64,000 nucleotides of DNA from NCBI GenBank assembly GCA_949299335.1, contig CASGAD010000011.1:29162-93161 (forward strand), given 5' to 3'. Position numbers and translations under genes: made by a program. The notes beneath the pieces were generated by a model. The model searched no databases and was not told the DNA's origin. It was given only the letters and a program-made list of their open reading frames with translations. Origin of the DNA: an uncultured bacterium (GTDB lineage Bacteria; Bacillota_I; Bacilli_A; RFN20; CAG-826). This document shows positions 1 through 64,000 of the stretch, in pieces. Positions within the stretch are counted from its first letter, which is position 1, and the number at the start of each line of letters is the position of its first letter.

Positions 1-1106
1 GTATAATTTTAACAAGTTTAGCGTGCATAACTGCAGTGTTTGGACTTGCTTCTTGTAACGATGGCGGAGGTGGAGACCCGGCTATTTATAACATCACTTA
101 TGAAGAAAATGATAATTACAGAGTTATTGATTTTGATAGTCAAGGACAAGAAGGAAGCAATATCCTATTTGATGTAGAGTCAACTAGTGTGTTTTATGAG
201 ATTGGTGAAGTCACTTACAACGGAACACCTATTAGCAGAGGTGCTTTAGGTTATCAGTTTATAATGCCTGGCGAAGATGTTGTTATTAAAATAGAACTAG
301 AGCCAATCACTGAATATGATGATCCAAATGATTATTTAAGTTGGAGTAGTAGTGTAATTGATGAAATATCGATGGCTAGTGAAGAAGATAAAGGCTATCA
401 GTATCTAGATTGCGTTCAAAATCTAACCTTGGATTTCGATATGGCTGAATTTGGATCATACAATAGTGTCGACGAAAACAACACAGAAGTTCTATCTTCC
501 AATCAAGACGTCATACCTAATAGTGCCATTAGTTTTGACCCTATAAAGGAAAGCGATTTGATTGGTTCAAGCGGTTCTAATATGGTTCGTGGTGGTTCAA
601 TAAGAGTTGACTTAAAGCAAATCAATCCAGGGACAGCAACAATCTATGCTCATTTGTCTTTCAACAATGCTGATGATGCAACTCTAATGAGAACATTCAC
701 GGTTACTGAATATGGAAAAGTTGAAGTTGAAACTTGGAATGTACCATATACTGTCATTAATGAAACTAGCTATGATGATTTAGAGAATATTCAAATCTCT
801 ATTACTGATCAAGATTACGTTTACGGGAGCAACGCACCACAATATCAAGGCTGTTCTCTCGATGAATTAGTAGATGGGAAAGGAACGCTAGTATTTGCTG
901 TTGGCCATTCTTATTCTGTAAGAGCTAATTATGCTGTTTGGAATGAAGAAGACCAAAAATATGAAACCATGGTTGCTCTTGATGTATATGATTGGACAGG
1001 ACAAGGCTCTAGTACAAGCGGATTTAATCAAATTAAGAATTGTATTTTAACATTAGCTAGTCTTCCTACTGATACTAATCCAATTCAAATTACAATTGAT
1101 AATTAA
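1..1106 (+). CDS. Lipoprotein, 5'-partial; the reading frame is open to the window edge
   Basis: The frame of the listed ORF (36..1106) continues without stops back to position 3 and encodes ..IILTSLACITAVFGLASC-NDGGGG, i.e. signal-peptide hydrophobic core plus lipobox (L-A-S-C). No in-frame ATG lies before 36, so the start is upstream of the window. No recognisable catalytic motif in the body. Confidence 0.6.
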   Translation, partial: IILTSLACITAVFGLASCNDGGGGDPAIYNITYEENDNYRVIDFDSQGQEGSNILFDVESTSVFYEIGEVTYNGTPISRGALGYQFIMPGEDVVIKIELEPITEYDDPNDYLSWSSSVIDEISMASEEDKGYQYLDCVQNLTLDFDMAEFGSYNSVDENNTEVLSSNQDVIPNSAISFDPIKESDLIGSSGSNMVRGGSIRVDLKQINPGTATIYAHLSFNNADDATLMRTFTVTEYGKVEVETWNVPYTVINETSYDDLENIQISITDQDYVYGSNAPQYQGCSLDELVDGKGTLVFAVGHSYSVRANYAVWNEEDQKYETMVALDVYDWTGQGSSTSGFNQIKNCILTLASLPTDTNPIQITIDN

Positions 1107-1134
1107 ACTATAGGCAATAGCTTAGATAATTATT

Positions 1135-1163
1135 GAGGTTACTAGTGATGGTAGCCTCTTTTC
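1135..1163 (+). terminator. Rho-independent terminator after the partial lipoprotein gene
   Basis: GAGGTTAC-tagtgatg-GTAGCCTC hairpin (one G.T wobble) followed by TTTTC. Confidence 0.55.
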
Positions 1164-1392
1164 TTAATTTGCGATAATTTGGGCTTCTTTGGGCTTATTT
1201 AGGGCTTTAGAAGATTCAACAACCATCCTTTTATTTGTCTTAAAGTTGCCGTTGTTGCCGTTGTAAGGGTGTGCAATGTATCAAAAGCATAGTATGTAGG
1301 CATTCTATATTTATTAAAATAAGCACGATATAATCTTGCTTTTTTAATACAATTAGAAAATTAATTATTGTTTATCAACAAATTATAAGTTG

Positions 1393-2289
1393 TTAATTAT
1401 TTAAGTCTTTAAAGTATTGATTATGTAATAATTCAATTTTTTTTATTTTTTTAGGGAAAAGTTTAAAAAAAGATGAAGTGTGAGTTGAAAGATAATTTCC
1501 ATTTAATGAAGTATCTTCATCTATTTTAGATAAGTTATATGCTCCGTTAACTTTCCATGATTGAAGCATCCCAATATTAATAGCATCTTTAGGGCAATAA
1601 AAAGAACATCTCATACACATGATGCATTTATTAGAAAATTTAATCTTATCATTTTGAATAGTAATATTATGAGTAGGACATTCATTAATGCATTTATTGC
1701 AATGAATACATTTAGTCATATCTACTTTATAGAAAAAAGAATTAACAGGTCCACCTAAACGTTGAATCTTAAAAATGAATGAATTAAAAGCATAAAAAGG
1801 ATTATATGGTGTTTTTCTTTTGATGTTATGAGCAATTTCATATTCCATAATATCTAATAATTTTTCATTATAGTTAAAAAGTTCTTTAATAAAATTATCA
1901 TCATATCTAAAGTGAATATTGTATGGCATTAAAAAATGATATTCACCAAGTAGCACCCCTTTATTTCGCTTAATTAAGCGAATTAATGAATAACTTGAAG
2001 AATTATTTAATCCAAGTGGCTCCCCACTTTGTTTAGCAATTATATATTTTTTATTTTGAGGCAAAGTCAATTTTTTAATAAACTTCTCAAATAAAATTGG
2101 CATATTAAAGGCATAAATTGGATAAGAAAAAATAATTAAGTCATAATTTTCTAAACTAATTACTTTTGAGTCAACATCAATTGAAAATGTATCAACTTTG
2201 TTATTTTGTTTACTAAAACGTTTTCTTATTTTATTAACCAAGTATCTTGTATTATATGTTCCCGTAAAATAGATAATTAAAATATTCAT
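1393..2289 (-). CDS. Flavodoxin-like domain fused to a 2x[4Fe-4S] ferredoxin domain (EFR1-type flavodoxin/ferredoxin)
   Basis: N-terminal MNILIIYFTGTYNT.. flavodoxin-like start. C-terminal CIHCNKCINECP and CIMCMRCSFYCP are two CxxCxxCxxxCP iron-sulfur cluster motifs. Confidence 0.7.
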   Translation of the reverse strand: MNILIIYFTGTYNTRYLVNKIRKRFSKQNNKVDTFSIDVDSKVISLENYDLIIFSYPIYAFNMPILFEKFIKKLTLPQNKKYIIAKQSGEPLGLNNSSSYSLIRLIKRNKGVLLGEYHFLMPYNIHFRYDDNFIKELFNYNEKLLDIMEYEIAHNIKRKTPYNPFYAFNSFIFKIQRLGGPVNSFFYKVDMTKCIHCNKCINECPTHNITIQNDKIKFSNKCIMCMRCSFYCPKDAINIGMLQSWKVNGAYNLSKIDEDTSLNGNYLSTHTSSFFKLFPKKIKKIELLHNQYFKDLNN

Positions 2290-2404
2290 AGCACTAAAAT
2301 TGTAATAGAAAAGTCATTGTTTATAAATAATATTATGTTTGATTTTAATTTAAATTCTAAAAATTAACTCTTAAAATATTAATAAAGAAAGAAGGAAAAA
2401 ACAT

Positions 2405-3164
2405 ATGTTTAATTTAAAAAAATAGAGTCGTTGTTGTTACAGGCGCATCATCAGGACTTGGAAGACAAATGGCTATTGCCTTTGCCGGGCAAGGTGCTAC
2501 TTTAGTCTTGCTTGCAAGAAGAATTGAAATATCAGAAGATCTTGCTAAAGAGTTAAAAGCGAAGGGTACTAAAGTTTTACCAATTCAATGTGACGTTACT
2601 AAAACTGATGAAGTTAATGCAGCAGCTGCATTAGCTTAAAAAGAATTTGGAAAAGTAGATATTTTAGTAAACTGTGCTGGTAGTGCTAAAAATGCTGGCG
2701 TATTAAATATGACCGATGAAGAGTGGGATTTTACAATGGATGTAGATCTTAAGAGTGTTTTCTTGGTCACTCGTGCGTTTGCAAATATCATGAAAAAGAA
2801 TAATTACGGAAGAATTATTAATATTGCAAGCATGTATGGCTTAGTTGGAAATACTGCCATGGATACAGTTGCTTATCATTCTTCAAAAGGAGGAGTAGTC
2901 AACTTTACTAGAGCAGTTGCTGCCGAACTTGCAAAGTATAACATTACATGTAATGCGATTTGTCCAGGATATTTTGCTACCGAATTAACCATTGATACAT
3001 TAAAAACAGAAGCTTTTACTAACTATATGAAAGCCACTGTCCCATTAGGTAGATATGGAAATGAAGGCGAATTAAATGCTGGAGCTATTTTCCTTGCAAG
3101 TGATGAAGCAAGTTATGTTACTGGCGTAATTTTACCAATTGATGGTGGATATACCTGCATTTAG
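2405..3164 (+). pseudogene. Short-chain dehydrogenase/reductase (SDR, FabG-like), disrupted
   Basis: ATG at 2405 gives MFNLKK then TAG. After an A7 tract (2416-2422) another frame reads KNRVVVVTGASSGLGRQMAIAFAGQGATLVLLARR (TGxxxGxG Rossmann motif) ..AAAALA then an in-frame TAA at 2637-2639, then KEFGKVDILVNCAGS...MYGLVGNTAMDTVAYHSSKGG (YxxxK catalytic motif)...PGYFATEL to 3164. One homopolymer frameshift plus one nonsense codon. Confidence 0.75.
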
Positions 3165-3550
3165 TTGGTCAGTCATCAAAGAAAACTTTAAAGCAAAAGA
3201 AATACTCAAATTTAATGATTTTTGAATACGCTAAAAGAACTAATAAGTGTTATTTAATCATTGCGTAATGAGTCTATTTCTTTAATAGATGGAACGTTTT
3301 CTAAATAAAAATGCATGAAGGAATAATTTAATGCTACCAACTAATGAATAATCAATTCTATTTGAAAATAAAATTAGACTGAATATAAAGTATTTTTACA
3401 TTTATCATTAATTATATAACAAAAAGCATGTCAAACGTTAAAAAACACTTCAAAAACCAATTAAAATGGTTGTTTATTAATATTTGTAAATAAATATATA
3501 TTTAATTAAAATTATTATGTCAGTGTAATAACTGTAAAAAGAGGAAAATT

Positions 3551-4972
3551 ATGAAACAAATATTTAATCCTATTTTACCTACTTATGAATATGTTCCTGA
3601 TCCAGAGCCTCATGTATTCGGGGATAGAATTTATGTGTATGGAAGTCATGATAAGTTTGGAGGTATCTCTTTTTGCTTGAATGACTATATAGTGTATTCT
3701 TGTCCAATAAACGACCTAACTTCATGGAGTGCAAAAGGAATATCGTACAAAAAAAGAGAAGACCCTGAATATAAAGGTGGAATTTTAAATGTAATGTTTG
3801 CTCCCGATTGTACAAAAGGATTAGATGGTAAGTATTATCTTTATTATACATTAGGTTTTAATGGGCATATTTCAGTAGCAGTCAGTGATTTTGCTGATGG
3901 TCCTTTTAAATTTTATGGACATGTTAAATATAACGATGGAATTAAATTAGGTGATAAAAAAGAATTTCTTCAATTTGATCCAGCAATTTTTATTGATGAC
4001 AATAATAAAATTTATCTTTATAGTGGGTATGGTTCAAAGCAAAAGTTTGGGTTAAAAGGAAAGAAGACAACTAATATTGGCGCAATGGTCTATGAGTTAG
4101 ATAAAGATATGCTTACGATTAGGGAAGGGCCTAATTATATTTGTAAAACTATTTTTAATTCAAAAGGGACAGATTTTGAGGGACATGAATTTTTTGAAGC
4201 TTCTTCAATGAGAAAAATAAATAATCTATATTACTTTATTTATTCCTCATATTTGAATCATGAACTATGCTATGCGTATAGTGAATTTCCTAATAAAGAT
4301 TTTAAGTATGGAGGAATACTTGTTTCCAATTGTGATAGTGGCTTAAGCGATAAAAAGAAAAATTATTATGGAAATAACCATGGTAGTTTATTAATTCTTA
4401 ATGACAACTATTATATTTTCTATCATCGTCAAACTAATAAAAATTCATTTTCTAGACAAATGTGTGCCGAAAAAGTTGAATTTGATGGAATACATTTTAA
4501 GCAAGCAGAAATGACTTCCTGTGGATTAAATAACAAACCATTAATAGCAAAAGGTGAATATAAAAGTGCAATAGCTTGTAATCTCTATTCAACAAAGGGA
4601 ACCTTTTTCTATAAAGTCTATCGCCCAATTGCTATAAACCATGCTTATTTTACTCAAAAACACGGTGATAATAGACAAATAGAGAGTCAATATATTAAAA
4701 ATGTTAATAAGAATACTATCATTGGATATAAATACTTCACATCATTAAACGAAGTTAAAAATATCTCTATTAAAATCAAGGGATTTGCCAAAGGAGTTAT
4801 TGAAGTATTGGATGATGAAAACGGCGATGTTTTATCTAAAATTGATATTAAAGTTTTTGGATCATTGAAAGAATTTACTTCTTTATTTTTATCTAAAAAT
4901 GAAACATCTGCTTTATTTTTTAGATTTAAAGGCATAGGAAGATTCTCCTTTTACTCATTTAGATTTTTATAA
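3551..4972 (+). CDS. Glycoside hydrolase, GH43-like five-bladed beta-propeller family (putative)
   Basis: N-terminus NPILPTYEYVPDPEPHVFGDRIYVYGSHD resembles the GH43 NP(I/L)xxGxxPDPxxxxxGDxYY signature containing the catalytic-base Asp. No signal peptide. Confidence 0.5.
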   Translation: MKQIFNPILPTYEYVPDPEPHVFGDRIYVYGSHDKFGGISFCLNDYIVYSCPINDLTSWSAKGISYKKREDPEYKGGILNVMFAPDCTKGLDGKYYLYYTLGFNGHISVAVSDFADGPFKFYGHVKYNDGIKLGDKKEFLQFDPAIFIDDNNKIYLYSGYGSKQKFGLKGKKTTNIGAMVYELDKDMLTIREGPNYICKTIFNSKGTDFEGHEFFEASSMRKINNLYYFIYSSYLNHELCYAYSEFPNKDFKYGGILVSNCDSGLSDKKKNYYGNNHGSLLILNDNYYIFYHRQTNKNSFSRQMCAEKVEFDGIHFKQAEMTSCGLNNKPLIAKGEYKSAIACNLYSTKGTFFYKVYRPIAINHAYFTQKHGDNRQIESQYIKNVNKNTIIGYKYFTSLNEVKNISIKIKGFAKGVIEVLDDENGDVLSKIDIKVFGSLKEFTSLFLSKNETSALFFRFKGIGRFSFYSFRFL

Positions 4973-5055
4973 TTTAAACTTAAAAAACCGAATTTATTCT
5001 ATTCTCAATTTTATTATGCTACTATAAAAATAATCTCTTTTTTGGAGGCATATAT

Positions 5056-7149
5056 ATGGATAATGAAGTTTTATTGATTGGCATAATCATCATTATTATC
5101 ACGTGTATTACGTTACTCTACGTTGGTCTATTATTTTACAAAGTTGGAAAAATAAAGGTAGATAATAAATTGTCTTTAGATATTTCCAAAAGTATAAAAG
5201 AAGGTGCCAACGCTTTTTTAAGTCGTGAATTCAAAGTGATTATTCCTTTTATCGTTGCCTTTGCACTAATCTTATTAGGATTAGGGTTTGTTCCAGCTTT
5301 GGATGGAAAAGCTGAGGGTGTTGGACGGCAATCTGCAATTTGTTTTTTAGTTGGCGGACTCTTTTCTGGCGTGGCCGGTTTAGTGGGTATGAAAGCAGCA
5401 ACAAAAGCAAATGTTAGAACAACTAATGAAGCTGCTAAAGATGGCATGAGCGGTGCTCTAAAAGTTGCTTTTAGTGGTGGATCTATTCTTGGATTAACTG
5501 TTGTGAGTTTAGGCTTACTTGGATTAACAGGATTGTTTTTAATTTTCTTTTACACTTTCGGGTTTGAAAAAGCTGCATCGGTTGTTAGTGGCTATGGATT
5601 AGGGTGCTCAATGATTGCTTTATTTGGCAGAGTTGGTGGAGGTATTTATACTAAAGCCGCTGATGTTGGTGCCGATTTAGTAGGTAAAGTAGAAAGTGGT
5701 ATTCCTGAAGATGATCCAAGAAATCCTGCTGTTATTGCAGATAATGTAGGTGATAATGTAGGCGACATTGCTGGTATGGGCAGTGATTTAACTGAATCTT
5801 ATGTAGGCAGTATTGTTTCTTGTTTAACAATGGGAACCATTTTGATTCAAGAAAATGGAATAGAAAATATTGGATATAAATATCTAATGTTTCCTTTGCT
5901 TATTGCGCTAATTGGAATAGTTGGTTCAGTTTTTGCAGTAATTTTTGTTCGTTTTAAAAAGTGGAAGAATCCACATTTAGCTTTAAATATAGCAACATAT
6001 GTTGCAACTTTTGTTGTATTAGTTACTTCTTTATTCCTTGCTATATTCTATATGAATAATTGGAAATTATTTTTTGCTGTATTAGCAGGGCTTGTTACTG
6101 GAGTATTAATTGGTTTTATAGCTGAATTATATACTTCGAGTGATTACAAAGAAGTTAAATTGATTGCAAAGGAATCCCAGACGGGGCATGCCACAAATAT
6201 TATAGCTGGTATGGGCAGTGGAATGCGTTCAACTGCTTTAACAATTGTAGTACTTGTTTTGGGAATTGTTGTTGCTTTTATTTTTGGCGATAAGTACGGA
6301 ATAGCAGTTGCTGCTGTTTCAATGCTTTCCACAGCTGGAATTACCGTAAGTGTTGACGCTTATGGACCAATTTCTGATAATGCTGGTGGTATTGCAGAAA
6401 TGTCGAAATTAGATGAAAGCGTGAGAGAAATTACTGATACATTGGATTCTGTTGGAAATACAACAGCTGCAATAGGAAAGGGGTTCTGTATTGGCAGCGC
6501 AACTTTAACTGCTTTGGCTTTGATTGTTTCATATACGCAAGTCACTGAAATGGAAGCTCTAAATCTAGAAAATCCAAAATTCATCATTGGTGTATTAATT
6601 GGGGCTATGTTGCCTTATTTATTCTCAGCGTTAACAATTACATCAGTTGGAAAAGCTGCAAATAAAATGATTGATGAAGTAAGGACACAATTTAAAGAGG
6701 ACCCAGGAATTATGGAGGGCACTTCTAAACCTAATTATGCTAGATGTGTTGACATTTCAACTACAGCTGCTTTAAAAGAAATGATTTTGCCAGGTATAAT
6801 TGCTGTTGTTTCTCCAATTGTAATAGGATTTGTGTTTGGAGTAGAAGGACTTGGAGGAGCATTAATTGGTGGATTAGTATCTGCTATTATGCTAGCTGTC
6901 TTTATGGCGAACTCTGGTGGAGCGTGGGATAATGCAAAAAAATATATTGAAAAAGGAAATTTTGGTGGCAAAGGTAGTGAAACACATAAAGCAGCTGTAA
7001 CTGGAGACACTGTTGGTGATCCTTTAAAAGACACTGCTGGACCATCGATGGACATTTTAATTAAATTAATGTCTATAATTGCTTTAATCATTGGTCCTAT
7101 ACTTAAAGTAGTACCAAGTTTACGGGATTTAATACTTAGTGTTTGTTAA
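5056..7149 (+). CDS. hppA: Membrane-bound H+/Na+-translocating pyrophosphatase
   Basis: 697 aa with ~16 TM helices. Diagnostic motifs GGGIYTKAADVGADLVGKVE, DNVGDNVGDIAGMGSDL and AAVTGDTVGDPLKDTAGPSMD. RBS GGAGG 8 nt upstream. Confidence 0.95.
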   Translation: MDNEVLLIGIIIIIITCITLLYVGLLFYKVGKIKVDNKLSLDISKSIKEGANAFLSREFKVIIPFIVAFALILLGLGFVPALDGKAEGVGRQSAICFLVGGLFSGVAGLVGMKAATKANVRTTNEAAKDGMSGALKVAFSGGSILGLTVVSLGLLGLTGLFLIFFYTFGFEKAASVVSGYGLGCSMIALFGRVGGGIYTKAADVGADLVGKVESGIPEDDPRNPAVIADNVGDNVGDIAGMGSDLTESYVGSIVSCLTMGTILIQENGIENIGYKYLMFPLLIALIGIVGSVFAVIFVRFKKWKNPHLALNIATYVATFVVLVTSLFLAIFYMNNWKLFFAVLAGLVTGVLIGFIAELYTSSDYKEVKLIAKESQTGHATNIIAGMGSGMRSTALTIVVLVLGIVVAFIFGDKYGIAVAAVSMLSTAGITVSVDAYGPISDNAGGIAEMSKLDESVREITDTLDSVGNTTAAIGKGFCIGSATLTALALIVSYTQVTEMEALNLENPKFIIGVLIGAMLPYLFSALTITSVGKAANKMIDEVRTQFKEDPGIMEGTSKPNYARCVDISTTAALKEMILPGIIAVVSPIVIGFVFGVEGLGGALIGGLVSAIMLAVFMANSGGAWDNAKKYIEKGNFGGKGSETHKAAVTGDTVGDPLKDTAGPSMDILIKLMSIIALIIGPILKVVPSLRDLILSVC

Positions 7150-7161
7150 TTTAAAATATAA

Positions 7162-7194
7162 AAAGCGATACGAAAAATATCGCTTTTATTTTTG
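7162..7194 (+). terminator. Rho-independent terminator after hppA
   Basis: AAAGCGATA-cgaaaaa-TATCGCTTT hairpin followed by TTATTTTTG. Confidence 0.7.
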
Positions 7195-7201
7195 CCAAAA
7201 A

Positions 7202-7228
7202 TTAGCACTTGCCTATTGACAGTGCTAA
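7202..7228 (+). promoter_or_regulatory. CIRCE element 1 (HrcA operator) overlapping a consensus sigma-70-type promoter
   Basis: TTAGCACTT-gcctattga-CAGTGCTAA versus CIRCE consensus TTAGCACTC-N9-GAGTGCTAA. TTGACA at 7216-7221 and TATAAT at 7238-7243 are separated by 16 nt. Confidence 0.8.
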
Positions 7229-7247
7229 ATTAAACTATATAATATGA

Positions 7248-7274
7248 TTAGCACTTGAGTATTAAGAGTGCTAA
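7248..7274 (+). promoter_or_regulatory. CIRCE element 2 (HrcA operator), near-perfect
   Basis: TTAGCACTT-gagtattaa-GAGTGCTAA, lying between the -10 box and the clpB RBS. Confidence 0.85.
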
Positions 7275-7297
7275 AGATAGTAAAGGAGGGTTTAATT

Positions 7298-9418
7298 ATG
7301 GCATTTAATGGACCTGAAGATTATAGCAAAGATGAAAACATTCTTGAAAAATTTGGCAGAAACATAACTAATGAAGTTAAAAAGAATAAAATAGATCCTG
7401 TTATCGGACGTGATGAGGAAATCAGAAATATCGTTACGGTTTTAGCAAGAAAAACTAAAAATAATGTTATTTTACTCGGCGAACCTGGTGTTGGTAAAAC
7501 AGCAATTTTGGAAGGCTTAGCTCAAAGAATAGTTAAAAATGATGTTCCTTCTACCTTAAAAGATAAGGAAATTTTTGAACTCGATATGGGCGCTTTAGTA
7601 GCTGGAGCAAAATATCAAGGTGAATTTGAGGAAAGACTTAAGGCAGTTTTAAATAAAATAAAAGAATCGAATCATAAAATAATTCTTTTTATTGATGAAA
7701 TTCATTTGATTGTTGGAGCTGGCAGAACTCAAGGAGCGATGGATGCTTCAAATATGCTAAAGCCAATGCTTGCTAGAGGAGATATTGATTGTATTGGCGC
7801 AACTACCTTAAAGGAATATCAAGAGTATATTGAAAAAGATAGGGCACTTGAAAGAAGATTTCAACCTGTAATGGTTGAGGAACCAAGTAAAGAAGATACG
7901 CTTTCTATTTTAAGAGGATTAAAATCTAGATTTGAATCTCATCATGGTGTACATATCACTGATAACGCTTTAGTTGCTGCAGTTAACTATAGCGTAAGAT
8001 ATATAACTAATAGATTTTTGCCTGATAAAGCTATCGATTTGATTGATGAGGCTTGCGCAGAAACAAGAGTTGAAATTGAATCGATGCCTAGTGAATTAGA
8101 TGAAGTAAGTAGAAAAATTAGACAATTGCAAATTGAAAAAATGGCCTTGTCTCAAGAAAAAGATGAACAATCTAAGATAAGATTGTCTAAGTTAGAAGAT
8201 GATTTAAACAATTTAAATCGTGAAGGAGAAGAACTAACTAAACAATGGCAAAAAGAAAAAGGCGAAATTGTTGAAATTAAAAAGATTAAAGAACAATTAG
8301 ACAATGCTAATTTTGAATTACAAAACGCTTTTAATAATGGAGATTTTAAAACAGCAAGTGAATTGCAATATAAAGAAATCCCAGCTTTAAAATCAAAGTT
8401 AGAAATTCTTGAAAAGAGCAACAAAGAACATAGAATTTTAAGTGATGTAATCACTGAAGACAATATTGCTAGTATTGTTTCTAAAATGACTAATATACCA
8501 GTTCAACGAATCACTAAAGGAGAAAAAGAAAGAGTCCTTCATTTAGATGAAACTTTAAAGAAAAGAGTTATTGGCCAAGATAAAGCAATTAAATTAATAA
8601 GCGATGCAATTATAAGACAAAGAGCAGGTATTAATGATCCTCATAGACCTATTGGCTGCTTCTTATTTTTAGGACCAACTGGTGTTGGTAAAACAGAAAT
8701 TGCAAAGGCTCTTGCGGAAGCGTTATTTGATAGTGATCAAAAAATTATCCGTATTGATATGAGTGAATATATGGAAAAATATAGTGTATCAAGACTAGTT
8801 GGCGCCGCACCTGGTTATGTTGGATATGAAGAGGGCGGACAATTAACTGAGCAAGTGAGACACAACCCATATTCAATAGTATTATTTGATGAAATCGAAA
8901 AAGCTGCCCCTGATGTATTGAATTTACTATTACAAGTAATGGATGATGGAAGATTAACAGATGCTCAAGGCAGATTATGTGATTTTAAAAATACAGTTAT
9001 TATTATGACTAGTAATTTAGGATCTCAAGAAATTCTTGATGGTAAAACTGAACTTGTAGAAGAACTTTTGCATCATACATTTAAGCCTGAATTTTTAAAT
9101 AGAATTGATGAAATCGTTACATTTAATTACTTAAATAAGGATGTCCAATACAAAGTAGTTGAAAAAATGTTAAATGATTTAAAATCAAGATTATTGAATG
9201 AATATTATCTAGTAGATTTTACTGATAATGTTAAGACTTATGTTATTGAGAGTTCTTATTCAAGAGAATTTGGCGCTAGACCAATAAAAAGATTTATTCA
9301 ACATAATATCGAAACAGTCATTGCAAAAATGATCATTGATGAAGAAATTTCACCATCTAGGAAATATATTGTTGACTATAATGAAAATGATGGAATAGTA
9401 GTAAAGAAGAGTGAATAG
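7298..9418 (+). CDS. clpB: ClpB-type AAA+ disaggregase lacking the Clp_N domain
   Basis: Two nucleotide-binding domains: GEPGVGKT Walker A plus FIDEIH Walker B, and GPTGVGKTE plus [10 protein letters not shown] long coiled-coil middle domain sits between them. The short form lacking the N-domain is typical of Mollicutes. Start chosen at ATG 7298 (RBS AAGGAGGG), not the listed GTG 7268 that lies inside CIRCE-2. Confidence 0.9.
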
Positions 9419-9435
9419 CTATTGAAATAGGAAGT

Positions 9436-9461
9436 AAGGAGGTATATCCTCCTTATTTTTT
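9436..9461 (+). terminator. Rho-independent terminator after clpB
   Basis: AAGGAGG-tatat-CCTCCTT hairpin followed by ATTTTTT. Confidence 0.65.
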
Positions 9462-9516
9462 ATTATAAAATCCAATAAAAAATTAGTTATAATCGTATTA
9501 ATAGTGAAGGTGACAT

Positions 9517-10032
9517 ATGGAAGCAAATTTTTCAGATTATATTTTAGAGTTTAAAAAGGGTGAAATGAGTCATTTTGATGTTTTTTATAACGCATTAAAG
9601 GAAAGAATATTTTATAACATTTTTGCTTTGACAAAAAATTATGACATCAGTGAAGACTTGCTCCAAGATACCTTTGTGAAATTTTTAAAAAATATACAAG
9701 AAGTTGATGAAAGTGATAATTTGGTAGGTTTATTGATGGTCATGAGCAGGAATTTGACACTCGATTATTTTAAAAAAAATAATAAATTTTTGCAGCTTGA
9801 TGAAACGATTAATCATCCATCTACTAATGATGAGCATAATTTAGATAAGAATATTATATTAGGAAAAGTAAAGGAAATTTTAAAGCCGAAGGAATTTGAG
9901 ATATTTACTTTGCACGTTCTTAGCGATTTAACTTTTGATGAAATTGCTAAATTAAAAAAGAGGCCATTAGGCACAATCACGTGGGCGTACAAAAACGCTA
10001 TTAAGAAAATAAAGGAGAATATTGTATTATGA
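9517..10032 (+). CDS. ECF-type RNA polymerase sigma factor (sigma-70 regions 2 and 4 only)
   Basis: 171 aa. DLLQDTFVKFLKNI resembles region 2. FEIFTLHVLSDLTFDEIAKLKKRPLGTITWAYKNAIKKIK is a region-4 helix-turn-helix. Confidence 0.7.
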   Translation: MEANFSDYILEFKKGEMSHFDVFYNALKERIFYNIFALTKNYDISEDLLQDTFVKFLKNIQEVDESDNLVGLLMVMSRNLTLDYFKKNNKFLQLDETINHPSTNDEHNLDKNIILGKVKEILKPKEFEIFTLHVLSDLTFDEIAKLKKRPLGTITWAYKNAIKKIKENIVL

Positions 10033-11111
10033 AATTTGATGATAAAAAAATAATAAGTGATGTTAAACAAGACTCCAATTATAAAATCAAAACTACAAGT
10101 TCCAATATCTTAAAAGTCTATCAATTAGAGAAGAATAAAGAGGAAGCAAAAGTAAACAACTCAAAAAGAAAACTATTTATTTTTGGTGGTATAGGAGGAT
10201 TAGGTGTAGTATGTGCCGCAGCTGCAGCCGCTATCATAGTTGTTAATTCAAATGCTGGAAGTTCCAATGATAATCAATTTATTGAAGGAATAACAATTGA
10301 AAATACAATTTTAACTGAAGAACTTGCTACATTTAGTTATTTTAATACAAATAATGAAAGTACTACCTTGTCAAAAATTAAACTCGCAAGACAAAATCGC
10401 AATGAAGAAGAAAATTTAACTCAAGAACATTTTAATGATATCTGTAAAACTTATGATGATGTTGAGTTTGCTATCGAGAGTTTATCTAATGAAGTTAGTG
10501 TTAAAGGTTATGAATTTAATCAAGAAAAGGAAGGCACATATTATAAATATGTTAATTTCTTATATGTAAATGATAATGATACACCTTTTGCATCGTTGTA
10601 TTTTAACGATTCTAAAATAGTTGAAGATGATGATGAAATTGAAACAAGTTTTTTGGCATTATATGAACTCGATGGGAAATATTCTGATTTAACAATTGTT
10701 AAAGAAGTTGAAAACGAAGAAGATGAAGTAGAAACTAGTTATAACTTAATTTTTTATCCTAGAGATGATGACGATTATTTATATAAAATAGAAAAAGAAT
10801 CCGAAATTAAAGGTATAGAGTCAGAAGAAGCTTATTCTTATGCTATATATGATAAAAAGAACGATGAATGCCTTTATAAAATTACTTATGAAGTAGAAAA
10901 AGAATTTGGTGAAGAAGCTATTGAGTTAGAAATAGAAAAAATAGATAGTGACTATAGTTATGAAGATATCAAAATTAAAGGAGACACAACAACTTTTATA
11001 GCAAGTATGGAAAAAGAAGATGTTGAAGTTGAAGATGTTTATATAACTTTAAAGAAAGAAAATGGTGCTAAGCGATATACTTCTAGAAATGGTTTAATTT
11101 ATAATTCATAA
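10029..11111 (+). CDS. Single-pass membrane protein with a highly acidic extracytoplasmic domain; candidate anti-sigma factor
   Basis: Start overlaps the sigma gene stop (ATGA). A cytoplasmic ~45-aa N-terminus is followed by one TM helix (LFIFGGIGGLGVVCAAAAAAIIVV) and a D/E-rich C-terminal domain. No match to known anti-sigma domains could be recognised by eye. Confidence 0.45.
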   Translation: MKFDDKKIISDVKQDSNYKIKTTSSNILKVYQLEKNKEEAKVNNSKRKLFIFGGIGGLGVVCAAAAAAIIVVNSNAGSSNDNQFIEGITIENTILTEELATFSYFNTNNESTTLSKIKLARQNRNEEENLTQEHFNDICKTYDDVEFAIESLSNEVSVKGYEFNQEKEGTYYKYVNFLYVNDNDTPFASLYFNDSKIVEDDDEIETSFLALYELDGKYSDLTIVKEVENEEDEVETSYNLIFYPRDDDDYLYKIEKESEIKGIESEEAYSYAIYDKKNDECLYKITYEVEKEFGEEAIELEIEKIDSDYSYEDIKIKGDTTTFIASMEKEDVEVEDVYITLKKENGAKRYTSRNGLIYNS

Positions 11112-11184
11112 AAAATTTAAAAAAATCCAATAAAAGTAAAACATTGTTCGTATTTATAGTGAACATTAAAAAAAGGAGATAAAT

Positions 11185-12090
11185 ATGAGAAAACTAAGAA
11201 ATACAATGTTAAGCGTGTTAGGTGGAATCGTTTTATTGGGTGGAATGGTGAGTTGTTCAAATGATAATTTAAATGACCAATTTACAAATGGCTCAGGTAC
11301 ATTAAGTTCAGTTCAAAAGAAAAACATTGAAGCTTTAACTTCAATTAAAATGGTAGAGACAATTAGTAGTGTAGGCAATGTTAGTTACGCAAATAGATTT
11401 GTTAAAGATACTAATATTGATAATGATTATTTAGAGACTAGTATATTACCTACCATTGATATGTTATTAAATAATGGCTCAATTGTAACTTCTACTATTG
11501 ATGAAGTTGAGACTGATTATAATGGAACAATTTATCACTTTAAGGAAGTACTTAACTATAAAGATCACGAACTAAAGGATGCTAGTTACACATTAATTTA
11601 TAATAAGGAAACTTTTGTTGAAGAAGATAGAGACGAAAAAGAAGAAACTTCAATTCTTAATGGTATAGTCATTCTTAGCGAAGAAGAAAGATATACATTT
11701 AAAGCTTTAAATAAAGTTGAGACCGAAAAGAATGAAGTTGAACAAGAAAGATATTTCAAGATTAATATGAGCGAAACCTCATATGTAATAGTTGAAGAAG
11801 AGTTTGAAGAAGAAAGAAATAAAACTGAATCAGAATTTGAATATACATTTGTTAATAATGGAAAAGTTGAATTAAACTACTCAATTTCCTTAGAAAATAA
11901 ACAAAGATATGATGAGATAGAGTATGAAATTAACGATGTTGAATATGAAGTTAAAAAGATGATTAAAAATGGTGAAGAGGTCTATAAAGTCAAACTTGAA
12001 AACGATAAAACAGATTCTGAATACGTTACTTTCTATAAAAAAGAAGTTTTAGAAGATGGAACCGTAATCTTTACTCAATTAAACCAATAA
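11185..12090 (+). CDS. Acidic lipoprotein, function unknown
   Basis: LLGGMVSCSNDN lipobox; Glu-rich body similar in composition to the C-terminal domain of the upstream gene. RBS AAAAGGAGA. Confidence 0.6.
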   Translation: MRKLRNTMLSVLGGIVLLGGMVSCSNDNLNDQFTNGSGTLSSVQKKNIEALTSIKMVETISSVGNVSYANRFVKDTNIDNDYLETSILPTIDMLLNNGSIVTSTIDEVETDYNGTIYHFKEVLNYKDHELKDASYTLIYNKETFVEEDRDEKEETSILNGIVILSEEERYTFKALNKVETEKNEVEQERYFKINMSETSYVIVEEEFEEERNKTESEFEYTFVNNGKVELNYSISLENKQRYDEIEYEINDVEYEVKKMIKNGEEVYKVKLENDKTDSEYVTFYKKEVLEDGTVIFTQLNQ

Positions 12091-12164
12091 CAATATTTGA
12101 AATAATTTGTAATCAATGGAACATTAATTTTATTCTAGACATTAGGTACAAACTATTTAATAAA

Positions 12165-12196
12165 AGAAAAAACCATGCAAAAACATGGTTTTTTTC
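12165..12196 (+). terminator. Rho-independent terminator
   Basis: AACCATG-caaaaa-CATGGTT hairpin followed by TTTTTT. Confidence 0.7.
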
Positions 12197-12282
12197 ATTT
12201 TAATTCAATAACTATAATTTAGAATTTACAATTTATTTAGATTTTTATTAAAAAACAATTTTTGGCTAGTTATAATTATCAT

Positions 12283-13365
12283 ATGAGTTTAAGTGAAATT
12301 ATAAGTCTAATTGCTAATACCCCGATGCTTATTGTGGCTATTATATTAGTCATCGGAGTTGTTTTTATTAATGGATGGACAGACGCCCCAAACGCTATTG
12401 CTACTTGCATCTCTACTCGTTGTATAAAACCAAAAGCAGCAATTGTGATGGCGGCTGTTTTTAATTTCTTAGGCGTTTTAACTATGTTCTTTATATCTAA
12501 GCAAACTGCTGAAACTATTTCAAACATGGTTGATTTTGGTACTCAATATGCATTAGCACTCGATGCTTTATGCGCTGGTATGGTTGGTGTAATTGCTTGG
12601 GGAGTTTTGGCTTGGGCTTTCGGAATTCCTAGTAGCGAATCTCATGCATTAATCGCCGGAATTACGGGTGCTGGACTTGCAGCAATGACTATGGGATTAG
12701 ATGCTAAAATTGCCTTTGGACCAACTTCAAGTTGGGCTTTAACAATTTATGGATTAATTTTATCTTGTGTATTTGGATTTTTAGTTGGTTATCTTGTAAT
12801 TCAAACAATAAGAGGTATATGTAGGAAAATAGATCGAAATAAAACAAGACCATTTTTTAGATATGCTGAGGTTTGTAGTGGAGCAGCGATGGCTTATGTT
12901 CATGGTGCACAAGATGGTTTGAAATTTATTGGTGTTTTATTTTTGGCTATTGAATTAGCCGCTAAAGCTCAAAATCCTAATAGTATGGTTGCTTTATCTA
13001 ATGATTCTTCATTATGGTGGTTAGCTATAATTACAGCTCTTGTAATGGGATTAGGAACTTCAATAGGCGGATATAAAATTATTAAAAAAGTAGGAATGGG
13101 AATGGTAAAACTAGAAGCTTATGAAGGCTTTGCGACAGATTTTACTAGTGCAATAGGAATTTTAATTTCGACGTTATTCGGTGTTCCTGTTTCAACAACT
13201 CAAGTTAAAACTTTTTCGATTTTAGGAGTTGGTGCGAGTAATGGCATAAGAAAAGTTAATCGGAATATCGCTACAGAAATGGTAATGACTTGGATTTGTA
13301 CATTCCCAGGATGTGGTTTAATTGGATATATATTTACTTTAATATTTATAGCAATTTCAAGGTGA
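12283..13365 (+). CDS. pit: Inorganic phosphate transporter, PiT family
   Basis: Multi-TM protein. GWTDAPNAIAT near the N-terminus and a C-terminal half with FGVPVSTTQV are characteristic of PitA-type PHO4 transporters. ATG at 12283 preferred over the listed TTG at 12262. Confidence 0.85.
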   Translation: MSLSEIISLIANTPMLIVAIILVIGVVFINGWTDAPNAIATCISTRCIKPKAAIVMAAVFNFLGVLTMFFISKQTAETISNMVDFGTQYALALDALCAGMVGVIAWGVLAWAFGIPSSESHALIAGITGAGLAAMTMGLDAKIAFGPTSSWALTIYGLILSCVFGFLVGYLVIQTIRGICRKIDRNKTRPFFRYAEVCSGAAMAYVHGAQDGLKFIGVLFLAIELAAKAQNPNSMVALSNDSSLWWLAIITALVMGLGTSIGGYKIIKKVGMGMVKLEAYEGFATDFTSAIGILISTLFGVPVSTTQVKTFSILGVGASNGIRKVNRNIATEMVMTWICTFPGCGLIGYIFTLIFIAISR

Positions 13366-13375
13366 GGTGTAGATT

Positions 13376-14005
13376 ATGTTTTTTAAAAAGAAAAATAACA
13401 ATTATTTCTTTGATTCGTTTACTGAATTAACTAAATTTGCAGTAGAAGAAATAAATGTATTATCTGAAGGATTAGCAAATTTTGATAAATCAAATCTTCT
13501 AGACTTAAAAAACAGAGTGCATCAAATTGAGCACTCTGCCGATAAAAAGAAAAAGGAAATTGAAGAAAAACTCGCTAAAGAGTTTATGACCCCAATTGAT
13601 AGAGAAGATATTTTTGTCCTCCTTGATAAAATTGATGATTTATCTGATTCAATCGATGAAATTTCTTATAAACTTTATATTAGAAACTATAAAGAATTGC
13701 CTTATAAAATCAATTTATTTATAGATAAAAGTAAAGAAGCAATATTGGCTTTATATGATGTTTTCGCTAATTTTGCTAGCATCAATAAAAAAGAAATTAT
13801 TGAACCTAAGATTGACAAGGTATTGCAACTTGAAGAAGCTGTCGATAAATTATACGAGTCCTATGTTCATAAACTTTATTTAGATTTAAAAGATTATGAA
13901 AGCATAAGACTTGGTGAAAGAGTTTACTCATATTTTGAGTATGTTACAGACAAATGTAGAGATGTTTGTAAAACAGTTCTTATAATAATGTATAAGAATT
14001 TATAA
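13376..14005 (+). CDS. DUF47/PhoU-like phosphate-transport regulator, Pit-associated
   Basis: 209-aa all-helical protein immediately downstream of pit; DUF47 proteins are classically paired with pit. The order here (pit first) is the reverse of the common arrangement. Confidence 0.65.
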   Translation: MFFKKKNNNYFFDSFTELTKFAVEEINVLSEGLANFDKSNLLDLKNRVHQIEHSADKKKKEIEEKLAKEFMTPIDREDIFVLLDKIDDLSDSIDEISYKLYIRNYKELPYKINLFIDKSKEAILALYDVFANFASINKKEIIEPKIDKVLQLEEAVDKLYESYVHKLYLDLKDYESIRLGERVYSYFEYVTDKCRDVCKTVLIIMYKNL

Positions 14006-14392
14006 AAAATTCCACATAAAAACTCAGTGATTGTACTTATTTAATTTGGCATAAGCTTTCCACCTCCTACTGAGAATTCTAGCAAGAGGTGGCAATACAA
14101 AAAGAGTTACCTAATCATATTGGAAATTTGAAGAATAACATAGACTTTCAACGGACAATTCGTAAACTTTCGTCTACCTAACTACGCCTTATTTATGAAA
14201 TTAAATAATATTGTCATTCCTGCTATCTGTCTATCTCTTAGTACTATAGTAAATAAACCCAATAATGTCGACTTGTAGAATTCCTTACAGTGCCTAGTTA
14301 CTAGAAATTTCTTGATAGGGCGTAAGCCTAGTTATTCGTTCTCCTTTCACTAGTACAACAGATATACATTTTTATTTTTTTCCGTTTTTAGT
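14006..14392. other. Unassigned non-coding island with elevated GC; candidate structured RNA or gene remnant
   Basis: ~390 bp between convergent genes with no ORF of 60 aa or more in any frame. Visibly GC-richer than neighbouring intergenic DNA and contains local stems such as CCACCTC...GAGGTGG. See findings. Confidence 0.3.
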
Positions 14393-14429
14393 AAAAAAAG
14401 TGATTTCGTAAATTTCGAAACCACTTTTT
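14393..14429. terminator. Bidirectional rho-independent terminator (A-run / hairpin / T-run)
   Basis: AAAAAAA-GTGATTTCG-taaattt-CGAAACCAC-TTTTT. It reads as a terminator on both strands and serves the desulfoferrodoxin gene on the minus strand and plus-strand transcripts. Confidence 0.7.
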
Positions 14430-14447
14430 AAATGCTTTGTTATATCT

Positions 14448-14834
14448 TTATAAAGTTTTAACCCAAAGTCCATGAAGATTGCAATATTCATAGACTGCAA
14501 CAGGCTTTTCATTTTCACCAAGTGTAAATGTGTGGGTTGGAGCATCACCAGGTTTTAAATCAACCCTTCTTACTTCTTTATCTGTTACTAAGATAATAAA
14601 AGTAATATAGTGATTTTCTAACATTGGATGAATAACACTTCCAACTTGTACATTAACTTTATTTCCTTCGACAACAACAGCTGGTACATGCTTTTCTGTA
14701 GCACCATCAACTGAGTTAGCTTTGAGTTCTTCCATTGGTTCACCACAGCAAATTGTTGGGCAGCAGTGGGTGTTAGGTAATACTTCAACGATCTTACCGC
14801 ATTTATTGCACTTAAATAAACGTAAATTATCCAT
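14448..14834 (-). CDS. dfx: Desulfoferrodoxin (2Fe superoxide reductase)
   Basis: N-terminal desulforedoxin-like CNKCG...CCPTICCGEP metal site. EKHVP motif plus His/Cys ligands of the superoxide reductase centre. A hallmark of anaerobes. Confidence 0.85.
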   Translation of the reverse strand: MDNLRLFKCNKCGKIVEVLPNTHCCPTICCGEPMEELKANSVDGATEKHVPAVVVEGNKVNVQVGSVIHPMLENHYITFIILVTDKEVRRVDLKPGDAPTHTFTLGENEKPVAVYEYCNLHGLWVKTL

Positions 14835-14913
14835 TTAATTTTTCCTCCCTTAAGTATTTATATTTTAGAACGAATATGGTAAATTTTAAAGCGAATTGCA
14901 TAGGGGAGGACTT

Positions 14914-15600
14914 ATGAGCGATTATGAATTAATTCTAAATGAATTGTATAAAGAAAGTAGTGGAGACAAGTTCGTTAATTTTAGTAAGACTATCCTTAAT
15001 ACAAATTTACTTATAATTGGAGTAAAGTTACCTAAGTTAAGAAGCATTATTAAAAAATATAAATCGTGTGATTTATCTACTTTTACGCTAAATGAGTTTT
15101 ATGAAACTAATTTTATTTATGTAGCAATAAGTCTTGGTAGATGTAAAGACCTTTCTGAAGCTTATGAATTCATAGTCAAGAATAGCAATTTAATAGATTG
15201 TTGGGCAATGACAGATTCCACATATAGTTTTATTAAGCTTAATAAAAACTTAGATAACGAAATAGACATAATTGACAAATTTTTATCATCCAAAGATGAA
15301 TTTATAATCCGCTATGGTTATTTACTTTTCTTTAATTACTATAAGAATCCACTGAATTATGAAAAAATAATTTCTAGAATAAAAACTAGCGAATATTTTT
15401 ATGTCATGATGGTTGAAGCATGGTTACTTTCTTATTTAATGATTGAATATTTTGATAAAACTTATGATTATCTAAGTAAAGCAAATTTAAACCAAGTTTT
15501 AAAACTTAAAACAATATCAAAGTGTATCGATAGCTATCGAATAACTAAAGAGAATAAAGATAAATTAAAGGAGTTACGTAAAACTATTAAGTCTAAATAA
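14914..15600 (+). CDS. DNA alkylation repair protein (AlkD/AlkC-like HEAT-repeat family), putative
   Basis: All-helical ~230 aa; the N-terminal ELILNELYKESSGDKFVNFSKTI pattern resembles the pfam08713 family. Start ATG 14914 with RBS GGGGAGGA. Confidence 0.5.
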   Translation: MSDYELILNELYKESSGDKFVNFSKTILNTNLLIIGVKLPKLRSIIKKYKSCDLSTFTLNEFYETNFIYVAISLGRCKDLSEAYEFIVKNSNLIDCWAMTDSTYSFIKLNKNLDNEIDIIDKFLSSKDEFIIRYGYLLFFNYYKNPLNYEKIISRIKTSEYFYVMMVEAWLLSYLMIEYFDKTYDYLSKANLNQVLKLKTISKCIDSYRITKENKDKLKELRKTIKSK

Positions 15601-17971
15601 CCTTACTTGTAGTAGTAGAGATTAAATCCTTTGAAGTTGCTATGACTATTACTTCGCCTTTATTAAGTGGCTTAATAATTGCTAAAGCTTCACCTAAATA
15701 AGTTTTGATGTGTTCTTTATGGTAACCATCTTTAGCATAAGGACAGCCTGTACCTAAAGCTAATAAAGTTCCATTATTAACTTTAATAGAAATATCTTTA
15801 TTTTCTAAAGGTTTTAAAATTCCTTCTAAATCTGTAATTCTAATTTTTACATAAATTAAGCCATCTAATGAAGTAGTCTCATTTTCATTAATTAAATCAA
15901 TTTTAGTTGAGTTTTGCGCAGTTTTTAATGAATATTCATGTAGCTTTTCACCATTTTTTGTATATGTGATAGCCTTAATTATGCCAGGAATATATCTAAT
16001 TTTAAATTTAACTAATGAGTTTTTATTATTTCCCTTGGTAGCTATAAGTTTGTCGTTTTGATATAGCTTGATAATTGGATCATTGGTATATACTTCACAA
16101 ATTGTTTCCTTATTTTCGTATTGAGGGAAGGTGTATGATTCTAAAGCTTTAGATAATTTCCAACTTGATTTAGTTGATCTAGCCTTATGACTTTTTGGAG
16201 AAACAACAGCCATTTTTAATTTTTCTTTTTCAAAAGCAACTTTTGTATAACTTGCTTCAGCTAATGGAGATCCAATTAAATCTATTCTTCCGCTTCCAGC
16301 GCTCATCCATCCAGCTTCGCAGGTCATATTTTCGTCACAATCGTCAGCATCAACTTCACTTCCAACTCCAACTTCGCCTAAATAGTCCATTCCAGCCCAA
16401 ACAAAGTCACCAACAATACGTTTATGCTTTTTAGCTAAATTAAAGAATAATCTTGCATCAGCACAGAAAGTCTCACTTCCTAAAACAAGTCTATTAGGAT
16501 ATTTTTTTAAATCATGTTCGTATCGTAATATGCCATAGTTATAGCCTGCTATATCAACATTAGCAAACGTTCCTTTTGTAGCAGAGTCACACATTGGTAA
16601 CTTTGCACCCATTTTAAGGATAGGAGCGCCAAGTAAGTTTGTTAAATTATTGAAAAATTCACTACCTACAGCCTTATGTTTTTTCTTTTTTGAATTAGAT
16701 TTTTCTTCTTTAGCAGCTTTTTTATCATTGTAAAAACCCATACCAATACTTGAGATAAAGTTATAAAAAATATTAATTCCACAAGTTACAGGTCTAGTTT
16801 TATCCAAAGAATGAAGGTATTCAGTAAAAGTTTTCGTTAATTCGATTCCTTTTTTATGTGCGCTTTCTCCAACTTCATTACCTGTTGAATACATGATTAC
16901 AGAAGGGTGATTATAGTCTTTATCAACCATATCTTTAAAATCTTCTTGCCAATATTTTTCTAAATATAATACATAGTCATATTTGGTTTTATGTGTATAC
17001 CGGCAATCAACATATTCATCTAAAACATACATTCCTAGTTCATCACAGGCTTCTAGTAACCATTTAGAAATAGGATTATGTGCGCTTCTAATAGCATTAT
17101 ATCCATTTTCTTTTAGAATTCTGATTCTACGATATTCACTTGTTTTATTAGTGTAAGCGCCAAGTAATTGATTGTCACTATGAATGCAAGCTCCATATAA
17201 AATGACTCTTTCCCCGTTTATTAAAAATCCATCTTTGCCGTATTCAATTTGTCTAATTCCAAAATTAATTGTTTCTACATCATTATTAAAGGTAACTTTT
17301 AGTTTATAAAGTTTTGGATTTTCACTTGACCATAATTCTAAATCTTTTAAATCGAAATTTATATCAATAATTCCATCAGTTTTAGTAGTAATTTCCTGCA
17401 AAACTTCATCTAAATCTAAAACTTGAACATTAATTTCGCCAGCACACGAAGTTATTATATTAGTTTGAATAATCTTAGATTTGTAATCTAAAGTAGTGAC
17501 CTTCACCCCATTTATTTTGATGTGCTCACTATCTTTTAAATAAAGATAAACTGGACGATAAATTCCACATCCAGAATACCATCTTGAGTTAGGTTGGTCG
17601 CTATTATAAGCAATAACTTTTAATTCATTAACAACGTTAGGTTTTACTTTACCAGTGATATTTACATAAAAATTAGTATATCCATAAGGTCTAAAATGTA
17701 TTTTTTCTCCGTTAAGAAAGACAGTGGCGTTATGATATACTCCTTCAAATTCTAAGATGATATTTTTCTTTGAGTCTTCTTCGTTAAGAGTGAATTCTTT
17801 AATAAATTCATAGTCGTGGCAATCAATCCAACAACAATTTTTTCCGCTTGGTGCATCGTTTTTTCTTTCTTCAAATATCATCGCATCATAAGGAACATCA
17901 ATTAGTTTAAACTCATCATTAGAATTTAATTTTTTCACTTTCCAATTATTACAAAAATTAATTTTAGCCAT
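15593..17971 (-). CDS. Glycoside hydrolase family 2 (beta-galactosidase/beta-mannosidase type)
   Basis: 792 aa. GH2 sugar-binding, Ig-like and TIM-barrel arrangement with NAIRSAHNPISKWLLEACDELGMYVLDE and (Y)STGNE(V)G, matching the GH2 acid/base and nucleophile regions. Confidence 0.8.
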   Translation of the reverse strand: MAKINFCNNWKVKKLNSNDEFKLIDVPYDAMIFEERKNDAPSGKNCCWIDCHDYEFIKEFTLNEEDSKKNIILEFEGVYHNATVFLNGEKIHFRPYGYTNFYVNITGKVKPNVVNELKVIAYNSDQPNSRWYSGCGIYRPVYLYLKDSEHIKINGVKVTTLDYKSKIIQTNIITSCAGEINVQVLDLDEVLQEITTKTDGIIDINFDLKDLELWSSENPKLYKLKVTFNNDVETINFGIRQIEYGKDGFLINGERVILYGACIHSDNQLLGAYTNKTSEYRRIRILKENGYNAIRSAHNPISKWLLEACDELGMYVLDEYVDCRYTHKTKYDYVLYLEKYWQEDFKDMVDKDYNHPSVIMYSTGNEVGESAHKKGIELTKTFTEYLHSLDKTRPVTCGINIFYNFISSIGMGFYNDKKAAKEEKSNSKKKKHKAVGSEFFNNLTNLLGAPILKMGAKLPMCDSATKGTFANVDIAGYNYGILRYEHDLKKYPNRLVLGSETFCADARLFFNLAKKHKRIVGDFVWAGMDYLGEVGVGSEVDADDCDENMTCEAGWMSAGSGRIDLIGSPLAEASYTKVAFEKEKLKMAVVSPKSHKARSTKSSWKLSKALESYTFPQYENKETICEVYTNDPIIKLYQNDKLIATKGNNKNSLVKFKIRYIPGIIKAITYTKNGEKLHEYSLKTAQNSTKIDLINENETTSLDGLIYVKIRITDLEGILKPLENKDISIKVNNGTLLALGTGCPYAKDGYHKEHIKTYLGEALAIIKPLNKGEVIVIATSKDLISTTTSKVI

Positions 17972-18220
17972 ATAGATACCTCTCTTTTATTAATTTATAC
18001 ATTAATTTTTCTCTTAATTCTAAATAAAAAAATTTGCTAAAAACTTATTAAAACAAAGTTTTAATACTTTTTTATTATCTAGATGGTACTAAAAGAGAAA
18101 GCATTTAGTATGAGTAAATTAAAAAAATAAAAAGATCGAAAATTTATATTTCTTTTAAAAATTCATTTTTTTAAAGAAGTGAGCGACATGAATGAAATTA
18201 ATTTTTAAAATATAAAAATC

Positions 18221-18244
18221 TCTTAATAAATTAATTTATTAAGA
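18221..18244. promoter_or_regulatory. 24-bp perfect palindrome in the divergent GH2 / two-component-system intergenic region
   Basis: TCTTAATAAATT|AATTTATTAAGA, exact inverted repeat, ~60 bp upstream of the response-regulator start. Confidence 0.35.
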
Positions 18245-18305
18245 AAAAACACTTTCCTTAATTCGCTTTAAAAATAGCAAAATCAATGTTTATAATTAAA
18301 GTAAT

Positions 18306-19037
18306 ATGCTAAAGAAAAAGATTAGAATTGCAATTGTTGATGATGAAGAAGAATGTAGAAATGATTTAGTTAAAGCGCTTAAGAAATGCTTTGATAAGAT
18401 TCCTGAATCGTTTGAATATCAAGAATTTGCCTCAGGAGAGGAATTTTTAAATAAATATACAAATACTTTTGATGTAATTTTTCTAGATATTGAAATGAGC
18501 GAAATTAACGGGATGAATGTAGCTCATAAAATAAGAAAGCGCAATGATTTTGTAATTATAGTTTTTGTAACTAGGTTAATAAGTTACGCAATCGAAGGAT
18601 ATTCAGTAGGTGCGTTTGATTATGTTCTTAAGCCATTCGATGAAATTGAGTTTAATATAAAAATGCAAAAAATATTAAAAAAACTCGAAAAATCTGAATT
18701 GGAAAGAAGTATTTTAATCAAAACAAACTATAAAGATAAAATTGTTAAACTAAAAGATATTAAGTATGTTGAAGTGATAGGGCATAACATTTTATTTCAT
18801 ACGAAAGATGAAACGATTTCTTCTTGGGGAACCTTAAATGATGTTATAGCACAAATAAATTCAGAGTCATTTGCTTCTTGCAATAGATGTTATTATGTCA
18901 ATTTTAATTATGTTACCGGCATAGAAGGATTAAATTTATATTTAGATAATGACATAATACAAATTAGTAGGTACAAAAAGAATGAGTTTCTTAATTCACT
19001 TGCAAAATATTTGGGCAAAAAAGGTATAGTCGAATAA
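18306..19037 (+). CDS. LytTR-family response regulator
   Basis: Receiver domain (IAIVDDEEE.., FLDIEM.., VTRL..) plus C-terminal LytTR DNA-binding domain (LKDIKYVEVIGHNILFHT...). Its stop overlaps the kinase start (TAATG). Confidence 0.85.
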   Translation: MLKKKIRIAIVDDEEECRNDLVKALKKCFDKIPESFEYQEFASGEEFLNKYTNTFDVIFLDIEMSEINGMNVAHKIRKRNDFVIIVFVTRLISYAIEGYSVGAFDYVLKPFDEIEFNIKMQKILKKLEKSELERSILIKTNYKDKIVKLKDIKYVEVIGHNILFHTKDETISSWGTLNDVIAQINSESFASCNRCYYVNFNYVTGIEGLNLYLDNDIIQISRYKKNEFLNSLAKYLGKKGIVE

Positions 19038-20344
19038 TGCAATTTTTAGCTAATATATATTTTTCTTATCAATTATTTATGGTTTCTTTTGTCGGAACTT
19101 ATATTTTTGCTCGCAAAGTTCCTAAAAGAGATTATTTTTACGTTACATTTATTATTGGAGCAATTTTAGGATCTATTATCTCTACTATTTTATGGATGGT
19201 TTCTAAACAATATGGTGGAGAATCTCGTCAATTATATGCAACATTATGTTCATTTTTCATATTATTTGAACTATTTATAATCTATTTTATCAGTTATAAA
19301 ATCAACATAATCGAATGTATGACATATGTAATGGCTGGTTGGACTATGCTACATTTAAGCGGAAAAATTCAATATTTTATATGTTTACTTTCGAACATAA
19401 CTGTAGATTATTTTAACTATAGTCGGCAATATACTTTAATAAATACTTTTTGTTTAGTTTTTACTACTCTAATGGCTTATATGTTGCTTAAAGTTTTTTA
19501 TAAAGGCGATACTAGAGTTAGAAATCCTCGTGTTATATTTCCATTAGCAATTATTGTTGCCGTTTCTGTTATTTTAAATGCTTATTCTCCTTATGACGTG
19601 AATAAAAGTTCAGAGCTATTTTTAAATTTTTATGCATTAGCTTTTTGTGTTATATCGCTTTATTTTATTTTTCGGTCGTTTGATAATTCATATCTATTTA
19701 ATCAACTTAGGTTCATTAAAGAACTTGACAAGAAAAAAGCAAATCAATATGAAATGAGTAAAGAGTCAATCGATATAATCAACAACAGAACCCATGATTT
19801 AAAAAAATTTATTTCTAAATTTGGTAACTCAAAGTCGATTTTAACCGAGGAAGAAATAAAGTTATTGGACAAACATATTAGCTATTACGATAAAAGAAGC
19901 AAAATAGGCATTCCTTCACTTGATACGATTATAACTGAAAAAATATTTATTTTCGAAAAAAAGAAAATTAGGTTTAAGTATAATGTTAATCCTGATGGCT
20001 TAAATATTTTTACTGATTTTGAAATTTATACTTTGTTTGGAAATATTCTAGATAATGCTGAAGAAGCTTTGGTTCAATGTGATGAAAAGTATCGTTATGA
20101 TGAATTAATAGTAAGTAAAAATGGAAATTTGTTATCGATACACAATGAAAATTACACCAAAGAAAATGTGAAAATAGAAAAGAATACATTATTTACATCT
20201 AAAAAAGATGTTCTTTTTCATGGATATGGTACAAATTCTATTAAAGAAACTGTAAAAAAATATAATGGGGTGTGTACTTTTTCATGTTCTAATAATGTAT
20301 TTTGTGTTGACATATTAATACCATTAGAAATGAAAAATAGTTAG
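19037..20344 (+). CDS. AgrC/LytS-type sensor histidine kinase (GHKL ATPase, HATPase_c_5)
   Basis: Six N-terminal TM helices, then an ATP-binding domain ending HGYGTNSIKETVKKYNG, typical of the HPK10 (AgrC/ComD/NatK) subfamily that pairs with LytTR regulators. Confidence 0.8.
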   Translation: MQFLANIYFSYQLFMVSFVGTYIFARKVPKRDYFYVTFIIGAILGSIISTILWMVSKQYGGESRQLYATLCSFFILFELFIIYFISYKINIIECMTYVMAGWTMLHLSGKIQYFICLLSNITVDYFNYSRQYTLINTFCLVFTTLMAYMLLKVFYKGDTRVRNPRVIFPLAIIVAVSVILNAYSPYDVNKSSELFLNFYALAFCVISLYFIFRSFDNSYLFNQLRFIKELDKKKANQYEMSKESIDIINNRTHDLKKFISKFGNSKSILTEEEIKLLDKHISYYDKRSKIGIPSLDTIITEKIFIFEKKKIRFKYNVNPDGLNIFTDFEIYTLFGNILDNAEEALVQCDEKYRYDELIVSKNGNLLSIHNENYTKENVKIEKNTLFTSKKDVLFHGYGTNSIKETVKKYNGVCTFSCSNNVFCVDILIPLEMKNS

Positions 20345-20455
20345 TGTATTCGTGCAATGAAAATTGCTATTCGTGAAGCATTTATTGTTTAGCATAGTCA
20401 TTTTTGTATAATTTTTTCAAATGTAAACGCTTACATTTGCTTAAGGAGTGCAAAA

Positions 20456-21940
20456 ATGAATAAAAAATTTTTATGTTTAACTAGTCTCGCAATTTTGGCA
20501 ACTAGTGGCTTAGTGTCTTGCGGAGGCAGTAAAGAAGATAATACGGATAATAATACTAATACAAAACCTGAGACGCCAACAATTAAATATCAATTTTCAG
20601 GTCATTATACAGATGAAACACTTACTGGATACGGCTATGATTGGTATATTTTATTGAATTTGTATACTGATGGCTCTGTAAAAGGAAGTGGCTATAATAT
20701 TCTTTCAATGGATTCAAGTTCATATGAGGATAATGGTGGTTTCAGAGAAAAATGGTATGTAGGAAAATGGAAAGACGCTATTAATGAAGAAGATTTAAAT
20801 TACATTGATTTAAGCGTTAGTTATAGTAGTGATGCTATTAATGATATGGGTGGAAATACTTTAACTGGATCATTTACCTACGAAATTTATACAAAATCCG
20901 ATAATTCAATGTCGTTTACAATTGACGTTCCAGTCTTTTCTGGAAGAAAGCAAGAAATTTCAGGGAGTACAACAATAAATTACAAAGATTTTGATGAATT
21001 TATTCAAAAGAATTTGTATACATGGACAGAGCCAGAATCAATCGCAATCTTTAATAATAGCGAAGGTTCCTTAGCTAGATTGTATGTCCAAGATGAAGGA
21101 AAAGCTCTTTGTTATACTGGTAAGGTTGACCCTGCAACAAAAGAAGCTAAATATGTTATATCAGGTACATGGTCATGGAAAAAAGATGGTGATAAATTAA
21201 TTTTTAATGATGGAACAGTTGACCATGAAGTTGTAATTGAAGGTAAAAAAGGTACTATTGAATATGAACAATCCTTAATGGGACATACTATTAAGTATAA
21301 ATATGTTTGTGAAGATATAACACCTATTTTAGAGGCTGAAGGTAGTCAAGAAGAAACTGCAAAAGAGTTAGTGAAATTTTTAACTGAAGATAATAGTTCT
21401 TCAATTACCTTGTTTGATGATCATTCAGCTAAAATGACAGCTTTTGGTGGAGCTTTAAATGTAAATTATACTTGGGCTCTTGATGGTGATTTATTAACTT
21501 TAGTTGATAATGTTGATTCGAGCAAAAAATTAGAAACTACAATTGTTGATAACAAAGCTCAAATTAATTATTCTGCAAGTTTGGGTGGAAATGATATTGA
21601 CTTGCAATTTATATGTAATGATTTAAGTAAATTAACCGAGTTTGTTGAAAGTGAAATTAAAACTTTAGCTGTTTTTGAAAGCGCAGATAAAACTGCAACA
21701 TTAACAGTTTTATCAAACGGAAAAGCTAATTTAGTCGCTTATGGCGGTATGTTAAAACCTATTTTCAATTGGAAATATGAAAACAATAAATTAACTTTTA
21801 TAGATGCTTCTGATTCTAGTAAAACTATGGAAGCTGTGATTGAAGGGAAGAGTGCCAAAGTTACATATAATGATAACTTAGGTGGGAATGCGATAAGCAT
21901 CGAATTCTCTTGTTCAGATATATCGAATATTATCGGCTAG
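20456..21940 (+). CDS. Lipoprotein with three internal ~100-aa repeats; candidate substrate-binding component of the glycan locus
   Basis: LVSCGGSKEDN lipobox. Repeated blocks ..LVDNVDSSKKLETTIVDNKAQINYSASLGGNDIDLQFICNDLS / ..FIDASDSSKTMEAVIEGKSAKVTYNDNLGGNAISIEFSCSDIS. Confidence 0.55.
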   Translation: MNKKFLCLTSLAILATSGLVSCGGSKEDNTDNNTNTKPETPTIKYQFSGHYTDETLTGYGYDWYILLNLYTDGSVKGSGYNILSMDSSSYEDNGGFREKWYVGKWKDAINEEDLNYIDLSVSYSSDAINDMGGNTLTGSFTYEIYTKSDNSMSFTIDVPVFSGRKQEISGSTTINYKDFDEFIQKNLYTWTEPESIAIFNNSEGSLARLYVQDEGKALCYTGKVDPATKEAKYVISGTWSWKKDGDKLIFNDGTVDHEVVIEGKKGTIEYEQSLMGHTIKYKYVCEDITPILEAEGSQEETAKELVKFLTEDNSSSITLFDDHSAKMTAFGGALNVNYTWALDGDLLTLVDNVDSSKKLETTIVDNKAQINYSASLGGNDIDLQFICNDLSKLTEFVESEIKTLAVFESADKTATLTVLSNGKANLVAYGGMLKPIFNWKYENNKLTFIDASDSSKTMEAVIEGKSAKVTYNDNLGGNAISIEFSCSDISNIIG

Positions 21941-21941
21941 T

Positions 21942-24296
21942 ATGAAAAAGTTTTATAAAAGATTTCTGCTTGTAGGTAGTTTACCTTTTATGCTTATGAG
22001 TTGTGGGGAGCAAGAAATTGAAGATCAAAATCCTAATAATGAAACGCCAATAACTCCAATTGATAAAAGCGATTATCCTTATATCGAATCACTAGATTCA
22101 ACAAAAAAAGAAAATTTAAAAGCAAATTGGATTTGGATTGATAAAGCAACAAGTAACTCATATGTGGCTTTTAGAAAAAAGTTCACATTAAGTGAAGAAC
22201 CAACTAACGCTCTTGCTACAATAGCCTGTGAAGGTAAGTATTATCTTTGGCTAAATGAGAAACTTGCTATTTATGATGGCGGAGTAAAAGGTGGTAGTAC
22301 ATTTTATGATTCATATTACCAGGATATTGATATCACTAAATATCTCAAAAAAGGAGAAAATACATTAGTAATTTTAGCTCATTACATTGGAAGAAGTGGT
22401 AATTCAAGTGTTGACAAATGCAAAGCAGGCATTCTTTTTGAGTTACACTCTGGTAAAGATACAGTAATAAGTGACGGTTCTTTTAAAGCAATGAGGCTTA
22501 AAGAATATCGTAATAGAGGTCTCTTGGGTGGTGACTATCCAGAATATCCACAATCTTCTATGCTTGCAGAGTGGAATGTATATTATGATGCAAACTATGC
22601 AACAGAAGGCTATCAAAACATTAATTTTGATGATTCTTCATGGGACAACGCAAGCGTTGTTGCTAAATTTAAAGAAGCACCATTTAATGATTTATATAAC
22701 GCAATGATTCCTCCATTTTATTTTGATGAAACATATACTTTCTTATCTAGCGAATATATCAATAAACCTTTAACGGAAGATACGGTATTTACTATAAAAC
22801 TACCTGAAAATATGCAATTTTCACCTTATTTTGAGTTAACAAGCGAAAAATCAGGCGCAAGGTTTACCTATTATACAAATACGTATACATCCCAAGGAAT
22901 CAGTAGTTTTAAGGATGATTATATCGCAAAAGAAGGGAAACAAGTGTATGAAAGCTATCCATGGAGAAGCGGGGACGAACTAATAATAGAAGCACAAAAA
23001 GGAATAACATTTAATAAAATTGGCTTTAGAGAAAGCAGATATGCTTCTAATGTTACAGGACAATTTGAAGTTGATAACGAAGAAATCAATAGTTTATGGA
23101 ATAAATGTGTAAATACATTATTGATTTGTATGAGAGATTCATATATGGATTGCCCTGAAAGAGAAAGATCACCTTATATTGGTGATAGTGCGAATCAAAT
23201 TAGTGAGACATTTTATTCTTTGGATAAAAATTCTAATGAATTAACTAAGAAAACAATATTAAATGCGTTAGGTTGGACATCAAAAAATAACGAGATTCCT
23301 TTAAGATCGCCATCAGTTGTTTTAAACGAATGTCCTGCTCAAACATTGAATTTCTTGGTTTCAACATATGAGTATTTAATGTATACAGGTGATGTTGATA
23401 CTTTAAAACTTTTTTATCCTTTAGCTATAAATTATCTAAAACTTTGGTCATTAAATAATGACGGAACGTTGGTTTACAGAAGCGGAACATTTCCTTGGAC
23501 AGATTGGGGTAATGGTAGTGATGATGAAGTTATACAGTATGAGTTTTATTATTATGCATTAACAAAAGTAAAGGAAATATCTGATATACTCGGCATAACT
23601 AGCGATGAAACTTTCTTTAGTGAAAGAATTGAAAAGTTAAAGAATGGTTTTGGTAAGTATAAAAAGGACAATGGTTATAGAAGTAAAGAGTCTTTAGATG
23701 ATAGAGCAAATGCTATGGCAGTTGTTAGTGGATTGGCTACAAAAGAGGACTATCCTATCATACTTAATGTCCTAAAGAATGTTAAACAAGCTAGTCCATA
23801 CATGGAAAAATTTGTTTTAGAAGCTCTTTGTCAGATGGGAAATTATGATGAAGCAATTAAAAGAATGCTTGATCGTTATGGACCTATGATTGATGATCCG
23901 TGCTCTACGTTATGGGAGTTGCGGGATAAAGAAGCAGGAACACAAAATCATGGTCGGTCTGGAGGACCTTTAGTAGCTTTATCTAAATATTTTGGAGGAA
24001 TTACTCCTACAAAAATCGGATATGAAGAATACGAAATTAAATTAAATGATTATTTTTCTTCTATGAATACTAAAGTAGATACACCGCATGGATTTATTTC
24101 TTTGACTTCAAAAAAAGATAACGAATCATTTGTATTTGATTTAAATACAATCAAAAAGAATGGAACTTTATTAATACCGGTTAATCTAGGAAATAATATT
24201 ACTATTACAGGCGATGATTACGAAAAAGTAGAAAATAATAATGGTTATTACGCTTTTAGAATTAAAGGCGAAAAATATAACATAAAAATTAATTGA
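21942..24296 (+). CDS. Alpha-L-rhamnosidase-like glycoside hydrolase (GH78), lipoprotein-anchored
   Basis: LMSCGEQE lipobox. ANWIWID..VAFRKKFTL...GKYYLWLNEKL matches the GH78 N-terminal signature. MDCPERERSPYIGDSANQ corresponds to the rhamnosidase six-hairpin catalytic region (DCPxRER.GW.GD). Confidence 0.75.
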   Translation: MKKFYKRFLLVGSLPFMLMSCGEQEIEDQNPNNETPITPIDKSDYPYIESLDSTKKENLKANWIWIDKATSNSYVAFRKKFTLSEEPTNALATIACEGKYYLWLNEKLAIYDGGVKGGSTFYDSYYQDIDITKYLKKGENTLVILAHYIGRSGNSSVDKCKAGILFELHSGKDTVISDGSFKAMRLKEYRNRGLLGGDYPEYPQSSMLAEWNVYYDANYATEGYQNINFDDSSWDNASVVAKFKEAPFNDLYNAMIPPFYFDETYTFLSSEYINKPLTEDTVFTIKLPENMQFSPYFELTSEKSGARFTYYTNTYTSQGISSFKDDYIAKEGKQVYESYPWRSGDELIIEAQKGITFNKIGFRESRYASNVTGQFEVDNEEINSLWNKCVNTLLICMRDSYMDCPERERSPYIGDSANQISETFYSLDKNSNELTKKTILNALGWTSKNNEIPLRSPSVVLNECPAQTLNFLVSTYEYLMYTGDVDTLKLFYPLAINYLKLWSLNNDGTLVYRSGTFPWTDWGNGSDDEVIQYEFYYYALTKVKEISDILGITSDETFFSERIEKLKNGFGKYKKDNGYRSKESLDDRANAMAVVSGLATKEDYPIILNVLKNVKQASPYMEKFVLEALCQMGNYDEAIKRMLDRYGPMIDDPCSTLWELRDKEAGTQNHGRSGGPLVALSKYFGGITPTKIGYEEYEIKLNDYFSSMNTKVDTPHGFISLTSKKDNESFVFDLNTIKKNGTLLIPVNLGNNITITGDDYEKVENNNGYYAFRIKGEKYNIKIN

Positions 24297-24309
24297 AAGG
24301 ATTTTAAAA

Positions 24310-24915
24310 ATGAAAAACACAAAAATTTTAGGAACAGTTTTAGCAGCAACTTGTTTATTAGGAGTTGCTTCATGTAGTGGGGAGGCTAGTAGCGCAAAAT
24401 CATTAGGATACTACTCAGCAAACAAAACAATTAGTTATCAAAATTTCCAACCAACATACAATTATTTCTTTTTTACAATTAATTCTCAAGGTGTTGAACT
24501 TTTTGACGATAATACATATTGCTTCGATGCAATTCAAATTGTTTATAGCAATGTTACATTTGGACCAGATATTCCTTCTGATAAATTTACAGCAAATGAA
24601 AAAGGACATTCTATCGTTAAATACTATGGTTCATATACAATAAAAGAAGAAGATGCTGATTTTAAAGATGTTACATTATCTGCTCCAACTAGAGTTACTA
24701 CTGTTAGTCAAGGTTCTATGATGATTGACACAGCTAATTGGACTGAAGAAATGAGTACAACTGTTACTCCTGAAGGTGGTGAAGCAGTTACTAGTGAGGC
24801 TTATTTGGCTACACAAAAAGAAAAATTTGGAGAAGGAGTTGATTTGACGATTGTTCTTTCAACATATTCTTTTGCTCACGTTAATGCATTAGATGCTACT
24901 GTTAGTATTGGTTAA
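24310..24915 (+). CDS. Lipoprotein (201 aa), unknown function
   Basis: LLGVASCSGEAS lipobox; 13 nt after the GH78 stop. Confidence 0.55.
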   Translation: MKNTKILGTVLAATCLLGVASCSGEASSAKSLGYYSANKTISYQNFQPTYNYFFFTINSQGVELFDDNTYCFDAIQIVYSNVTFGPDIPSDKFTANEKGHSIVKYYGSYTIKEEDADFKDVTLSAPTRVTTVSQGSMMIDTANWTEEMSTTVTPEGGEAVTSEAYLATQKEKFGEGVDLTIVLSTYSFAHVNALDATVSIG

Positions 24916-24920
24916 TAATT

Positions 24921-27900
24921 ATGGCAAATAAAGGCTTTGCATTTTTAAGAAAAACTTCAAAAATGTGGCAGGGACTAACTGTAGTCTCTGCAGCTTTTTT
25001 ATCTTTATTTCTTGTGCTAACTGACATGGGAGAAAGATATGAAGGCTTTATTAATGATAGATTAGGCATTACAAATAGTGGTTCTTCAGGAACTGCCGAA
25101 CATGTTTATAAAAGTAGATTTGGCGAACTTAATGCAGAAAACTGTAAAAAATTAATTGAAGAAGAAAATAATTTTAATATCCAAGCGATGGAAGAAGGTG
25201 CTGTTTTATTAAGAAATGAAAATAATGCACTTCCATTTGCAGATAATGAAAGAAAAATAACATTATTTGGAAATAACGTAGCTGATCCAGTTTATGCAAC
25301 AAATGGTGGCGGTTCCTCTTTTAAAAAGGAAAGAGGTGGAGACATTTATACTGCTTTCACTAATGCTGGTTTTAAAGTTAACAAGACAATGTATGATGCA
25401 TATGTTAACAGTAATGTAAGACGTGTTTCAAATAGTAATGTAGGCGAAGGTTCGATTGGCGAAGTGCCAGTTTCATTTTATACTGATACATTAAAAGCAA
25501 GTTTTGCGAATGATTATAATGATGCAGCTATTGTATTATTTACTAGATATGGTGGAGAAGGTGTTGATCTTCAAGTAAAAGACATTGATGGAGTCCCTAT
25601 GCTTTCACTTCATCAACAAGAAAAAGATCTTCTTAAGATGATTAAAGATAGTGGCAAATTCAAGAAAACAATAGTTTTGTTTAATTCTCCTTTTGCAATG
25701 GATTTAGAACGGATTGAAAAAGAAGAATATGGAATCGATGCTTGCTTACAATTCGGTGCAGCAGGTGATGTTGGATTTATTGGAATTGCTAATATTTTAA
25801 CCGGAAAAGCAAGTCCATCCGGACATTTAAGTGATACATATGCAACATCTTCTTTAAGTGCACCTGCAATGCAAAACTTTGGTAACTTTAAATATAGTAA
25901 CAACACTACACAATATGAAGATAGTTATGTTGTATATGCTGAAGGTATTTATGTAGGGTATAAGTATTACGAAACAAGATATCAAGACCAAGTTCTTGGA
26001 TTAAATAATGCGAGTGGTAATTATGGGGTTTTTGCAGGAGATAATGGAATTTGGGATTATTCAAAAGAAATGGCTTATCCTTTTGGATATGGATTAAGTT
26101 ACAGTGATTTTACCGAAACGTTAAAATCAGTTACTTGGGATAATCATCAAGTTAAGGCAACAGTCGAGGTTACTAACAATGGACCTAAAGAAGGTTCTAA
26201 CTATGCGATAGATTCTGCTAAGCATGTAGTCCAATTGTATGTTCAACAGCCTTATGAAAAAGGGCAAGCTGAAAAAAGTGCAATTAATTTAATTGGGTTT
26301 AAAAAAGTAGAACTTAAAACAGGCGAAACAAAAACTATCGAAATAGTAGCAGATGACTATTTATTTGCTAGTTATGATGAGAATGCCATTAATGGTAGTG
26401 ATACATCTAAAAAGGGATGTTATGTTTTAGATGCTGGAGATTATCATTTCGCAATTGGATCTAGTTGCCATGATGCTTTAAATAATGTCATTAGGGCTAA
26501 AAATAGCGAGGTCACTTTATATGATGAAAAGGGTAATGAAGTGGCAGGAGATAGCGATAAAGTTGAGACCATTAATCTTGAACAACTTGATAACATTACT
26601 CACTCCAAATCAAAGGTAACAGGTGAAATAATTTCAAATAAGTTAGAAGATATTAATTACAATTATTATGAAGGAAAAGAAAAAATTACTTATTTAACAC
26701 GTAGCGATTGGTCTACATTCCCTAAATCTTATGAAAATTTAGAAGCAAGTGAAAAATTATTAACAGCTTTAAAGGGTCTTACTTATAAAAAGAATGAAGA
26801 AGATAAGTATTCTAGTGTCACACCAGTTAATAGCGATATTAAATTTTGTGATATGGCTGACGTTGATTATGATGATAACGAAAAATGGGATAAGTTTTTA
26901 GATCAATTAACATTATCTGAATTAGCTTCAATTACAGGAGAAAAGATGGGTAATGATGCAGTTGGAACTGGCGAGGGCGGAATTAATAAACCATATAATA
27001 GCAATACTGATGGTCCTAAAGGCATAGGAAGTATTTATGCTAATGGAGATAAAAGCGGCATAACACTTTATGTTGACCAAGTCACTATGTCAAGCACCTT
27101 TAATTTAGATTTATTAAAGGAAAGAGGAGCTTTATTTGCTGAGGATGCTTTATATTCTGGGTATTCAATGGTTTTTGGACCTGGAGCAGACTGGCATAGA
27201 ACTCAATATTCTGGTAGAAATAGTGAATATTATAGTGAAGATCCAAATTTAAGTTTACTTTGCGGAGCTGCACAAGTTAAAGCTATGCAAGAAGGTGGAC
27301 TTATTGCTGCAACAAAACACTTTGCTGGAAATGATCAAGAAACCAATCGTCATGGCGTATCAACATTTAGCACTGAGCAAGGATTTAGAGAAGGCTCATT
27401 AAGATGTTTTGAAGGCGCATTACGTGATGACTTAGGTGGTGGTCTTGGCGTTATGACATGTTTTAATAGAATTGGCGCAACAGCTGGAGCAGCTTATGGT
27501 CCTGTTCAAATTGAGATTTTAAGAGATGAATGGGGTTTTAAAGGAGTTAATTTAACTGATTCCTCTAAAGATGCTTCAGATTATGTCCACACTAGAGAAT
27601 GTTTAGCTGGTGGAACTGATATGTTTAATAATGATTCATCTAGAGCAACTGATGTAATGACAATCATCAGAACAGATAGAGACGGAACTTTATTAAAAGC
27701 ATTAAGAACAGCTAATAAACATTTCTACTATGCTTATAGTCGTTCAAACTTAATAAATGGTTTAAGCCATGATACATTAGTAGAAGACTTTGTTCCATGG
27801 TGGAAAACAGCATTGAAAGCAATGGATATTACCTTCTATTCTATTACTGGGGTATTGGGCGCACTAGTTATAGTTACAACCTCACTTAATTTTATTAATA

Positions 27901-27929
27901 ATAAAAAAGAAAAAGAGGAGTTAAAATAG
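24921..27929 (+). CDS. Glycoside hydrolase family 3 (beta-glucosidase/beta-xylosidase type), membrane-anchored
   Basis: KHFAGND...RHG and EWGFKGVNLTDSS are GH3 hallmark motifs. N-terminal signal-anchor (LTVVSAAFLSLFLVL) and an additional C-terminal TM helix (ITGVLGALVIVTTSL) followed by KKEKEELK. Confidence 0.85.
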   Translation: MANKGFAFLRKTSKMWQGLTVVSAAFLSLFLVLTDMGERYEGFINDRLGITNSGSSGTAEHVYKSRFGELNAENCKKLIEEENNFNIQAMEEGAVLLRNENNALPFADNERKITLFGNNVADPVYATNGGGSSFKKERGGDIYTAFTNAGFKVNKTMYDAYVNSNVRRVSNSNVGEGSIGEVPVSFYTDTLKASFANDYNDAAIVLFTRYGGEGVDLQVKDIDGVPMLSLHQQEKDLLKMIKDSGKFKKTIVLFNSPFAMDLERIEKEEYGIDACLQFGAAGDVGFIGIANILTGKASPSGHLSDTYATSSLSAPAMQNFGNFKYSNNTTQYEDSYVVYAEGIYVGYKYYETRYQDQVLGLNNASGNYGVFAGDNGIWDYSKEMAYPFGYGLSYSDFTETLKSVTWDNHQVKATVEVTNNGPKEGSNYAIDSAKHVVQLYVQQPYEKGQAEKSAINLIGFKKVELKTGETKTIEIVADDYLFASYDENAINGSDTSKKGCYVLDAGDYHFAIGSSCHDALNNVIRAKNSEVTLYDEKGNEVAGDSDKVETINLEQLDNITHSKSKVTGEIISNKLEDINYNYYEGKEKITYLTRSDWSTFPKSYENLEASEKLLTALKGLTYKKNEEDKYSSVTPVNSDIKFCDMADVDYDDNEKWDKFLDQLTLSELASITGEKMGNDAVGTGEGGINKPYNSNTDGPKGIGSIYANGDKSGITLYVDQVTMSSTFNLDLLKERGALFAEDALYSGYSMVFGPGADWHRTQYSGRNSEYYSEDPNLSLLCGAAQVKAMQEGGLIAATKHFAGNDQETNRHGVSTFSTEQGFREGSLRCFEGALRDDLGGGLGVMTCFNRIGATAGAAYGPVQIEILRDEWGFKGVNLTDSSKDASDYVHTRECLAGGTDMFNNDSSRATDVMTIIRTDRDGTLLKALRTANKHFYYAYSRSNLINGLSHDTLVEDFVPWWKTALKAMDITFYSITGVLGALVIVTTSLNFINNKKEKEELK

Positions 27930-27930
27930 T

Positions 27931-28344
27931 ATGAAACAGATCTTTGCAAAATATATAAAAGACAAAACAATTATTTATTTAATCGGCTTATTATTCTCAA
28001 TTATAGCTTTAATCTCCTCAATTCTTTATATTATCATTGATGGTGGAGATAAGAGCTATTCAACAATTTCATTTGTTTTAATGCTTGTAGGCTCTATTCT
28101 ATTTTTCCCAACTATATTTATTAAGTATGACATTCTATCAATAATTCCTGGATTACTTTTTGCTTTTGGATTTGGTGAGGCTTTAAGAGCAACACTTCCT
28201 CCTTTAAGTGATGTTTGGAATGGAGTTAATTTTATTGGCGGTAATGCCTTTTGCGGATTAGCTTTTACAATCATCTTCTTTATATGTATGGTTGTTCAAA
28301 TTGTTGTAATTTTTAACAAAAAATATAAACAATTAGATCAATAA
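27931..28344 (+). CDS. Small integral membrane protein (4 TM), co-transcribed with the GH3 gene
   Basis: Starts 2 nt after the GH3 stop. Hydrophobic segments throughout; no recognisable family. Confidence 0.5.
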   Translation: MKQIFAKYIKDKTIIYLIGLLFSIIALISSILYIIIDGGDKSYSTISFVLMLVGSILFFPTIFIKYDILSIIPGLLFAFGFGEALRATLPPLSDVWNGVNFIGGNAFCGLAFTIIFFICMVVQIVVIFNKKYKQLDQ

Positions 28345-28377
28345 TCCTTTCAAAGCAAGTTTTAAGAGAATTTGCTT

Positions 28378-28405
28378 AAAACTAGGCCTTAGCGCCTAGT
28401 TTTTT
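28378..28405 (+). terminator. Rho-independent terminator ending the glycan-locus transcript
   Basis: AACTAGGC-ctta-GCGCCTAGTT hairpin followed by TTTTT. Confidence 0.6.
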
Positions 28406-28938
28406 CATTATAAAGTTAAACATTAGTAGTGTTTTGGAAAGAATAAAGGTATTGTAAATACTTTCTCATCTTTATTTTTATAAATTCAGCTATTTAAATT
28501 GGTAGAAAAAATCTTGCCTTCTTTTAACGCGTTATTTAAAACTATGTACTAGAAAAGTCTTTAGGCACATCTTTAATTTTTATAGTATCCAACAGGAATA
28601 AAATGAATGCTTTTAAATTCAATGCTTAGAAGTTAGTCGCTTAATATATATAAGGATATATATTAAAGAGTACCATGACTTTCTTATAACCATGTTTAAG
28701 TCCACATTCACAAAAGCTATATTTTATAACCATATTTTACTTTTTTTAATCTAAGGTCTTTTAAAAGAAGATAAAATACTTCATTATTCCTTGATGAAAT
28801 TTATATTATTTTACTATTTCAATAATTAAGGCATTTATTTTTAATATAGATATATTTATTAGTGATAAAAATAAGAAACCACTAGTTGCGTGATTTTTAT
28901 ATAATAGAATTTAAAATAAACTATAAGGAGATGATCTT

Positions 28939-29439
28939 ATGAGATTAAGTGAAAAAATAGTAAAAATTAGAGAAGAAAATAATTTTACGCAAGAAGAAAT
29001 GGCTAAAAAATTATTTGTTAGTAGACAAGCTATCTCAAAATATGAAAGAGGCATAAGTTATCCTTCTTTAGAAGTTTTACGTTTAATCTCTAAAGAATTT
29101 AAAATTAGTATGAATAGTTTATTAGATATTAATGATAGCGAAAAAAGTAAGGAATATAGGGCAATTGGATTTAAGAATTTTAGTTTTATTTTTATATATT
29201 TAGGAATGTTAATAATGTTAATAGTGATTATAACTATATTAAACATTTTATTAATAGATTCTAACATTACTTTAGTGGAAAATATTTTATATAACTCTTT
29301 ACTTGGACTTATCACTTTAAATGTTTTATATCTACTTATTAAATCTATTATTCCTAATAGCAAAGTATTAATCGAATATAATGATTATGGAATTAAAATA
29401 AAAACAATCGAAGAAACTAAAGAAATTCTGTATAAATGA
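28939..29439 (+). CDS. XRE-family helix-turn-helix regulator with C-terminal membrane anchor
   Basis: FTQEEMAKKLFVSRQAISKYERGISYPSLEVLRLIS is an HTH_3 motif, followed by two TM helices. Confidence 0.7.
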   Translation: MRLSEKIVKIREENNFTQEEMAKKLFVSRQAISKYERGISYPSLEVLRLISKEFKISMNSLLDINDSEKSKEYRAIGFKNFSFIFIYLGMLIMLIVIITILNILLIDSNITLVENILYNSLLGLITLNVLYLLIKSIIPNSKVLIEYNDYGIKIKTIEETKEILYK

Positions 29440-29644
29440 ATAAAGTTAAATTGTTATGCAATTAAATGAAAAAATACCAGATTTGCGGAGTTATTTTTTA
29501 CCATTAAATAAGTTTTATAAAAAAATTCAATAATAAAATTGTTTATTTTTTTAATTACTTAAGTTTTTTTAATTAGTTATATTTATTATCACTATTGAAT
29601 AGAAAGATAGATTTTTTATAATAGTCGTAATAGAGGGAAACACT

Positions 29645-30520
29645 ATGGATAATAATTATGATTTTTTATTAAAAATCGGTTTTACTCTTAATGAGGCTAA
29701 AGTATATCTAGCTTTGATTCAAAGTAGAGCTATGAACGGATATGAAGTAGCTAAAGTTTCTGGAGTATCTAGATCTCTAGTTTATGATGTTTTAGATAGA
29801 TTAGTTACTAAAGGATATGTAATTAAGTGTGAAGGTGAAACTAATTTTTATACTGCTTTAGATTATGAAAAAATAATTGATAAGATTAATGATGAAAATC
29901 AGAATAACTTATTAGTGGCTAAAGAAAAATTAAAAACCTTATCTATTAAAGAACATGATTCGGAATATATTTTTAATATCAAAGGATTTACTAAATTTAT
30001 AGAAAAAGCTAAAGAGCTAATTTCTTCATCTAAAAAAGAAATTTCCTTGTCTTTACGGAAAGAAGAGTTCTTACTTCTTGAGGATGATTTAATTAACGCT
30101 ATTAATAGAGGTGTTAAAGTTTATCTTTTTACTTTTAATGATATTACTTTAAAAGGTGCACAAGTATTTTCTTATAAAGTAGAAGATCCTAATAACTTAT
30201 TTCCATACCGAAGAATAACTTTAATTGTTGATAATGTAGATACTTTAGTAGGTGAAAATATTGGAGATAAAAGTATTTCTATTTATACAAAAAACCACGC
30301 TCTAATGAGTTTAACTACAGATGAAATGGTTTTAAATATTTTTTGGCTAAAAATGATTGAACATAAAAATCTTTTAGGGAAATGTAAAACAGCTAAAGGA
30401 TTTTTGGAAGCCTTAAACGCTTTAAAAGATGAAATGAATATTTCTACTAACATGACTAAAAATTTCATGGTTTTTGATTATCAATTTGGAGGAAGTAAAA
30501 ATGGAGATGACAAAAATTGA
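29645..30520 (+). CDS. TrmB-family transcriptional regulator
   Basis: N-terminal FTLNEAKVYLALIQSRAMNGYEVAKVSGVSRSLVYDVLDRLVTKGYV winged-helix region of TrmB type, with a C-terminal TrmB-like sugar-sensing domain. Confidence 0.7.
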   Translation: MDNNYDFLLKIGFTLNEAKVYLALIQSRAMNGYEVAKVSGVSRSLVYDVLDRLVTKGYVIKCEGETNFYTALDYEKIIDKINDENQNNLLVAKEKLKTLSIKEHDSEYIFNIKGFTKFIEKAKELISSSKKEISLSLRKEEFLLLEDDLINAINRGVKVYLFTFNDITLKGAQVFSYKVEDPNNLFPYRRITLIVDNVDTLVGENIGDKSISIYTKNHALMSLTTDEMVLNIFWLKMIEHKNLLGKCKTAKGFLEALNALKDEMNISTNMTKNFMVFDYQFGGSKNGDDKN

Positions 30521-31934
30521 AAAACAGCGTCAGCGAGAAGCTAAGGAATTAGTTAGGAGAGAGAAACAATTTAAGTTTAAAGAGAATAAGTTTTATTTAA
30601 TTTACTTATTTATGATTCTTTCGTTAGTTTTCATTACGGATGAGATTGCATCGACTATATCAATACAATTTCAATCTAATATTATTAACGATTTTTTTGT
30701 AACTAATTTAAATATGAGTTACGGGGAAGGTTTATCATTATTTTCTGCACTAGGATTTATTACATATCCAGTTTCTTTGTTAATGGTATTATATCGACCT
30801 TTAGCGGATAAATTTGGTAGAAAGCCTTTTTTAATTATTAATACCTTTTGCATGGCTTTAGGCTTGTTTATAGTGTATTTATCAAGAGAAATAGTGGTTT
30901 ATATGATTGGTGGCACATTAATGGGATTTATGGTTTCCCATGATATGCAAGCTGTTTATATTTTAGAATGTTCTAGCGAAAAAACTAGAGCAAGAAACTA
31001 TTCATTAGTTAAAGCTGTTGCCATTTTAGGAACATTGTTGATACCTTTATTAAGAGCTACATTAATGCAAAATGTTAGTTCAAGATGGCATTTAGTTTAT
31101 TTAGTTCCTGCGATAATTGGATTTGTCCTATCTTTTGTAGCTTTATTATTTGCTAAAGAAACTCATACTTTTTTAACTAATAGAATTAATTATTTAAAAA
31201 CTCCTATCGAAGTTAGAGAAAAAGAGAGTAAAGAAGAGAAAACCAATAATGCACAAGGTGGAATTATTAATGCTCTAAAATTTGCTTTCAAACATAGGCA
31301 ATTAAGATGCTTAATAATTGCATGTACTTTTTTCTATTTAGCTTCGTTAGCTACGTCAACTTATAATACAGTCATGGCAGAATCAGCTAATATGAGTGAA
31401 GAAGCGATAACTTATGCTTTATATTTATATCCAGTTGGAAATGCTTTGGCGACTTTAATAACTGGTTTTATCTCTGATAAATTTGGTAGAAAGACAACAA
31501 TTATTGCAATGGGTACAGCTTCATTGGTTTGCTATAGTTTATTTATTACTAGTGCAATGTTATCATGGACACCATTTTTAACTGGTTTTGCTATTGGTGG
31601 ATTTATGGGCTGCTATTGGGGAGCTGGTGATACAATTGGATCAATTATGTTTTCTGAAAGTGCGCCTACAAATTTGAGATCATCAGTTACTGTTATTAAT
31701 ACTTTATTAAACGGAGTAATTGGCGGAGTTGCTTCAATAATTTCTATGGTTGTAGTACCATTTATTCCTGAAAGTAGCTTTGGTTATTTTTACTTATGCT
31801 TAACAGTTCCTGGCCTATTAGGGGCTGTAATTGTTATGTTAAAATTTGTTGGCGAAACTAAAGGATTAGATTTAAAACAAGTCACAGGATTGGAATGGGA
31901 CAAAGTTAAAAGGGTTGATAAGAAAGAAGAATAA
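30501..31934 (+). CDS. MFS transporter (12 TM)
   Basis: Internally duplicated 6+6 TM topology with an MFS loop motif (DKFGRK twice). Start ATG 30501 (RBS GGAGGAAG) preferred over 30474; overlaps the TrmB gene. Confidence 0.75.
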   Translation: MEMTKIEKQRQREAKELVRREKQFKFKENKFYLIYLFMILSLVFITDEIASTISIQFQSNIINDFFVTNLNMSYGEGLSLFSALGFITYPVSLLMVLYRPLADKFGRKPFLIINTFCMALGLFIVYLSREIVVYMIGGTLMGFMVSHDMQAVYILECSSEKTRARNYSLVKAVAILGTLLIPLLRATLMQNVSSRWHLVYLVPAIIGFVLSFVALLFAKETHTFLTNRINYLKTPIEVREKESKEEKTNNAQGGIINALKFAFKHRQLRCLIIACTFFYLASLATSTYNTVMAESANMSEEAITYALYLYPVGNALATLITGFISDKFGRKTTIIAMGTASLVCYSLFITSAMLSWTPFLTGFAIGGFMGCYWGAGDTIGSIMFSESAPTNLRSSVTVINTLLNGVIGGVASIISMVVVPFIPESSFGYFYLCLTVPGLLGAVIVMLKFVGETKGLDLKQVTGLEWDKVKRVDKKEE

Positions 31935-31935
31935 T

Positions 31936-32721
31936 ATGAATATTAAAATGTTTGAAATTCAAAAAGGGGAAATGCCACTTGAAAATATAAAAGAAACTTG
32001 TGGATTTGCAGGAATTTTTAAAGAAATTGGAGTAATTGGCGATTCTTTATCTAGCGGAGAGTTTGAGTCTACTGATGAAAACGGTAAGGTATGTTACCAT
32101 GATATGTACAATTATTCATGGCCAGCAATACTAGAAAGAATTACAGGTACAAAATATTATAACTATTCTAGAGGTGGAATGAGTTTTAAAGAATTTTATG
32201 AATCATGGGCAAAGCAAAATAACTTTTGGGAAAAACGACAAGCCTATATCGTTGATTTAGGTAATAATGACTTATTTGTTTTTAGACAAAATGTTGGTAG
32301 TGCTAAAGACATTAATTTAGAAGATCCTTCTAAAAATAAAGACACTTATTTCGGCTATATGGGGAAAGTTTTATCTAAACTTAAAAGTTTGGAAAAAGAT
32401 GCAAGAATATTTTTGGTGTCTCTTCAAATTGACCATACATTTAAGGAAAAAGATGAAATGGCTTATTACGTATTAGAAGAAATGAAAAAAGTAGTAAAAA
32501 TGTATTCATTTACTTATTTAATCGATATGACAACATATGGGCCTGTTTATGATGAAAAGGCTAGAGAAAAATTTGCAATGGGATTTCATCCTAATGCAAT
32601 GGGTTATTATGTTTATGCCTTAGCCATTGGAAATTACATTGATTATATAATTAGACAAAATTATAAAGATTTTTTTGAAGTTCCTTTTATTGGAACAGAT
32701 TTAAAAAATTACACAATATAA
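31936..32721 (+). CDS. SGNH/GDSL-type hydrolase, putative
   Basis: GVIGDSLSSGE (GDS(L) block I with the catalytic Ser), a later GNND block and a C-terminal FHPN block (D..H). Overlaps the MFS gene end. Confidence 0.6.
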   Translation: MNIKMFEIQKGEMPLENIKETCGFAGIFKEIGVIGDSLSSGEFESTDENGKVCYHDMYNYSWPAILERITGTKYYNYSRGGMSFKEFYESWAKQNNFWEKRQAYIVDLGNNDLFVFRQNVGSAKDINLEDPSKNKDTYFGYMGKVLSKLKSLEKDARIFLVSLQIDHTFKEKDEMAYYVLEEMKKVVKMYSFTYLIDMTTYGPVYDEKAREKFAMGFHPNAMGYYVYALAIGNYIDYIIRQNYKDFFEVPFIGTDLKNYTI

Positions 32722-32939
32722 AGATGTTAGAAAAGATTATTCAATAGTGAAATTAGAATGCTTTTTATTATGTTTTAAAATCTTATAATCATCTTTTAAA
32801 TAATAATGAGGCAAAAATATGTTTATTTATTTTAAAACTGTTATTTGCTTGTACTAGTTTAGCTATATTTTTTAAATAGGTTCTTAAATATATCTTCATA
32901 ATTTTTTCATATTTAATTAGAATACCAATAGGTAAAATT

Positions 32940-33467
32940 ATGATCGAAACAGAAAGATTAATCTTAAGAAGATTTAATGAAAATGATTTAAATGATGTGT
33001 ACGAGTATTTAACTAAAGCACTGCCTCATTGTTTTTTTGATATGAAAGTAACTTCAATTAACGAAATAAAAGATAAGTTAATTGAAAGAATAGAAGATGA
33101 GTTTTACTTTGCAATAACTTTAAAAGATTCGAATAAAGTAATTGGAGAACTTTTTGGTCATCTTGAAGATGATAAAGAAACTTTTTCTATTTGCTGGCTA
33201 TTAAACAGTAAATATGGAGGTAAGGGTTACGCCTATGAAGGAGCCAAAGCATATTTATCGTATTTATTCAAAATAAAGAATATAAGAAGAATATATGCTT
33301 TTACAGAAATTGATAATTTTCATTCTCAAAAACTATGCGAAAGACTTGGTATGAGAAAAGAAGGGACGTTCATAGATTTTATTTCTTTTGTCAAAGATGA
33401 AACTGGTAAAAAAGTATACGAAACGACCCTTGAATACGCTATTTTAAAGAAAGAGTGGTTTGAATAA
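32940..33467 (+). CDS. GNAT-family N-acetyltransferase (RimJ/RimL-like)
   Basis: ERLILRRFNENDL start. GGKGYAYEGAKAYLSYLF is an acetyl-CoA-binding motif-A-like block. HSQKLCERLGMRKEG is a C-terminal motif typical of RimL-like GNATs. Confidence 0.7.
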   Translation: MIETERLILRRFNENDLNDVYEYLTKALPHCFFDMKVTSINEIKDKLIERIEDEFYFAITLKDSNKVIGELFGHLEDDKETFSICWLLNSKYGGKGYAYEGAKAYLSYLFKIKNIRRIYAFTEIDNFHSQKLCERLGMRKEGTFIDFISFVKDETGKKVYETTLEYAILKKEWFE

Positions 33468-33612
33468 ATTTGTTTTATTTTAAAGGCAGTTTTTTTACTA
33501 ATGGTTAATAATTTTATACAAGTTTCATTAAGATTTTATTAATTTTTATGTTTTTTCATTAATTTTGGTTTAACATTGTTTAAAATAACTAAATGTTAAT
33601 AAGGAGTTTAAT

Positions 33613-36600
33613 ATGAAGAAAAAATTAAGTATTTTGGCAATAACTGCTGTTGCATGTGGTTTTTTAGTTACATCATGTAATAATGTTGAAGAGCCAGATG
33701 TAGAGAAAGATTCTTACAAACTTTCAATTAATAAAGATGAAGGTGTAGAATCGGTAACTGTTTTTAGCGGTGAAACTGAAGTCAAAGATCTTACTCGTAT
33801 TGAAGAAGAGACTGAGTTGACAGCTAAAATTGTATTACTAGATAATTATGAACTTACTGCAGTCACTCTTGATGGTACTGCTTTATCCGCAACTGGAGGA
33901 ACTTATGTTTTTGAGATGCCTAGTAAAGATGCAACTTTAGAGGTTACAACCAGCCAAATCATTTTAAACTATGCGCTCACTATTGAAAAAGATGAAGGTG
34001 TAGAATCTGTCAAAATTTTCGCTGAAGATACTGAAGTTACTGATTTTACATCAATCGCCGAAGGAACTTCTTTGGAATTAAGAGTTACATTAAAGAATCA
34101 TTATAAAATTACTGCTGTGACTTTAGATGAAAAAGCTTTAACAACCGAGGATGGAAACTATGCTTTTTCAATGCCTAGTAATAACGCAAAATTAGCTATT
34201 TCCACCGAAAAAGTTTTTGATAGCGCAGTTGTTGTTAATAATGATTCAGATAAAGGAACATATACATTAACTATCAATGGTGAGGCTTCATCTGACGGGA
34301 AATGTAATGCTGGTGATAATGTATCTTTAACAATTACACCTAATGCTCATTGCAAAGTTTCATCAGTTGTTGTAAACGAAAAGACCATTGAATATACAGG
34401 TGAACCAGTTGTCTTTGAAGCAAAAGAAGGCACCAACAATGTAACAATCTCATATAGCCAAGAATATGTTATGAATTATGCAACTATTGGTTGCAGTTAT
34501 ACTTTATCTGTAAAATCTGGTGATCAGTTAATTACTAGTGGAGACTATGTTTATGAAGGACAATCTTTGACTTTGGAATTATCAGATGGTTGGTTCACTA
34601 GCACAAATGTACAAAAACTTTATTTCTATATTAATGATACTTTTGTAAAAGGCAATGATGAAAACGTTACTATTAGTGATGATTCTTCAACGATAACATA
34701 TAATTTTATTAGCAGTTCACAAGATACAAATATTTATTGCGTTATGAATAATTCTTTTACAACTGATGAAAGCGGAATAAGTATTTCTTTTGAAGAAAAT
34801 GAAAATGTAAGAGTTTTTGGATTTGAAGAAGGCGAGAAATATAGTGGTAATTACCCAACATTTAATTTTACTAAAAATCCAGGATACAATATTACAGGGC
34901 TTAAATTCTCTTATGCAGATGGCACAAGCGAAACATTTGAAGTTTCATCTACTGGAAACTCACCAATTTATTATCAAAATAATGTTAATTCGGGTGCAAT
35001 AATGTATCAATCAACAATAAGCCAAGATGTCGTAATCAGCTTTATTGGAGAAGTCGTTGAGACATATGATATTGAATATGTTGGTTTAGAAAATGTAACT
35101 TTCTCTAGATCACCAGTTAGTTTCTTAAAAACTGCACCAGCTGGCACTTCAGTTGTTGTGACAAATTTAGTTGCTAAAGATAGCAAAAATAGAATTGATA
35201 ATATAACGATTGAAAGTAATGGTGAACCTGTAGCAGATGCGAAGTTTACTCCTGCATCTCAATATAGTGATGCTTCTTATTCATTTACAATGCCAAGTGG
35301 TCCTGTCACAATTACATTTGTAATGAAAGAAAATGGTAAAATTACTGTTAATGCTGATGAAGGTGTTGAAAGTTATTCCGTTCGTGATAAAACCGGATTA
35401 GGATATAGTGAGATTGAGGCTTCTACACCAGGAACAAATTTCTATCTTTATATTCAAGCAAAAGAAGGATTTGCAATTTCTTCAGTTGTAGATGAAAACG
35501 ATAATGTATATAGTCCTATTACTACTAACGAATATGATTACACAACAGGAACAAGTAAAGTAGTAACATATGCTATTGTTCGTATGCCTGAGGATGGATC
35601 AAATATTACTTTGTCAATTAAGACAAGCGCAGCTTATAAAGTTACTTGTTCTGAAGGCGAAAACTACACACTCAATGTTAGTGGATACTCTAATAGTTAT
35701 GCTGAAGGTGCTAAAGTTACATTTAATGGAAGAACTTCAAGTTCTTTATATAATTTTAAAGATGTATATTTAGCTGATAGTAACGGAGAAAAGATTGATG
35801 CCACAATTGATCTTGTTAATAATGGATCTTCTATTAATGGTAGTTTCATGATGCCTGCTAAAGATGTAGTTATTACAGCTGTTGTTGAAAAATTAGATGT
35901 AGATGTTACGCCAATTAATGTTATAAATGAGGTTGAAGGAGTAGAAACTGCTAGCTTATTTAATACATTTAATATTAGTAACTATGCAAGTGGAATATCA
36001 ATTAATTCTTATAGTGAAAGTTTAGAAGCTGTATTTGTTCCAAATACTAGTACTTCAGTTAGTATTGGTTTAAAGAATGATACTTGTGGTGTTAAAGTTA
36101 GCTATGTTTTAAGCGATAATAGCGAAGAAGCATTTAGTGTAAGTAATATAAGTACATATAATGGAACACGTACATATTCATTCGTTAGTAAACCAGTACC
36201 AGAGAATTTATCAGCTATTAAAGTTGTTGTATATGAATTAGATGCTTTAACTTATTCTTTAGATGATAAATCCGGAGATGGATTAACAACTGGTGACTTA
36301 GAATTTACACTTAATTCTGCACAGGTAGATTCGCTTGATGGTGTGGTCTTTGAAGGTGCTAAATTAAAAGTTAATGCTACTAAAGATGCGGGTAGTGGTT
36401 TCGCATATATTGTTAGATTGCTAGATGCAACAACAAAAGAGGAATTAAAGAAAGATTATCAAGGTATTTACACTGTTTATGGAAACTTCGTTATTGAAAT
36501 TACAAAACTAGAAGCATATAAATTTAGTGTTAATACAACAGCTCCTCAAGGTGTTTATGCCACAATTACTCTTACAACGCCAGAAAACACTTCATATGTT

Positions 36601-36810
36601 GATGGAGACTTAATAATCGGAGAAGATAAAGCTGCTGTTAGATTCTATTTATACTTCTCGAGTTCAGAAGAAACAACAATTACTTATGAAGTAAAGGTTG
36701 GTGAAACAGTTATAGATAGTAAAACTGTAGAGAGTCAATATAGTTGGAACTATACAACCAGTGTATTTGATGTAACTGGGGATATAACTGTTACAGTAAC
36801 TGTCGAGTAA
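33613..36810 (+). CDS. Large surface lipoprotein (1065 aa) with tandem ~85-aa beta-rich repeats
   Basis: LVTSCNNVEE lipobox. Repeat 1 DSYKLSINKDEGVESVTVFSGETEV..AVTLDGTAL..YVFEMPSKDATL and repeat 2 ILNYALTIEKDEGVESVKIFAEDTEV..AVTLDEKAL..YAFSMPSNNAKL. Further degenerate repeats follow. Confidence 0.65.
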   Translation: MKKKLSILAITAVACGFLVTSCNNVEEPDVEKDSYKLSINKDEGVESVTVFSGETEVKDLTRIEEETELTAKIVLLDNYELTAVTLDGTALSATGGTYVFEMPSKDATLEVTTSQIILNYALTIEKDEGVESVKIFAEDTEVTDFTSIAEGTSLELRVTLKNHYKITAVTLDEKALTTEDGNYAFSMPSNNAKLAISTEKVFDSAVVVNNDSDKGTYTLTINGEASSDGKCNAGDNVSLTITPNAHCKVSSVVVNEKTIEYTGEPVVFEAKEGTNNVTISYSQEYVMNYATIGCSYTLSVKSGDQLITSGDYVYEGQSLTLELSDGWFTSTNVQKLYFYINDTFVKGNDENVTISDDSSTITYNFISSSQDTNIYCVMNNSFTTDESGISISFEENENVRVFGFEEGEKYSGNYPTFNFTKNPGYNITGLKFSYADGTSETFEVSSTGNSPIYYQNNVNSGAIMYQSTISQDVVISFIGEVVETYDIEYVGLENVTFSRSPVSFLKTAPAGTSVVVTNLVAKDSKNRIDNITIESNGEPVADAKFTPASQYSDASYSFTMPSGPVTITFVMKENGKITVNADEGVESYSVRDKTGLGYSEIEASTPGTNFYLYIQAKEGFAISSVVDENDNVYSPITTNEYDYTTGTSKVVTYAIVRMPEDGSNITLSIKTSAAYKVTCSEGENYTLNVSGYSNSYAEGAKVTFNGRTSSSLYNFKDVYLADSNGEKIDATIDLVNNGSSINGSFMMPAKDVVITAVVEKLDVDVTPINVINEVEGVETASLFNTFNISNYASGISINSYSESLEAVFVPNTSTSVSIGLKNDTCGVKVSYVLSDNSEEAFSVSNISTYNGTRTYSFVSKPVPENLSAIKVVVYELDALTYSLDDKSGDGLTTGDLEFTLNSAQVDSLDGVVFEGAKLKVNATKDAGSGFAYIVRLLDATTKEELKKDYQGIYTVYGNFVIEITKLEAYKFSVNTTAPQGVYATITLTTPENTSYVDGDLIIGEDKAAVRFYLYFSSSEETTITYEVKVGETVIDSKTVESQYSWNYTTSVFDVTGDITVTVTVE
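33709..34209 (+). repeat. Intragenic tandem duplication (2 x ~250 bp) encoding repeats 1 and 2 of the large lipoprotein
   Basis: Both units begin AAAGATGAAGGTGTAGAATC(G/T)GT and keep parallel downstream structure (..ACTGCAGTCACTCTTGATGG.. / ..ACTGCTGTGACTTTAGATGA..). Confidence 0.6.
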
Positions 36811-36840
36811 AATAAATAATAAATTTAAAATTAAAAAACT

Positions 36841-36869
36841 AAATCTGAGATTTAAAATCTCAGATTTTG
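36841..36869 (+). terminator. Rho-independent terminator after the large lipoprotein gene
   Basis: AAATCTGAGAT-ttaaa-ATCTCAGATTT hairpin followed by TTTT. Confidence 0.7.
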
Positions 36870-36878
36870 TGCTATAAT
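36870..36878 (+). promoter_or_regulatory. Extended -10 promoter element (TGcTATAAT) for the metallopeptidase-lipoprotein operon
   Basis: TGCTATAAT lies 30 nt upstream of ATG 36908 with the GAGGAAAG RBS between. Confidence 0.5.
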
Positions 36879-36907
36879 ACGTGTATTTTTGAGGAAAGAA
36901 AGTGTTT

Positions 36908-38641
36908 ATGAAAAAAAGAAAGTTTTTATTAATTGCTATTCCGCTATTTGCATTAAGTTCTTGTACACAAGATATTAGTGGGACAGATGTTAATTATTTG
37001 ACTAACAAAGATAATGGTACGGCAACTATAAGGATTTTTAAAGATGAGTCGGCTACGACAAAGGAAAGATATATATCACCTAAAAATGTTAAAGTTTCAA
37101 TGACTTACAATGACTTAAGTGGAACTTTGTCAAATAACGAAAACGTTTGCCCTTCTGTCGGAGATGTTAATTTGTTAGTTATTCCAGTTCATTTGCCTGG
37201 AAGTACATTTAATACACCAAAAGTTAAAGAAGATATCGAGAAAGCTTTTTTTGGAAAAGACGATCCTGACAATGGATACATGTCTTTAAGTGAATTTTAT
37301 TATGAGTCAAGCTTTGGAAAATTGAATTTTCAAGGGATTGTAACTGATTGGTTTGATGTTGAAAAATATACATCAATAAAATCAATTGGGGATATTACTG
37401 CTGGTACAAATGGTACGATTATTAGTGAAATATTAAGAAAAGCAACTGATTGGGCTTTTGAAAACTATGACATTGATAGAAAAGATTATGATCAAAACAA
37501 TGATGGTAGTTTAGATGGTGTTTGGCTAATATACGATCATTATAATTATTTTAATCAATTTTTATATGATAATAATAGTAGTGATGAGGATTTAAACGAA
37601 GCTTTTTGGAATTATACTAGCTGGGATTGGTATGGAGATGCTCCATCTTTAGAGTCTCCAACAACTAGTGGTTTTTCATGGGCTAGTTTCGATCAATTAT
37701 ATTCTGGTTATGCTGACTATAACGAAGAAGATATTCCTAATTTTTTTGATGATGGATTTGATTCTATAAAATTAGATTCACATACTTTTATTCATGAAAC
37801 TGGCCACTTATTGGGATTGGATGATTTATATACTAGCGATGGTCGTCGTCCAACCGGTTCATCAACAATGATGGATCAAAATATTGGCGATTTCGATCCA
37901 TATTCAAAACTTGTTTTAGGATGGATTACACCATATGTAGTTTATGGAAGTAGTGAAATATTATTAACTCATAATATGTATGATGATCATTCAGTAATTG
38001 TAATACCTTCTAATTATGAAGAAATTTCATCTACAATTGAAAGTTTAGCCGAGGAAGAAAAAGAAACGTTCGTTTATGAATTTAATCCATTTAGTGAATA
38101 CTTAATTATCGATTTATATTCTCCTTTAGGATTAAATTACAAGGATACATATGGAAGTGATGGATATTATGTGCATAATAGGGAAGCATGTATAGCCGAC
38201 ACTGGAGTAAGAATTTATCATTGTGATTCAAGAATTTTTAAATGCACCGTTGTTAATTATGATGGTGGACAAAAAATCTATCGGGATGAAGATGATTTAG
38301 AATGGAATGGCGAAAAATTAACGAAAGATGAAGCTATTATGACTTGCATTAGCAATGAAAGAAATGAATCTACTTCTTTTGGTCTACCTCAATCATTTGA
38401 TTATTTTGAAAGACTAAGATTATTGGAAGCTTCTGGAATTAATTCGTTTGATTTAGCATCATATGGATTAAATGATGGATATGCTACCAAAGAAACACTT
38501 TGGAATATTAATAGTAATAGTTTTGATATTTTAAAATTTGGATATCAATTCTTTAATGGTAAATATACCTATAATGATGGCAGCAATATGCCTTTTAAGG
38601 TGAAAGTAGAAACACTAGTAGGAGTTAAATATGAAAAATAA
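36908..38641 (+). CDS. Zinc metallopeptidase-like lipoprotein, HExxHxxGxxD motif (M6 / immune-inhibitor-A-like), paralog 1
   Basis: FALSSCTQD lipobox. HETGHLLGLDDLY matches the HExxHxxGxxD(x)Y zinc site of M6/InhA-type metzincin-like enzymes. N-terminal VGDVNLLVIPVHLPG strand resembles the M6 N-domain. Confidence 0.6.
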   Translation: MKKRKFLLIAIPLFALSSCTQDISGTDVNYLTNKDNGTATIRIFKDESATTKERYISPKNVKVSMTYNDLSGTLSNNENVCPSVGDVNLLVIPVHLPGSTFNTPKVKEDIEKAFFGKDDPDNGYMSLSEFYYESSFGKLNFQGIVTDWFDVEKYTSIKSIGDITAGTNGTIISEILRKATDWAFENYDIDRKDYDQNNDGSLDGVWLIYDHYNYFNQFLYDNNSSDEDLNEAFWNYTSWDWYGDAPSLESPTTSGFSWASFDQLYSGYADYNEEDIPNFFDDGFDSIKLDSHTFIHETGHLLGLDDLYTSDGRRPTGSSTMMDQNIGDFDPYSKLVLGWITPYVVYGSSEILLTHNMYDDHSVIVIPSNYEEISSTIESLAEEEKETFVYEFNPFSEYLIIDLYSPLGLNYKDTYGSDGYYVHNREACIADTGVRIYHCDSRIFKCTVVNYDGGQKIYRDEDDLEWNGEKLTKDEAIMTCISNERNESTSFGLPQSFDYFERLRLLEASGINSFDLASYGLNDGYATKETLWNINSNSFDILKFGYQFFNGKYTYNDGSNMPFKVKVETLVGVKYEK

Positions 38642-40193
38642 AAGATATATACCTTTTTTAGCCTTATTTTCTGCAATGATTTTGCCACTTTCTAGTTGTG
38701 GGAGTAGCAATGAATCAGAATATAAACAAATGGCTAAAATTACTATTTCAAATGATAAAGTTAATGAGAATAAAGTTTTTAATCCTGATGATGTTCAAAT
38801 TTCAATGACAATGAAAGACTTTGAGAATGAAGCTTATTATAATACTCAAGTTATGCCATCGACTGGAAATGTAAACATTTTAGTTGTACCTGTTTTAATA
38901 CCTGAATATAAAACAATTGATCTTGATAACGATGGACAAGATGATTCTGATAAAGTTTTAGAAGATATAAATACATTGTTTTTTGGCGATCCTGAACAAG
39001 ATGATAGATTAAAATTTGGCAGTGTTAAATCTTTTTACGAAGAATCTAGTTATAATAAACTTCATATTAATGGTGCAATAACTAGTTGGTTTGATGTCGA
39101 AAAAGAGTTAGGCTATACCAAGGCTGCTGAAATTACTAGTGATGTTACTAGTGTTATATTAGAAAAAGCAGTTGAAAATTATAGAAAGTCTAGAAAGGAT
39201 AATATGACACCTTTTGATAGTGACGATGATGGATTTATTGATGCTGTATGGTTAGTCTATTCAGCACCAAATTATACAAATAATGGTCCACATTTAGAAG
39301 ATTATAACTACTGGGCTTATACTTCATGGGCAAATCAAGATAGTGATGGCGATATTAATAAACCTGTTGCTAATGTCTATGGTTGGGCTAGTTTTGATTT
39401 TATGTATGAAGGATATGAAACATCATCGATCGATTCTCATACATTTATACATGAAACTGGGCATTTTTTAGGTCTTTCTGATTATTATTCAACGGATGGC
39501 AATGCACATTATTCTCCTATGGGTAAAGTCGATATGATGGATAATAACATTATTGACCATAACTCATTTTCTAAAATGCTATTAGGATGGACTAAACCAT
39601 ATTTAGTGTACGGAAATGCTGAAATTGATTTAAAATCAATGCAAAACGAAAATGCTTTTATTGTTATTCAAAGTGATGACACTGAAATAAGCAATAGTTT
39701 TAATCCTTTTGACGAATATATTTTAATAGAGTTATATACAAATGAAGGCCTAAATGAAATTGATAGCTATGACATTTACGATAGTGTTTTAGCTCCTCAA
39801 GGTATAGGAGTAAGAATATATCATATAGATAAAAGATTATTTACAATTTCACTAGATGAATTAAATAACAATAATTCAATCCAGTTATATGATGGTATTA
39901 ATAAACAAGAAGGATTTGTTACTCCTATTTCGAATTCTCGAGATAATGATGTCTACAATAATATATTTCATTTGGACAATACAATTAATCTTTTTGATGA
40001 GATAAGATTGATTGAAGCTAATGGCAAGGATACATTTTCAAATGGCGGATATCAAACACTTAAGAGTTATTTTAAAAATGGGGATAGCTTTTCTTTAAAA
40101 ACTCATTCTGCTTTTTTCAAATTTGATGAAAATGGCGACCCAATTTTAAATGATGGGTCAACCTTATCATATACAGTAGGAGTTAATTTATGA
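38631..40193 (+). CDS. Zinc metallopeptidase-like lipoprotein, HExxHxxGxxD motif (M6/InhA-like), paralog 2
   Basis: PLSSCGSSNE lipobox. HETGHFLGLSDYY. Collinear with paralog 1 (e.g. TGNVNILVVPVLIP, SWFDVEK, GWTKPYLVYG vs GWITPYVVYG). Overlaps the upstream gene by 11 nt. Confidence 0.6.
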   Translation: MKNKRYIPFLALFSAMILPLSSCGSSNESEYKQMAKITISNDKVNENKVFNPDDVQISMTMKDFENEAYYNTQVMPSTGNVNILVVPVLIPEYKTIDLDNDGQDDSDKVLEDINTLFFGDPEQDDRLKFGSVKSFYEESSYNKLHINGAITSWFDVEKELGYTKAAEITSDVTSVILEKAVENYRKSRKDNMTPFDSDDDGFIDAVWLVYSAPNYTNNGPHLEDYNYWAYTSWANQDSDGDINKPVANVYGWASFDFMYEGYETSSIDSHTFIHETGHFLGLSDYYSTDGNAHYSPMGKVDMMDNNIIDHNSFSKMLLGWTKPYLVYGNAEIDLKSMQNENAFIVIQSDDTEISNSFNPFDEYILIELYTNEGLNEIDSYDIYDSVLAPQGIGVRIYHIDKRLFTISLDELNNNNSIQLYDGINKQEGFVTPISNSRDNDVYNNIFHLDNTINLFDEIRLIEANGKDTFSNGGYQTLKSYFKNGDSFSLKTHSAFFKFDENGDPILNDGSTLSYTVGVNL

Positions 40194-41878
40194 CAAATAA
40201 AAAGTTATTTCTATTATCCTGCTTAGGTGTTTCTTTACTACTATCTTCTTGTGTGAGCAATTCATTAGTTGGCACTGGAAACGAAAATAAACCACAGACT
40301 CCAAGTTATGATGGGGGATTGCAAGGAGATGCCAGTGATGATGAGTTTATAGTTGAAGAAGATACTGATATTGAAACGCTTTTTGAAAACGCTGCGAAAT
40401 TACAAAAATATTCATATGAAGTAAGTGTAAATGTGAGCAAAACTCAAGAAGAGTTTACACAATATTTTACTGAGAATGCTTGGTATAGCGAATATGGTGA
40501 TGATAGTGATTTTGGCTATGCCCAAACATATAGTGAAAATAATTTATTTAAATTTTATATTAATGAAGAAGCAACTGAAGTTTACCCATCTGTATACGAA
40601 TACGGTGGTTATTATGCAAATGAGATTATTCAAGGATTATATAGTCCTTTAACTATTGCAAATATTAGTATGCTAGAGTCTACATTAGATACTCTTTCAA
40701 ATGATGGATATGAATGTTTAGGTAATAAATCTTATTTAGTTACTGATGTTGAAACAATGTCGGTTTTTCAATACATGTCAACATATGGAAGTTCAATTTC
40801 TGATTATATTGTTGCATTATATGTACAAATTATTGATTTAGATAGTTTAATTTTTGAAACTACATTAGATTTAGGCAGTTATGGATCTATTAAGGGCCTT
40901 TTTACTCCTCAAGAGAGTACTAAAATCGATTTTGTAAATGATGCAATTATTAATGATGGATTAAAAGGAATTAATGAACATCCTATGCTTTTAGAAGCTT
41001 CTAAAAAGTTTGATTTGAATAATTTTACTCTTAGTGGAGTTACTTTAATTGAATCTAATGGTTACAAAAATAAACCTACATCTACAATTTATTGTACAAA
41101 TGATTATTTTGTTTGTGATTTTGTTGATGAAAACTATTCTGATTTTGGCTTCGCTTTTATTAAAGCTAATACTATCATTGCTCTTTACGAAGAAACAGAA
41201 AGCGGAATAAGCAATAGTTATACTGAAATGAGTGTTGCTTATGATAGCTGTTATGAATTTAAATTCACAGAAGAAGGAGAAGTTAGATTTATTAAATTTA
41301 TTGGGCCACAAGAAACAGAAACAACTAAGTATTTATACGTTGATTCTTTACCTGAAGTTGGTGATGAAAATACTATTTATATCACTAAAAACTCTGAAGG
41401 AAAAATGATGGCTTATGAATATAGTGAAGGCGATAACGGATATACTTGGAAAGAATACTATGAATGGTATGATACGGTTGGAGATTTTTATGTATTTAAT
41501 GCTGGAGCAACTTTTTATCCAAGTTCAAATGCTTTTAGTGCTTTAGCTCCTTCGCTTTTTGAAACCGCAGATCATTCAGACTTAAATGATAACAATTTTA
41601 AGACTGCAAATAGTGATATTACATCTGCATTAGCTACTGGAATTTTTGGTTGGGGTTTCCAACCAACAACAACTTGGATGGGTTACATTACAGAAGCTTA
41701 TATGGATGTTAATTTGAATATTAATAACGAAATTGAATCTATTGATTTAGGATTAGGTGTTATGGCTTCTGTAAATGGTCATTTTGGTGTTCAAAGAATT
41801 TATTATAATTTCTCTAATTTCGGTTCAACTATGTATGCATCTGTTGATGATGCCTTATCATCAATTTATGGAGATTAA
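40190..41878 (+). CDS. Lipoprotein (562 aa), unknown function, same operon
   Basis: LLSSCVSNS lipobox. ATGA overlap with the upstream gene. No recognisable catalytic motif. Confidence 0.55.
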   Translation: MTNKKLFLLSCLGVSLLLSSCVSNSLVGTGNENKPQTPSYDGGLQGDASDDEFIVEEDTDIETLFENAAKLQKYSYEVSVNVSKTQEEFTQYFTENAWYSEYGDDSDFGYAQTYSENNLFKFYINEEATEVYPSVYEYGGYYANEIIQGLYSPLTIANISMLESTLDTLSNDGYECLGNKSYLVTDVETMSVFQYMSTYGSSISDYIVALYVQIIDLDSLIFETTLDLGSYGSIKGLFTPQESTKIDFVNDAIINDGLKGINEHPMLLEASKKFDLNNFTLSGVTLIESNGYKNKPTSTIYCTNDYFVCDFVDENYSDFGFAFIKANTIIALYEETESGISNSYTEMSVAYDSCYEFKFTEEGEVRFIKFIGPQETETTKYLYVDSLPEVGDENTIYITKNSEGKMMAYEYSEGDNGYTWKEYYEWYDTVGDFYVFNAGATFYPSSNAFSALAPSLFETADHSDLNDNNFKTANSDITSALATGIFGWGFQPTTTWMGYITEAYMDVNLNINNEIESIDLGLGVMASVNGHFGVQRIYYNFSNFGSTMYASVDDALSSIYGD

Positions 41879-41881
41879 TTT

Positions 41882-43885
41882 ATGAAAAAATTTCTATCTA
41901 TTATATCTTTTTCTTTCTTACTTTTTGGAAGTTTAACTTCTTGCGGAGATAGTGATGTCGGAAATGATACAAGTAAATACCCTACTCCAAAAGGTGCTCT
42001 ACAAGAAGCGTTTTATAAATTGAAAGATAATAATTTTACTTTATCTTATGAAGATTCTTATGCTGCTATTGGTATTAAAAGAAATCAAGAAACTAAATAT
42101 ACAACTTATTCACTTGAATCAAACGGTGACTTAGGATTCAATGGCTATGCTCAAAATGATGATTGTGTTTTTTCTTATAACATTGTTGATAATGAAGTCG
42201 TAAGTGGAGTACCAGTTATTGATTATAATAAAGGAATCATGATTAAGGATATCTATGATTATCGTGATGGGCTCGAAGATTTTGATTATACAATATTGCC
42301 TTCTACTTATAAAAGTGGTGAAGAATATAATTATGTTTTTGGTGAAAACACAAAAAACGATGAACTTATAATTTCAGTCTTTTTAAGAATGAATTATAAT
42401 CCATCTGCTTTGCCTCGTGAATTGACAATGAAAGTTGTTGCTGGCAATTTACAAATTAGTGCAATTACTAATTATTATGAATTACAAGATGCCTATGATT
42501 CTTGTAATGTTGTTGCTTATGATGTAGGAGAAACTGAGAATACTATAATTAAAAAATACCTTGATGATGGCTTGACTTCTAAAACTCCTTTGGATCAAAA
42601 GTTCTTCCATTTAATCGCGCCATATTTAGAATCTTATAATTATAAGACAACAATTGATGCTAGAAGCCTTAAAACCGAAGATGGCATGGGGTATGAAACA
42701 TTTCTTCAAGATCAGTATTTTACTGAGAACGCCATAATTTATGATACTTTAAGCGACAATTCTAATGTTGTGACTGGGGACCTTCAAACTGGCCTTGGCT
42801 TAGTATGTAATTTCTCAATGAATAGCATAGATGCTGATAAAATTGATATTACATACACACCTCCTACACAAGATGGCGAATTTTATACTTATTTATATGG
42901 TGAATATTTAACATATTCAATGGCTTCTTTAAATTTTTCAAATTTCGTTGGATATGTTGATGATACAAAAGAAAATTCATATTATATTACTGACTCTCAA
43001 ACAATTAGTATTTTAAGTTATATTTGCCAATACGAAATTAACGATACAGATAGAGCCGTTAGAAGCTTACGTTTAGAAGTTGATGATTGGAACAAGAATG
43101 AATTTACATTATATTTTGATATTTATAATCGTTCTACAAATTTAGATAAAGGTGAGTTAAAGGTTAAATTTAGTGATGTAAACAATGTTTCAATGCCTGC
43201 AGTTGAGCGCTACTTAAATATTGGTGGTAAGGCTTCCGAACAAAATTTGGATACTTTGAAATCAGTTTTAAATAAATTTAAGAGTAATAATTACTCCATG
43301 GATATTTATGGAGGTTTTGGATTAGCAAAAGCTTATTTTACTGAAAATTATTATTATTTTGAAACCTATGGAAGCAAAGCTAATAACTATGGCTTCATTA
43401 AATTAGATGGTTCGATATATGAGTTCTCATTAGTTTATAATAATGACAATGAAATAACTGATATTTCAATCGACAAGAGTAAAGATTTAGTAGATGAAGG
43501 TATGCAATTGCCTGGCTGCGGAGCCTTCTATGGTAGTGATGATGATGCTTTCTATTTCTCTTGTTTTGATGAAAGCATATATGACTATGATGAATATGAG
43601 CAAGATAATATTTTTGGATATAGTTATTGGAGAAATAAAACATCAGGACTAAGTCAAAAGATTCTAGATTATTTTTCACCTAATAACACTGTAAATTTAC
43701 CACAAGGTAGCGGATTTATGGTTAGTGATGGTGGGGATGATAGTTATGATACAAGAGTAACATTAGTACTTTCGTATAGTAATGAAAACGCCACGCAATT
43801 TGGAGCTTATATGGCCACTTATTATGATATTGATGGTACAAGTTTTGATTATTTAGATAATTTTATATTAGAAAATAATAAGTGA
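41882..43885 (+). CDS. Lipoprotein (667 aa), unknown function, same operon
   Basis: SLTSCGDSD lipobox. Starts 3 nt after the upstream stop. Confidence 0.55.
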   Translation: MKKFLSIISFSFLLFGSLTSCGDSDVGNDTSKYPTPKGALQEAFYKLKDNNFTLSYEDSYAAIGIKRNQETKYTTYSLESNGDLGFNGYAQNDDCVFSYNIVDNEVVSGVPVIDYNKGIMIKDIYDYRDGLEDFDYTILPSTYKSGEEYNYVFGENTKNDELIISVFLRMNYNPSALPRELTMKVVAGNLQISAITNYYELQDAYDSCNVVAYDVGETENTIIKKYLDDGLTSKTPLDQKFFHLIAPYLESYNYKTTIDARSLKTEDGMGYETFLQDQYFTENAIIYDTLSDNSNVVTGDLQTGLGLVCNFSMNSIDADKIDITYTPPTQDGEFYTYLYGEYLTYSMASLNFSNFVGYVDDTKENSYYITDSQTISILSYICQYEINDTDRAVRSLRLEVDDWNKNEFTLYFDIYNRSTNLDKGELKVKFSDVNNVSMPAVERYLNIGGKASEQNLDTLKSVLNKFKSNNYSMDIYGGFGLAKAYFTENYYYFETYGSKANNYGFIKLDGSIYEFSLVYNNDNEITDISIDKSKDLVDEGMQLPGCGAFYGSDDDAFYFSCFDESIYDYDEYEQDNIFGYSYWRNKTSGLSQKILDYFSPNNTVNLPQGSGFMVSDGGDDSYDTRVTLVLSYSNENATQFGAYMATYYDIDGTSFDYLDNFILENNK

Positions 43886-43895
43886 GGTTAATAAA

Positions 43896-46757
43896 ATGAG
43901 AAAGAGTTTTTTAGCTTTAAGTTTGTTAGTTGCTATTGCACCAATTGGATTAGTACTTAATTCTTGTAGCAATGATAATGTTCAAAATGAAGATAACATT
44001 ACAGGTGTTGAGATTTCTGGACCAATTTGGGTAAATGTAGGCAGTAGCATTACATTGAAGGCTGACGTCATAGGAAGCGATGATGATTTAGTTAACTGGA
44101 AGGTAAATGATGAAACAATTGCTACCATAGATAATGATGGAAAATTAACTGGTATTAGTGAAGGTGAAGTTGAAGTCACAGCCACATCAGTTGCTGCGCC
44201 TGAATTTTCTGGTAAATATACAGTTTCTATAAAAGGTATACAGTCTGAAGGAATAGAACTAGTTATTTTATCTGATGATCCAGATATTAAAATCGAAAAT
44301 GGCATTTATCGAATTCCTGGTGGAAAGGAATTTAAAATTGGCTATAAGTTAACTAATGAAAGCGCAAGTAAGCCAACAAGTGTTGCTTATTCCTTTTCTT
44401 TCGCTAACGGAGATTCTGCGACAAGTTTACTTTGTGATATTGAATTACAAGAGGATCAAACTGCTATAGTTAAATTTAATAGTGTTTTTACTGGCGGTGT
44501 TTTAACTGTCGCAGCAAGATATACTTCTTCAATTAATCCAGAATTAAAACACTCTATTTCTGTTGAAAGCTACGACAAAAATAGTGATAACGATGCAAAA
44601 CTTGAGGATATTATCGAAAATATTAAAGAGAAAGAATTGTCAAGCTTAACTAGTGCTCATAGAAAAGTTATTACTTTAAATGAAACTTCGAATAGTGGAG
44701 TAAGTGAAATAAACGAGAACTTCGAAATTTATGATGGTGCTGTATATAGTAGTAAATCTACAACTATTGACGATGAAACTACAAAGGAAAATACATATTC
44801 GACAGTTGATGCTACTAACAATGCGTTCTATTTATTCTCTTATAATAATGATAAAACTATTGATACTATTTATATGAATGAGGTTTATGATGTATCAGAA
44901 AAAGATATTTATTTAGAATATTCTAAATTGCCTCATTTTATAGGAAAAGAGTTGCCATCTTTTGGATTTGGTTCATTATTGAATTCAATGTCGTTTAATG
45001 ATACATATGAAGGCGGTGATGCTTTTGGCAATTTTGATGCGAAGGGCAATGCTACTTATACTTTCAATTCAAATAACGTAGTAATAAAAAGTGAATTTAT
45101 CAATGAATCTCAAAACACTATTGATTTATCTTTGGAATTTAATTATTCGTCTAGTTATGAATTAACTGATTATGAGTTTGTATATTCTGTAAAGCTTAAT
45201 GGTGAAACAGAATCTAAAGTTTATTATCAAGAAAATGGTAGTAACTTTGTTTATGGTGATAAAGAAATCGACACCGATAAAGACATTGATATAAGTTTAT
45301 ATTATATTAAGTCTTTTAATGTTGAATATATCGAAAATTATTATCCTGAGGATAATTCTAGATATGAATATATTTCGCACGAAGTTGATTCTGAAGGCAA
45401 TGATGTTTATTCTTTAACATATGATCATTCATTGCCATTACAAATTAGACAAATTGTACCTAACACAGGAAGCACTTTAATTGATGTTGCTAAAGTTGTA
45501 GCAAAAACTACTGATGCAGAAACGAAAAATTATTATATTTATGAAGATGGTTCAATTGTTATTTCTGCACCAAAGAACGAGGATGGAGATTTCTTCGAAT
45601 GCACTACAACTGTTGAATTCGAAACTAGAGGTGGCGGCAAAGATAAGGTTTTAATCAATTGGATAAAACCAGATTTAACTGGAATTAAATTTTCATATTC
45701 TAATAGTAGTCAAATGCCAGAGAACACATTTACTTTCCCATCTATTAGAGCCTATCAAAACACTGCATATTTTTGGTTAAACCCAATACCTGATGATTCT
45801 ATATACAATTTCGGAATGAAAGTTGTTGAGGGTGATGAAAGTGGAATAAAATTAACCAAATATGAAGATGCAGCTAATATGGATAGAGCCCCAAGAGGAT
45901 CATATGCTATTGACGGAATTAAAGTTGGAACTTATACATTCTACTTCTATGTTGAAGGATATGAAGAAATTAAAACTCAAAATTATACCATTACTGTTTT
46001 AGAACCTATAAGTGTTGATGAATATAAGAGCAATTTAATTGGCAATACATACTTATACACAACTGGTATAAGTAAATTTGAATTAACTTTTGCATCCGAA
46101 ACAGACATGATTTTAAAAATGCCAACTTATCTTGCAGATACAACTAGTGGAGGAAGCGTTACAACTGTTGAAGAACATATTTCATATAAAATTAACGAAG
46201 GACAAGTAACTATTGACACTGATGGCGTAGACAAAGTTAACCAAATCTTTGAATCAACCGACGGATACTTTGAATCTGCATATGGTGGACCAATTGAAAT
46301 TAGCGATGATTTTACATCAGTTGGAATCAAATTAAGAATTAGAAGTGATGCTGAAGGCGATAAAGCCAATAATAGTTATAATGTATACACATTTACCAAA
46401 GTAGCTGATTTAGATGGCTTGGCAGGTAAAAAAGTTGAAACACAAGCGTTTATTACTGATTATGGTATGAGTAAATTTACTTTATCATTCTTAGATGATA
46501 CAAATGCTATGTTAGAAGTATATTCAGCAAATAATGTTTTTATTGGTGGTTTTACTTTTACTTATCAATATGACAAAGAAAATAATCAATTTATTGCAAG
46601 TAACGTGCTTTTATCTGACAACTGTGTCGAAGGTTTTGCTTATAAAGATATTTCTTTAATTTATGGAACTAATAATTTAAGAGTCTCGATATTAATTCCA
46701 AATCAATATTATGTTGCAACAGTCAATGCTGATTTTGATTTAAGTAAAGCTATATAA
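43896..46757 (+). CDS. Large lipoprotein (953 aa) with N-terminal bacterial Ig-like (Big_2) domain
   Basis: LVLNSCSNDN lipobox. ITGVEISGPIWVNVGSSITLKADVIGSDDDLVNWKVNDETIATIDNDGKLTGISEGEVEVTATS is a canonical Big_2 fold signature. Confidence 0.65.
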   Translation: MRKSFLALSLLVAIAPIGLVLNSCSNDNVQNEDNITGVEISGPIWVNVGSSITLKADVIGSDDDLVNWKVNDETIATIDNDGKLTGISEGEVEVTATSVAAPEFSGKYTVSIKGIQSEGIELVILSDDPDIKIENGIYRIPGGKEFKIGYKLTNESASKPTSVAYSFSFANGDSATSLLCDIELQEDQTAIVKFNSVFTGGVLTVAARYTSSINPELKHSISVESYDKNSDNDAKLEDIIENIKEKELSSLTSAHRKVITLNETSNSGVSEINENFEIYDGAVYSSKSTTIDDETTKENTYSTVDATNNAFYLFSYNNDKTIDTIYMNEVYDVSEKDIYLEYSKLPHFIGKELPSFGFGSLLNSMSFNDTYEGGDAFGNFDAKGNATYTFNSNNVVIKSEFINESQNTIDLSLEFNYSSSYELTDYEFVYSVKLNGETESKVYYQENGSNFVYGDKEIDTDKDIDISLYYIKSFNVEYIENYYPEDNSRYEYISHEVDSEGNDVYSLTYDHSLPLQIRQIVPNTGSTLIDVAKVVAKTTDAETKNYYIYEDGSIVISAPKNEDGDFFECTTTVEFETRGGGKDKVLINWIKPDLTGIKFSYSNSSQMPENTFTFPSIRAYQNTAYFWLNPIPDDSIYNFGMKVVEGDESGIKLTKYEDAANMDRAPRGSYAIDGIKVGTYTFYFYVEGYEEIKTQNYTITVLEPISVDEYKSNLIGNTYLYTTGISKFELTFASETDMILKMPTYLADTTSGGSVTTVEEHISYKINEGQVTIDTDGVDKVNQIFESTDGYFESAYGGPIEISDDFTSVGIKLRIRSDAEGDKANNSYNVYTFTKVADLDGLAGKKVETQAFITDYGMSKFTLSFLDDTNAMLEVYSANNVFIGGFTFTYQYDKENNQFIASNVLLSDNCVEGFAYKDISLIYGTNNLRVSILIPNQYYVATVNADFDLSKAI

Positions 46758-46781
46758 ATTTAGAATAATTATTTACTTATT

Positions 46782-46816
46782 AAAAATACTCTCCCTTAAA
46801 AATGGGAGAGTATTTT
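46782..46816 (+). terminator. Rho-independent terminator closing the operon
   Basis: AAAATACTCTCCC-ttaaaaat-GGGAGAGTATTTT. Confidence 0.75.
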
Positions 46817-46915
46817 AATAGATGAGGAAATATATCATGATTAATGCTAACATATTTTTAAAATTAATTAGACATATGTTCCTATTTTATGAAAGTTATC
46901 TTTTTTGTATTATTT

Positions 46916-47337
46916 TATAAGGTTATAATAAAAACATGATTAATGTAGCAATAAATGATGATATTAAGGAAGATGCTGATGCTTTAAAAAATGCACTTAA
47001 AGCGATTGAAGTTGACTATAATGTTATTTTTAATAATTTCTTTTTTGAAAGTGGAGAATCTTTTTAATTAATTACGAAAAGAATAAATATGATTTAATTT
47101 TTTTTGGATATTGAATTAGGAAAAGAAAACGGAATTAATGTTGCGAGAAAACTAAGAGTAATTGATAAAGAAACAATTATTATTTTTGTTACAAATGTAG
47201 CTAAATACGCTACCGAAGGATACGAAGTAGACGCACTAGATTATATCGTTAAACCCGTTGAAAAATTCGCTTTACAATTAAAAATGTCTAGAATAATTTC
47301 TAGAGTTCAAAAAATATTACTAATACAATTTTAATAA
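46916..47337 (+). pseudogene. Remnant of a LytTR-type response regulator (receiver domain only), frameshifted and truncated
   Basis: Reads MINVAINDDIKEDADALKNALKAIEVDYNVIFNNFFFESGESF, then a frameshift at a T5 run, then LINYEKNKYDLIF, then a frameshift at a T8 run, then FLDIELGKENGINVARKLRVIDKETIIIFVTNVAKYATEGYEVDALDYIVKPVEKFALQLKMS. Collinear with the intact regulator at 18306 (..FLDIEMSEINGMNVAHKIRKRNDFVIIVFVTRLISYAIEGYSVGAFDYVLKPFDEIEFNIKMQ). The LytTR domain is missing. Confidence 0.75.
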
Positions 47338-47350
47338 AAAGTATCAATGA

Positions 47351-48229
47351 CGAAATTATTTAGATTTCAATAGAGAGAATAAAATATTTAGAAGTAGATG
47401 GTCATTATATTATTTACCACCTATGATAATGGCAGGTTTTTTATATTTAGGAGCAGGCTTATGCATGGTTATTTTATACACAATTTATTTTATAAAACAT
47501 GCAAAACTGCGATTAAATTTTCAAAAAGGAGCATTAATTTATATAATTTTAATGATTTGCTTAGATGTTATTGCTCCAATTTTACTAATGTTATGACTTT
47601 CAATAACATCAGCTTCTAACGCATCTTTATTAAATAATTTTGAAATAGTAATGACTAGTCTTATAGCTTTTATAATTTTTAAAGAACATATTTCTTTTCG
47701 ATTGTCATTGGGAATAATTGTAGTGACACTATCTTGTGGCATTTTATCCTTTGAGGGTTTAGACGCTTTAAAATTTTCCATGGGGTCAATCTTTGTATTA
47801 CTGGCAGCTACCTGTTGGGGCATAGAAAATAATTGTACAAGGAAAATATCATATCTTGATCCTAAATTTATAGTCCTATTAAAAGGTATTTTTTCTGGAG
47901 GAATTTCGTTAACATTAGGATTTATATTTCAAGAAAGTATAGTCTTTACTTGGCCAGTATTTGCTTCCTTGGGAGTTGGAGTGGTGGCTTATGGATTGTC
48001 TATTTTCTTTTATGTATATGCTCAAAGATATATAGGGGCAGCTAAGACAAGTACCTTTTATGCAATTGCACCTTTTATATTGACATTATTATCAATTATT
48101 ATTTTTCAAGAAGAGATTACTATTCAATATTTAATGGCCTTAATTTTAATGATTTTAGGTGTGTATTACGTGAGTAATGAAACACCTTTTGCTAATGTAT
48201 ATCAAAAATATATATTAAGCAGATATTAA
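47351..48229 (+). pseudogene. EamA/DMT-family transporter, N-terminally truncated with an in-frame TGA
   Basis: A single frame from 47351 to 48229 encodes 9 TM segments of a two-domain EamA transporter (..APILLML*LSITSASNASLLNNFEIVMTSLIAFIIF.. and second EamA domain from 47651). In-frame TGA at 47594-47596. No start codon before the first TM, and TM1 is absent. The frame abuts the response-regulator remnant. Confidence 0.65.
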
Positions 48230-48300
48230 GTATTGCATTTAAATAAATCTAATTATTTAATCTATGTTAAAATTTTAAAAATTAGGGGATAAAAATAAAT

Positions 48301-48720
48301 ATGAGATACTATTTTGCGTATGGTTCTAATTTAAATTTGGAACAAATGAAAACTAGATGTAAAAATGCTATTAAAGTTGGAAAAGGTATTTTACCTGATT
48401 ATGAGCTTGAATTTAGAGTTTATTTAACTTTTTCAAAGTGTATAGGTAAAACTATACCTGTTGGTATATATCAAGTTGATGAGAGTGATGAAAAAAGACT
48501 TGATAGGTATAAAGGTTATCCAACTTTATATAGAAAAGAAAATGTTAAAGTGATTTATGGAGATACTGTTATAGAAGGCTTTATTTATGTAATGAATAAT
48601 GTTAGGAAAATAGAAACTCCTAATGATAGATATTTTTTAACTTGTAAAGAAGGTTATAAGGATTTTGGATTTGACGAATCATTATTAGATGAAGCTTATG
48701 AAAGAAGCAAATTATATTAA
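48301..48720 (+). CDS. AIG2/GGCT-like gamma-glutamyl cyclotransferase family protein
   Basis: YFAYGSNLNLEQMKTRC is the GGCT-fold signature (YFAYGSN). Confidence 0.65.
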   Translation: MRYYFAYGSNLNLEQMKTRCKNAIKVGKGILPDYELEFRVYLTFSKCIGKTIPVGIYQVDESDEKRLDRYKGYPTLYRKENVKVIYGDTVIEGFIYVMNNVRKIETPNDRYFLTCKEGYKDFGFDESLLDEAYERSKLY

Positions 48721-48723
48721 TAT

Positions 48724-49221
48724 ATGGTTATAAAAGGCAAAGAAAAAGAAATAGAAAAATATATGAAAATTTACGAAAAAGCTCGTAAATTCATGATAAA
48801 AAGTGGAAATAAGAATCAATGGATTAATGGTTATCCATCAAAAGAAATTATTTTAGAAGATATTAAGAATGGTAACTTCTATGTTTTAAAAGACGATAAA
48901 GATATATTAGCTATATTTACTTTTATTGGTGGTATAGATAATACTTATTTAAAAATATATGATGGTTCGTGGCGTAATGATTCACCATATTTTACAATTC
49001 ATCGAATAGCTTCATCATTTATAAAATATAATGTTTTTCATGAAGTAATTGAATTTTGCAAAACGAAAACCAATCATATCAGGATTGATACTCATAAAGA
49101 TAATATTGTTATGCAAAAGGCGATACTTAAAGAAGGGTTTACTTTTCAGGGAATTATTTATTTAGAAAACGGAGATCCTCGACTTGCTTATGAGTTTATT
49201 GACAAAAACATAAATCTTTAG
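48724..49221 (+). CDS. Small acyl-CoA N-acyltransferase-like protein (GNAT fold), putative
   Basis: 165 aa starting 3 nt after the previous stop. The call rests on overall GNAT-like length and architecture; no specific conserved motif could be matched by eye. Confidence 0.4.
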   Translation: MVIKGKEKEIEKYMKIYEKARKFMIKSGNKNQWINGYPSKEIILEDIKNGNFYVLKDDKDILAIFTFIGGIDNTYLKIYDGSWRNDSPYFTIHRIASSFIKYNVFHEVIEFCKTKTNHIRIDTHKDNIVMQKAILKEGFTFQGIIYLENGDPRLAYEFIDKNINL

Positions 49222-49268
49222 TTCAAATTTATTTAATTTTAGTGTATGATTATAGAGTTCGAACACAC

Positions 49269-49355
49269 GGCCCAGTGTCGAAATTGGTAGACGAACTTGA
49301 CTCAAAATCAAGCGCTCTCGCGGGCGTACCGGTTCGAGTCCGGTCTGGGCCACCA
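49269..49355 (+). tRNA. tRNA-Leu (anticodon CAA), class II with long variable arm
   Basis: Acceptor GGCCCAG/CTGGGCC. D-loop with the AATTGGTAGA element, anticodon stem CTTGA/TCAAG and loop CTCAAAA (CAA). 15-nt variable arm, T-arm ACCGG-TTCGAGT-CCGGT, discriminator A, encoded CCA. 87 nt. Confidence 0.95.
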
Positions 49356-49368
49356 TTAGAAAATAGTA

Positions 49369-49398
49369 AGAGTGATAAGTAAAATATCACTCTTTTTT
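49369..49398 (+). terminator. Rho-independent terminator after the tRNA
   Basis: AGAGTGATA-agtaaaa-TATCACTCT hairpin followed by TTTTTT. Confidence 0.7.
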
Positions 49399-49399
49399 C

Positions 49400-50206
49400 T
49401 TATTTATGGCTTGAACTCACTATAACTTTAAAATGCTTAAGTGCGTTATATAGTCCGTCATTTTCGATATTATCAGTAACGTAATATGCATATTTTTTAG
49501 CTTCATCTTTGCCATTGCCTAAACATATTCCATATTTAACCATCTCAAACATTGGAATATCATTTATATCATCCCCAAAGGCCATGGCTTCTTCTTTTTT
49601 AAGATTTAAATAATTATAGATTGTTTTAACGCCAGTACTTTTTAAAAATTCTTTAGCAGTTAATTCAATATTAGTATCTGCAAATCTATTAAATAGTAAG
49701 TGGTACTTGTCAGCCATTTCTTTAAGTAATGGATCATCAGTTGCTCTAGAAAAAATTTGAATAGCTAAAACTTTTTCGTTTTGATACTTAGAAAAATCAA
49801 GTGGGTAAGGTTCATAAAAAACATCATAGAATTCTTTAATGATATTTTTATCAACTTCTTTAATGTAAGTATTGTATTGAGTAATTAAGTTATAGCCAAA
49901 ATGATGTTTGTCTAAAAAAGTGATAATTTTATTTTTAATCGCATCATCGATAAAATCAGCATAAAGAGTTTTAGAATCAATCATACAAGCCCCGCCATTA
50001 GTGACTACATAGCCATCAAATGGTATTAAATCAAATGTTTTTAATCCTTTTAATGCGTAATAAGTTCTTGCTGAATTGATTATTAACTTTACGCCTTTTT
50101 CATGAGCTTTATTTAAGGCCTCAACACCTTTTTTGTTAAACGTTCTTGTTTTATGATCGAATAAAGTCCAATCAAAATCTAAAAATATTGCTTTAATTTT
50201 GTCCAT
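49400..50206 (-). CDS. Cof-type HAD-IIB phosphatase
   Basis: KAIFLDFDWTLFDH (DxDxT motif I), ..INSART (motif II), ..GDDINDIPMF (motif IV, GDxxND). Confidence 0.8.
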   Translation of the reverse strand: MDKIKAIFLDFDWTLFDHKTRTFNKKGVEALNKAHEKGVKLIINSARTYYALKGLKTFDLIPFDGYVVTNGGACMIDSKTLYADFIDDAIKNKIITFLDKHHFGYNLITQYNTYIKEVDKNIIKEFYDVFYEPYPLDFSKYQNEKVLAIQIFSRATDDPLLKEMADKYHLLFNRFADTNIELTAKEFLKSTGVKTIYNYLNLKKEEAMAFGDDINDIPMFEMVKYGICLGNGKDEAKKYAYYVTDNIENDGLYNALKHFKVIVSSSHK

Positions 50207-50521
50207 GCAAAAATAATATAATTATTTTTCTTAGCTTTCAAATGTTTGATAAATAATTTATGAGTTTAATTGAATAGAATTTGCTTATTTCTTTCTTCAA
50301 TAAGTTTTTCTATTTTATAAAAAAATAAAAGTTAACCATATTAAATTTGTATTAAAAATATAATCAATAAACTTTATTTTATTAGTTATTTTGATAAATA
50401 AACACGCAATAATTAAGTATTTTATAAAGAAAAAGATATTTTTGATTTTTATATTAGTTTTATATTTAAATATTTTAAGGTTTATAGAAAAAAGTAATCT
50501 TAATCTATCAGGAGGGTGATT

Positions 50522-51986
50522 ATGAAAAAGAAATTTTTAAGTTTATCATCGATTTTTTTAGGTGTTGTTTCTTGTTCACTAGAAGCACAAGTTCCGCCTA
50601 CTATAGATGAAACGCCAGATGATAATTCATCTATTAATGAATAAAATCCAACAAACGAAAGCACTAAGGACAATTATTTACCAGAGGCAGCCTTAAAAAA
50701 GTTACAAGGGGAAATAGGGCTTTACTCAAATGACGTTCAAAGAGATATTAAGTTACTATATCTTAATGGTGAATGGAGTGAAGACCAAGCTAGAGTAGAA
50801 ACAGACGAACACTTCATTTCCTACTTTAAAGATGAATTTTATTTTGATTTACTTCAAAGATGGACTGAAGATGATGTAGTTTATGAAGACCCATTTTCTT
50901 ACGCGTTTAAACGAGGAGAAGGAGACCATCCTTATATGTATTCTGGGGTCAATATGAAAAATGAACTCGAATATACTGAGTACGTTACTGCATATGGAAA
51001 TAAACAACATTGTTTCTTTGATGATTATTTTGACAATCCGTTTGATGATGTCTCACGTTACAATTTTGTTTTAAATGATGATGGAAAATATGTTTGTACA
51101 TCTAGCGCTATTGCTAATTCAATAGTTAATTCTGTATTTTTCACTGAAGAAATGATTTTTACAGCTGAAAATGTTTATTTAACTGTTGATGATGATAATA
51201 ATGTTTCATTGTACGCTGAAAAAAAGAGCTGTTTCTGAAAATAGCCAAGTTGTCTATAACTATAATTATAAATATAGTGGGACATTTACAATTGTTGATC
51301 CTGTTAGACCAAATCTTGAGGAAAATTTATATACATCTAATGAAGACACAGATAAATTAAAAGAAAGATTAAATGCTTTAAATACTGAACCTTATCTAAA
51401 TATAAAAATTGAATCCAGTGTTGAAGGTTGTGATGGAATGGAGTACTTCCTTTCTAGAGAAGAAGGAAAAGAAGCTTTCCTTTATCCAAAAGGATATGAC
51501 TTTGGATACTATGAGAATTCAAGTGATGAAAATGTAATTTATAGATTTAAAGTTTAAAGTGATAATATAGCTAGAGGAGAGAATATTTTTTATTACACTG
51601 TTCCTTCCTCAGGTTTGACTTACTATTTTGTTGATATTGAAGGTATAAGTTTATGCTTTGATTCTTTCGCTAGTGAGATTTTCACTTTTAATCCAGTTGA
51701 TGGTTACTATCAAACAGCTGAAACAAGCATGCGTAAAGAAGTGGCTAATGAATTAGGACCATGCCCAGAATTAAAATTTGATTTTAGAAACATCAGTACA
51801 TTCTCTAGATTATATCTAACAGAGACTGGTGGATTAACAGTACATAATAAGGTAATTTATTCAATTGGTGGAACAATGATAAATAATGAATATAAGATTC
51901 ATATTGAAAAGGGTAGTAAAGATGATATTAGTTTTACAACTGCCTTTGATGAAAAAGCCACTGAAAAAATAACTGGAAAACTTTAA
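50522..51986 (+). pseudogene. Lipoprotein gene disrupted by nonsense codons and a homopolymer frameshift
   Basis: MKKKFLSLSSIFLGVVSCSLEA.. (lipobox VVSC), then an in-frame TAA at 50642-50644. The same frame continues open to 51238 (..NVSLYAEKK). An A7 tract at 51219-51225 shifts into the frame of ORF 51186-51557 (..AVSENSQVVYNYNYKYSGTF..). A TAA at 51555-51557 is followed in the same frame by an ORF to 51986 that lacks a start codon. Confidence 0.6.
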
Positions 51987-51992
51987 AAAATC

Positions 51993-52018
51993 ATAGCCTT
52001 AGCGGTTGCTAAGGCTAT
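51993..52018 (+). terminator. Strong hairpin, putative terminator
   Basis: ATAGCCTTAGC-ggtt-GCTAAGGCTAT, a perfect 11-bp stem. An A-run lies upstream; the downstream U-run is weak (TATCATATTTATT). Confidence 0.5.
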
Positions 52019-52095
52019 TATCATATTTATTAATAATTTATTATTTTTCTAACACAATTTTAGTATTTTTAGTATTCTAATTGTGGAGGGGAACT

Positions 52096-52752
52096 ATGAA
52101 AAAAATTGATGAAAAATATTTTGTTAATCCTAGTGGTGATATTAACAAAACAAAAATTGAAGATTCATTAGACAGTGATGAAAAGATTTTGTGGAAAGGC
52201 AATCCTTTAAGAAAATCTTTCATACTTAATTCGTTTTTTAAATTTCTTCCTTTTGCCATTATATGGTTAGTGTTTGATGTGTTTTTTATAGTGATGCTAT
52301 TTACAAATATAAAAGAAATACCTATACCTTTAATTATATTTTTATGTGTCTTCTTTCTATTCCATTTAATGCCAGTGTGGTTCTGGATTTATAATATGGT
52401 TTCAGCTAGTAGAAGACAAAAAAATGAAGAATACGCCTTCACAAATAAGAGAATTTTAGTAAAACAAGGTTTTATTGGAAGTACTATTATTAGTGTCTTT
52501 TATGCTTCTATTAATAGTGTTAATTTAAAGGTTGGAATTATAGAAAAAATGTGTCACGTAGGTGATATTTATATTGTTTATGAAAATCAAAAGATTGTTT
52601 TAGAAGATATTACGGATCCTTTATTTATTACTCAAAAACTTCAAGGCATTGCCAACGATATTAAAACTGATATTTATTATCCAAATTCGTTAAGACCTAA
52701 AGAAAATGAGGGTTATAAAACTGAATACAAAGGAAAAGGAACTGGAAAGTAG
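52096..52752 (+). CDS. Membrane protein with bacterial PH-like (bPH_2/DUF304, YdbS-like) domain, putative
   Basis: DEKILWKGNPLRKSF followed by two TM helices, then a beta-rich domain. This pattern is typical of DUF304 proteins. RBS GGAGGGGA. Confidence 0.45.
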   Translation: MKKIDEKYFVNPSGDINKTKIEDSLDSDEKILWKGNPLRKSFILNSFFKFLPFAIIWLVFDVFFIVMLFTNIKEIPIPLIIFLCVFFLFHLMPVWFWIYNMVSASRRQKNEEYAFTNKRILVKQGFIGSTIISVFYASINSVNLKVGIIEKMCHVGDIYIVYENQKIVLEDITDPLFITQKLQGIANDIKTDIYYPNSLRPKENEGYKTEYKGKGTGK

Positions 52753-52761
52753 GTTTAAACT

Positions 52762-53136
52762 ATGAAACTATTTCATTTTATTAGTAAGATAGTTCGAATG
52801 GGTGCTGCTTCGGGAGGAAAGCGAATTGCTTATGCGATAGGAAATGCAATTATTGTCGCTATTGCATTTGCTGCTGGTTATTTTATTTACACAATGTATA
52901 GTAATTTAGGTAATGCAGGTACTAATTTTGCTATTTATATCGTTGGAATTATAGTTTTAGCAATTATTGGAGTAGCTGCCTTTTTTGAAGGTGTTATTTG
53001 CCAAATTGCTTTAACTATTTTCTCTTTAATGGGGATTATTGTTTCAAGGGAAAGATTAGCAAATTTATTTGCATTTTTGATTACAATAGCGACTTATGCA
53101 GCAATTATAATCACTGGTGTAATATTATTAAGTTAA
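52762..53136 (+). CDS. Small hydrophobic membrane protein (124 aa)
   Basis: Three or four TM helices; 9 nt after the previous gene. Confidence 0.45.
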   Translation: MKLFHFISKIVRMGAASGGKRIAYAIGNAIIVAIAFAAGYFIYTMYSNLGNAGTNFAIYIVGIIVLAIIGVAAFFEGVICQIALTIFSLMGIIVSRERLANLFAFLITIATYAAIIITGVILLS

Positions 53137-53158
53137 GAACAAAGCTAAATTATTTATC

Positions 53159-53189
53159 AAAAAAGTGCCATAAATATGGTACTTTTTTT
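53159..53189 (+). terminator. Rho-independent terminator
   Basis: AAAAAGTGCCAT-aaat-ATGGTACTTTTTTT (one G.U wobble). Confidence 0.65.
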
Positions 53190-53349
53190 CTTTTTAACAA
53201 AAAAATAAGTTTTTAAAAAAATGAATATTAAAAATAAACAAAAACTAAGCTTAAATGAAACTAAAAAAATTAAAATAGTATTAAGGTTTACGATATTCCT
53301 ATCACTTAAAGTTAATTTAAGTTAATAATCATTTACGAGAGGAAATTTT

Positions 53350-55590
53350 ATGTTAAAAGAAAGAATTCATAGAAATTTTAGGTTGTTTTTTTGTTTGTCA
53401 TTTTTTGGTGTTTTATTGCTTGTTTCTTGTAGTGGCACTAATGAAATTAGTGAAGCTAAAACATTTGAATTTACTGAAAGCGAGATAAATATTCTAGTAA
53501 ACGAAAAATGTGAAGTAAAAGTTGAAGCTAGTGAAAATATCGATTTACTTGAAGACATTGTTTATTCATTTAATGGAACTGATGAACTTACATTAACTAA
53601 TAGCGAAACCGGACTAAATATTGAAGGAAATAAAGAAGGAAGTTATATAGTTAATGCAAAATATAAAGATGATGAAGAGATAATCACTTCCTTAATGGTT
53701 AATGTAAATACCGCAAAAGATGAATATGAATATAAATTGTGTTTAGATACTTCAGCTACTAAAACAAAATATTTAAAAGGTGAGGAATTTACTAGTGAAG
53801 GTTTAGTTGTTTACGCTAGTTTATACATTAACGGAGTAGAAAATGAAGATTATCGTTTTTATTTAGAAAACTATATTATTCCATTTAATGATGGTGAAGT
53901 CTTAAATGAACTCGGTGAATTCGAAGTTGTAATAAACTCTGATCCATATGGAAAAGTATCTTATACAATTAGTGTTTTAGAAAGTTATGAAGAAACTAAT
54001 TATGAAATAGACACAACTAATGCAACTAAAAGTTATTTAAAGAATTCCTCTTTCTCAACCTATGGCTTAAAAGTTTATGAAATTAAGACTAAGTATTATC
54101 TAGATTCTACTAATAACAAGGTAATCGAAGAGCATAAATCAGAAGTAACAAATTATAGTGTTTCTTTAGCCAGTGGAACTAAGTTAGATAGTAATGGAAT
54201 TTATGAAATTATAGTTGAAATAAACGGATTTAAAGATTCATTTAATATCACAGTCTATGAAAGCGATTCAACAATTAAGGAAGTTGCTACTAGCTATATC
54301 AATACTAAAAATATTGGCTTAGTCATTAATTCAACAATTAGCACAGAAGATAATGTCTATGGACTAAATAGGCATATAACTTATAAACAAAATTATGTAG
54401 ATATTAAAGAATATCAAAAGAGTAGTCGAGAAGATTATTCCCTTGATGTAATTAATGAAGAATACGGGCTTCTTAAAGATGGAAATAATAATAGTTTTAC
54501 TTATTCAATAAATGAAGAGACTATTAAAGTTAATGAGTTAGTAAAACAAAATACATCTTCTCTTTGGGACATTCTAGATTACGCTAATATAAGTAGTTTC
54601 AAAGTATTTGAAAGTAAAGATTTCCCATTAATAACTTTAAAAGATAATGAACATTATTATAAAGAATTCATTAATAGAGGGACTTTAAATGATTCAACGA
54701 TTAGTTCTTATCCAATAATTGAAGGAGCCTTTAAATTAGCTAAGTTAGATTTATCGCTTTATGAATTTGTTTCTAGTTATGAAGTAAGTGTTAAAGATAG
54801 CTTAATCGATATAAAAGTGAACGTTGATTACTTTGGGTACATAGAAATTTCTACAATCCCTCAAAGTGAAAATAATGATCTTGAATTAATAAATAACGCC
54901 ACAAAAAGCAAAGATTTTACATTTAGTGAAGAGGTTAATAATAGTGTAACTTCTATATTAGAATTAATGAAATTAGATAATTACACATTTAACTCTGGTA
55001 GTGGCATAGTTCAATATTACAACCCAAATTATTTCTATGTACATTATGATCCAATTTACGCATTAGCTGGATTAACTTCAATTGGTTACTTAAAGGTTGA
55101 AGAGCCAGTAGGAGAACTAGATAAAGCAGGAATTTATTCATTTAAAGTTAATGAAAATGGAAGTGTAATGACTTTAGATGAATCAAGTTTGACGTTAGTT
55201 TATGAGGATACTTCTTTAATTAAGTATTCTTCATTATTTACCCAATTTGTGCCAGGGTATTTATCTAATTCCTTTAAATCCTTAATGAATGATCCATTAA
55301 GTTTAGCAACATTTAAAGTAGTAGAAGGGACGAACAATGCTTTATTTTCTACTAACGCAGATGTTGGAGAAACGTTTATGAATTACTTCTTTGGTGAAGG
55401 TGAGTCAGATAATAGAACTAACGCTATGAATTATGGTTATATTAATGGAGCAATGCTTTCAGCAGTAGATGAAAGTGGAAATAAAAATTTAATTCTAATG
55501 TGTGTAAGTAGATCACTATATGGTTATTCTAAAACATTAACCAATGTAGGAAATACTTACATTGAAAGTATTGATAATTTTATAAAGTGA
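53350..55590 (+). CDS. Surface lipoprotein (746 aa) with N-terminal Ig-like domains
   Basis: LLLVSCSGTNE lipobox. Big_2-like block FEFTESEINILVNEKCEVKVEAS...; Big_3-like block KYLKGEEFTSEGLVVYASLYINGVE... Confidence 0.6.
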   Translation: MLKERIHRNFRLFFCLSFFGVLLLVSCSGTNEISEAKTFEFTESEINILVNEKCEVKVEASENIDLLEDIVYSFNGTDELTLTNSETGLNIEGNKEGSYIVNAKYKDDEEIITSLMVNVNTAKDEYEYKLCLDTSATKTKYLKGEEFTSEGLVVYASLYINGVENEDYRFYLENYIIPFNDGEVLNELGEFEVVINSDPYGKVSYTISVLESYEETNYEIDTTNATKSYLKNSSFSTYGLKVYEIKTKYYLDSTNNKVIEEHKSEVTNYSVSLASGTKLDSNGIYEIIVEINGFKDSFNITVYESDSTIKEVATSYINTKNIGLVINSTISTEDNVYGLNRHITYKQNYVDIKEYQKSSREDYSLDVINEEYGLLKDGNNNSFTYSINEETIKVNELVKQNTSSLWDILDYANISSFKVFESKDFPLITLKDNEHYYKEFINRGTLNDSTISSYPIIEGAFKLAKLDLSLYEFVSSYEVSVKDSLIDIKVNVDYFGYIEISTIPQSENNDLELINNATKSKDFTFSEEVNNSVTSILELMKLDNYTFNSGSGIVQYYNPNYFYVHYDPIYALAGLTSIGYLKVEEPVGELDKAGIYSFKVNENGSVMTLDESSLTLVYEDTSLIKYSSLFTQFVPGYLSNSFKSLMNDPLSLATFKVVEGTNNALFSTNADVGETFMNYFFGEGESDNRTNAMNYGYINGAMLSAVDESGNKNLILMCVSRSLYGYSKTLTNVGNTYIESIDNFIK

Positions 55591-55599
55591 GGTGGGAAT

Positions 55600-57474
55600 A
55601 TGAAAAGAAAAAAGATACTTGCGATTAGTAGTGCTTTATGTCTTACATTTAGCACACTTGTGTTGGCTTCTTGTAATACCTCAACTGATGTAGTTGAAGA
55701 AGTTGAAGACGAAATTAGTTTGAGTGCAACTACTAATACACTAAAAGTAGGCGAAACAGCCACAATTGAAGTTTCCACTACTTATGATAAGACAACTTTA
55801 TTATGGGTAAGTGAAGACGAAAGCGTTGTCACAGTAAGTGGAGGAACAGTTACTGCTGTTGGTGAAGGTAAAGCAAAAGTATATGCTTATCCAAAAGAAA
55901 ATTTTGATGATTATACGTATGTTGAATTTATTGTTACTAGTGAAGCAACTGCTGGAGAAACTATTAACGAGCTTGCTATTGATGCAACAAATGTTAAAAC
56001 AGATTATAAGTTAGGTGAAAATTTAGACTTAACTGGACTTGTTGTTACTGTTGATGGAGCAGAAGTTAGTAATTATTCAACTAATCCAAGAAATGGTACT
56101 ACTTTACAAGTTATTGGAGAGATGGAAGTAGTTGTTTCTTATAGTGGATGCGAATCAGTCTCATTTACTATTAAAGTAGAAGAAAATCCAATTGATACAA
56201 CTTTATACGACTTGGCTGAAAAATTAAGCACAACCAAAAACTATAAGTATGATGTTGAATTATTTGGAAAAATTGAAGGAAGTGATGGGACAATTCAAGA
56301 TGGTTCACTCAAATACTCATATACATTTAATGAAACAAAATTCTATTTAAAATTTACTGCTTTAGATGAAATTTATGAGGATTATGATTTTGGCTATGTA
56401 AACACTGAAAAAGGTGTTATGAAGTATAAAATTGTAGATGAAATTGTCACTCCAATTTGCTACGAATCACATCAAAAATATGATTATAGAGAAGTCAGTG
56501 CTTATAAAGATGAAAATGTATTAACTCTTGAAGGCTTCCCATTAAGGCAAACTAGTGGATATTACTTAGTTACTGACAACGATTTAATTAATGATATTGT
56601 CAGTAAAGCCGATAGTAACGCATCAATTGTTTATAACAATATGAAATCAGTAAAAGGCTATGTAATAAGTGAAACCGCATTCAAATTTGTTGTTGATTGT
56701 GGAAACGTTGGACATTTAGAAGTCACTTATAGCGATATTGGTACAGCTGATGTTAACGGAGTTGAACAATATTTGACTGATAATGGTGATGAAATTGCCA
56801 TCGATAGTGAATTAACTACAATTTTCAATAAAATAAACGCTAATAATTACACAATTGCTCTTGGTACATTTACAAATGCTTCAGGAGTAGAAAAGAATGC
56901 TGGATACAAGTACTACACAGAAAACTATTATGTTTACTTATATGAAGATGAATATATTGAGTATTATAATGCAAACGCTGGAGAAACCGCTAAAGAGATT
57001 GCAAGTTGTGGACAATTTATAAAAGATGATGTTGTTTATGATTTTACAATCGGGAAGAACGATAATAATGAGCCAGTTATCGAAACTGTAAATGCCTCAA
57101 CAGATACTATTGAAGATTTCTATCTAAATGGTGGTTATATTTCAACATTTGATGCCTTAGATGAAGCAAATATTGACATGTATGCTCATGAAACTATTAC
57201 AAATACAACATCTGAAGGCTATGTTGTTACGGGCGATTCGTTAACATATGACTTCTATGATTATTTAGGTTTATCACTTGAAACATTTGGAGTTATTCCT
57301 GCTGAATTCGCTTTATATCATTATAAAGGTACAGTCGAAGCTCTAGATCAAATAGCTTTAATCGAAATTGTATTTGATATGAGTGGCAAATATTATGCCT
57401 TAGCAACATATTTAACTAATTTAGGTTATACATCCTATGAATTAGTTGAAGATTATATGGCAGCGATGGAGTAA
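55600..57474 (+). CDS. Surface lipoprotein (624 aa) with Big_2 and Big_3 Ig-like domains
   Basis: LVLASCNTST lipobox. LKVGETATIEVSTTYDKTTLLWVSEDESVVTVSGGTVTAVGEGKAKVYAY (Big_2). DYKLGENLDLTGLVVTVDGAEV (Big_3-type). Confidence 0.65.
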   Translation: MKRKKILAISSALCLTFSTLVLASCNTSTDVVEEVEDEISLSATTNTLKVGETATIEVSTTYDKTTLLWVSEDESVVTVSGGTVTAVGEGKAKVYAYPKENFDDYTYVEFIVTSEATAGETINELAIDATNVKTDYKLGENLDLTGLVVTVDGAEVSNYSTNPRNGTTLQVIGEMEVVVSYSGCESVSFTIKVEENPIDTTLYDLAEKLSTTKNYKYDVELFGKIEGSDGTIQDGSLKYSYTFNETKFYLKFTALDEIYEDYDFGYVNTEKGVMKYKIVDEIVTPICYESHQKYDYREVSAYKDENVLTLEGFPLRQTSGYYLVTDNDLINDIVSKADSNASIVYNNMKSVKGYVISETAFKFVVDCGNVGHLEVTYSDIGTADVNGVEQYLTDNGDEIAIDSELTTIFNKINANNYTIALGTFTNASGVEKNAGYKYYTENYYVYLYEDEYIEYYNANAGETAKEIASCGQFIKDDVVYDFTIGKNDNNEPVIETVNASTDTIEDFYLNGGYISTFDALDEANIDMYAHETITNTTSEGYVVTGDSLTYDFYDYLGLSLETFGVIPAEFALYHYKGTVEALDQIALIEIVFDMSGKYYALATYLTNLGYTSYELVEDYMAAME

Positions 57475-57486
57475 AGGAGAAAAAGT

Positions 57487-59730
57487 ATGAAAAAGAAAAT
57501 TAGAGTTTTAGCATTATCAAGCTTAATTGCTTTTACTGCTTTTCCAATGATGTCATGTGCAACTCAAGAAGAAGTTGTCGAGGTAGAAAAGACTGATAAA
57601 ATTGTTATCAGTGGAATGAAAACATTAAAAGTAGGTGAAAGTTGCACGCTTACTGCTAATTTTGAGGGTACTGCGAAAACCATTAAATGGTTATCAACCT
57701 CTCCAGAAATTGCAACTATTAGTGAAGAAGGAGTCGTTCAAGCAGTGGATGAAGGTGAAACGACTATAATTTGTCAAGCTACTGAAGATGCTAAAGTAAG
57801 AGCTACTTGTCAAATCAAAGTTTATAAAGAATTCGAAGATACAACCTTATACGTCAAAGTTACTTTTGTTAATTATGATGGAACAGTAATTGATCAACAA
57901 ATAGTTGAAAAAGGAAAAACCCCAACTTATGAAGGAGCAACACCAACTAGAATTAGTGATGATAATAATGGTTATGCTTTTAGTGGATGGGATAAAGAAT
58001 TTGGTGCAGTTTATGAGGATACAACATATATTGCAACATATGAAGTAGTTCCTTTAAGCGAATTTGCTTTTGCAGTTGACACCGTTAATGGCGGATATAA
58101 GGTCGTTAGTTATACAGGCGATAAAACTGAGATTCAAATTCCTGCTACATTCGCTTATAGAAAAGTTGTTTCAATTGGCGATTCAGCCTTTGCAAATAAT
58201 ACAAAACTTACTAAAGTTACCTTACCAGAAGGACTTAAAGCAATAGGTAATAAAGCTTTCTATGGTTGTAAAGCTATTACTGATATGAATATTCCTTCAA
58301 CGGTTACTACTTTAGGAGAAAGCTCATTTGAAGAATGCTCATCGTGGACTACAATTCTTACTCTCAATGATAATGTAGTCGATATTCCTGCTAGATGTTT
58401 CTATCATTGTGCTGGATTATCAAGAATTGAAGGACACAAGAACTTAGAAACTATTGGACGTGCAGCTTTCGGAAATTGTTATGCACTAGTCTTCTCTTTT
58501 ACAGACAAGATTAATCATATTGATGCATTTGCTTTCGAAGCAAATAGATGCTTGTCTTATCTAGAATTACCAGATAGCATTACTTATTTAGGTGAAAGTG
58601 TTTTCTGTCATTGTACTGGTTTATTTACATTAAAGTTACCAGCTAACTTAGAAACAATTGATTATGAAAAAGGTGGTTATCAAGCCTTAACATTAGGTTG
58701 TACTTCTTTATATCAAATTACAATTGACGAATCTAATCCTAATTTTATGATTGATAAGAACATTGCTATTTATAATAAAGATGGAACTATCTTATACGCA
58801 GTTGCTCCTATAGCTACTGGGGTTTATAACGTTTTAGATACCTGCCAAGAAATTAAGGGTAGTGCTTTCTATAAATTTACTGGAACTGGAATCAACATTC
58901 CTAAATCAGTTACTCAAATTGGAACTTGGGCTTTCTGGTTATCAGAAATACAAACAGTCACATTTGAAGATGGTGGAACTACATTAACAATGTCAGGAGA
59001 TTGTTTCCAAGGTTGTGATAAGCTCACAACTGTTACTTTACCAGATCATTTAACCGCAATTCCTAATAATTTATTTAGATATACACCATCAGTTGAGACA
59101 GTTAATTTTAGTGATAAAGTTACAAGCATTGGAACTTATGTATTCTATAATTGTTCCAGATTAAGAGAAATTGAATTACCAAGTGGATTAACTTCAATCG
59201 GAACATATGCTTTCTATAATACTGGTATTGAGGATATTACAATTCCAAGTGGAGTCACAGTAATTAATTCTAGTGTCTTCTATAGTTGTAGCAATTTAAA
59301 GAATGTTACTTTTTTAGGAAAAGTTACTTCTATTGGCACCAGTGCATTTAGTTATAGTGGACTTGAAAACTTTGTCATTCCTAATACTGTTACAAAGATT
59401 AATAACAATGCATTTAGATTCTGTTCTGAATTAAAATCCATTACCTTACCAACTGCTTTAAGTGGTACTTCTGCATTTGGCTCTTATACATTTGGATCTT
59501 GTACAGCGTTAGAAGAAATTACTTTCGGACCTGGATTAACCGATGATGAGTTAGGTTCTTGGTCATTGACAGTTCCAGCTAATACATTTCGTGATGATTC
59601 AAATATTAAGACAATTAATTTTAGAGGAAGTGAAACTGCTTTTGCTAAAGTTACTGTTAAAGATTCAACTTTATTAGAATTAGTAAATAGTGGCTCAGTA
59701 GTCATTAATTACAATGTTGATATGGAGTAA
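57487..59730 (+). CDS. Surface lipoprotein: Big_2, Listeria-Bacteroides repeat and BspA-type leucine-rich repeats (LRR_5)
   Basis: PMMSCATQEE lipobox. Big_2 (LKVGESCTLTANFEG..). YVKVTFVNYDGTVIDQQIVEKGKTPTYEGATPTRISDDNNGYAFSGWDKEF fits the Listeria-Bacteroides repeat. Long series of ..IP.SVT.IG..AF..C..L.. ~23-aa repeats of the BspA/LRR_5 type. Confidence 0.7.
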   Translation: MKKKIRVLALSSLIAFTAFPMMSCATQEEVVEVEKTDKIVISGMKTLKVGESCTLTANFEGTAKTIKWLSTSPEIATISEEGVVQAVDEGETTIICQATEDAKVRATCQIKVYKEFEDTTLYVKVTFVNYDGTVIDQQIVEKGKTPTYEGATPTRISDDNNGYAFSGWDKEFGAVYEDTTYIATYEVVPLSEFAFAVDTVNGGYKVVSYTGDKTEIQIPATFAYRKVVSIGDSAFANNTKLTKVTLPEGLKAIGNKAFYGCKAITDMNIPSTVTTLGESSFEECSSWTTILTLNDNVVDIPARCFYHCAGLSRIEGHKNLETIGRAAFGNCYALVFSFTDKINHIDAFAFEANRCLSYLELPDSITYLGESVFCHCTGLFTLKLPANLETIDYEKGGYQALTLGCTSLYQITIDESNPNFMIDKNIAIYNKDGTILYAVAPIATGVYNVLDTCQEIKGSAFYKFTGTGINIPKSVTQIGTWAFWLSEIQTVTFEDGGTTLTMSGDCFQGCDKLTTVTLPDHLTAIPNNLFRYTPSVETVNFSDKVTSIGTYVFYNCSRLREIELPSGLTSIGTYAFYNTGIEDITIPSGVTVINSSVFYSCSNLKNVTFLGKVTSIGTSAFSYSGLENFVIPNTVTKINNNAFRFCSELKSITLPTALSGTSAFGSYTFGSCTALEEITFGPGLTDDELGSWSLTVPANTFRDDSNIKTINFRGSETAFAKVTVKDSTLLELVNSGSVVINYNVDME

Positions 59731-59741
59731 AGGAGAGAGTT

Positions 59742-61748
59742 ATGAAACTAAAAAATAAGATTACATTAATTGGATTATGTGCGTTATCTCTTGGCTTTAT
59801 GGCAAGTTGTTCAACGACGACTCCTGTTAATGATGAAACTAGTGATGTCGATAAAACTCCAGCTGCAACAATTGCTATTGAAGGTACTAATAAAATTGAA
59901 GTTGGTGGAGAAACTCAATTATCTTTAAAAATGTCTGGAATAGAAAGAAGCTCATTTGTTTGGGAATCTTCAGATACTAAAGTTGCTACAGTTAAAGATG
60001 GCCGAGTTATTGGTATTGCTCCAGGCACTGTCACTATTAAAGCTACTTCTATCGAAGATTTAACCCTTGAAGCTAGTTACGAAGTAACAGTAGTTAAAGA
60101 TCTTGATGGTAAATATAAAGTTAGTTTTGTTGATTATGATGGAACTCTATTATATGAAACTTATGTTGAAGAGGGTGGCACAGCTACTTATAAAGGAAAC
60201 GAACCAACTAGATTAAATTCAGCTAGCGTTTTATATAAATTTATCGGATGGGATAAAGATTTAACTGATATTAGTGCTAATACAGTAATTAAAGCTGTCT
60301 ATTCAGAAAGTGATTTTGGCGACTATTTCTTTGAAAATATCGGCACAACTTATAAATTTATTGGCTATAGTGGTGAAGATGAAACTTTAGTTATTCCTAC
60401 TTCGTTTAATGGAATTGCTGTTACATCTATTGGTAGCAAAGTTTTAGCAGGCAATACTTTTGTTAAAAAGATTGTCATTCCTCAAGGAATCGATACAATT
60501 GAGGCAAATGCTTTTGAAGCTACTGAAAATTTAGAAGAAGTTACAATACCTAATAGTGTTTACACTTTTGGAGATAAAATCTTCTACAATTGCAAAAAAT
60601 TAACTACCGTTACAATTGAAGAAGGTGTTAATAAACTTAGTTCAGGTATGTTCCAAGCCTGTGAAGCTATAAAGAATATTGAATTACCAGATACTTTAAC
60701 AGAAATTGGTGAGAACTGTTTCTTTATGAGCGGATTAGAAGAAATTACTATTCCTGAAAATATAACTATGATTGGCGCTAGTGCGTTTTCAAATTGTAGC
60801 AATTTAGTTAGTGCAACAATTAAGGCAAACATCACTGATTTACCTAGTAGTTTATTCTCATCATGTAAAAATTTAGCTACTATTAATTTTGAAGGAAACG
60901 TTACTTCCTTGGGCATGGCATTTGCGATGAGTTGTGTTGCTTTGACTTCAGTTACTTTCCCAGATACGTTAACAACAGTAGGTGATAGAGCTTTCTCAGG
61001 ATGTACAGCACTTGAAACTATTACAATTGGCAAAGAAACATCTGATTTTGGTGAAGATTCATTAAAAAATGTTCCGGCATTAAATGATGGCGGAAGTGGT
61101 ATAAAGTTTAAAGAAGATGATACTACTCATAAAATTGAAGATGGAATTTTATATTCAAAAGATGGAACTAAGATTACTTATGTTTTAGATAAGACAGTTG
61201 TTCCTACAACCTTAAATTTTAAAGAATTGGGTGTAGTCGAAATTGGAAGCTATGCTTTCTTGGATACAAAAACTATCACAGCTATTGATTTAGATGGAGT
61301 TAAATCTATTGGAGCACATGCTTTTGATGGATGTTCTGGAGTAACTGGTGAATTAGTAATTCCTGAAAGTTGTGTAGATGTCGGCTTAGGCGCCTTTGAG
61401 TACATGAGCAAAATCACAAGTATTGATATTCAAACATTATTTGGTGAATCAAAGACCATTCCAGAAGAAATATTTAGAAATTGTACTAGTGTAACTACAG
61501 CTCATATTCCATCTGGAATTACAACTATTAGTTTAAGAGCATTTGGTTGGATGGGAACTAAATTTACATCAGTTAACATTCCTAAATCAGTTACATACAT
61601 TGGTAACTATGCTTTCCAATCAAATAAAAATTTAATTATTACTTACGAAGGTACAGAGGAAGAATGGAAAAATGTTGTGTTAGATGGAACTTATGCAATT
61701 CCTAGTGCACAACTTAAGACAATGGTCTTCGCTGGAGAAGGAGAATAA
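59742..61748 (+). CDS. Surface lipoprotein paralog: Big_2, Listeria-Bacteroides repeat and BspA-type LRR
   Basis: FMASCSTTTP lipobox. Same architecture as the upstream gene (YKVSFVDYDGTLLYETYVEEGGTATYKGNEPTRL..YKFIGWDKDL), then LRR_5 repeats. Confidence 0.7.
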   Translation: MKLKNKITLIGLCALSLGFMASCSTTTPVNDETSDVDKTPAATIAIEGTNKIEVGGETQLSLKMSGIERSSFVWESSDTKVATVKDGRVIGIAPGTVTIKATSIEDLTLEASYEVTVVKDLDGKYKVSFVDYDGTLLYETYVEEGGTATYKGNEPTRLNSASVLYKFIGWDKDLTDISANTVIKAVYSESDFGDYFFENIGTTYKFIGYSGEDETLVIPTSFNGIAVTSIGSKVLAGNTFVKKIVIPQGIDTIEANAFEATENLEEVTIPNSVYTFGDKIFYNCKKLTTVTIEEGVNKLSSGMFQACEAIKNIELPDTLTEIGENCFFMSGLEEITIPENITMIGASAFSNCSNLVSATIKANITDLPSSLFSSCKNLATINFEGNVTSLGMAFAMSCVALTSVTFPDTLTTVGDRAFSGCTALETITIGKETSDFGEDSLKNVPALNDGGSGIKFKEDDTTHKIEDGILYSKDGTKITYVLDKTVVPTTLNFKELGVVEIGSYAFLDTKTITAIDLDGVKSIGAHAFDGCSGVTGELVIPESCVDVGLGAFEYMSKITSIDIQTLFGESKTIPEEIFRNCTSVTTAHIPSGITTISLRAFGWMGTKFTSVNIPKSVTYIGNYAFQSNKNLIITYEGTEEEWKNVVLDGTYAIPSAQLKTMVFAGEGE

Positions 61749-61753
61749 AAAAA

Positions 61754-63501
61754 TGCGACACATCAAAAATTTATTAATTTTAACATTATTATGTAGTTCT
61801 GCAGGGTTTTTAACAAATTGTTCATGCAGTTCTAATGTTATTGCTGAAGATTCAATATCAATAAAATTAGATGAACCTTATTTAAACATGAGTATAAACT
61901 CTACTCAAACTATTGATGTAACTGTTTCTTTTGATGATGTCGCAATTTCAATTGATAATTCAAATATTGTCTCAGCAACTTATTTTGAAAAACAGCTTAC
62001 GCTCACTTCTAGTAATAATAGTGGTACATGTCGAATCAAAATATATAAAGAAAGTGATGAAACAATTTTTAAAGATATTTTAGTAGTCGTTAGTAAAGAA
62101 ACAACGACTACTGAATTATCAATATTAAATGAAGGCACAACTACTTATAAGCTTGGAGAAACATTCACTAGAAACGGATTAGAAGTTGCCTTAGTTACTA
62201 AGGAAGGCGAAAATGTAATTAATACTTTAAGACTTGATGATTATGAAGTGTTTTTGTCAATTGAAGAGGGTACAACTTTAGATACAATTGGCAAAAGAAC
62301 AATATATGTTTCAACTTTGGATCCTCAACTTACCCCAATTAGTTATGAAATAGAAGTTGTAGAAAATGAGCTTTATCCATTAAAACGACTTACTAATATG
62401 TTTAAAAATGAGAATTATACTATTAGTTTTAGAGCAGATTATAATTCTTTAATGACAATTGAAGGTAAATTATTATTCAATCAAAATTACTTTATTAATA
62501 CCTATATGGATCTTTACTTTGCTAAAGATAATAATGGAGTTTTTAAATTTGAATATAGTGATGATACATCTTCAACAGCTTCAATTGTCACCAGTAATGG
62601 CTATTTTGATGATGTAGAAAATGCTACTTTATACGATGTAGTCGGGCTTTTTTCATCAACTATCGGATTAAGTGATTTTAAAGATAGTTATTATGATGAA
62701 GTAAAAGTAAGTGGAAGTACATACACTTTTTCTAATAAAGATTTATTAACATTATTTTGGAATAATACTTTAGGATTTAATGGAGTTGCTTCTGAATTAA
62801 ATTTAAGTGTAGAAGAAGATGCCATTTCTTATGTAATTTATGGAAAATTAAATAACGGATTAGTTTTAACTTTTACTGGAGCTATCTATGATATTGGTGA
62901 AACTAAAGAAGAAAGAATTGAAACTTATTTAAATCATACTCATAGCGTTAATAAAATTAAAAATACAACCGTTGATACATTAGTTAGTGGCTTTAGAAGC
63001 TGCAATTATACTTTCGCTGAAGACAGTTTTAATATTTATGTCACCCCAACTTTTGTTTTTATTGAAGATGCTTTTGAAGAAGGTAGTGGAACGGGATTGA
63101 TCGAAAGAGATGATGGAGTATATAACTTTACTATAACTGATAAAGTTTTAACTTTAGGATCTAAATCAAGTGGATTAAACTCTATTGAAGATAGTATTTA
63201 TAACTTTGATAATTATTCATTATTTGATGAAAGTGAAGTTACTTCTTTCTATACATCTTCATATTATGGAGGTTATATTAACTTTAATACAGTCGCAGCA
63301 AAAGAATTAACAGCCAATTTCTTTAAGATAATATATGGCGATTTATCTAATCACACACCTTTTGCTTCCATATTTAGTAGTGATTCAACATTAAGTAAAG
63401 CTACTTTAGATGTTTATTTAAAAACATCAAGTGGTGGTATGACTTATGTGGAAGGTGATTTTATTAATATTGGATCAACTAGTGTTGATTATATAAAATA
63501 A
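61754..63501 (+). CDS. Surface lipoprotein (582 aa) with Ig-like N-terminal domains
   Basis: Start chosen at ATG 61754 (MRHIKNLLILTLLCSSAGFLTNCSCS, lipobox; RBS GGAGAAGGAGAA) rather than the listed 61684, which overlaps the upstream gene. Big_3-like TYKLGETFTRNGLEVALVTKEGENV. Confidence 0.6.
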
Positions 63502-63520
63502 TAATTAGAAACTTTATTAA

Positions 63521-63550
63521 AAAATGGGTATTGGAAAATATCCATTTTTT
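63521..63550 (+). terminator. Rho-independent terminator closing the five-gene lipoprotein array
   Basis: AAATGGGTAT-tggaaa-ATATCCATTT hairpin followed by TTTTT. Confidence 0.6.
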
Positions 63551-63667
63551 AATAAAAAAACATAAGTTTTGCAGTGATTATTAATTAAAAGCAGACCTAG
63601 TTTTCATTACAATGTTGCTTTTTATTTTCTTTTGGTATTAAATTTTTAAGGTTGAGAGGGAGAAAGT

Positions 63668-64000
63668 ATGAAGCAATTTAAAGCAAAACAAAAGAAGAGT
63701 TTATTTAAAAAAATATTAATTATTACAGGTACTACTTTATTAGTAATACTTGTTGCTGGCGTAAGCACAATATTTGGTTTATGGGGAAATGAGATTAGCA
63801 CAGTTTGCTCAATTAAAAAGATTGATGATGCTAGTGAAAAGAATAATGCCGGACCAGTTTATGAAATGACTGTTTCTGGAGGTTATTATTTTGATAAATT
63901 TATTGAAAATGGTGGAGCATCAAGTGATTCAGAATTAATTGATTTTATTGTTGATAATATTTCAAAGGGTATTTTACCTATTTCGCTTAATTCACCTACA
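63668..64000 (+). CDS. Membrane-anchored protein, 3'-partial (runs off the window)
   Basis: MKQFKAKQKKSLFKKILIITGTTLLVILVAGV (signal-anchor), then a soluble domain. RBS GAGAGGGAGAAAG. Confidence 0.4.
   Translation, partial: MKQFKAKQKKSLFKKILIITGTTLLVILVAGVSTIFGLWGNEISTVCSIKKIDDASEKNNAGPVYEMTVSGGYYFDKFIENGGASSDSELIDFIVDNISKGILPISLNSPT

Follow-up and report, generated by a model that had tools for sequence, protein, structure and literature searches.

The closest described relatives of the proteases at this locus are the thuringilysins (MEROPS M6; PF05547, TIGR03296), among them InhA from Bacillus and PrtV from Vibrio. InhA has a length of about 800 aa. The two proteases described here, g1 and g2, share with this family the zinc-binding motif HExxHxxGxxD with aspartate as third ligand, a conserved Met-containing segment and the extracytoplasmic location, and the family HMMs match their catalytic domain. 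Their scores are low, the match is confined to the catalytic domain and they are shorter than InhA (520-579 aa), and unlike the secreted enzyme they are apparently lipid-anchored and form a fixed tandem pair accompanied by three partner lipoproteins. The snapalysins (M7), Asp-zincins of ~130 aa, have a nearly identical motif (HETGHxLGLxDxY), but their likeness to g1 and g2 spans ~30 residues (E 0.3) and nothing further.

The partner lipoproteins g3 and g4 are best compared with the glycolipid-carrier lipoproteins LprG, LprF and LppX of mycobacteria and with LolA, LolB and RseB. The LolA-type fold usually holds hydrophobic ligands or unfolded segments. Sequence identity between these proteins and g3/g4 is 5-14% with no Pfam match; g3 and g4 carry two to three tandem copies of the domain per chain versus one in LprG/LolA-type proteins and, unlike the LprG/LolA systems, they are found in a member of the Bacillota without an outer membrane or mycomembrane and are encoded together with proteases.

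With the MIB-MIP pair of the mycoplasmas the locus shares a concept only, that of a surface binder and a protease side by side in a lipoprotein-rich relative of the Bacilli; of that pair, MIP belongs to the serine proteases and MIB is a relative of Protein M, whereas the present locus has five components and its proteases are metalloproteases. In the Opp-linked proteolysis of Gram-positive bacteria, as in lactococci (PrtP-PrtM plus Opp), an anchored subtilisin-like serine protease (PrtP), an accessory lipoprotein of the PPIase type (PrtM) and an oligopeptide importer together form a nutritional pathway.

Uncultured Bacilli related to the Mycoplasmatales (RFN20, RF39 and allies) are common residents of the gut and are known solely from metagenome-assembled genomes (MAGs). 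Some families of the order RFN20 are predicted to be without peptidoglycan (PMC10868615). RFN20 and ML615J-28 are reported to be without sortases (PMC10868615), so that lipoproteins may be the main route of surface display in these uncultured Bacilli. The locus lies in a window of 64 kb, by which we mean the whole stretch of DNA that was analysed. Our literature searches returned no paper on the five-gene operon or on M6 lipoproteins from these lineages; as a unit the five-gene module is undescribed, and the proteases extend a known family by new members.

Gene order, boundaries and conservation

The genes and the elements that bound them are as follows.

36841-36867, + strand: hairpin that ends the upstream gene for a 1065-aa lipoprotein; 12-bp stem, dG -14.3 kcal/mol, z -6.8, followed by UUUUG
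36851-36878, + strand: promoter-like site; TTTAAA, 16 nt, TGcTATAAT (extended -10 at 36870-36878)
36908-38641, + strand: g1, 577 aa from ATG (alternative GTG start at 36902); putative lipoprotein, M6-like Asp-metzincin paralog A
38631-40193, + strand: g2, 520 aa; putative lipoprotein, M6-like Asp-metzincin paralog B
40190-41878, + strand: g3, 562 aa; putative lipoprotein with predicted LolA/LppX/LprG-like half-barrel domains
41882-43885, + strand: g4, 667 aa; putative lipoprotein with three predicted LolA/LprG-like domains, distant paralog of g3
43896-46757, + strand: g5, 953 aa; putative lipoprotein with an N-terminal Big_2 Ig-like domain
46777-46821, + strand: terminator-like hairpin; dG -21.4 kcal/mol, z -6.8, followed by UUUUAAU

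The five open reading frames lie head-to-tail with junctions of -11, -4, +3 and +10 nt, and each of the five starts has a GGAG-type Shine-Dalgarno sequence 7-9 nt on its 5' side. A pattern check of the five products and their orthologs found at every N-terminus of g1 to g5 a signal peptide ending in Cys. The lipobox is LSSC in g1, g2 and g3, LTSC in g4 and LNSC in g5; the last is atypical in having N at position -2, and the g5 orthologs have canonical boxes. All five products are thus probably anchored by lipid to the outside of the cell membrane in a low-GC, gut-associated uncultured member of the Bacilli. Contigs from metagenomes of the same species carry identical genes of identical lengths, g1 being called there as 577 aa.

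A scan for relatives of g2 in one genome per species retrieved 78 loci. At the 20 closest of these, each from a species-level genome, the order g1-g2-g3-g4-g5 on one strand was found without exception, down to identities of 21-47%, and nearly all junctions were of 20 nt or less. The 20 loci, Clostridium sp. CAG:568 included, come from MAGs of uncultured Bacilli that were assembled from gut or faecal samples of humans, horses, rabbits and other sources. Since the gene lengths are equal in the conspecific contigs and the order is kept in 20 other species, the five-gene arrangement goes beyond chance.

The hairpin at 36841-36867, which overlaps the -35-like hexamer, divides the upstream lipoprotein gene (33613-36810) from the operon; directly past it, in the 91-nt gap upstream of g1, stands TGcTATAAT. 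The promoter-like site matches the consensus at 10 of 12 positions, with the TG present. Promoter-like matches are, however, not enriched in this AT-rich DNA (77 observed, 96.5 expected) and the strict extended -10 motif is conserved at just 2 of 19 orthologous loci, so that it is the position of the site that speaks for a promoter. Downstream of g5 a hairpin with a T-run is present at 14 of the 19 orthologous loci. The terminator-like sites inside the operon (40742 and 43294) were set aside as weak and not beyond what chance predicts (8 observed against 4.2 +/- 2.1 expected). An Rfam search of the operon region gave no match.

The reading of the five genes as one operon is strongly backed by the synteny at 20 of 20 loci, the tiny junctions and the hairpin after g5. 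A preliminary description of this DNA had proposed such an operon of five same-strand genes, and the ORF analysis returned exactly the junction lengths it gave; its claim of a lipobox on every product held as well, that of g5 being the atypical one, and the strong terminator it had placed at 46782-46816 coincides with the 46777-46821 hairpin. Of the extended -10 promoter that it saw at 36870 the sequence is there, with support from position and not from enrichment or conservation.

The genes have not diverged at the same rate. Identity to the proteins of the window is 44-80% for g1, 46-75% for g2, 28-67% for g3 and g4 and 21-52% for g5, and the mean corrected distances for g1 to g5 are 0.75, 0.80, 1.28, 1.38 and 2.04, divergence climbing along the operon from g1 toward g5. 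When distance matrices were compared, those of g3, g4 and g5 correlated strongly with one another (r 0.85-0.88), and those of g1 and g2 with each other (r 0.64); these coefficients carry no valid p-value and give a soft hint that g3-g4-g5 and g1-g2 may be two co-evolving sub-groups.

The proteases g1 and g2

The products of g1 and g2 are 34% identical over their full length (E 3e-86) and are paralogs, as the preliminary description had it. Their zinc-binding motifs were read by direct translation.

37793-37831, + strand: zinc-binding motif of g1, HETGHLLGLDDLY
39450-39488, + strand: zinc-binding motif of g2, HETGHFLGLSDYY

The HExxHxxGxxD site, with Asp as third ligand, is intact in both proteins. 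Snapalysins and thuringilysins are distinguished by an aspartate in this position (PMC12237041). Across 33 aligned family members the residues H274, E275, H278, G281, D284, Y286, M302, M303 and D304 (g2) are invariant; the last three form the sequence MMD, 16 residues past the Asp-Tyr pair, which is a candidate for the Met-turn. The site is retained in 18 of the 19 g1 orthologs whose sequence extends over it. The exception, at locus L014, has QETAH and MND in place of the conserved residues and therefore looks like a pseudo-protease. The intact HExxHxxGxxD(x)Y sites that had been noted for both genes are thus confirmed and prove to be conserved in the two families.

Both proteins match TIGR03296, the model for the M6 domain: g1 with E 8.5e-19 and 68.5 bits (aa 103-371), g2 with E 3.2e-27 and 96.2 bits (aa 108-371), which is significant in both cases yet under the curated cut-off of 110.8 bits. 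The g2 protein passes Peptidase_M6 of Pfam (PF05547; 26.8 bits, gathering threshold 22), and most of its 754 homologs bear a precomputed PF05547, some PF05548. The Pfam scan gave no match for g1. The assignment to the M6/InhA type, for which the preliminary description had proposed a comparison with PF05547 and TIGR03296, is therefore supported by M6 models for both proteins, with the qualification that neither reaches the TIGR03296 cut-off and that the Pfam model recognises g2 but not g1.

Searched against PDB sequences, the family profile failed to retrieve InhA and gave only a marginal match to the snapalysin motif (E 0.3); g2 as the query did not retrieve InhA either, and the crystallins that came up in these searches were discarded as chance matches. 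No accessory domain of the InhA type was matched, and ~150 C-terminal residues of g1 and g2 match nothing in Pfam, NCBIfam or PDB searches. Both proteins have a lipobox, unlike the free secreted pro-enzyme of the InhA type. Judged by their sequences, we conclude, g1 and g2 should be active Asp-metzincins, that is zinc endopeptidases, and should form a divergent branch of short, lipid-anchored enzymes within the M6/InhA (thuringilysin) family.

The lipoproteins g3, g4 and g5

In g3 and g4 the preliminary description had found no recognisable motif, and at E <= 1 neither has a match in Pfam or NCBIfam apart from a sub-threshold DUF7604 in g3, which is present in just 1 of 45 family members and was rejected. 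Profile searches of the PDB gave zero matches for g3 and one, not significant, for g4. When the two families were compared profile against profile, residues 73-323 of g3 aligned with residues 251-507 of g4 (probability 97%, E 1e-10); by this comparison g3 and g4 are homologous, as distant paralogs.

Structure prediction with AlphaFold2 from the family alignments, which together with Foldseek had been suggested for all the products, gave confident models of both (pLDDT 87.5 for g3 and 89.2 for g4). In the PDB search with Foldseek a LolA-type fold was recovered, LolA itself being matched with probability 0.99; beyond LolA and RseB there were only low-TM multi-domain matches, and those to TbpB and PCNA (probability <= 0.54, very low TM-scores) were not accepted. 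The comparison of the g3/g4 models with known structures is given by pairs of values, from two columns that bear no label.

LprF, a mycobacterial glycolipid-carrier lipoprotein: 9.5 and 10.1
LprG: 9.2 and 9.6
LppX: 9.0 and 7.7
LolA, LolB and RseB: about 5.6-7.3 and about 4.6-7.1

The unclosed beta half-barrel with a helical plug, the hallmark of LolA and of the LppX-LprAFG proteins, is present in the predicted models of g3 and g4, and secondary-structure maps have the half-barrel unit repeating two to three times per chain. As modelled, g3 and g4 are tandem arrays of LolA/LppX/LprG-like domains, that is of a lipid-carrier fold, and the earlier view of two proteins with no recognisable motif has to be corrected.

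The two families are tiny: when 1.84 billion proteins were searched exhaustively with an HMM of g4, only 63 representative clusters emerged, and ~30 of these were full length. Since the HMMs of g3 and g4 match, of the 78 loci retrieved, just the 20 syntenic ones, the two families are so far known only beside the protease pair. They are new protein families in which a known fold appears in a new tandem architecture and a new, protease-linked context.

In g5 the Big_2 domain comprises aa 36-98 (nt 44001-44189; E 3.5e-9, 36.9 bits against a Pfam gathering threshold of 22.8) and was found in 18 of 19 orthologs, which bears out the earlier view of the last gene as coding for a 953-aa Big_2 Ig-like protein. 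A profile search of the PDB with g5 matched Ig-like domains only, including those of intimin and Lig. In the ~800 aa beyond Big_2 no domain was recognised by Pfam, NCBIfam or PDB profile searches. Short matches of g5 to g3/g4 in hhalign (probability 79-81%) were not accepted as homology. Locus L063 has two M6 genes followed by a gene for a g5-like protein, with neither g3 nor g4. The protein g5 is the fastest-evolving of the five, and we infer that it is the most exposed component, the one in contact with the target.

Opp-linked paralogs and the possible function of the module

Distant M6 lipoprotein paralogs (<= 42% identity) often stand in tandem arrays. In at least 9 species they are found on the same strand immediately 3' of a complete oligopeptide importer of the Opp type, in the order OppA, OppB, OppC, OppD, OppF, a 232-aa protein and one to three copies of M6, the gene identities being confirmed with Pfam. 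At 13 loci a family M24 aminopeptidase is encoded near M6 paralogs. This neighbourhood points to a classic nutritional arrangement. The position of g1/g2 paralogs directly behind Opp operons recalls PrtP-PrtM and Opp; unlike there, no Opp genes are present within the 64-kb window, so that for the five-gene module itself the clue is indirect. ATPases labelled OppDF near the module at four loci (L007, L013, L018 and L019) were not counted as Opp linkage, as they may be ABC ATPases of a generic kind; L018 and L019 have a different type of permease. The window also carries genes for GH2, GH3, GH43 and rhamnosidase, the context of a saccharolytic gut anaerobe, and is rich in lipoprotein genes (33613-36810, 53350-61748).

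We propose that the five genes are a conserved five-cistron operon for a co-translated module of surface proteolysis and ligand capture, most likely nutritional in purpose, and put the probability of this reading at roughly 0.5. One mRNA would give rise to the five proteins together, each gene having its own Shine-Dalgarno sequence, and the overlaps of stop and start codons suggest that translation is coupled. The five proteins would then act as a single surface module, presumably in physical association: g5, with g3 and g4, would bind or hold a macromolecular substrate or the hydrophobic products derived from it, and g1 and g2 would cut whatever substrate is held. Most likely this would serve a nutritionally dependent cell as a source of peptides, and perhaps of further nutrients. 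Nutrition is favoured because the sole functional association found is that of paralogs from the wider family with adjoining Opp importers.

Rather unlikely is an evasion of host defence in which the proteases cut host proteins of immunity or barrier function (IgA, antimicrobial peptides, mucins), the Ig-like domain of g5 together with g3/g4 serving as target-binding adaptors. The family of g1 and g2 resembles InhA, the habitat is the gut of animals and humans, as the MAGs indicate, and an Asp-metzincin that cleaves IgA is known from Thomasclavelia ramosa, a relative from the Erysipelotrichales (PMC12237041). The rapid change of g5 (mean distance 2.04 versus 0.75-0.80 for the proteases) is what one would expect of a host-facing, immune-exposed component, but it is equally expected of any exposed surface protein. 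Pfam and NCBIfam scans of the five proteins brought no sequence relation to IgA proteases or homology to MIB or MIP, and the ties of the paralogs to Opp importers and an M24 aminopeptidase are a nutritional signature. The InhA-style cleavage of host defence proteins that the preliminary description had put forward finds no support here; the likeness to MIB-MIP that it drew was correctly said to be one without relation in sequence, and as a functional analogy it is likewise unsupported.

It is improbable that the module couples proteolysis with the capture of hydrophobic cargo: g1 and g2 would strip protein off lipoprotein or membrane material of host or dietary origin that g5 holds, while g3 and g4 would pick up the lipids or lipopeptides set free and hand them to the membrane. 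If this were true, it would be a lipid- and peptide-scavenging device of five components in genome-reduced, possibly peptidoglycan-free gut Bacilli, for which there is no described counterpart.

Equally doubtful is the idea that the locus encodes proteases with their cognate regulators, g3 and g4 being latency factors, inhibitors or folding chaperones of g1 and g2, after the models of serralysin-Inh, staphopain-staphostatin, the metzincin and TIMP-like lipoprotein pair of Listeria, and PrtP-PrtM. The stoichiometry of two paralogous proteases and two paralogous partners is suggestive, g3 and g4 are seen solely beside the protease pair in the 78 loci, and the short g1 and g2 have no obvious long propeptide; a metzincin gene adjoining a gene for an inhibitor-like lipoprotein provides a precedent (PMC8235301). 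At 562 and 667 aa and with two to three domains, however, g3 and g4 are far bigger than one would expect of inhibitors, their distances co-vary with those of g5 rather than with those of g1 and g2, and the beta-barrel inhibitors known so far have a closed barrel of 8 strands instead of a LolA-type half-barrel.

Very unlikely is a role in processing or trafficking the cell's own surface lipoproteins, as in the surface processing of mycoplasmas, with the proteases maturing or shedding them and the LolA-like proteins handling the acylated N-termini: the LolA fold is the canonical carrier of lipoprotein acyl chains and lipoprotein genes abound in the window, but g3 and g4 are themselves membrane-anchored, an ABC partner of the Lol type is absent, the restriction of the family to a small clade would be odd for a housekeeping function, and no link between the proteases and substrates from the same cell was found.

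The operon is among the few multi-gene surface modules of such organisms that have a testable activity. Should the five proteins prove to form a complex, this would reveal how these bacteria take nourishment from the host or protect themselves against it. Even without a complex, several hundred 'hypothetical proteins' in gut MAGs can be annotated better, and g3 and g4 place the lipid-carrier fold of LolA and LprG, as predicted by the models, in a new tandem and protease-linked context.

Variants and possible variants of the module in related species

In the L014 locus of a related genome, the ortholog of g1, the first of the two genes for M6-like zinc metalloprotease paralogs in the five-gene lipoprotein operon (L014:8214-9917), has lost the first zinc-binding histidine (QETAH) and has MMD replaced by MND, and the second paralog, g2, is intact in this same species. 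The g1 ortholog thus altered appears to be a natural pseudo-protease inside a conserved module. At L008:13161-15152 two open reading frames of 261 and 390 amino acids take the place of the single ortholog of g4, one of the two LolA/LprG-like lipoprotein genes; the split is due to a frameshift or else to misassembly of this metagenome-assembled genome. At L063:9554-15930, the gene immediately after a tandem pair of M6 lipoprotein genes encodes a protein resembling the Big_2 lipoprotein g5 (E 2e-32). This arrangement has neither g3 nor g4 and could represent the module in a simpler or ancestral state.

Genes adjoining the module and a second surface-gene cluster

33613-36810, +, lipoprotein of 1065 amino acids with repeated beta-rich units of about 95 amino acids each
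46936-47364, +, remnant of a response-regulator receiver domain, its frame broken relative to near-identical contigs
53350-63501, +, a further tandem array of five large genes, four with lipoboxes, three with Big_2 domains and two with LRR_5 repeats

The 1065-amino-acid lipoprotein, which gave a weak Flg_new_2/InlB B-repeat match, is encoded directly 5' of the module and separated from it by a hairpin. Of the 20 related genomes, 8 have a homolog (22-44% identity) adjoining the module, on its upstream side in some cases and on its downstream side in the rest.

When the window was compared with the near-identical contigs L079 and L080, the frame of the receiver-domain remnant was found to be disrupted by three single-base changes in homopolymer length (T6 to T5, T7 to T8 and A7 to A6); either errors in the assembled sequence or genuine decay could account for them. 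The intact version of the gene is also truncated, ending before the LytTR-like part, and the adjoining EamA transporter gene looks truncated too.

The 53350-63501 cluster has the look of a further locus for surface or adhesion functions. Lipoboxes are present in its first four genes, and three of the five have a Big_2 domain at the N-terminus; two of these three additionally contain leucine-rich repeats of the BspA type (LRR_5, E down to 5.5e-114).

Opp-linked M6 loci and the genomic backbone

49400-50206, -, Cof/HAD-type hydrolase

At nine loci of relatives (L025, L030, L031, L040, L042, L047, L054, L061 and L076) OppA-OppB-OppC-OppD-OppF recur in this order and are followed on the same strand, usually after a gene for a 232-amino-acid protein, by between one and three genes for M6 lipoproteins. 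At several of the nine, an M24 aminopeptidase is encoded a few genes 3' of the array. In distant relatives a recurrent HAD protein is encoded a few genes downstream of the M6 genes in an M24-u579-HAD block. The HAD hydrolase of the window is 33% identical to this protein, which suggests that the genomic backbone around the protease genes has retained some synteny.

Follow-up and report, generated by a model that had tools for sequence, protein, structure and literature searches.

Five co-directional open reading frames (ORFs), each with a lipobox and termed G1 to G5 here, lie at positions 53350–63501 on the plus strand of the window, i.e., the whole stretch of 64,000 nucleotides that was analysed. 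This agrees with the five co-directional lipoprotein genes reported in a preliminary description of the sequence. The genes are bracketed by two strong terminator-like hairpins:

53159–53188, plus strand: terminator-like hairpin and trailing T-run (fold −13.6 kcal/mol, z −5.6)
53350–55590, plus strand: G1, ORF for a predicted lipoprotein of 746 aa, lipobox LVSC
55600–57474, plus strand: G2, ORF for a predicted lipoprotein of 624 aa, lipobox LASC
57487–59730, plus strand: G3, ORF for a predicted lipoprotein of 747 aa, lipobox MMSC
59742–61748, plus strand: G4, ORF for a predicted lipoprotein of 668 aa, lipobox MASC
61753–63501, plus strand: G5, ORF for a predicted lipoprotein of 582 aa, lipobox LTNC (start revised from the position of the Shine-Dalgarno sequence)
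63513–63556, plus strand: AT-rich hairpin (20-bp stem) flanked by a T-run (fold −20 kcal/mol, z −8.1)

The first hairpin closes an upstream bPH/TM gene pair and sets the 5′ boundary of the five-gene unit, and the last is probably the operon terminator. The close spacing of the genes noted earlier was confirmed, although the intergenic gaps measure 9 (G1–G2), 12 (G2–G3), 11 (G3–G4) and 4 nt (G4–G5) rather than the 6–12 nt given. A Shine-Dalgarno sequence precedes each of the five genes, with the stop codon of the preceding gene inside or adjoining it. The plausible start of G5 is the ATG at 61753 (MRHIK...), directly 3′ of a GGAG Shine-Dalgarno; a longer ORF from 61684 would overlap G4.

All five proteins begin with a basic region, a hydrophobic region and a lipobox cysteine within the first 27 residues, and in their orthologues the cysteine is kept at the same place; the asparagine at position −1 of the G5 lipobox is atypical. 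On these sequence features, G1–G5 are predicted to be lipidated and surface-exposed. It had been claimed that each opens with a lipobox plus a Big_2-like domain. The lipobox is found in five of five, and Pfam recognises Big_2 (PF02368, gathering cut-off 22.8 bits) in G2 (31.4 bits), G3 (29.5 bits) and G4 (31.2 bits), whereas for G1 and G5 the assignment is one of profile homology. The gene at 43896, previously placed in the same family, has a signal peptide and a Big_2 domain (36.9 bits) but shares nothing else with G1–G5. In the window as a whole there are at least 14 lipobox genes, in two clusters, where six had been counted, and a broken lipobox gene at 50516–51986 is not present in the related loci L003 or L006.

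G3 and G4 share one domain order, namely lipobox, Big_2, a Listeria-Bacteroides repeat (Flg_new)-like domain and a long BspA-type LRR_5 solenoid, for which the following features were mapped:

57844–58041, plus strand: Flg_new-like domain of G3 (Flg_new 19.2 bits vs a cut-off of 27)
59053–59436, plus strand: best-scoring LRR_5 stretch of G3, aa 523–650 (Pfam)
60108–60302, plus strand: Flg_new-like domain of G4 (Flg_new 16.2 bits vs a cut-off of 27)

The LRR_5 solenoid proposed for both genes was clearly recovered (PF13306, gathering cut-off 27.7 bits), with 375.8 bits in five stretches of G3, where the matches span most of roughly aa 195–735, and 272.7 bits in three stretches of G4. The two are tandem paralogues, as had been suggested, and their duplication is old, because they are only 28% identical over 658 aa. 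Matches to the NCBIfam models for the HupY/LrrG adhesin (NF047961; 97 and 87 bits vs a curated cut-off of 1250) and Gli349 (NF045861; 66 and 57 bits vs a curated cut-off of 1750) reflect similarity of the LRR region only. The Listeria-Bacteroides repeats had been placed at the positions listed above; there, both segments fall short of the Pfam cut-off, but Flg_new (PF09479) is the top or joint-top Pfam match for each, and the assignment gains support from a bridging alignment to a genuine Flg_new domain. Three of ten orthologous segments match Pfam Flg_new at E ≤ 1 (best E-value 0.0039), and profile A6, built from ten orthologous segments with that of G4 included, aligns with residues 1065–1125 of protein P0060 (hhalign probability 95.9%, E 5.5e-9), in which Pfam scores Flg_new at 52.2 bits with its best stretch at 1064–1109. 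The segments of G3 and G4 are thus supported, through this bridge of profile similarity, as Flg_new-type domains. The domain is among the best-conserved parts of G3, and in G4 it is 54–77% conserved among orthologues.

The other three genes have a different composition, which is best resolved in G2:

55711–55905, plus strand: Big_2 Ig-like domain of G2, aa 38–102 (PF02368, 31.4 bits)
55996–56178, plus strand: second, Big_3-like Ig-like domain of G2, aa 133–193 (Pfam Big_3 17.1 bits vs a cut-off of 21.2; beta-sandwich in the AlphaFold model)
56197–56784, plus strand: putative LolA/LprG-like module A of G2, aa 200–395 (helix then long antiparallel sheet in the AlphaFold model; Foldseek matches LolA 7z6w and LprG 3mha)
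56806–57471, plus strand: putative LolA/LprG-like module B of G2, aa 403–624 (AlphaFold model)

For G1 and G5, Pfam gave no family at E ≤ 0.1, whether whole proteins or isolated segments were searched. In profile comparison, however, their N-termini match that of G2, from its signal peptide through Big_2 to the Big_3-like domain. The hhalign support for the three as one family (99.9%, 99.6% and 98%) includes an end-to-end alignment of G1 with G2 (99.9%, E 1e-35, 578 columns) and one of G2 with G5 (99.6%, E 3e-24, 540 columns). By this comparison G1, G2 and G5 are old paralogues, forming one family beyond Pfam coverage. G1 has three Ig-like domains, whose sequences have diverged beyond the reach of Pfam Big_2 and Big_3, and G5 has two; in both, the C-terminal region that follows is homologous to the one in G2.

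In the AlphaFold (AF2) model of G2 (pLDDT 84.7), two Ig domains precede two helix-plus-sheet modules. Foldseek returned a probability of 1.00 for LolA (7z6w) and LprG (3mha) with low TM-scores (0.42 for 3mha by target length), and further matches to LolA3 and the lipoprotein BT2262. On the strength of this model, the C-terminal modules of G2 may adopt a LolA/LprG-like fold. Compared by sequence with the PDB, G2 matches solved structures in its Big_2 region only. Module A is homologous to residues 53–314 of g40190 and module B to residues 364–629 of g41882; module B is the fastest-diverging part of G2, with 44% identity to L006 vs 68% for module A. A shifted hhalign match, in which residues 356–622 of G2 align with 161–395 of G5, suggests that the two modules are repeats of each other. 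Only 18 related clusters were found for the C-terminal region of G2 among 1.84 billion representative proteins. G1, G2 and G5 define a small un-annotated lipoprotein family, with an Ig stalk followed by what appear to be two LolA/LprG-like modules.

The five-gene order, with near-constant protein lengths and position-for-position orthologues, recurs in six other lineages at 31–79% identity and in L005 at 99%. Identity is 75–79% for L003, 58–70% for L004 and L006, and 31–49% for L011, L013 and L014. All five genes are present in L005, L006, L011 and L013; the contigs of L003, L004 and L014 cover part of the unit and are orthologous as far as they reach. Each gene is much nearer to its positional counterpart elsewhere than to its neighbouring paralogue. 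Orthologues of G1 occur in L003, L004, L006, L011, L013 and L014, and those of G5 in L006, L011, L013 and L014; those of G3 and G4 show 38–81% and 38–70% identity, respectively. Length is uniform among G3 orthologues within a cluster: the 15 listed members of one have 750 aa each, and all ten of another have 834 aa. The core order G2-G3-G4 extends to L015 and L016, with a G2 of about 25% identity. The set is not strictly invariant, since L016 lacks G1 upstream of its G2 homologue and BLAST recognises no G5 in either L015 or L016. Additional paralogues adjoin the unit in L011 and L015.

Across the unit dN/dS is 0.12–0.28, and in the comparison with L003 it is 0.12–0.21 for the lipoproteins vs 0.06–0.10 for the flanking genes. 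By these ratios, the lipoproteins evolve about 1.5–2 times faster than their flanking genes, yet are clearly under purifying selection. Vertical inheritance best accounts for the unit, which is shared by a narrow clade of uncultured gut Bacilli with low GC.

We consider it probable, if by no means certain, that the locus is one co-transcribed operon encoding five different lipid-anchored surface proteins that form a fixed set in this narrow clade and act together. After export, each protein would be acylated at its lipobox cysteine and kept on the outer face of the membrane, where an N-terminal Big_2-type Ig-like stalk would bear a distal binding part. In G1, G2 and G5 the distal part would comprise one or two more Ig domains and then two LolA/LprG-like half-barrel modules, and in G3 and G4 it would be a Flg_new domain with a long LRR_5 solenoid of BspA type behind it. 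The solenoids may bind proteins or the host, and the LolA-like modules a ligand or partner. Given that the ordered orthologous set persists down to about 31% identity, and the G2-G3-G4 core further still, we infer that G1–G5 act jointly. They may assemble into a complex at the surface, or each may contribute a step to a shared role in adhesion or ligand capture. Conservation of gene order could also come from co-regulation alone, without physical association. A more specific possibility, which we regard as doubtful, is that the five lipoproteins form a single heteromeric surface structure, in which three Ig-stalked tandem LolA-like proteins and two LRR_5 proteins would make up a clade-specific, undescribed machine for attachment or hydrophobic-nutrient capture. 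As a stable and deeply conserved cassette of five genes, the unit may encode a defined surface apparatus of an uncultured gut lineage, and it could also serve as a marker for that lineage.

Nutrient scavenging would be a special case of this joint action, with the modules of G1, G2 and G5 holding hydrophobic ligands (lipids, sterols or similar, from host or food) while the LRR proteins dock the cell. LprG, LppX and GerS are lipoproteins themselves, and the resemblance of the G2 modules to LolA and LprG (model-based, Foldseek probability 1.00) is a resemblance to carriers of lipids or acyl chains. The organism is low in GC and rich in lipoproteins, L001 has a gene for choloylglycine hydrolase shortly downstream, and upstream of the unit in L013 are an ABC transporter and its Peripla_BP_2 binding protein. 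This reading seems unlikely all the same, in view of the low TM-scores, the lack of a transporter consistently linked to the unit across loci (L011, L013, L014 and L015 among those compared), and the protein-protein roles that LolA-like folds also have. Unlike LolA, LprG, LppX and GerS, G2 has two modules in tandem behind two Ig domains, and the modules have neither a Pfam family nor sequence similarity to solved structures. Furthermore, LolA-like lipoproteins need not bind lipid: GerS of C. difficile, an example of such a protein-protein role, activates an amidase allosterically (bioRxiv 10.1101/2025.01.13.632879).

A role as surface glycan-binding proteins serving the glycoside hydrolases of the genome, by analogy with SusE/F-type lipoproteins of Bacteroides, appears very unlikely. 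The latter also have Ig-like stalks, the layout of an Ig stalk plus distal domain is shared, one Foldseek match is the Bacteroides lipoprotein BT2262, and GH43, GH2, GH3 and rhamnosidase genes occur within the window. These glycoside hydrolase genes are, however, at least 25 kb away and unlinked to the unit in L011, L013, L014, L015 and L016, and no carbohydrate-binding module was found in G1–G5 with Pfam.

We give hardly any credence to the diversifying repertoire that the preliminary description had proposed by comparison with variable lipoprotein families of Mollicutes. In such a repertoire, surface-lipoprotein paralogues would be exchanged, switched on and off, gained or lost to vary the cell surface, as in the Vsp, Vlp and Vsa families. 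The locus does resemble those families in its co-directional lipoprotein genes and its low-GC, lipoprotein-rich genome, and several observations lean the same way: the many lipoprotein genes of the window in their two clusters, the 1.5–2-fold faster divergence of the lipoproteins of the unit than of flanking genes, the extra paralogues beside the unit in L011 and L015, and the broken gene at 50516–51986 missing in L003 and L006. However, the orthologues keep a one-to-one correspondence and a fixed order even where identity falls to about 31%, and the paralogues are old, at about 27–36% protein identity, and have no DNA repeat of useful length in common, the longest shared stretch being 42 nt at 81% identity. 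Copy number and presence or absence were also steady across relatives, with the same five genes in L005, a strain at 99% identity, and in L006, L011 and L013; lengths are uniform within clusters among the members listed, and dN/dS (0.12–0.28) is far below 1. A scan of 53100–63600 revealed no homopolymer of at least 8 A/T or 6 G/C and no short repeat of at least five copies; the five genes have no tandem-repeat coding blocks, and no meaningful inverted or direct repeats were found. These scans bear out the earlier remark that no promoter-proximal homopolymer or recombination site is visible. Near-identical paralogues, conserved 5′ cassettes, homopolymer or short-repeat switches, recombination sites, in-frame tandem repeats and between-strain changes in copy number, the hallmarks of the Mollicutes systems that were tested, are thus not found in the G1–G5 locus, and the repertoire was rejected on the fixed one-to-one order, the age of the paralogues, the low dN/dS and the lack of a substrate for phase variation or recombination. 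Clusters of lipoprotein paralogues in low-GC genomes are not all antigenic-variation systems.

G3 and G4 can be compared with known LRR proteins. BspA-type (TpLRR/LRR_5) surface proteins include BspA of Tannerella forsythia, LrrA of Treponema and BspA-like families of Mycoplasma. G3 and G4 resemble these in combining a long LRR_5 solenoid with Big_2 and as predicted surface proteins of a host-associated bacterium, but their Big_2 is at the N-terminus and they are only two old copies with one-to-one orthologues, not an expanded variable family; ‘Ca. Mycoplasma girerdii’, e.g., has 26 BspA-like copies (PMC4206474). With internalin B of Listeria and other proteins in which a Listeria-Bacteroides repeat adjoins LRRs, they share an LRR region and a Flg_new-type domain, although the latter scores below the Pfam cut-off in G3 and G4, where its support comes through the bridge, and precedes the LRR, which is of the LRR_5 and not the internalin type. 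The combination of LRR_5 and Flg_new is also present in many LRR_5 proteins of Clostridia, e.g., P0023 and P0060.

The five consecutive lipobox genes on the forward strand, numbered G1 to G5 from 5' to 3', are real, as the preliminary description had reported, and their boundaries are as follows.

Genes and hairpins of the five-lipoprotein unit (window positions)
53159-53188, 5' side of the five genes, hairpin followed by a T-run, z -5.6
53350-55590, + strand, G1, open reading frame of 746 aa
55600-57474, + strand, G2, open reading frame of 624 aa
57487-59730, + strand, G3, open reading frame of 747 aa
59742-61748, + strand, G4, open reading frame of 668 aa
61753 (ATG) to 63501, + strand, G5, 582 aa, beginning MRHIKNLL...
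63513-63556, 3' side of the five genes, hairpin with a 20-bp stem, z -8.1

The longest open reading frame of G5 begins inside G4, at 61684; the ATG at 61753 is preceded by the Shine-Dalgarno (SD) sequence GAAGGAGAA and agrees with the start in the orthologues. The intergenic gaps are 9, 12, 11 and 4 nt, and each gene has its own SD, with the stop codon of the previous gene lying inside or beside it. We infer that the five genes, bracketed by the two hairpins, form one transcription unit. Each product begins with a basic and hydrophobic signal followed by a lipobox cysteine (LVSC, LASC, MMSC, MASC and LTNC, respectively). An Rfam scan found no element within or upstream of the operon, and the GC content of the window is 25-34%. 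The organism may, speculatively, belong to a Mollicutes-like order.

While the lipobox-plus-Ig front is common to all five proteins, they represent two families rather than one. G3 and G4 are 28% identical over 658 aa (BLASTP). BLASTP shows hardly any relationship among G1, G2 and G5, yet their orthologue-enriched profiles align end to end for G1 and G2 (99.9%, E 1e-35, 578 columns), over 540 columns for G2 and G5 (99.6%, E 3e-24) and across the N-terminal 190 residues for G1 and G5 (98%). G1/G2/G5 are therefore old paralogues of one family, and G3/G4 old paralogues of another. The upstream gene g43896 (named, like others below, by its start coordinate) had been counted as a further family member; it does share the signal peptide and Big_2, but nothing beyond those.

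An AlphaFold model of G2 built from 3 sequences reached a pLDDT of only 31.8; adding 12 homologues from an exhaustive search, for 15 sequences in all, made it usable (pLDDT 84.7, pTM 0.68). The model places Ig domains at residues 38-113 and 122-194, followed by two modules (200-395 and 403-624), each consisting of a helix and then a long antiparallel sheet. In a PDB search, Foldseek matched LolA (7z6w, probability 1.00) and LprG (3mha, probability 1.00, target-length TM-score 0.42), with further matches to LolA3, the Bacteroides lipoprotein BT2262 and BFA1, and also returned strings of Ig domains, e.g., the S-layer proteins EA1 and SbsB. At the sequence level, only the Big_2 part of G2 matched solved structures. 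A shifted hhalign match, G2 356-622 onto G5 161-395 (82%), suggests a repeat relationship between the two modules. This region is rare: phmmer with residues 196-624 against 1.84 billion representative proteins found 18 (13 at E<=1e-10), most of G2-like length (612-646 aa), and a word-indexed search of 5.8 billion proteins recovered three close relatives only. A third search, with the full-length G2 alignment as query, was dominated by Big_2 proteins and added zero new family members. In contrast, LRR_5 proteins are very common (2645 matches), although only seven clusters have the complete architecture of G3 (>=97% coverage).

The domain reading of the preliminary description was largely right. 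LRR_5 passes the Pfam gathering cut-off of 27.7 bits in G3 (375.8) and G4 (272.7), and Big_2 passes its cut-off of 22.8 bits in G2 (31.4), G3 (29.5) and G4 (31.2). The proposed Big_2 fronts of G1 and G5 are not recognised by Pfam: the whole G1 protein had zero matches at E<=0.1, and G5 had weak sub-threshold matches alone (Big_3, 15.3 bits). Flg_new, the Listeria-Bacteroides repeat, was unreported for whole proteins; it was the top or joint-top family on the isolated G3 and G4 segments (19.2 and 16.2 bits) but below the cut-off of 27, and only 3/10 orthologous segments matched it at E<=1. Direct Pfam and PDB-sequence searches with the segment returned nothing above threshold. A profile of the ten orthologous segments nevertheless aligned to residues 1065-1125 of P0060 (95.9% probability, E 5.5e-9), a Clostridia-type LRR_5 protein with a 52-bit Pfam Flg_new match whose best stretch is 1064-1109. 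Through this bridge the repeat is accepted in G3 and G4 by transitive homology, though the direct test of Pfam membership failed.

G1 residues 128-307 (53731-54270), comprising the second and third Ig-like domains, gave sub-threshold matches to Big_3 and to Shr-like_HID (the haemoglobin-interacting domain; E 0.006 and 0.3). Alongside the LRR-driven HupY matches of G3 and G4, this amounts to a faint, unconvincing resemblance to streptococcal heme receptors; the heme-uptake lead was rejected as too weak and LRR/Ig-driven, the HupY equivalog scoring 97 vs 1250 bits.

The decisive test was a comparison of the locus across genomes. Three loci (L001, L002 and L005) belong to one species at 99-100% identity; in L003, G1, G2 and the beginning of G3 are present at 75-79%, and L004 and L006 (the latter a GTDB MAG, CALVXH010000011, titled 'uncultured Bacilli bacterium') hold the five-gene unit at 58-70%. 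Three more distant loci keep the gene order with similar lengths.

Protein lengths (aa) of the five-gene unit in the distant loci
L011: 723, 625, 834, 674, 579
L013: 765, 630, 772, 684, 567
L014: 743, 612, 760, 693, at least 350

In these loci the best match of every window gene is its positional counterpart (identity 32-35% for G1, 31-34% for G2, 38-44% for G3, 38-49% for G4 and 34-38% for G5), cross-paralogue matches being much weaker, and therefore the duplications behind G3/G4 and G1/G2/G5 are older than these lineages. L015 and L016, whose G2 is ~25% identical, retain G2-like, G3-like and G4-like genes in that order; their fourth gene encodes a Big_2 lipoprotein not recognised as G5 by BLAST, and L016 lacks G1 upstream.

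Directly 3' of the five-gene unit, L011 (16699-22505) carries two more 772-aa lipoproteins, one an end-to-end G1 homologue (99.8%), which shows that this lineage gained paralogues locally; next comes a 1453-aa S8 peptidase that lacks a lipobox. Directly upstream of the unit in L011 and L013 lies a very large lipoprotein with a faint Flg_new_2 match (L011 1436-5599, 1387 aa; L013 2309-5401, 1030 aa), ~24% identical to g33613 (33613-36810), which in the window lies 20 kb upstream, heading the other lipoprotein operon. The two lipoprotein clusters may once have been contiguous.

Nei-Gojobori dN/dS estimates against L003 (dS about 0.9) were 0.125 for G1, 0.136 for G2 and 0.21 for the N-terminal part of G3, compared with 0.06-0.10 for flanking genes; against L006, with dS near saturation, they were 0.25-0.28 and 0.08-0.14, respectively. 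The lipoproteins are under clear purifying selection, though evolving roughly twice as fast as their neighbours. Against the 99% strain the five genes show 13 synonymous and 32 non-synonymous changes, too few to judge selection. Within G2, distal module B changes fastest (44% identity to L006 vs 68% for module A). In G3 and G4, the Flg_new-like domain ranks with the most conserved parts. Lengths are uniform within clusters of orthologues: 15/15 members listed for P0008 (40 members) have 750 aa, and 10/10 for P0010 have 834 aa. The G1-G5 region has no homopolymer of >=8 A/T or >=6 G/C, bearing out the absence of promoter-proximal homopolymers reported earlier, and it lacks short repeats in >=5 copies and substantial tandem repeats; the paralogues share no DNA repeat of note, the longest repeat among the five genes being 42 nt at 81% identity. 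The proposal of a diversifying repertoire comparable to the variable lipoproteins of Mollicutes failed on every testable hallmark, given the fixed orthologous order, uniform lengths, purifying selection and lack of repeats. The evidence is consistent with a stable operon encoding five distinct surface lipoproteins, held together by selection.

For this operon, the best-supported mechanism, drawn from the families involved, is that lipid anchors would tether G1-G5 and Ig stalks would hold them out from the membrane. In G3 and G4, the LRR_5 solenoids would provide surfaces for binding proteins or the host, on the model of BspA-type proteins (functions summarised in PMC4206474), and the tandem LolA/LprG-like modules of G1, G2 and G5 would serve as ligand- or partner-binding elements; a LolA-like fold is no guarantee of lipid binding, GerS being a counter-example (bioRxiv 10.1101/2025.01.13.632879). 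A glycan-binding role, tied to the glycoside hydrolase (GH) genes of the window, is unlikely, since other loci do not preserve that linkage. Literature on this architecture in RF39 or Mollicutes yielded general reports of BspA-like proteins only. The modules are already known; their arrangement in a conserved five-lipoprotein cassette is undescribed, and one family of the cassette lacks Pfam coverage.

The window encodes at least 14 lipobox genes, and its other genes include GH43, GH2, GH3, rhamnosidase, H+-PPase and a ClpB-type ATPase. At 3551-27929, a cluster of GH43, GH2, GH3 and alpha-L-rhamnosidase genes, with lipobox genes among them (20456 and 24310), suggests a locus for the use of plant glycans. 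A GHKL histidine kinase gene at 19037 adjoins a gene at 18306 resembling a response regulator of L005. The 1002-aa GH3 gene of L006 was rejected as synteny with the window, being a paralogue (37% identical), and it gives no grounds for inferring that the 28-49 kb region was deleted.

The second operon (33613-46757) has six lipobox genes, including a 953-aa Big_2 lipoprotein and two paralogous M6/InhA-like metallopeptidase lipoproteins (36908-38641 and 38631-40193; 34% identical, HExxH conserved). Its genes g40190 and g41882 share the LolA-like C-terminal module of G2 (96.8% and 97.4%) without an Ig front.

What looks like a broken lipoprotein gene occupies 50516-51986: a lipobox start (MIMKKKFLSLSSIFLGVVSC...) ends after 42 codons, and three fragments in differing frames follow (50936-51238, 51186-51557 and 51615-51986). 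The fragments recur in the 99% strain L005, whereas L003 and L006 lack the region between their HAD and bPH genes. A relationship to G1, G2 and G5 was rejected, there being no significant similarity to their profiles. A tRNA-Leu(CAA) at 49269-49355 is the sole Rfam or ARAGORN match in the window. Immediately 3' of the operon, on a same-strain contig (L001 9752-11002), lies a gene of the choloylglycine (bile salt) hydrolase family, as would fit life in the gut.
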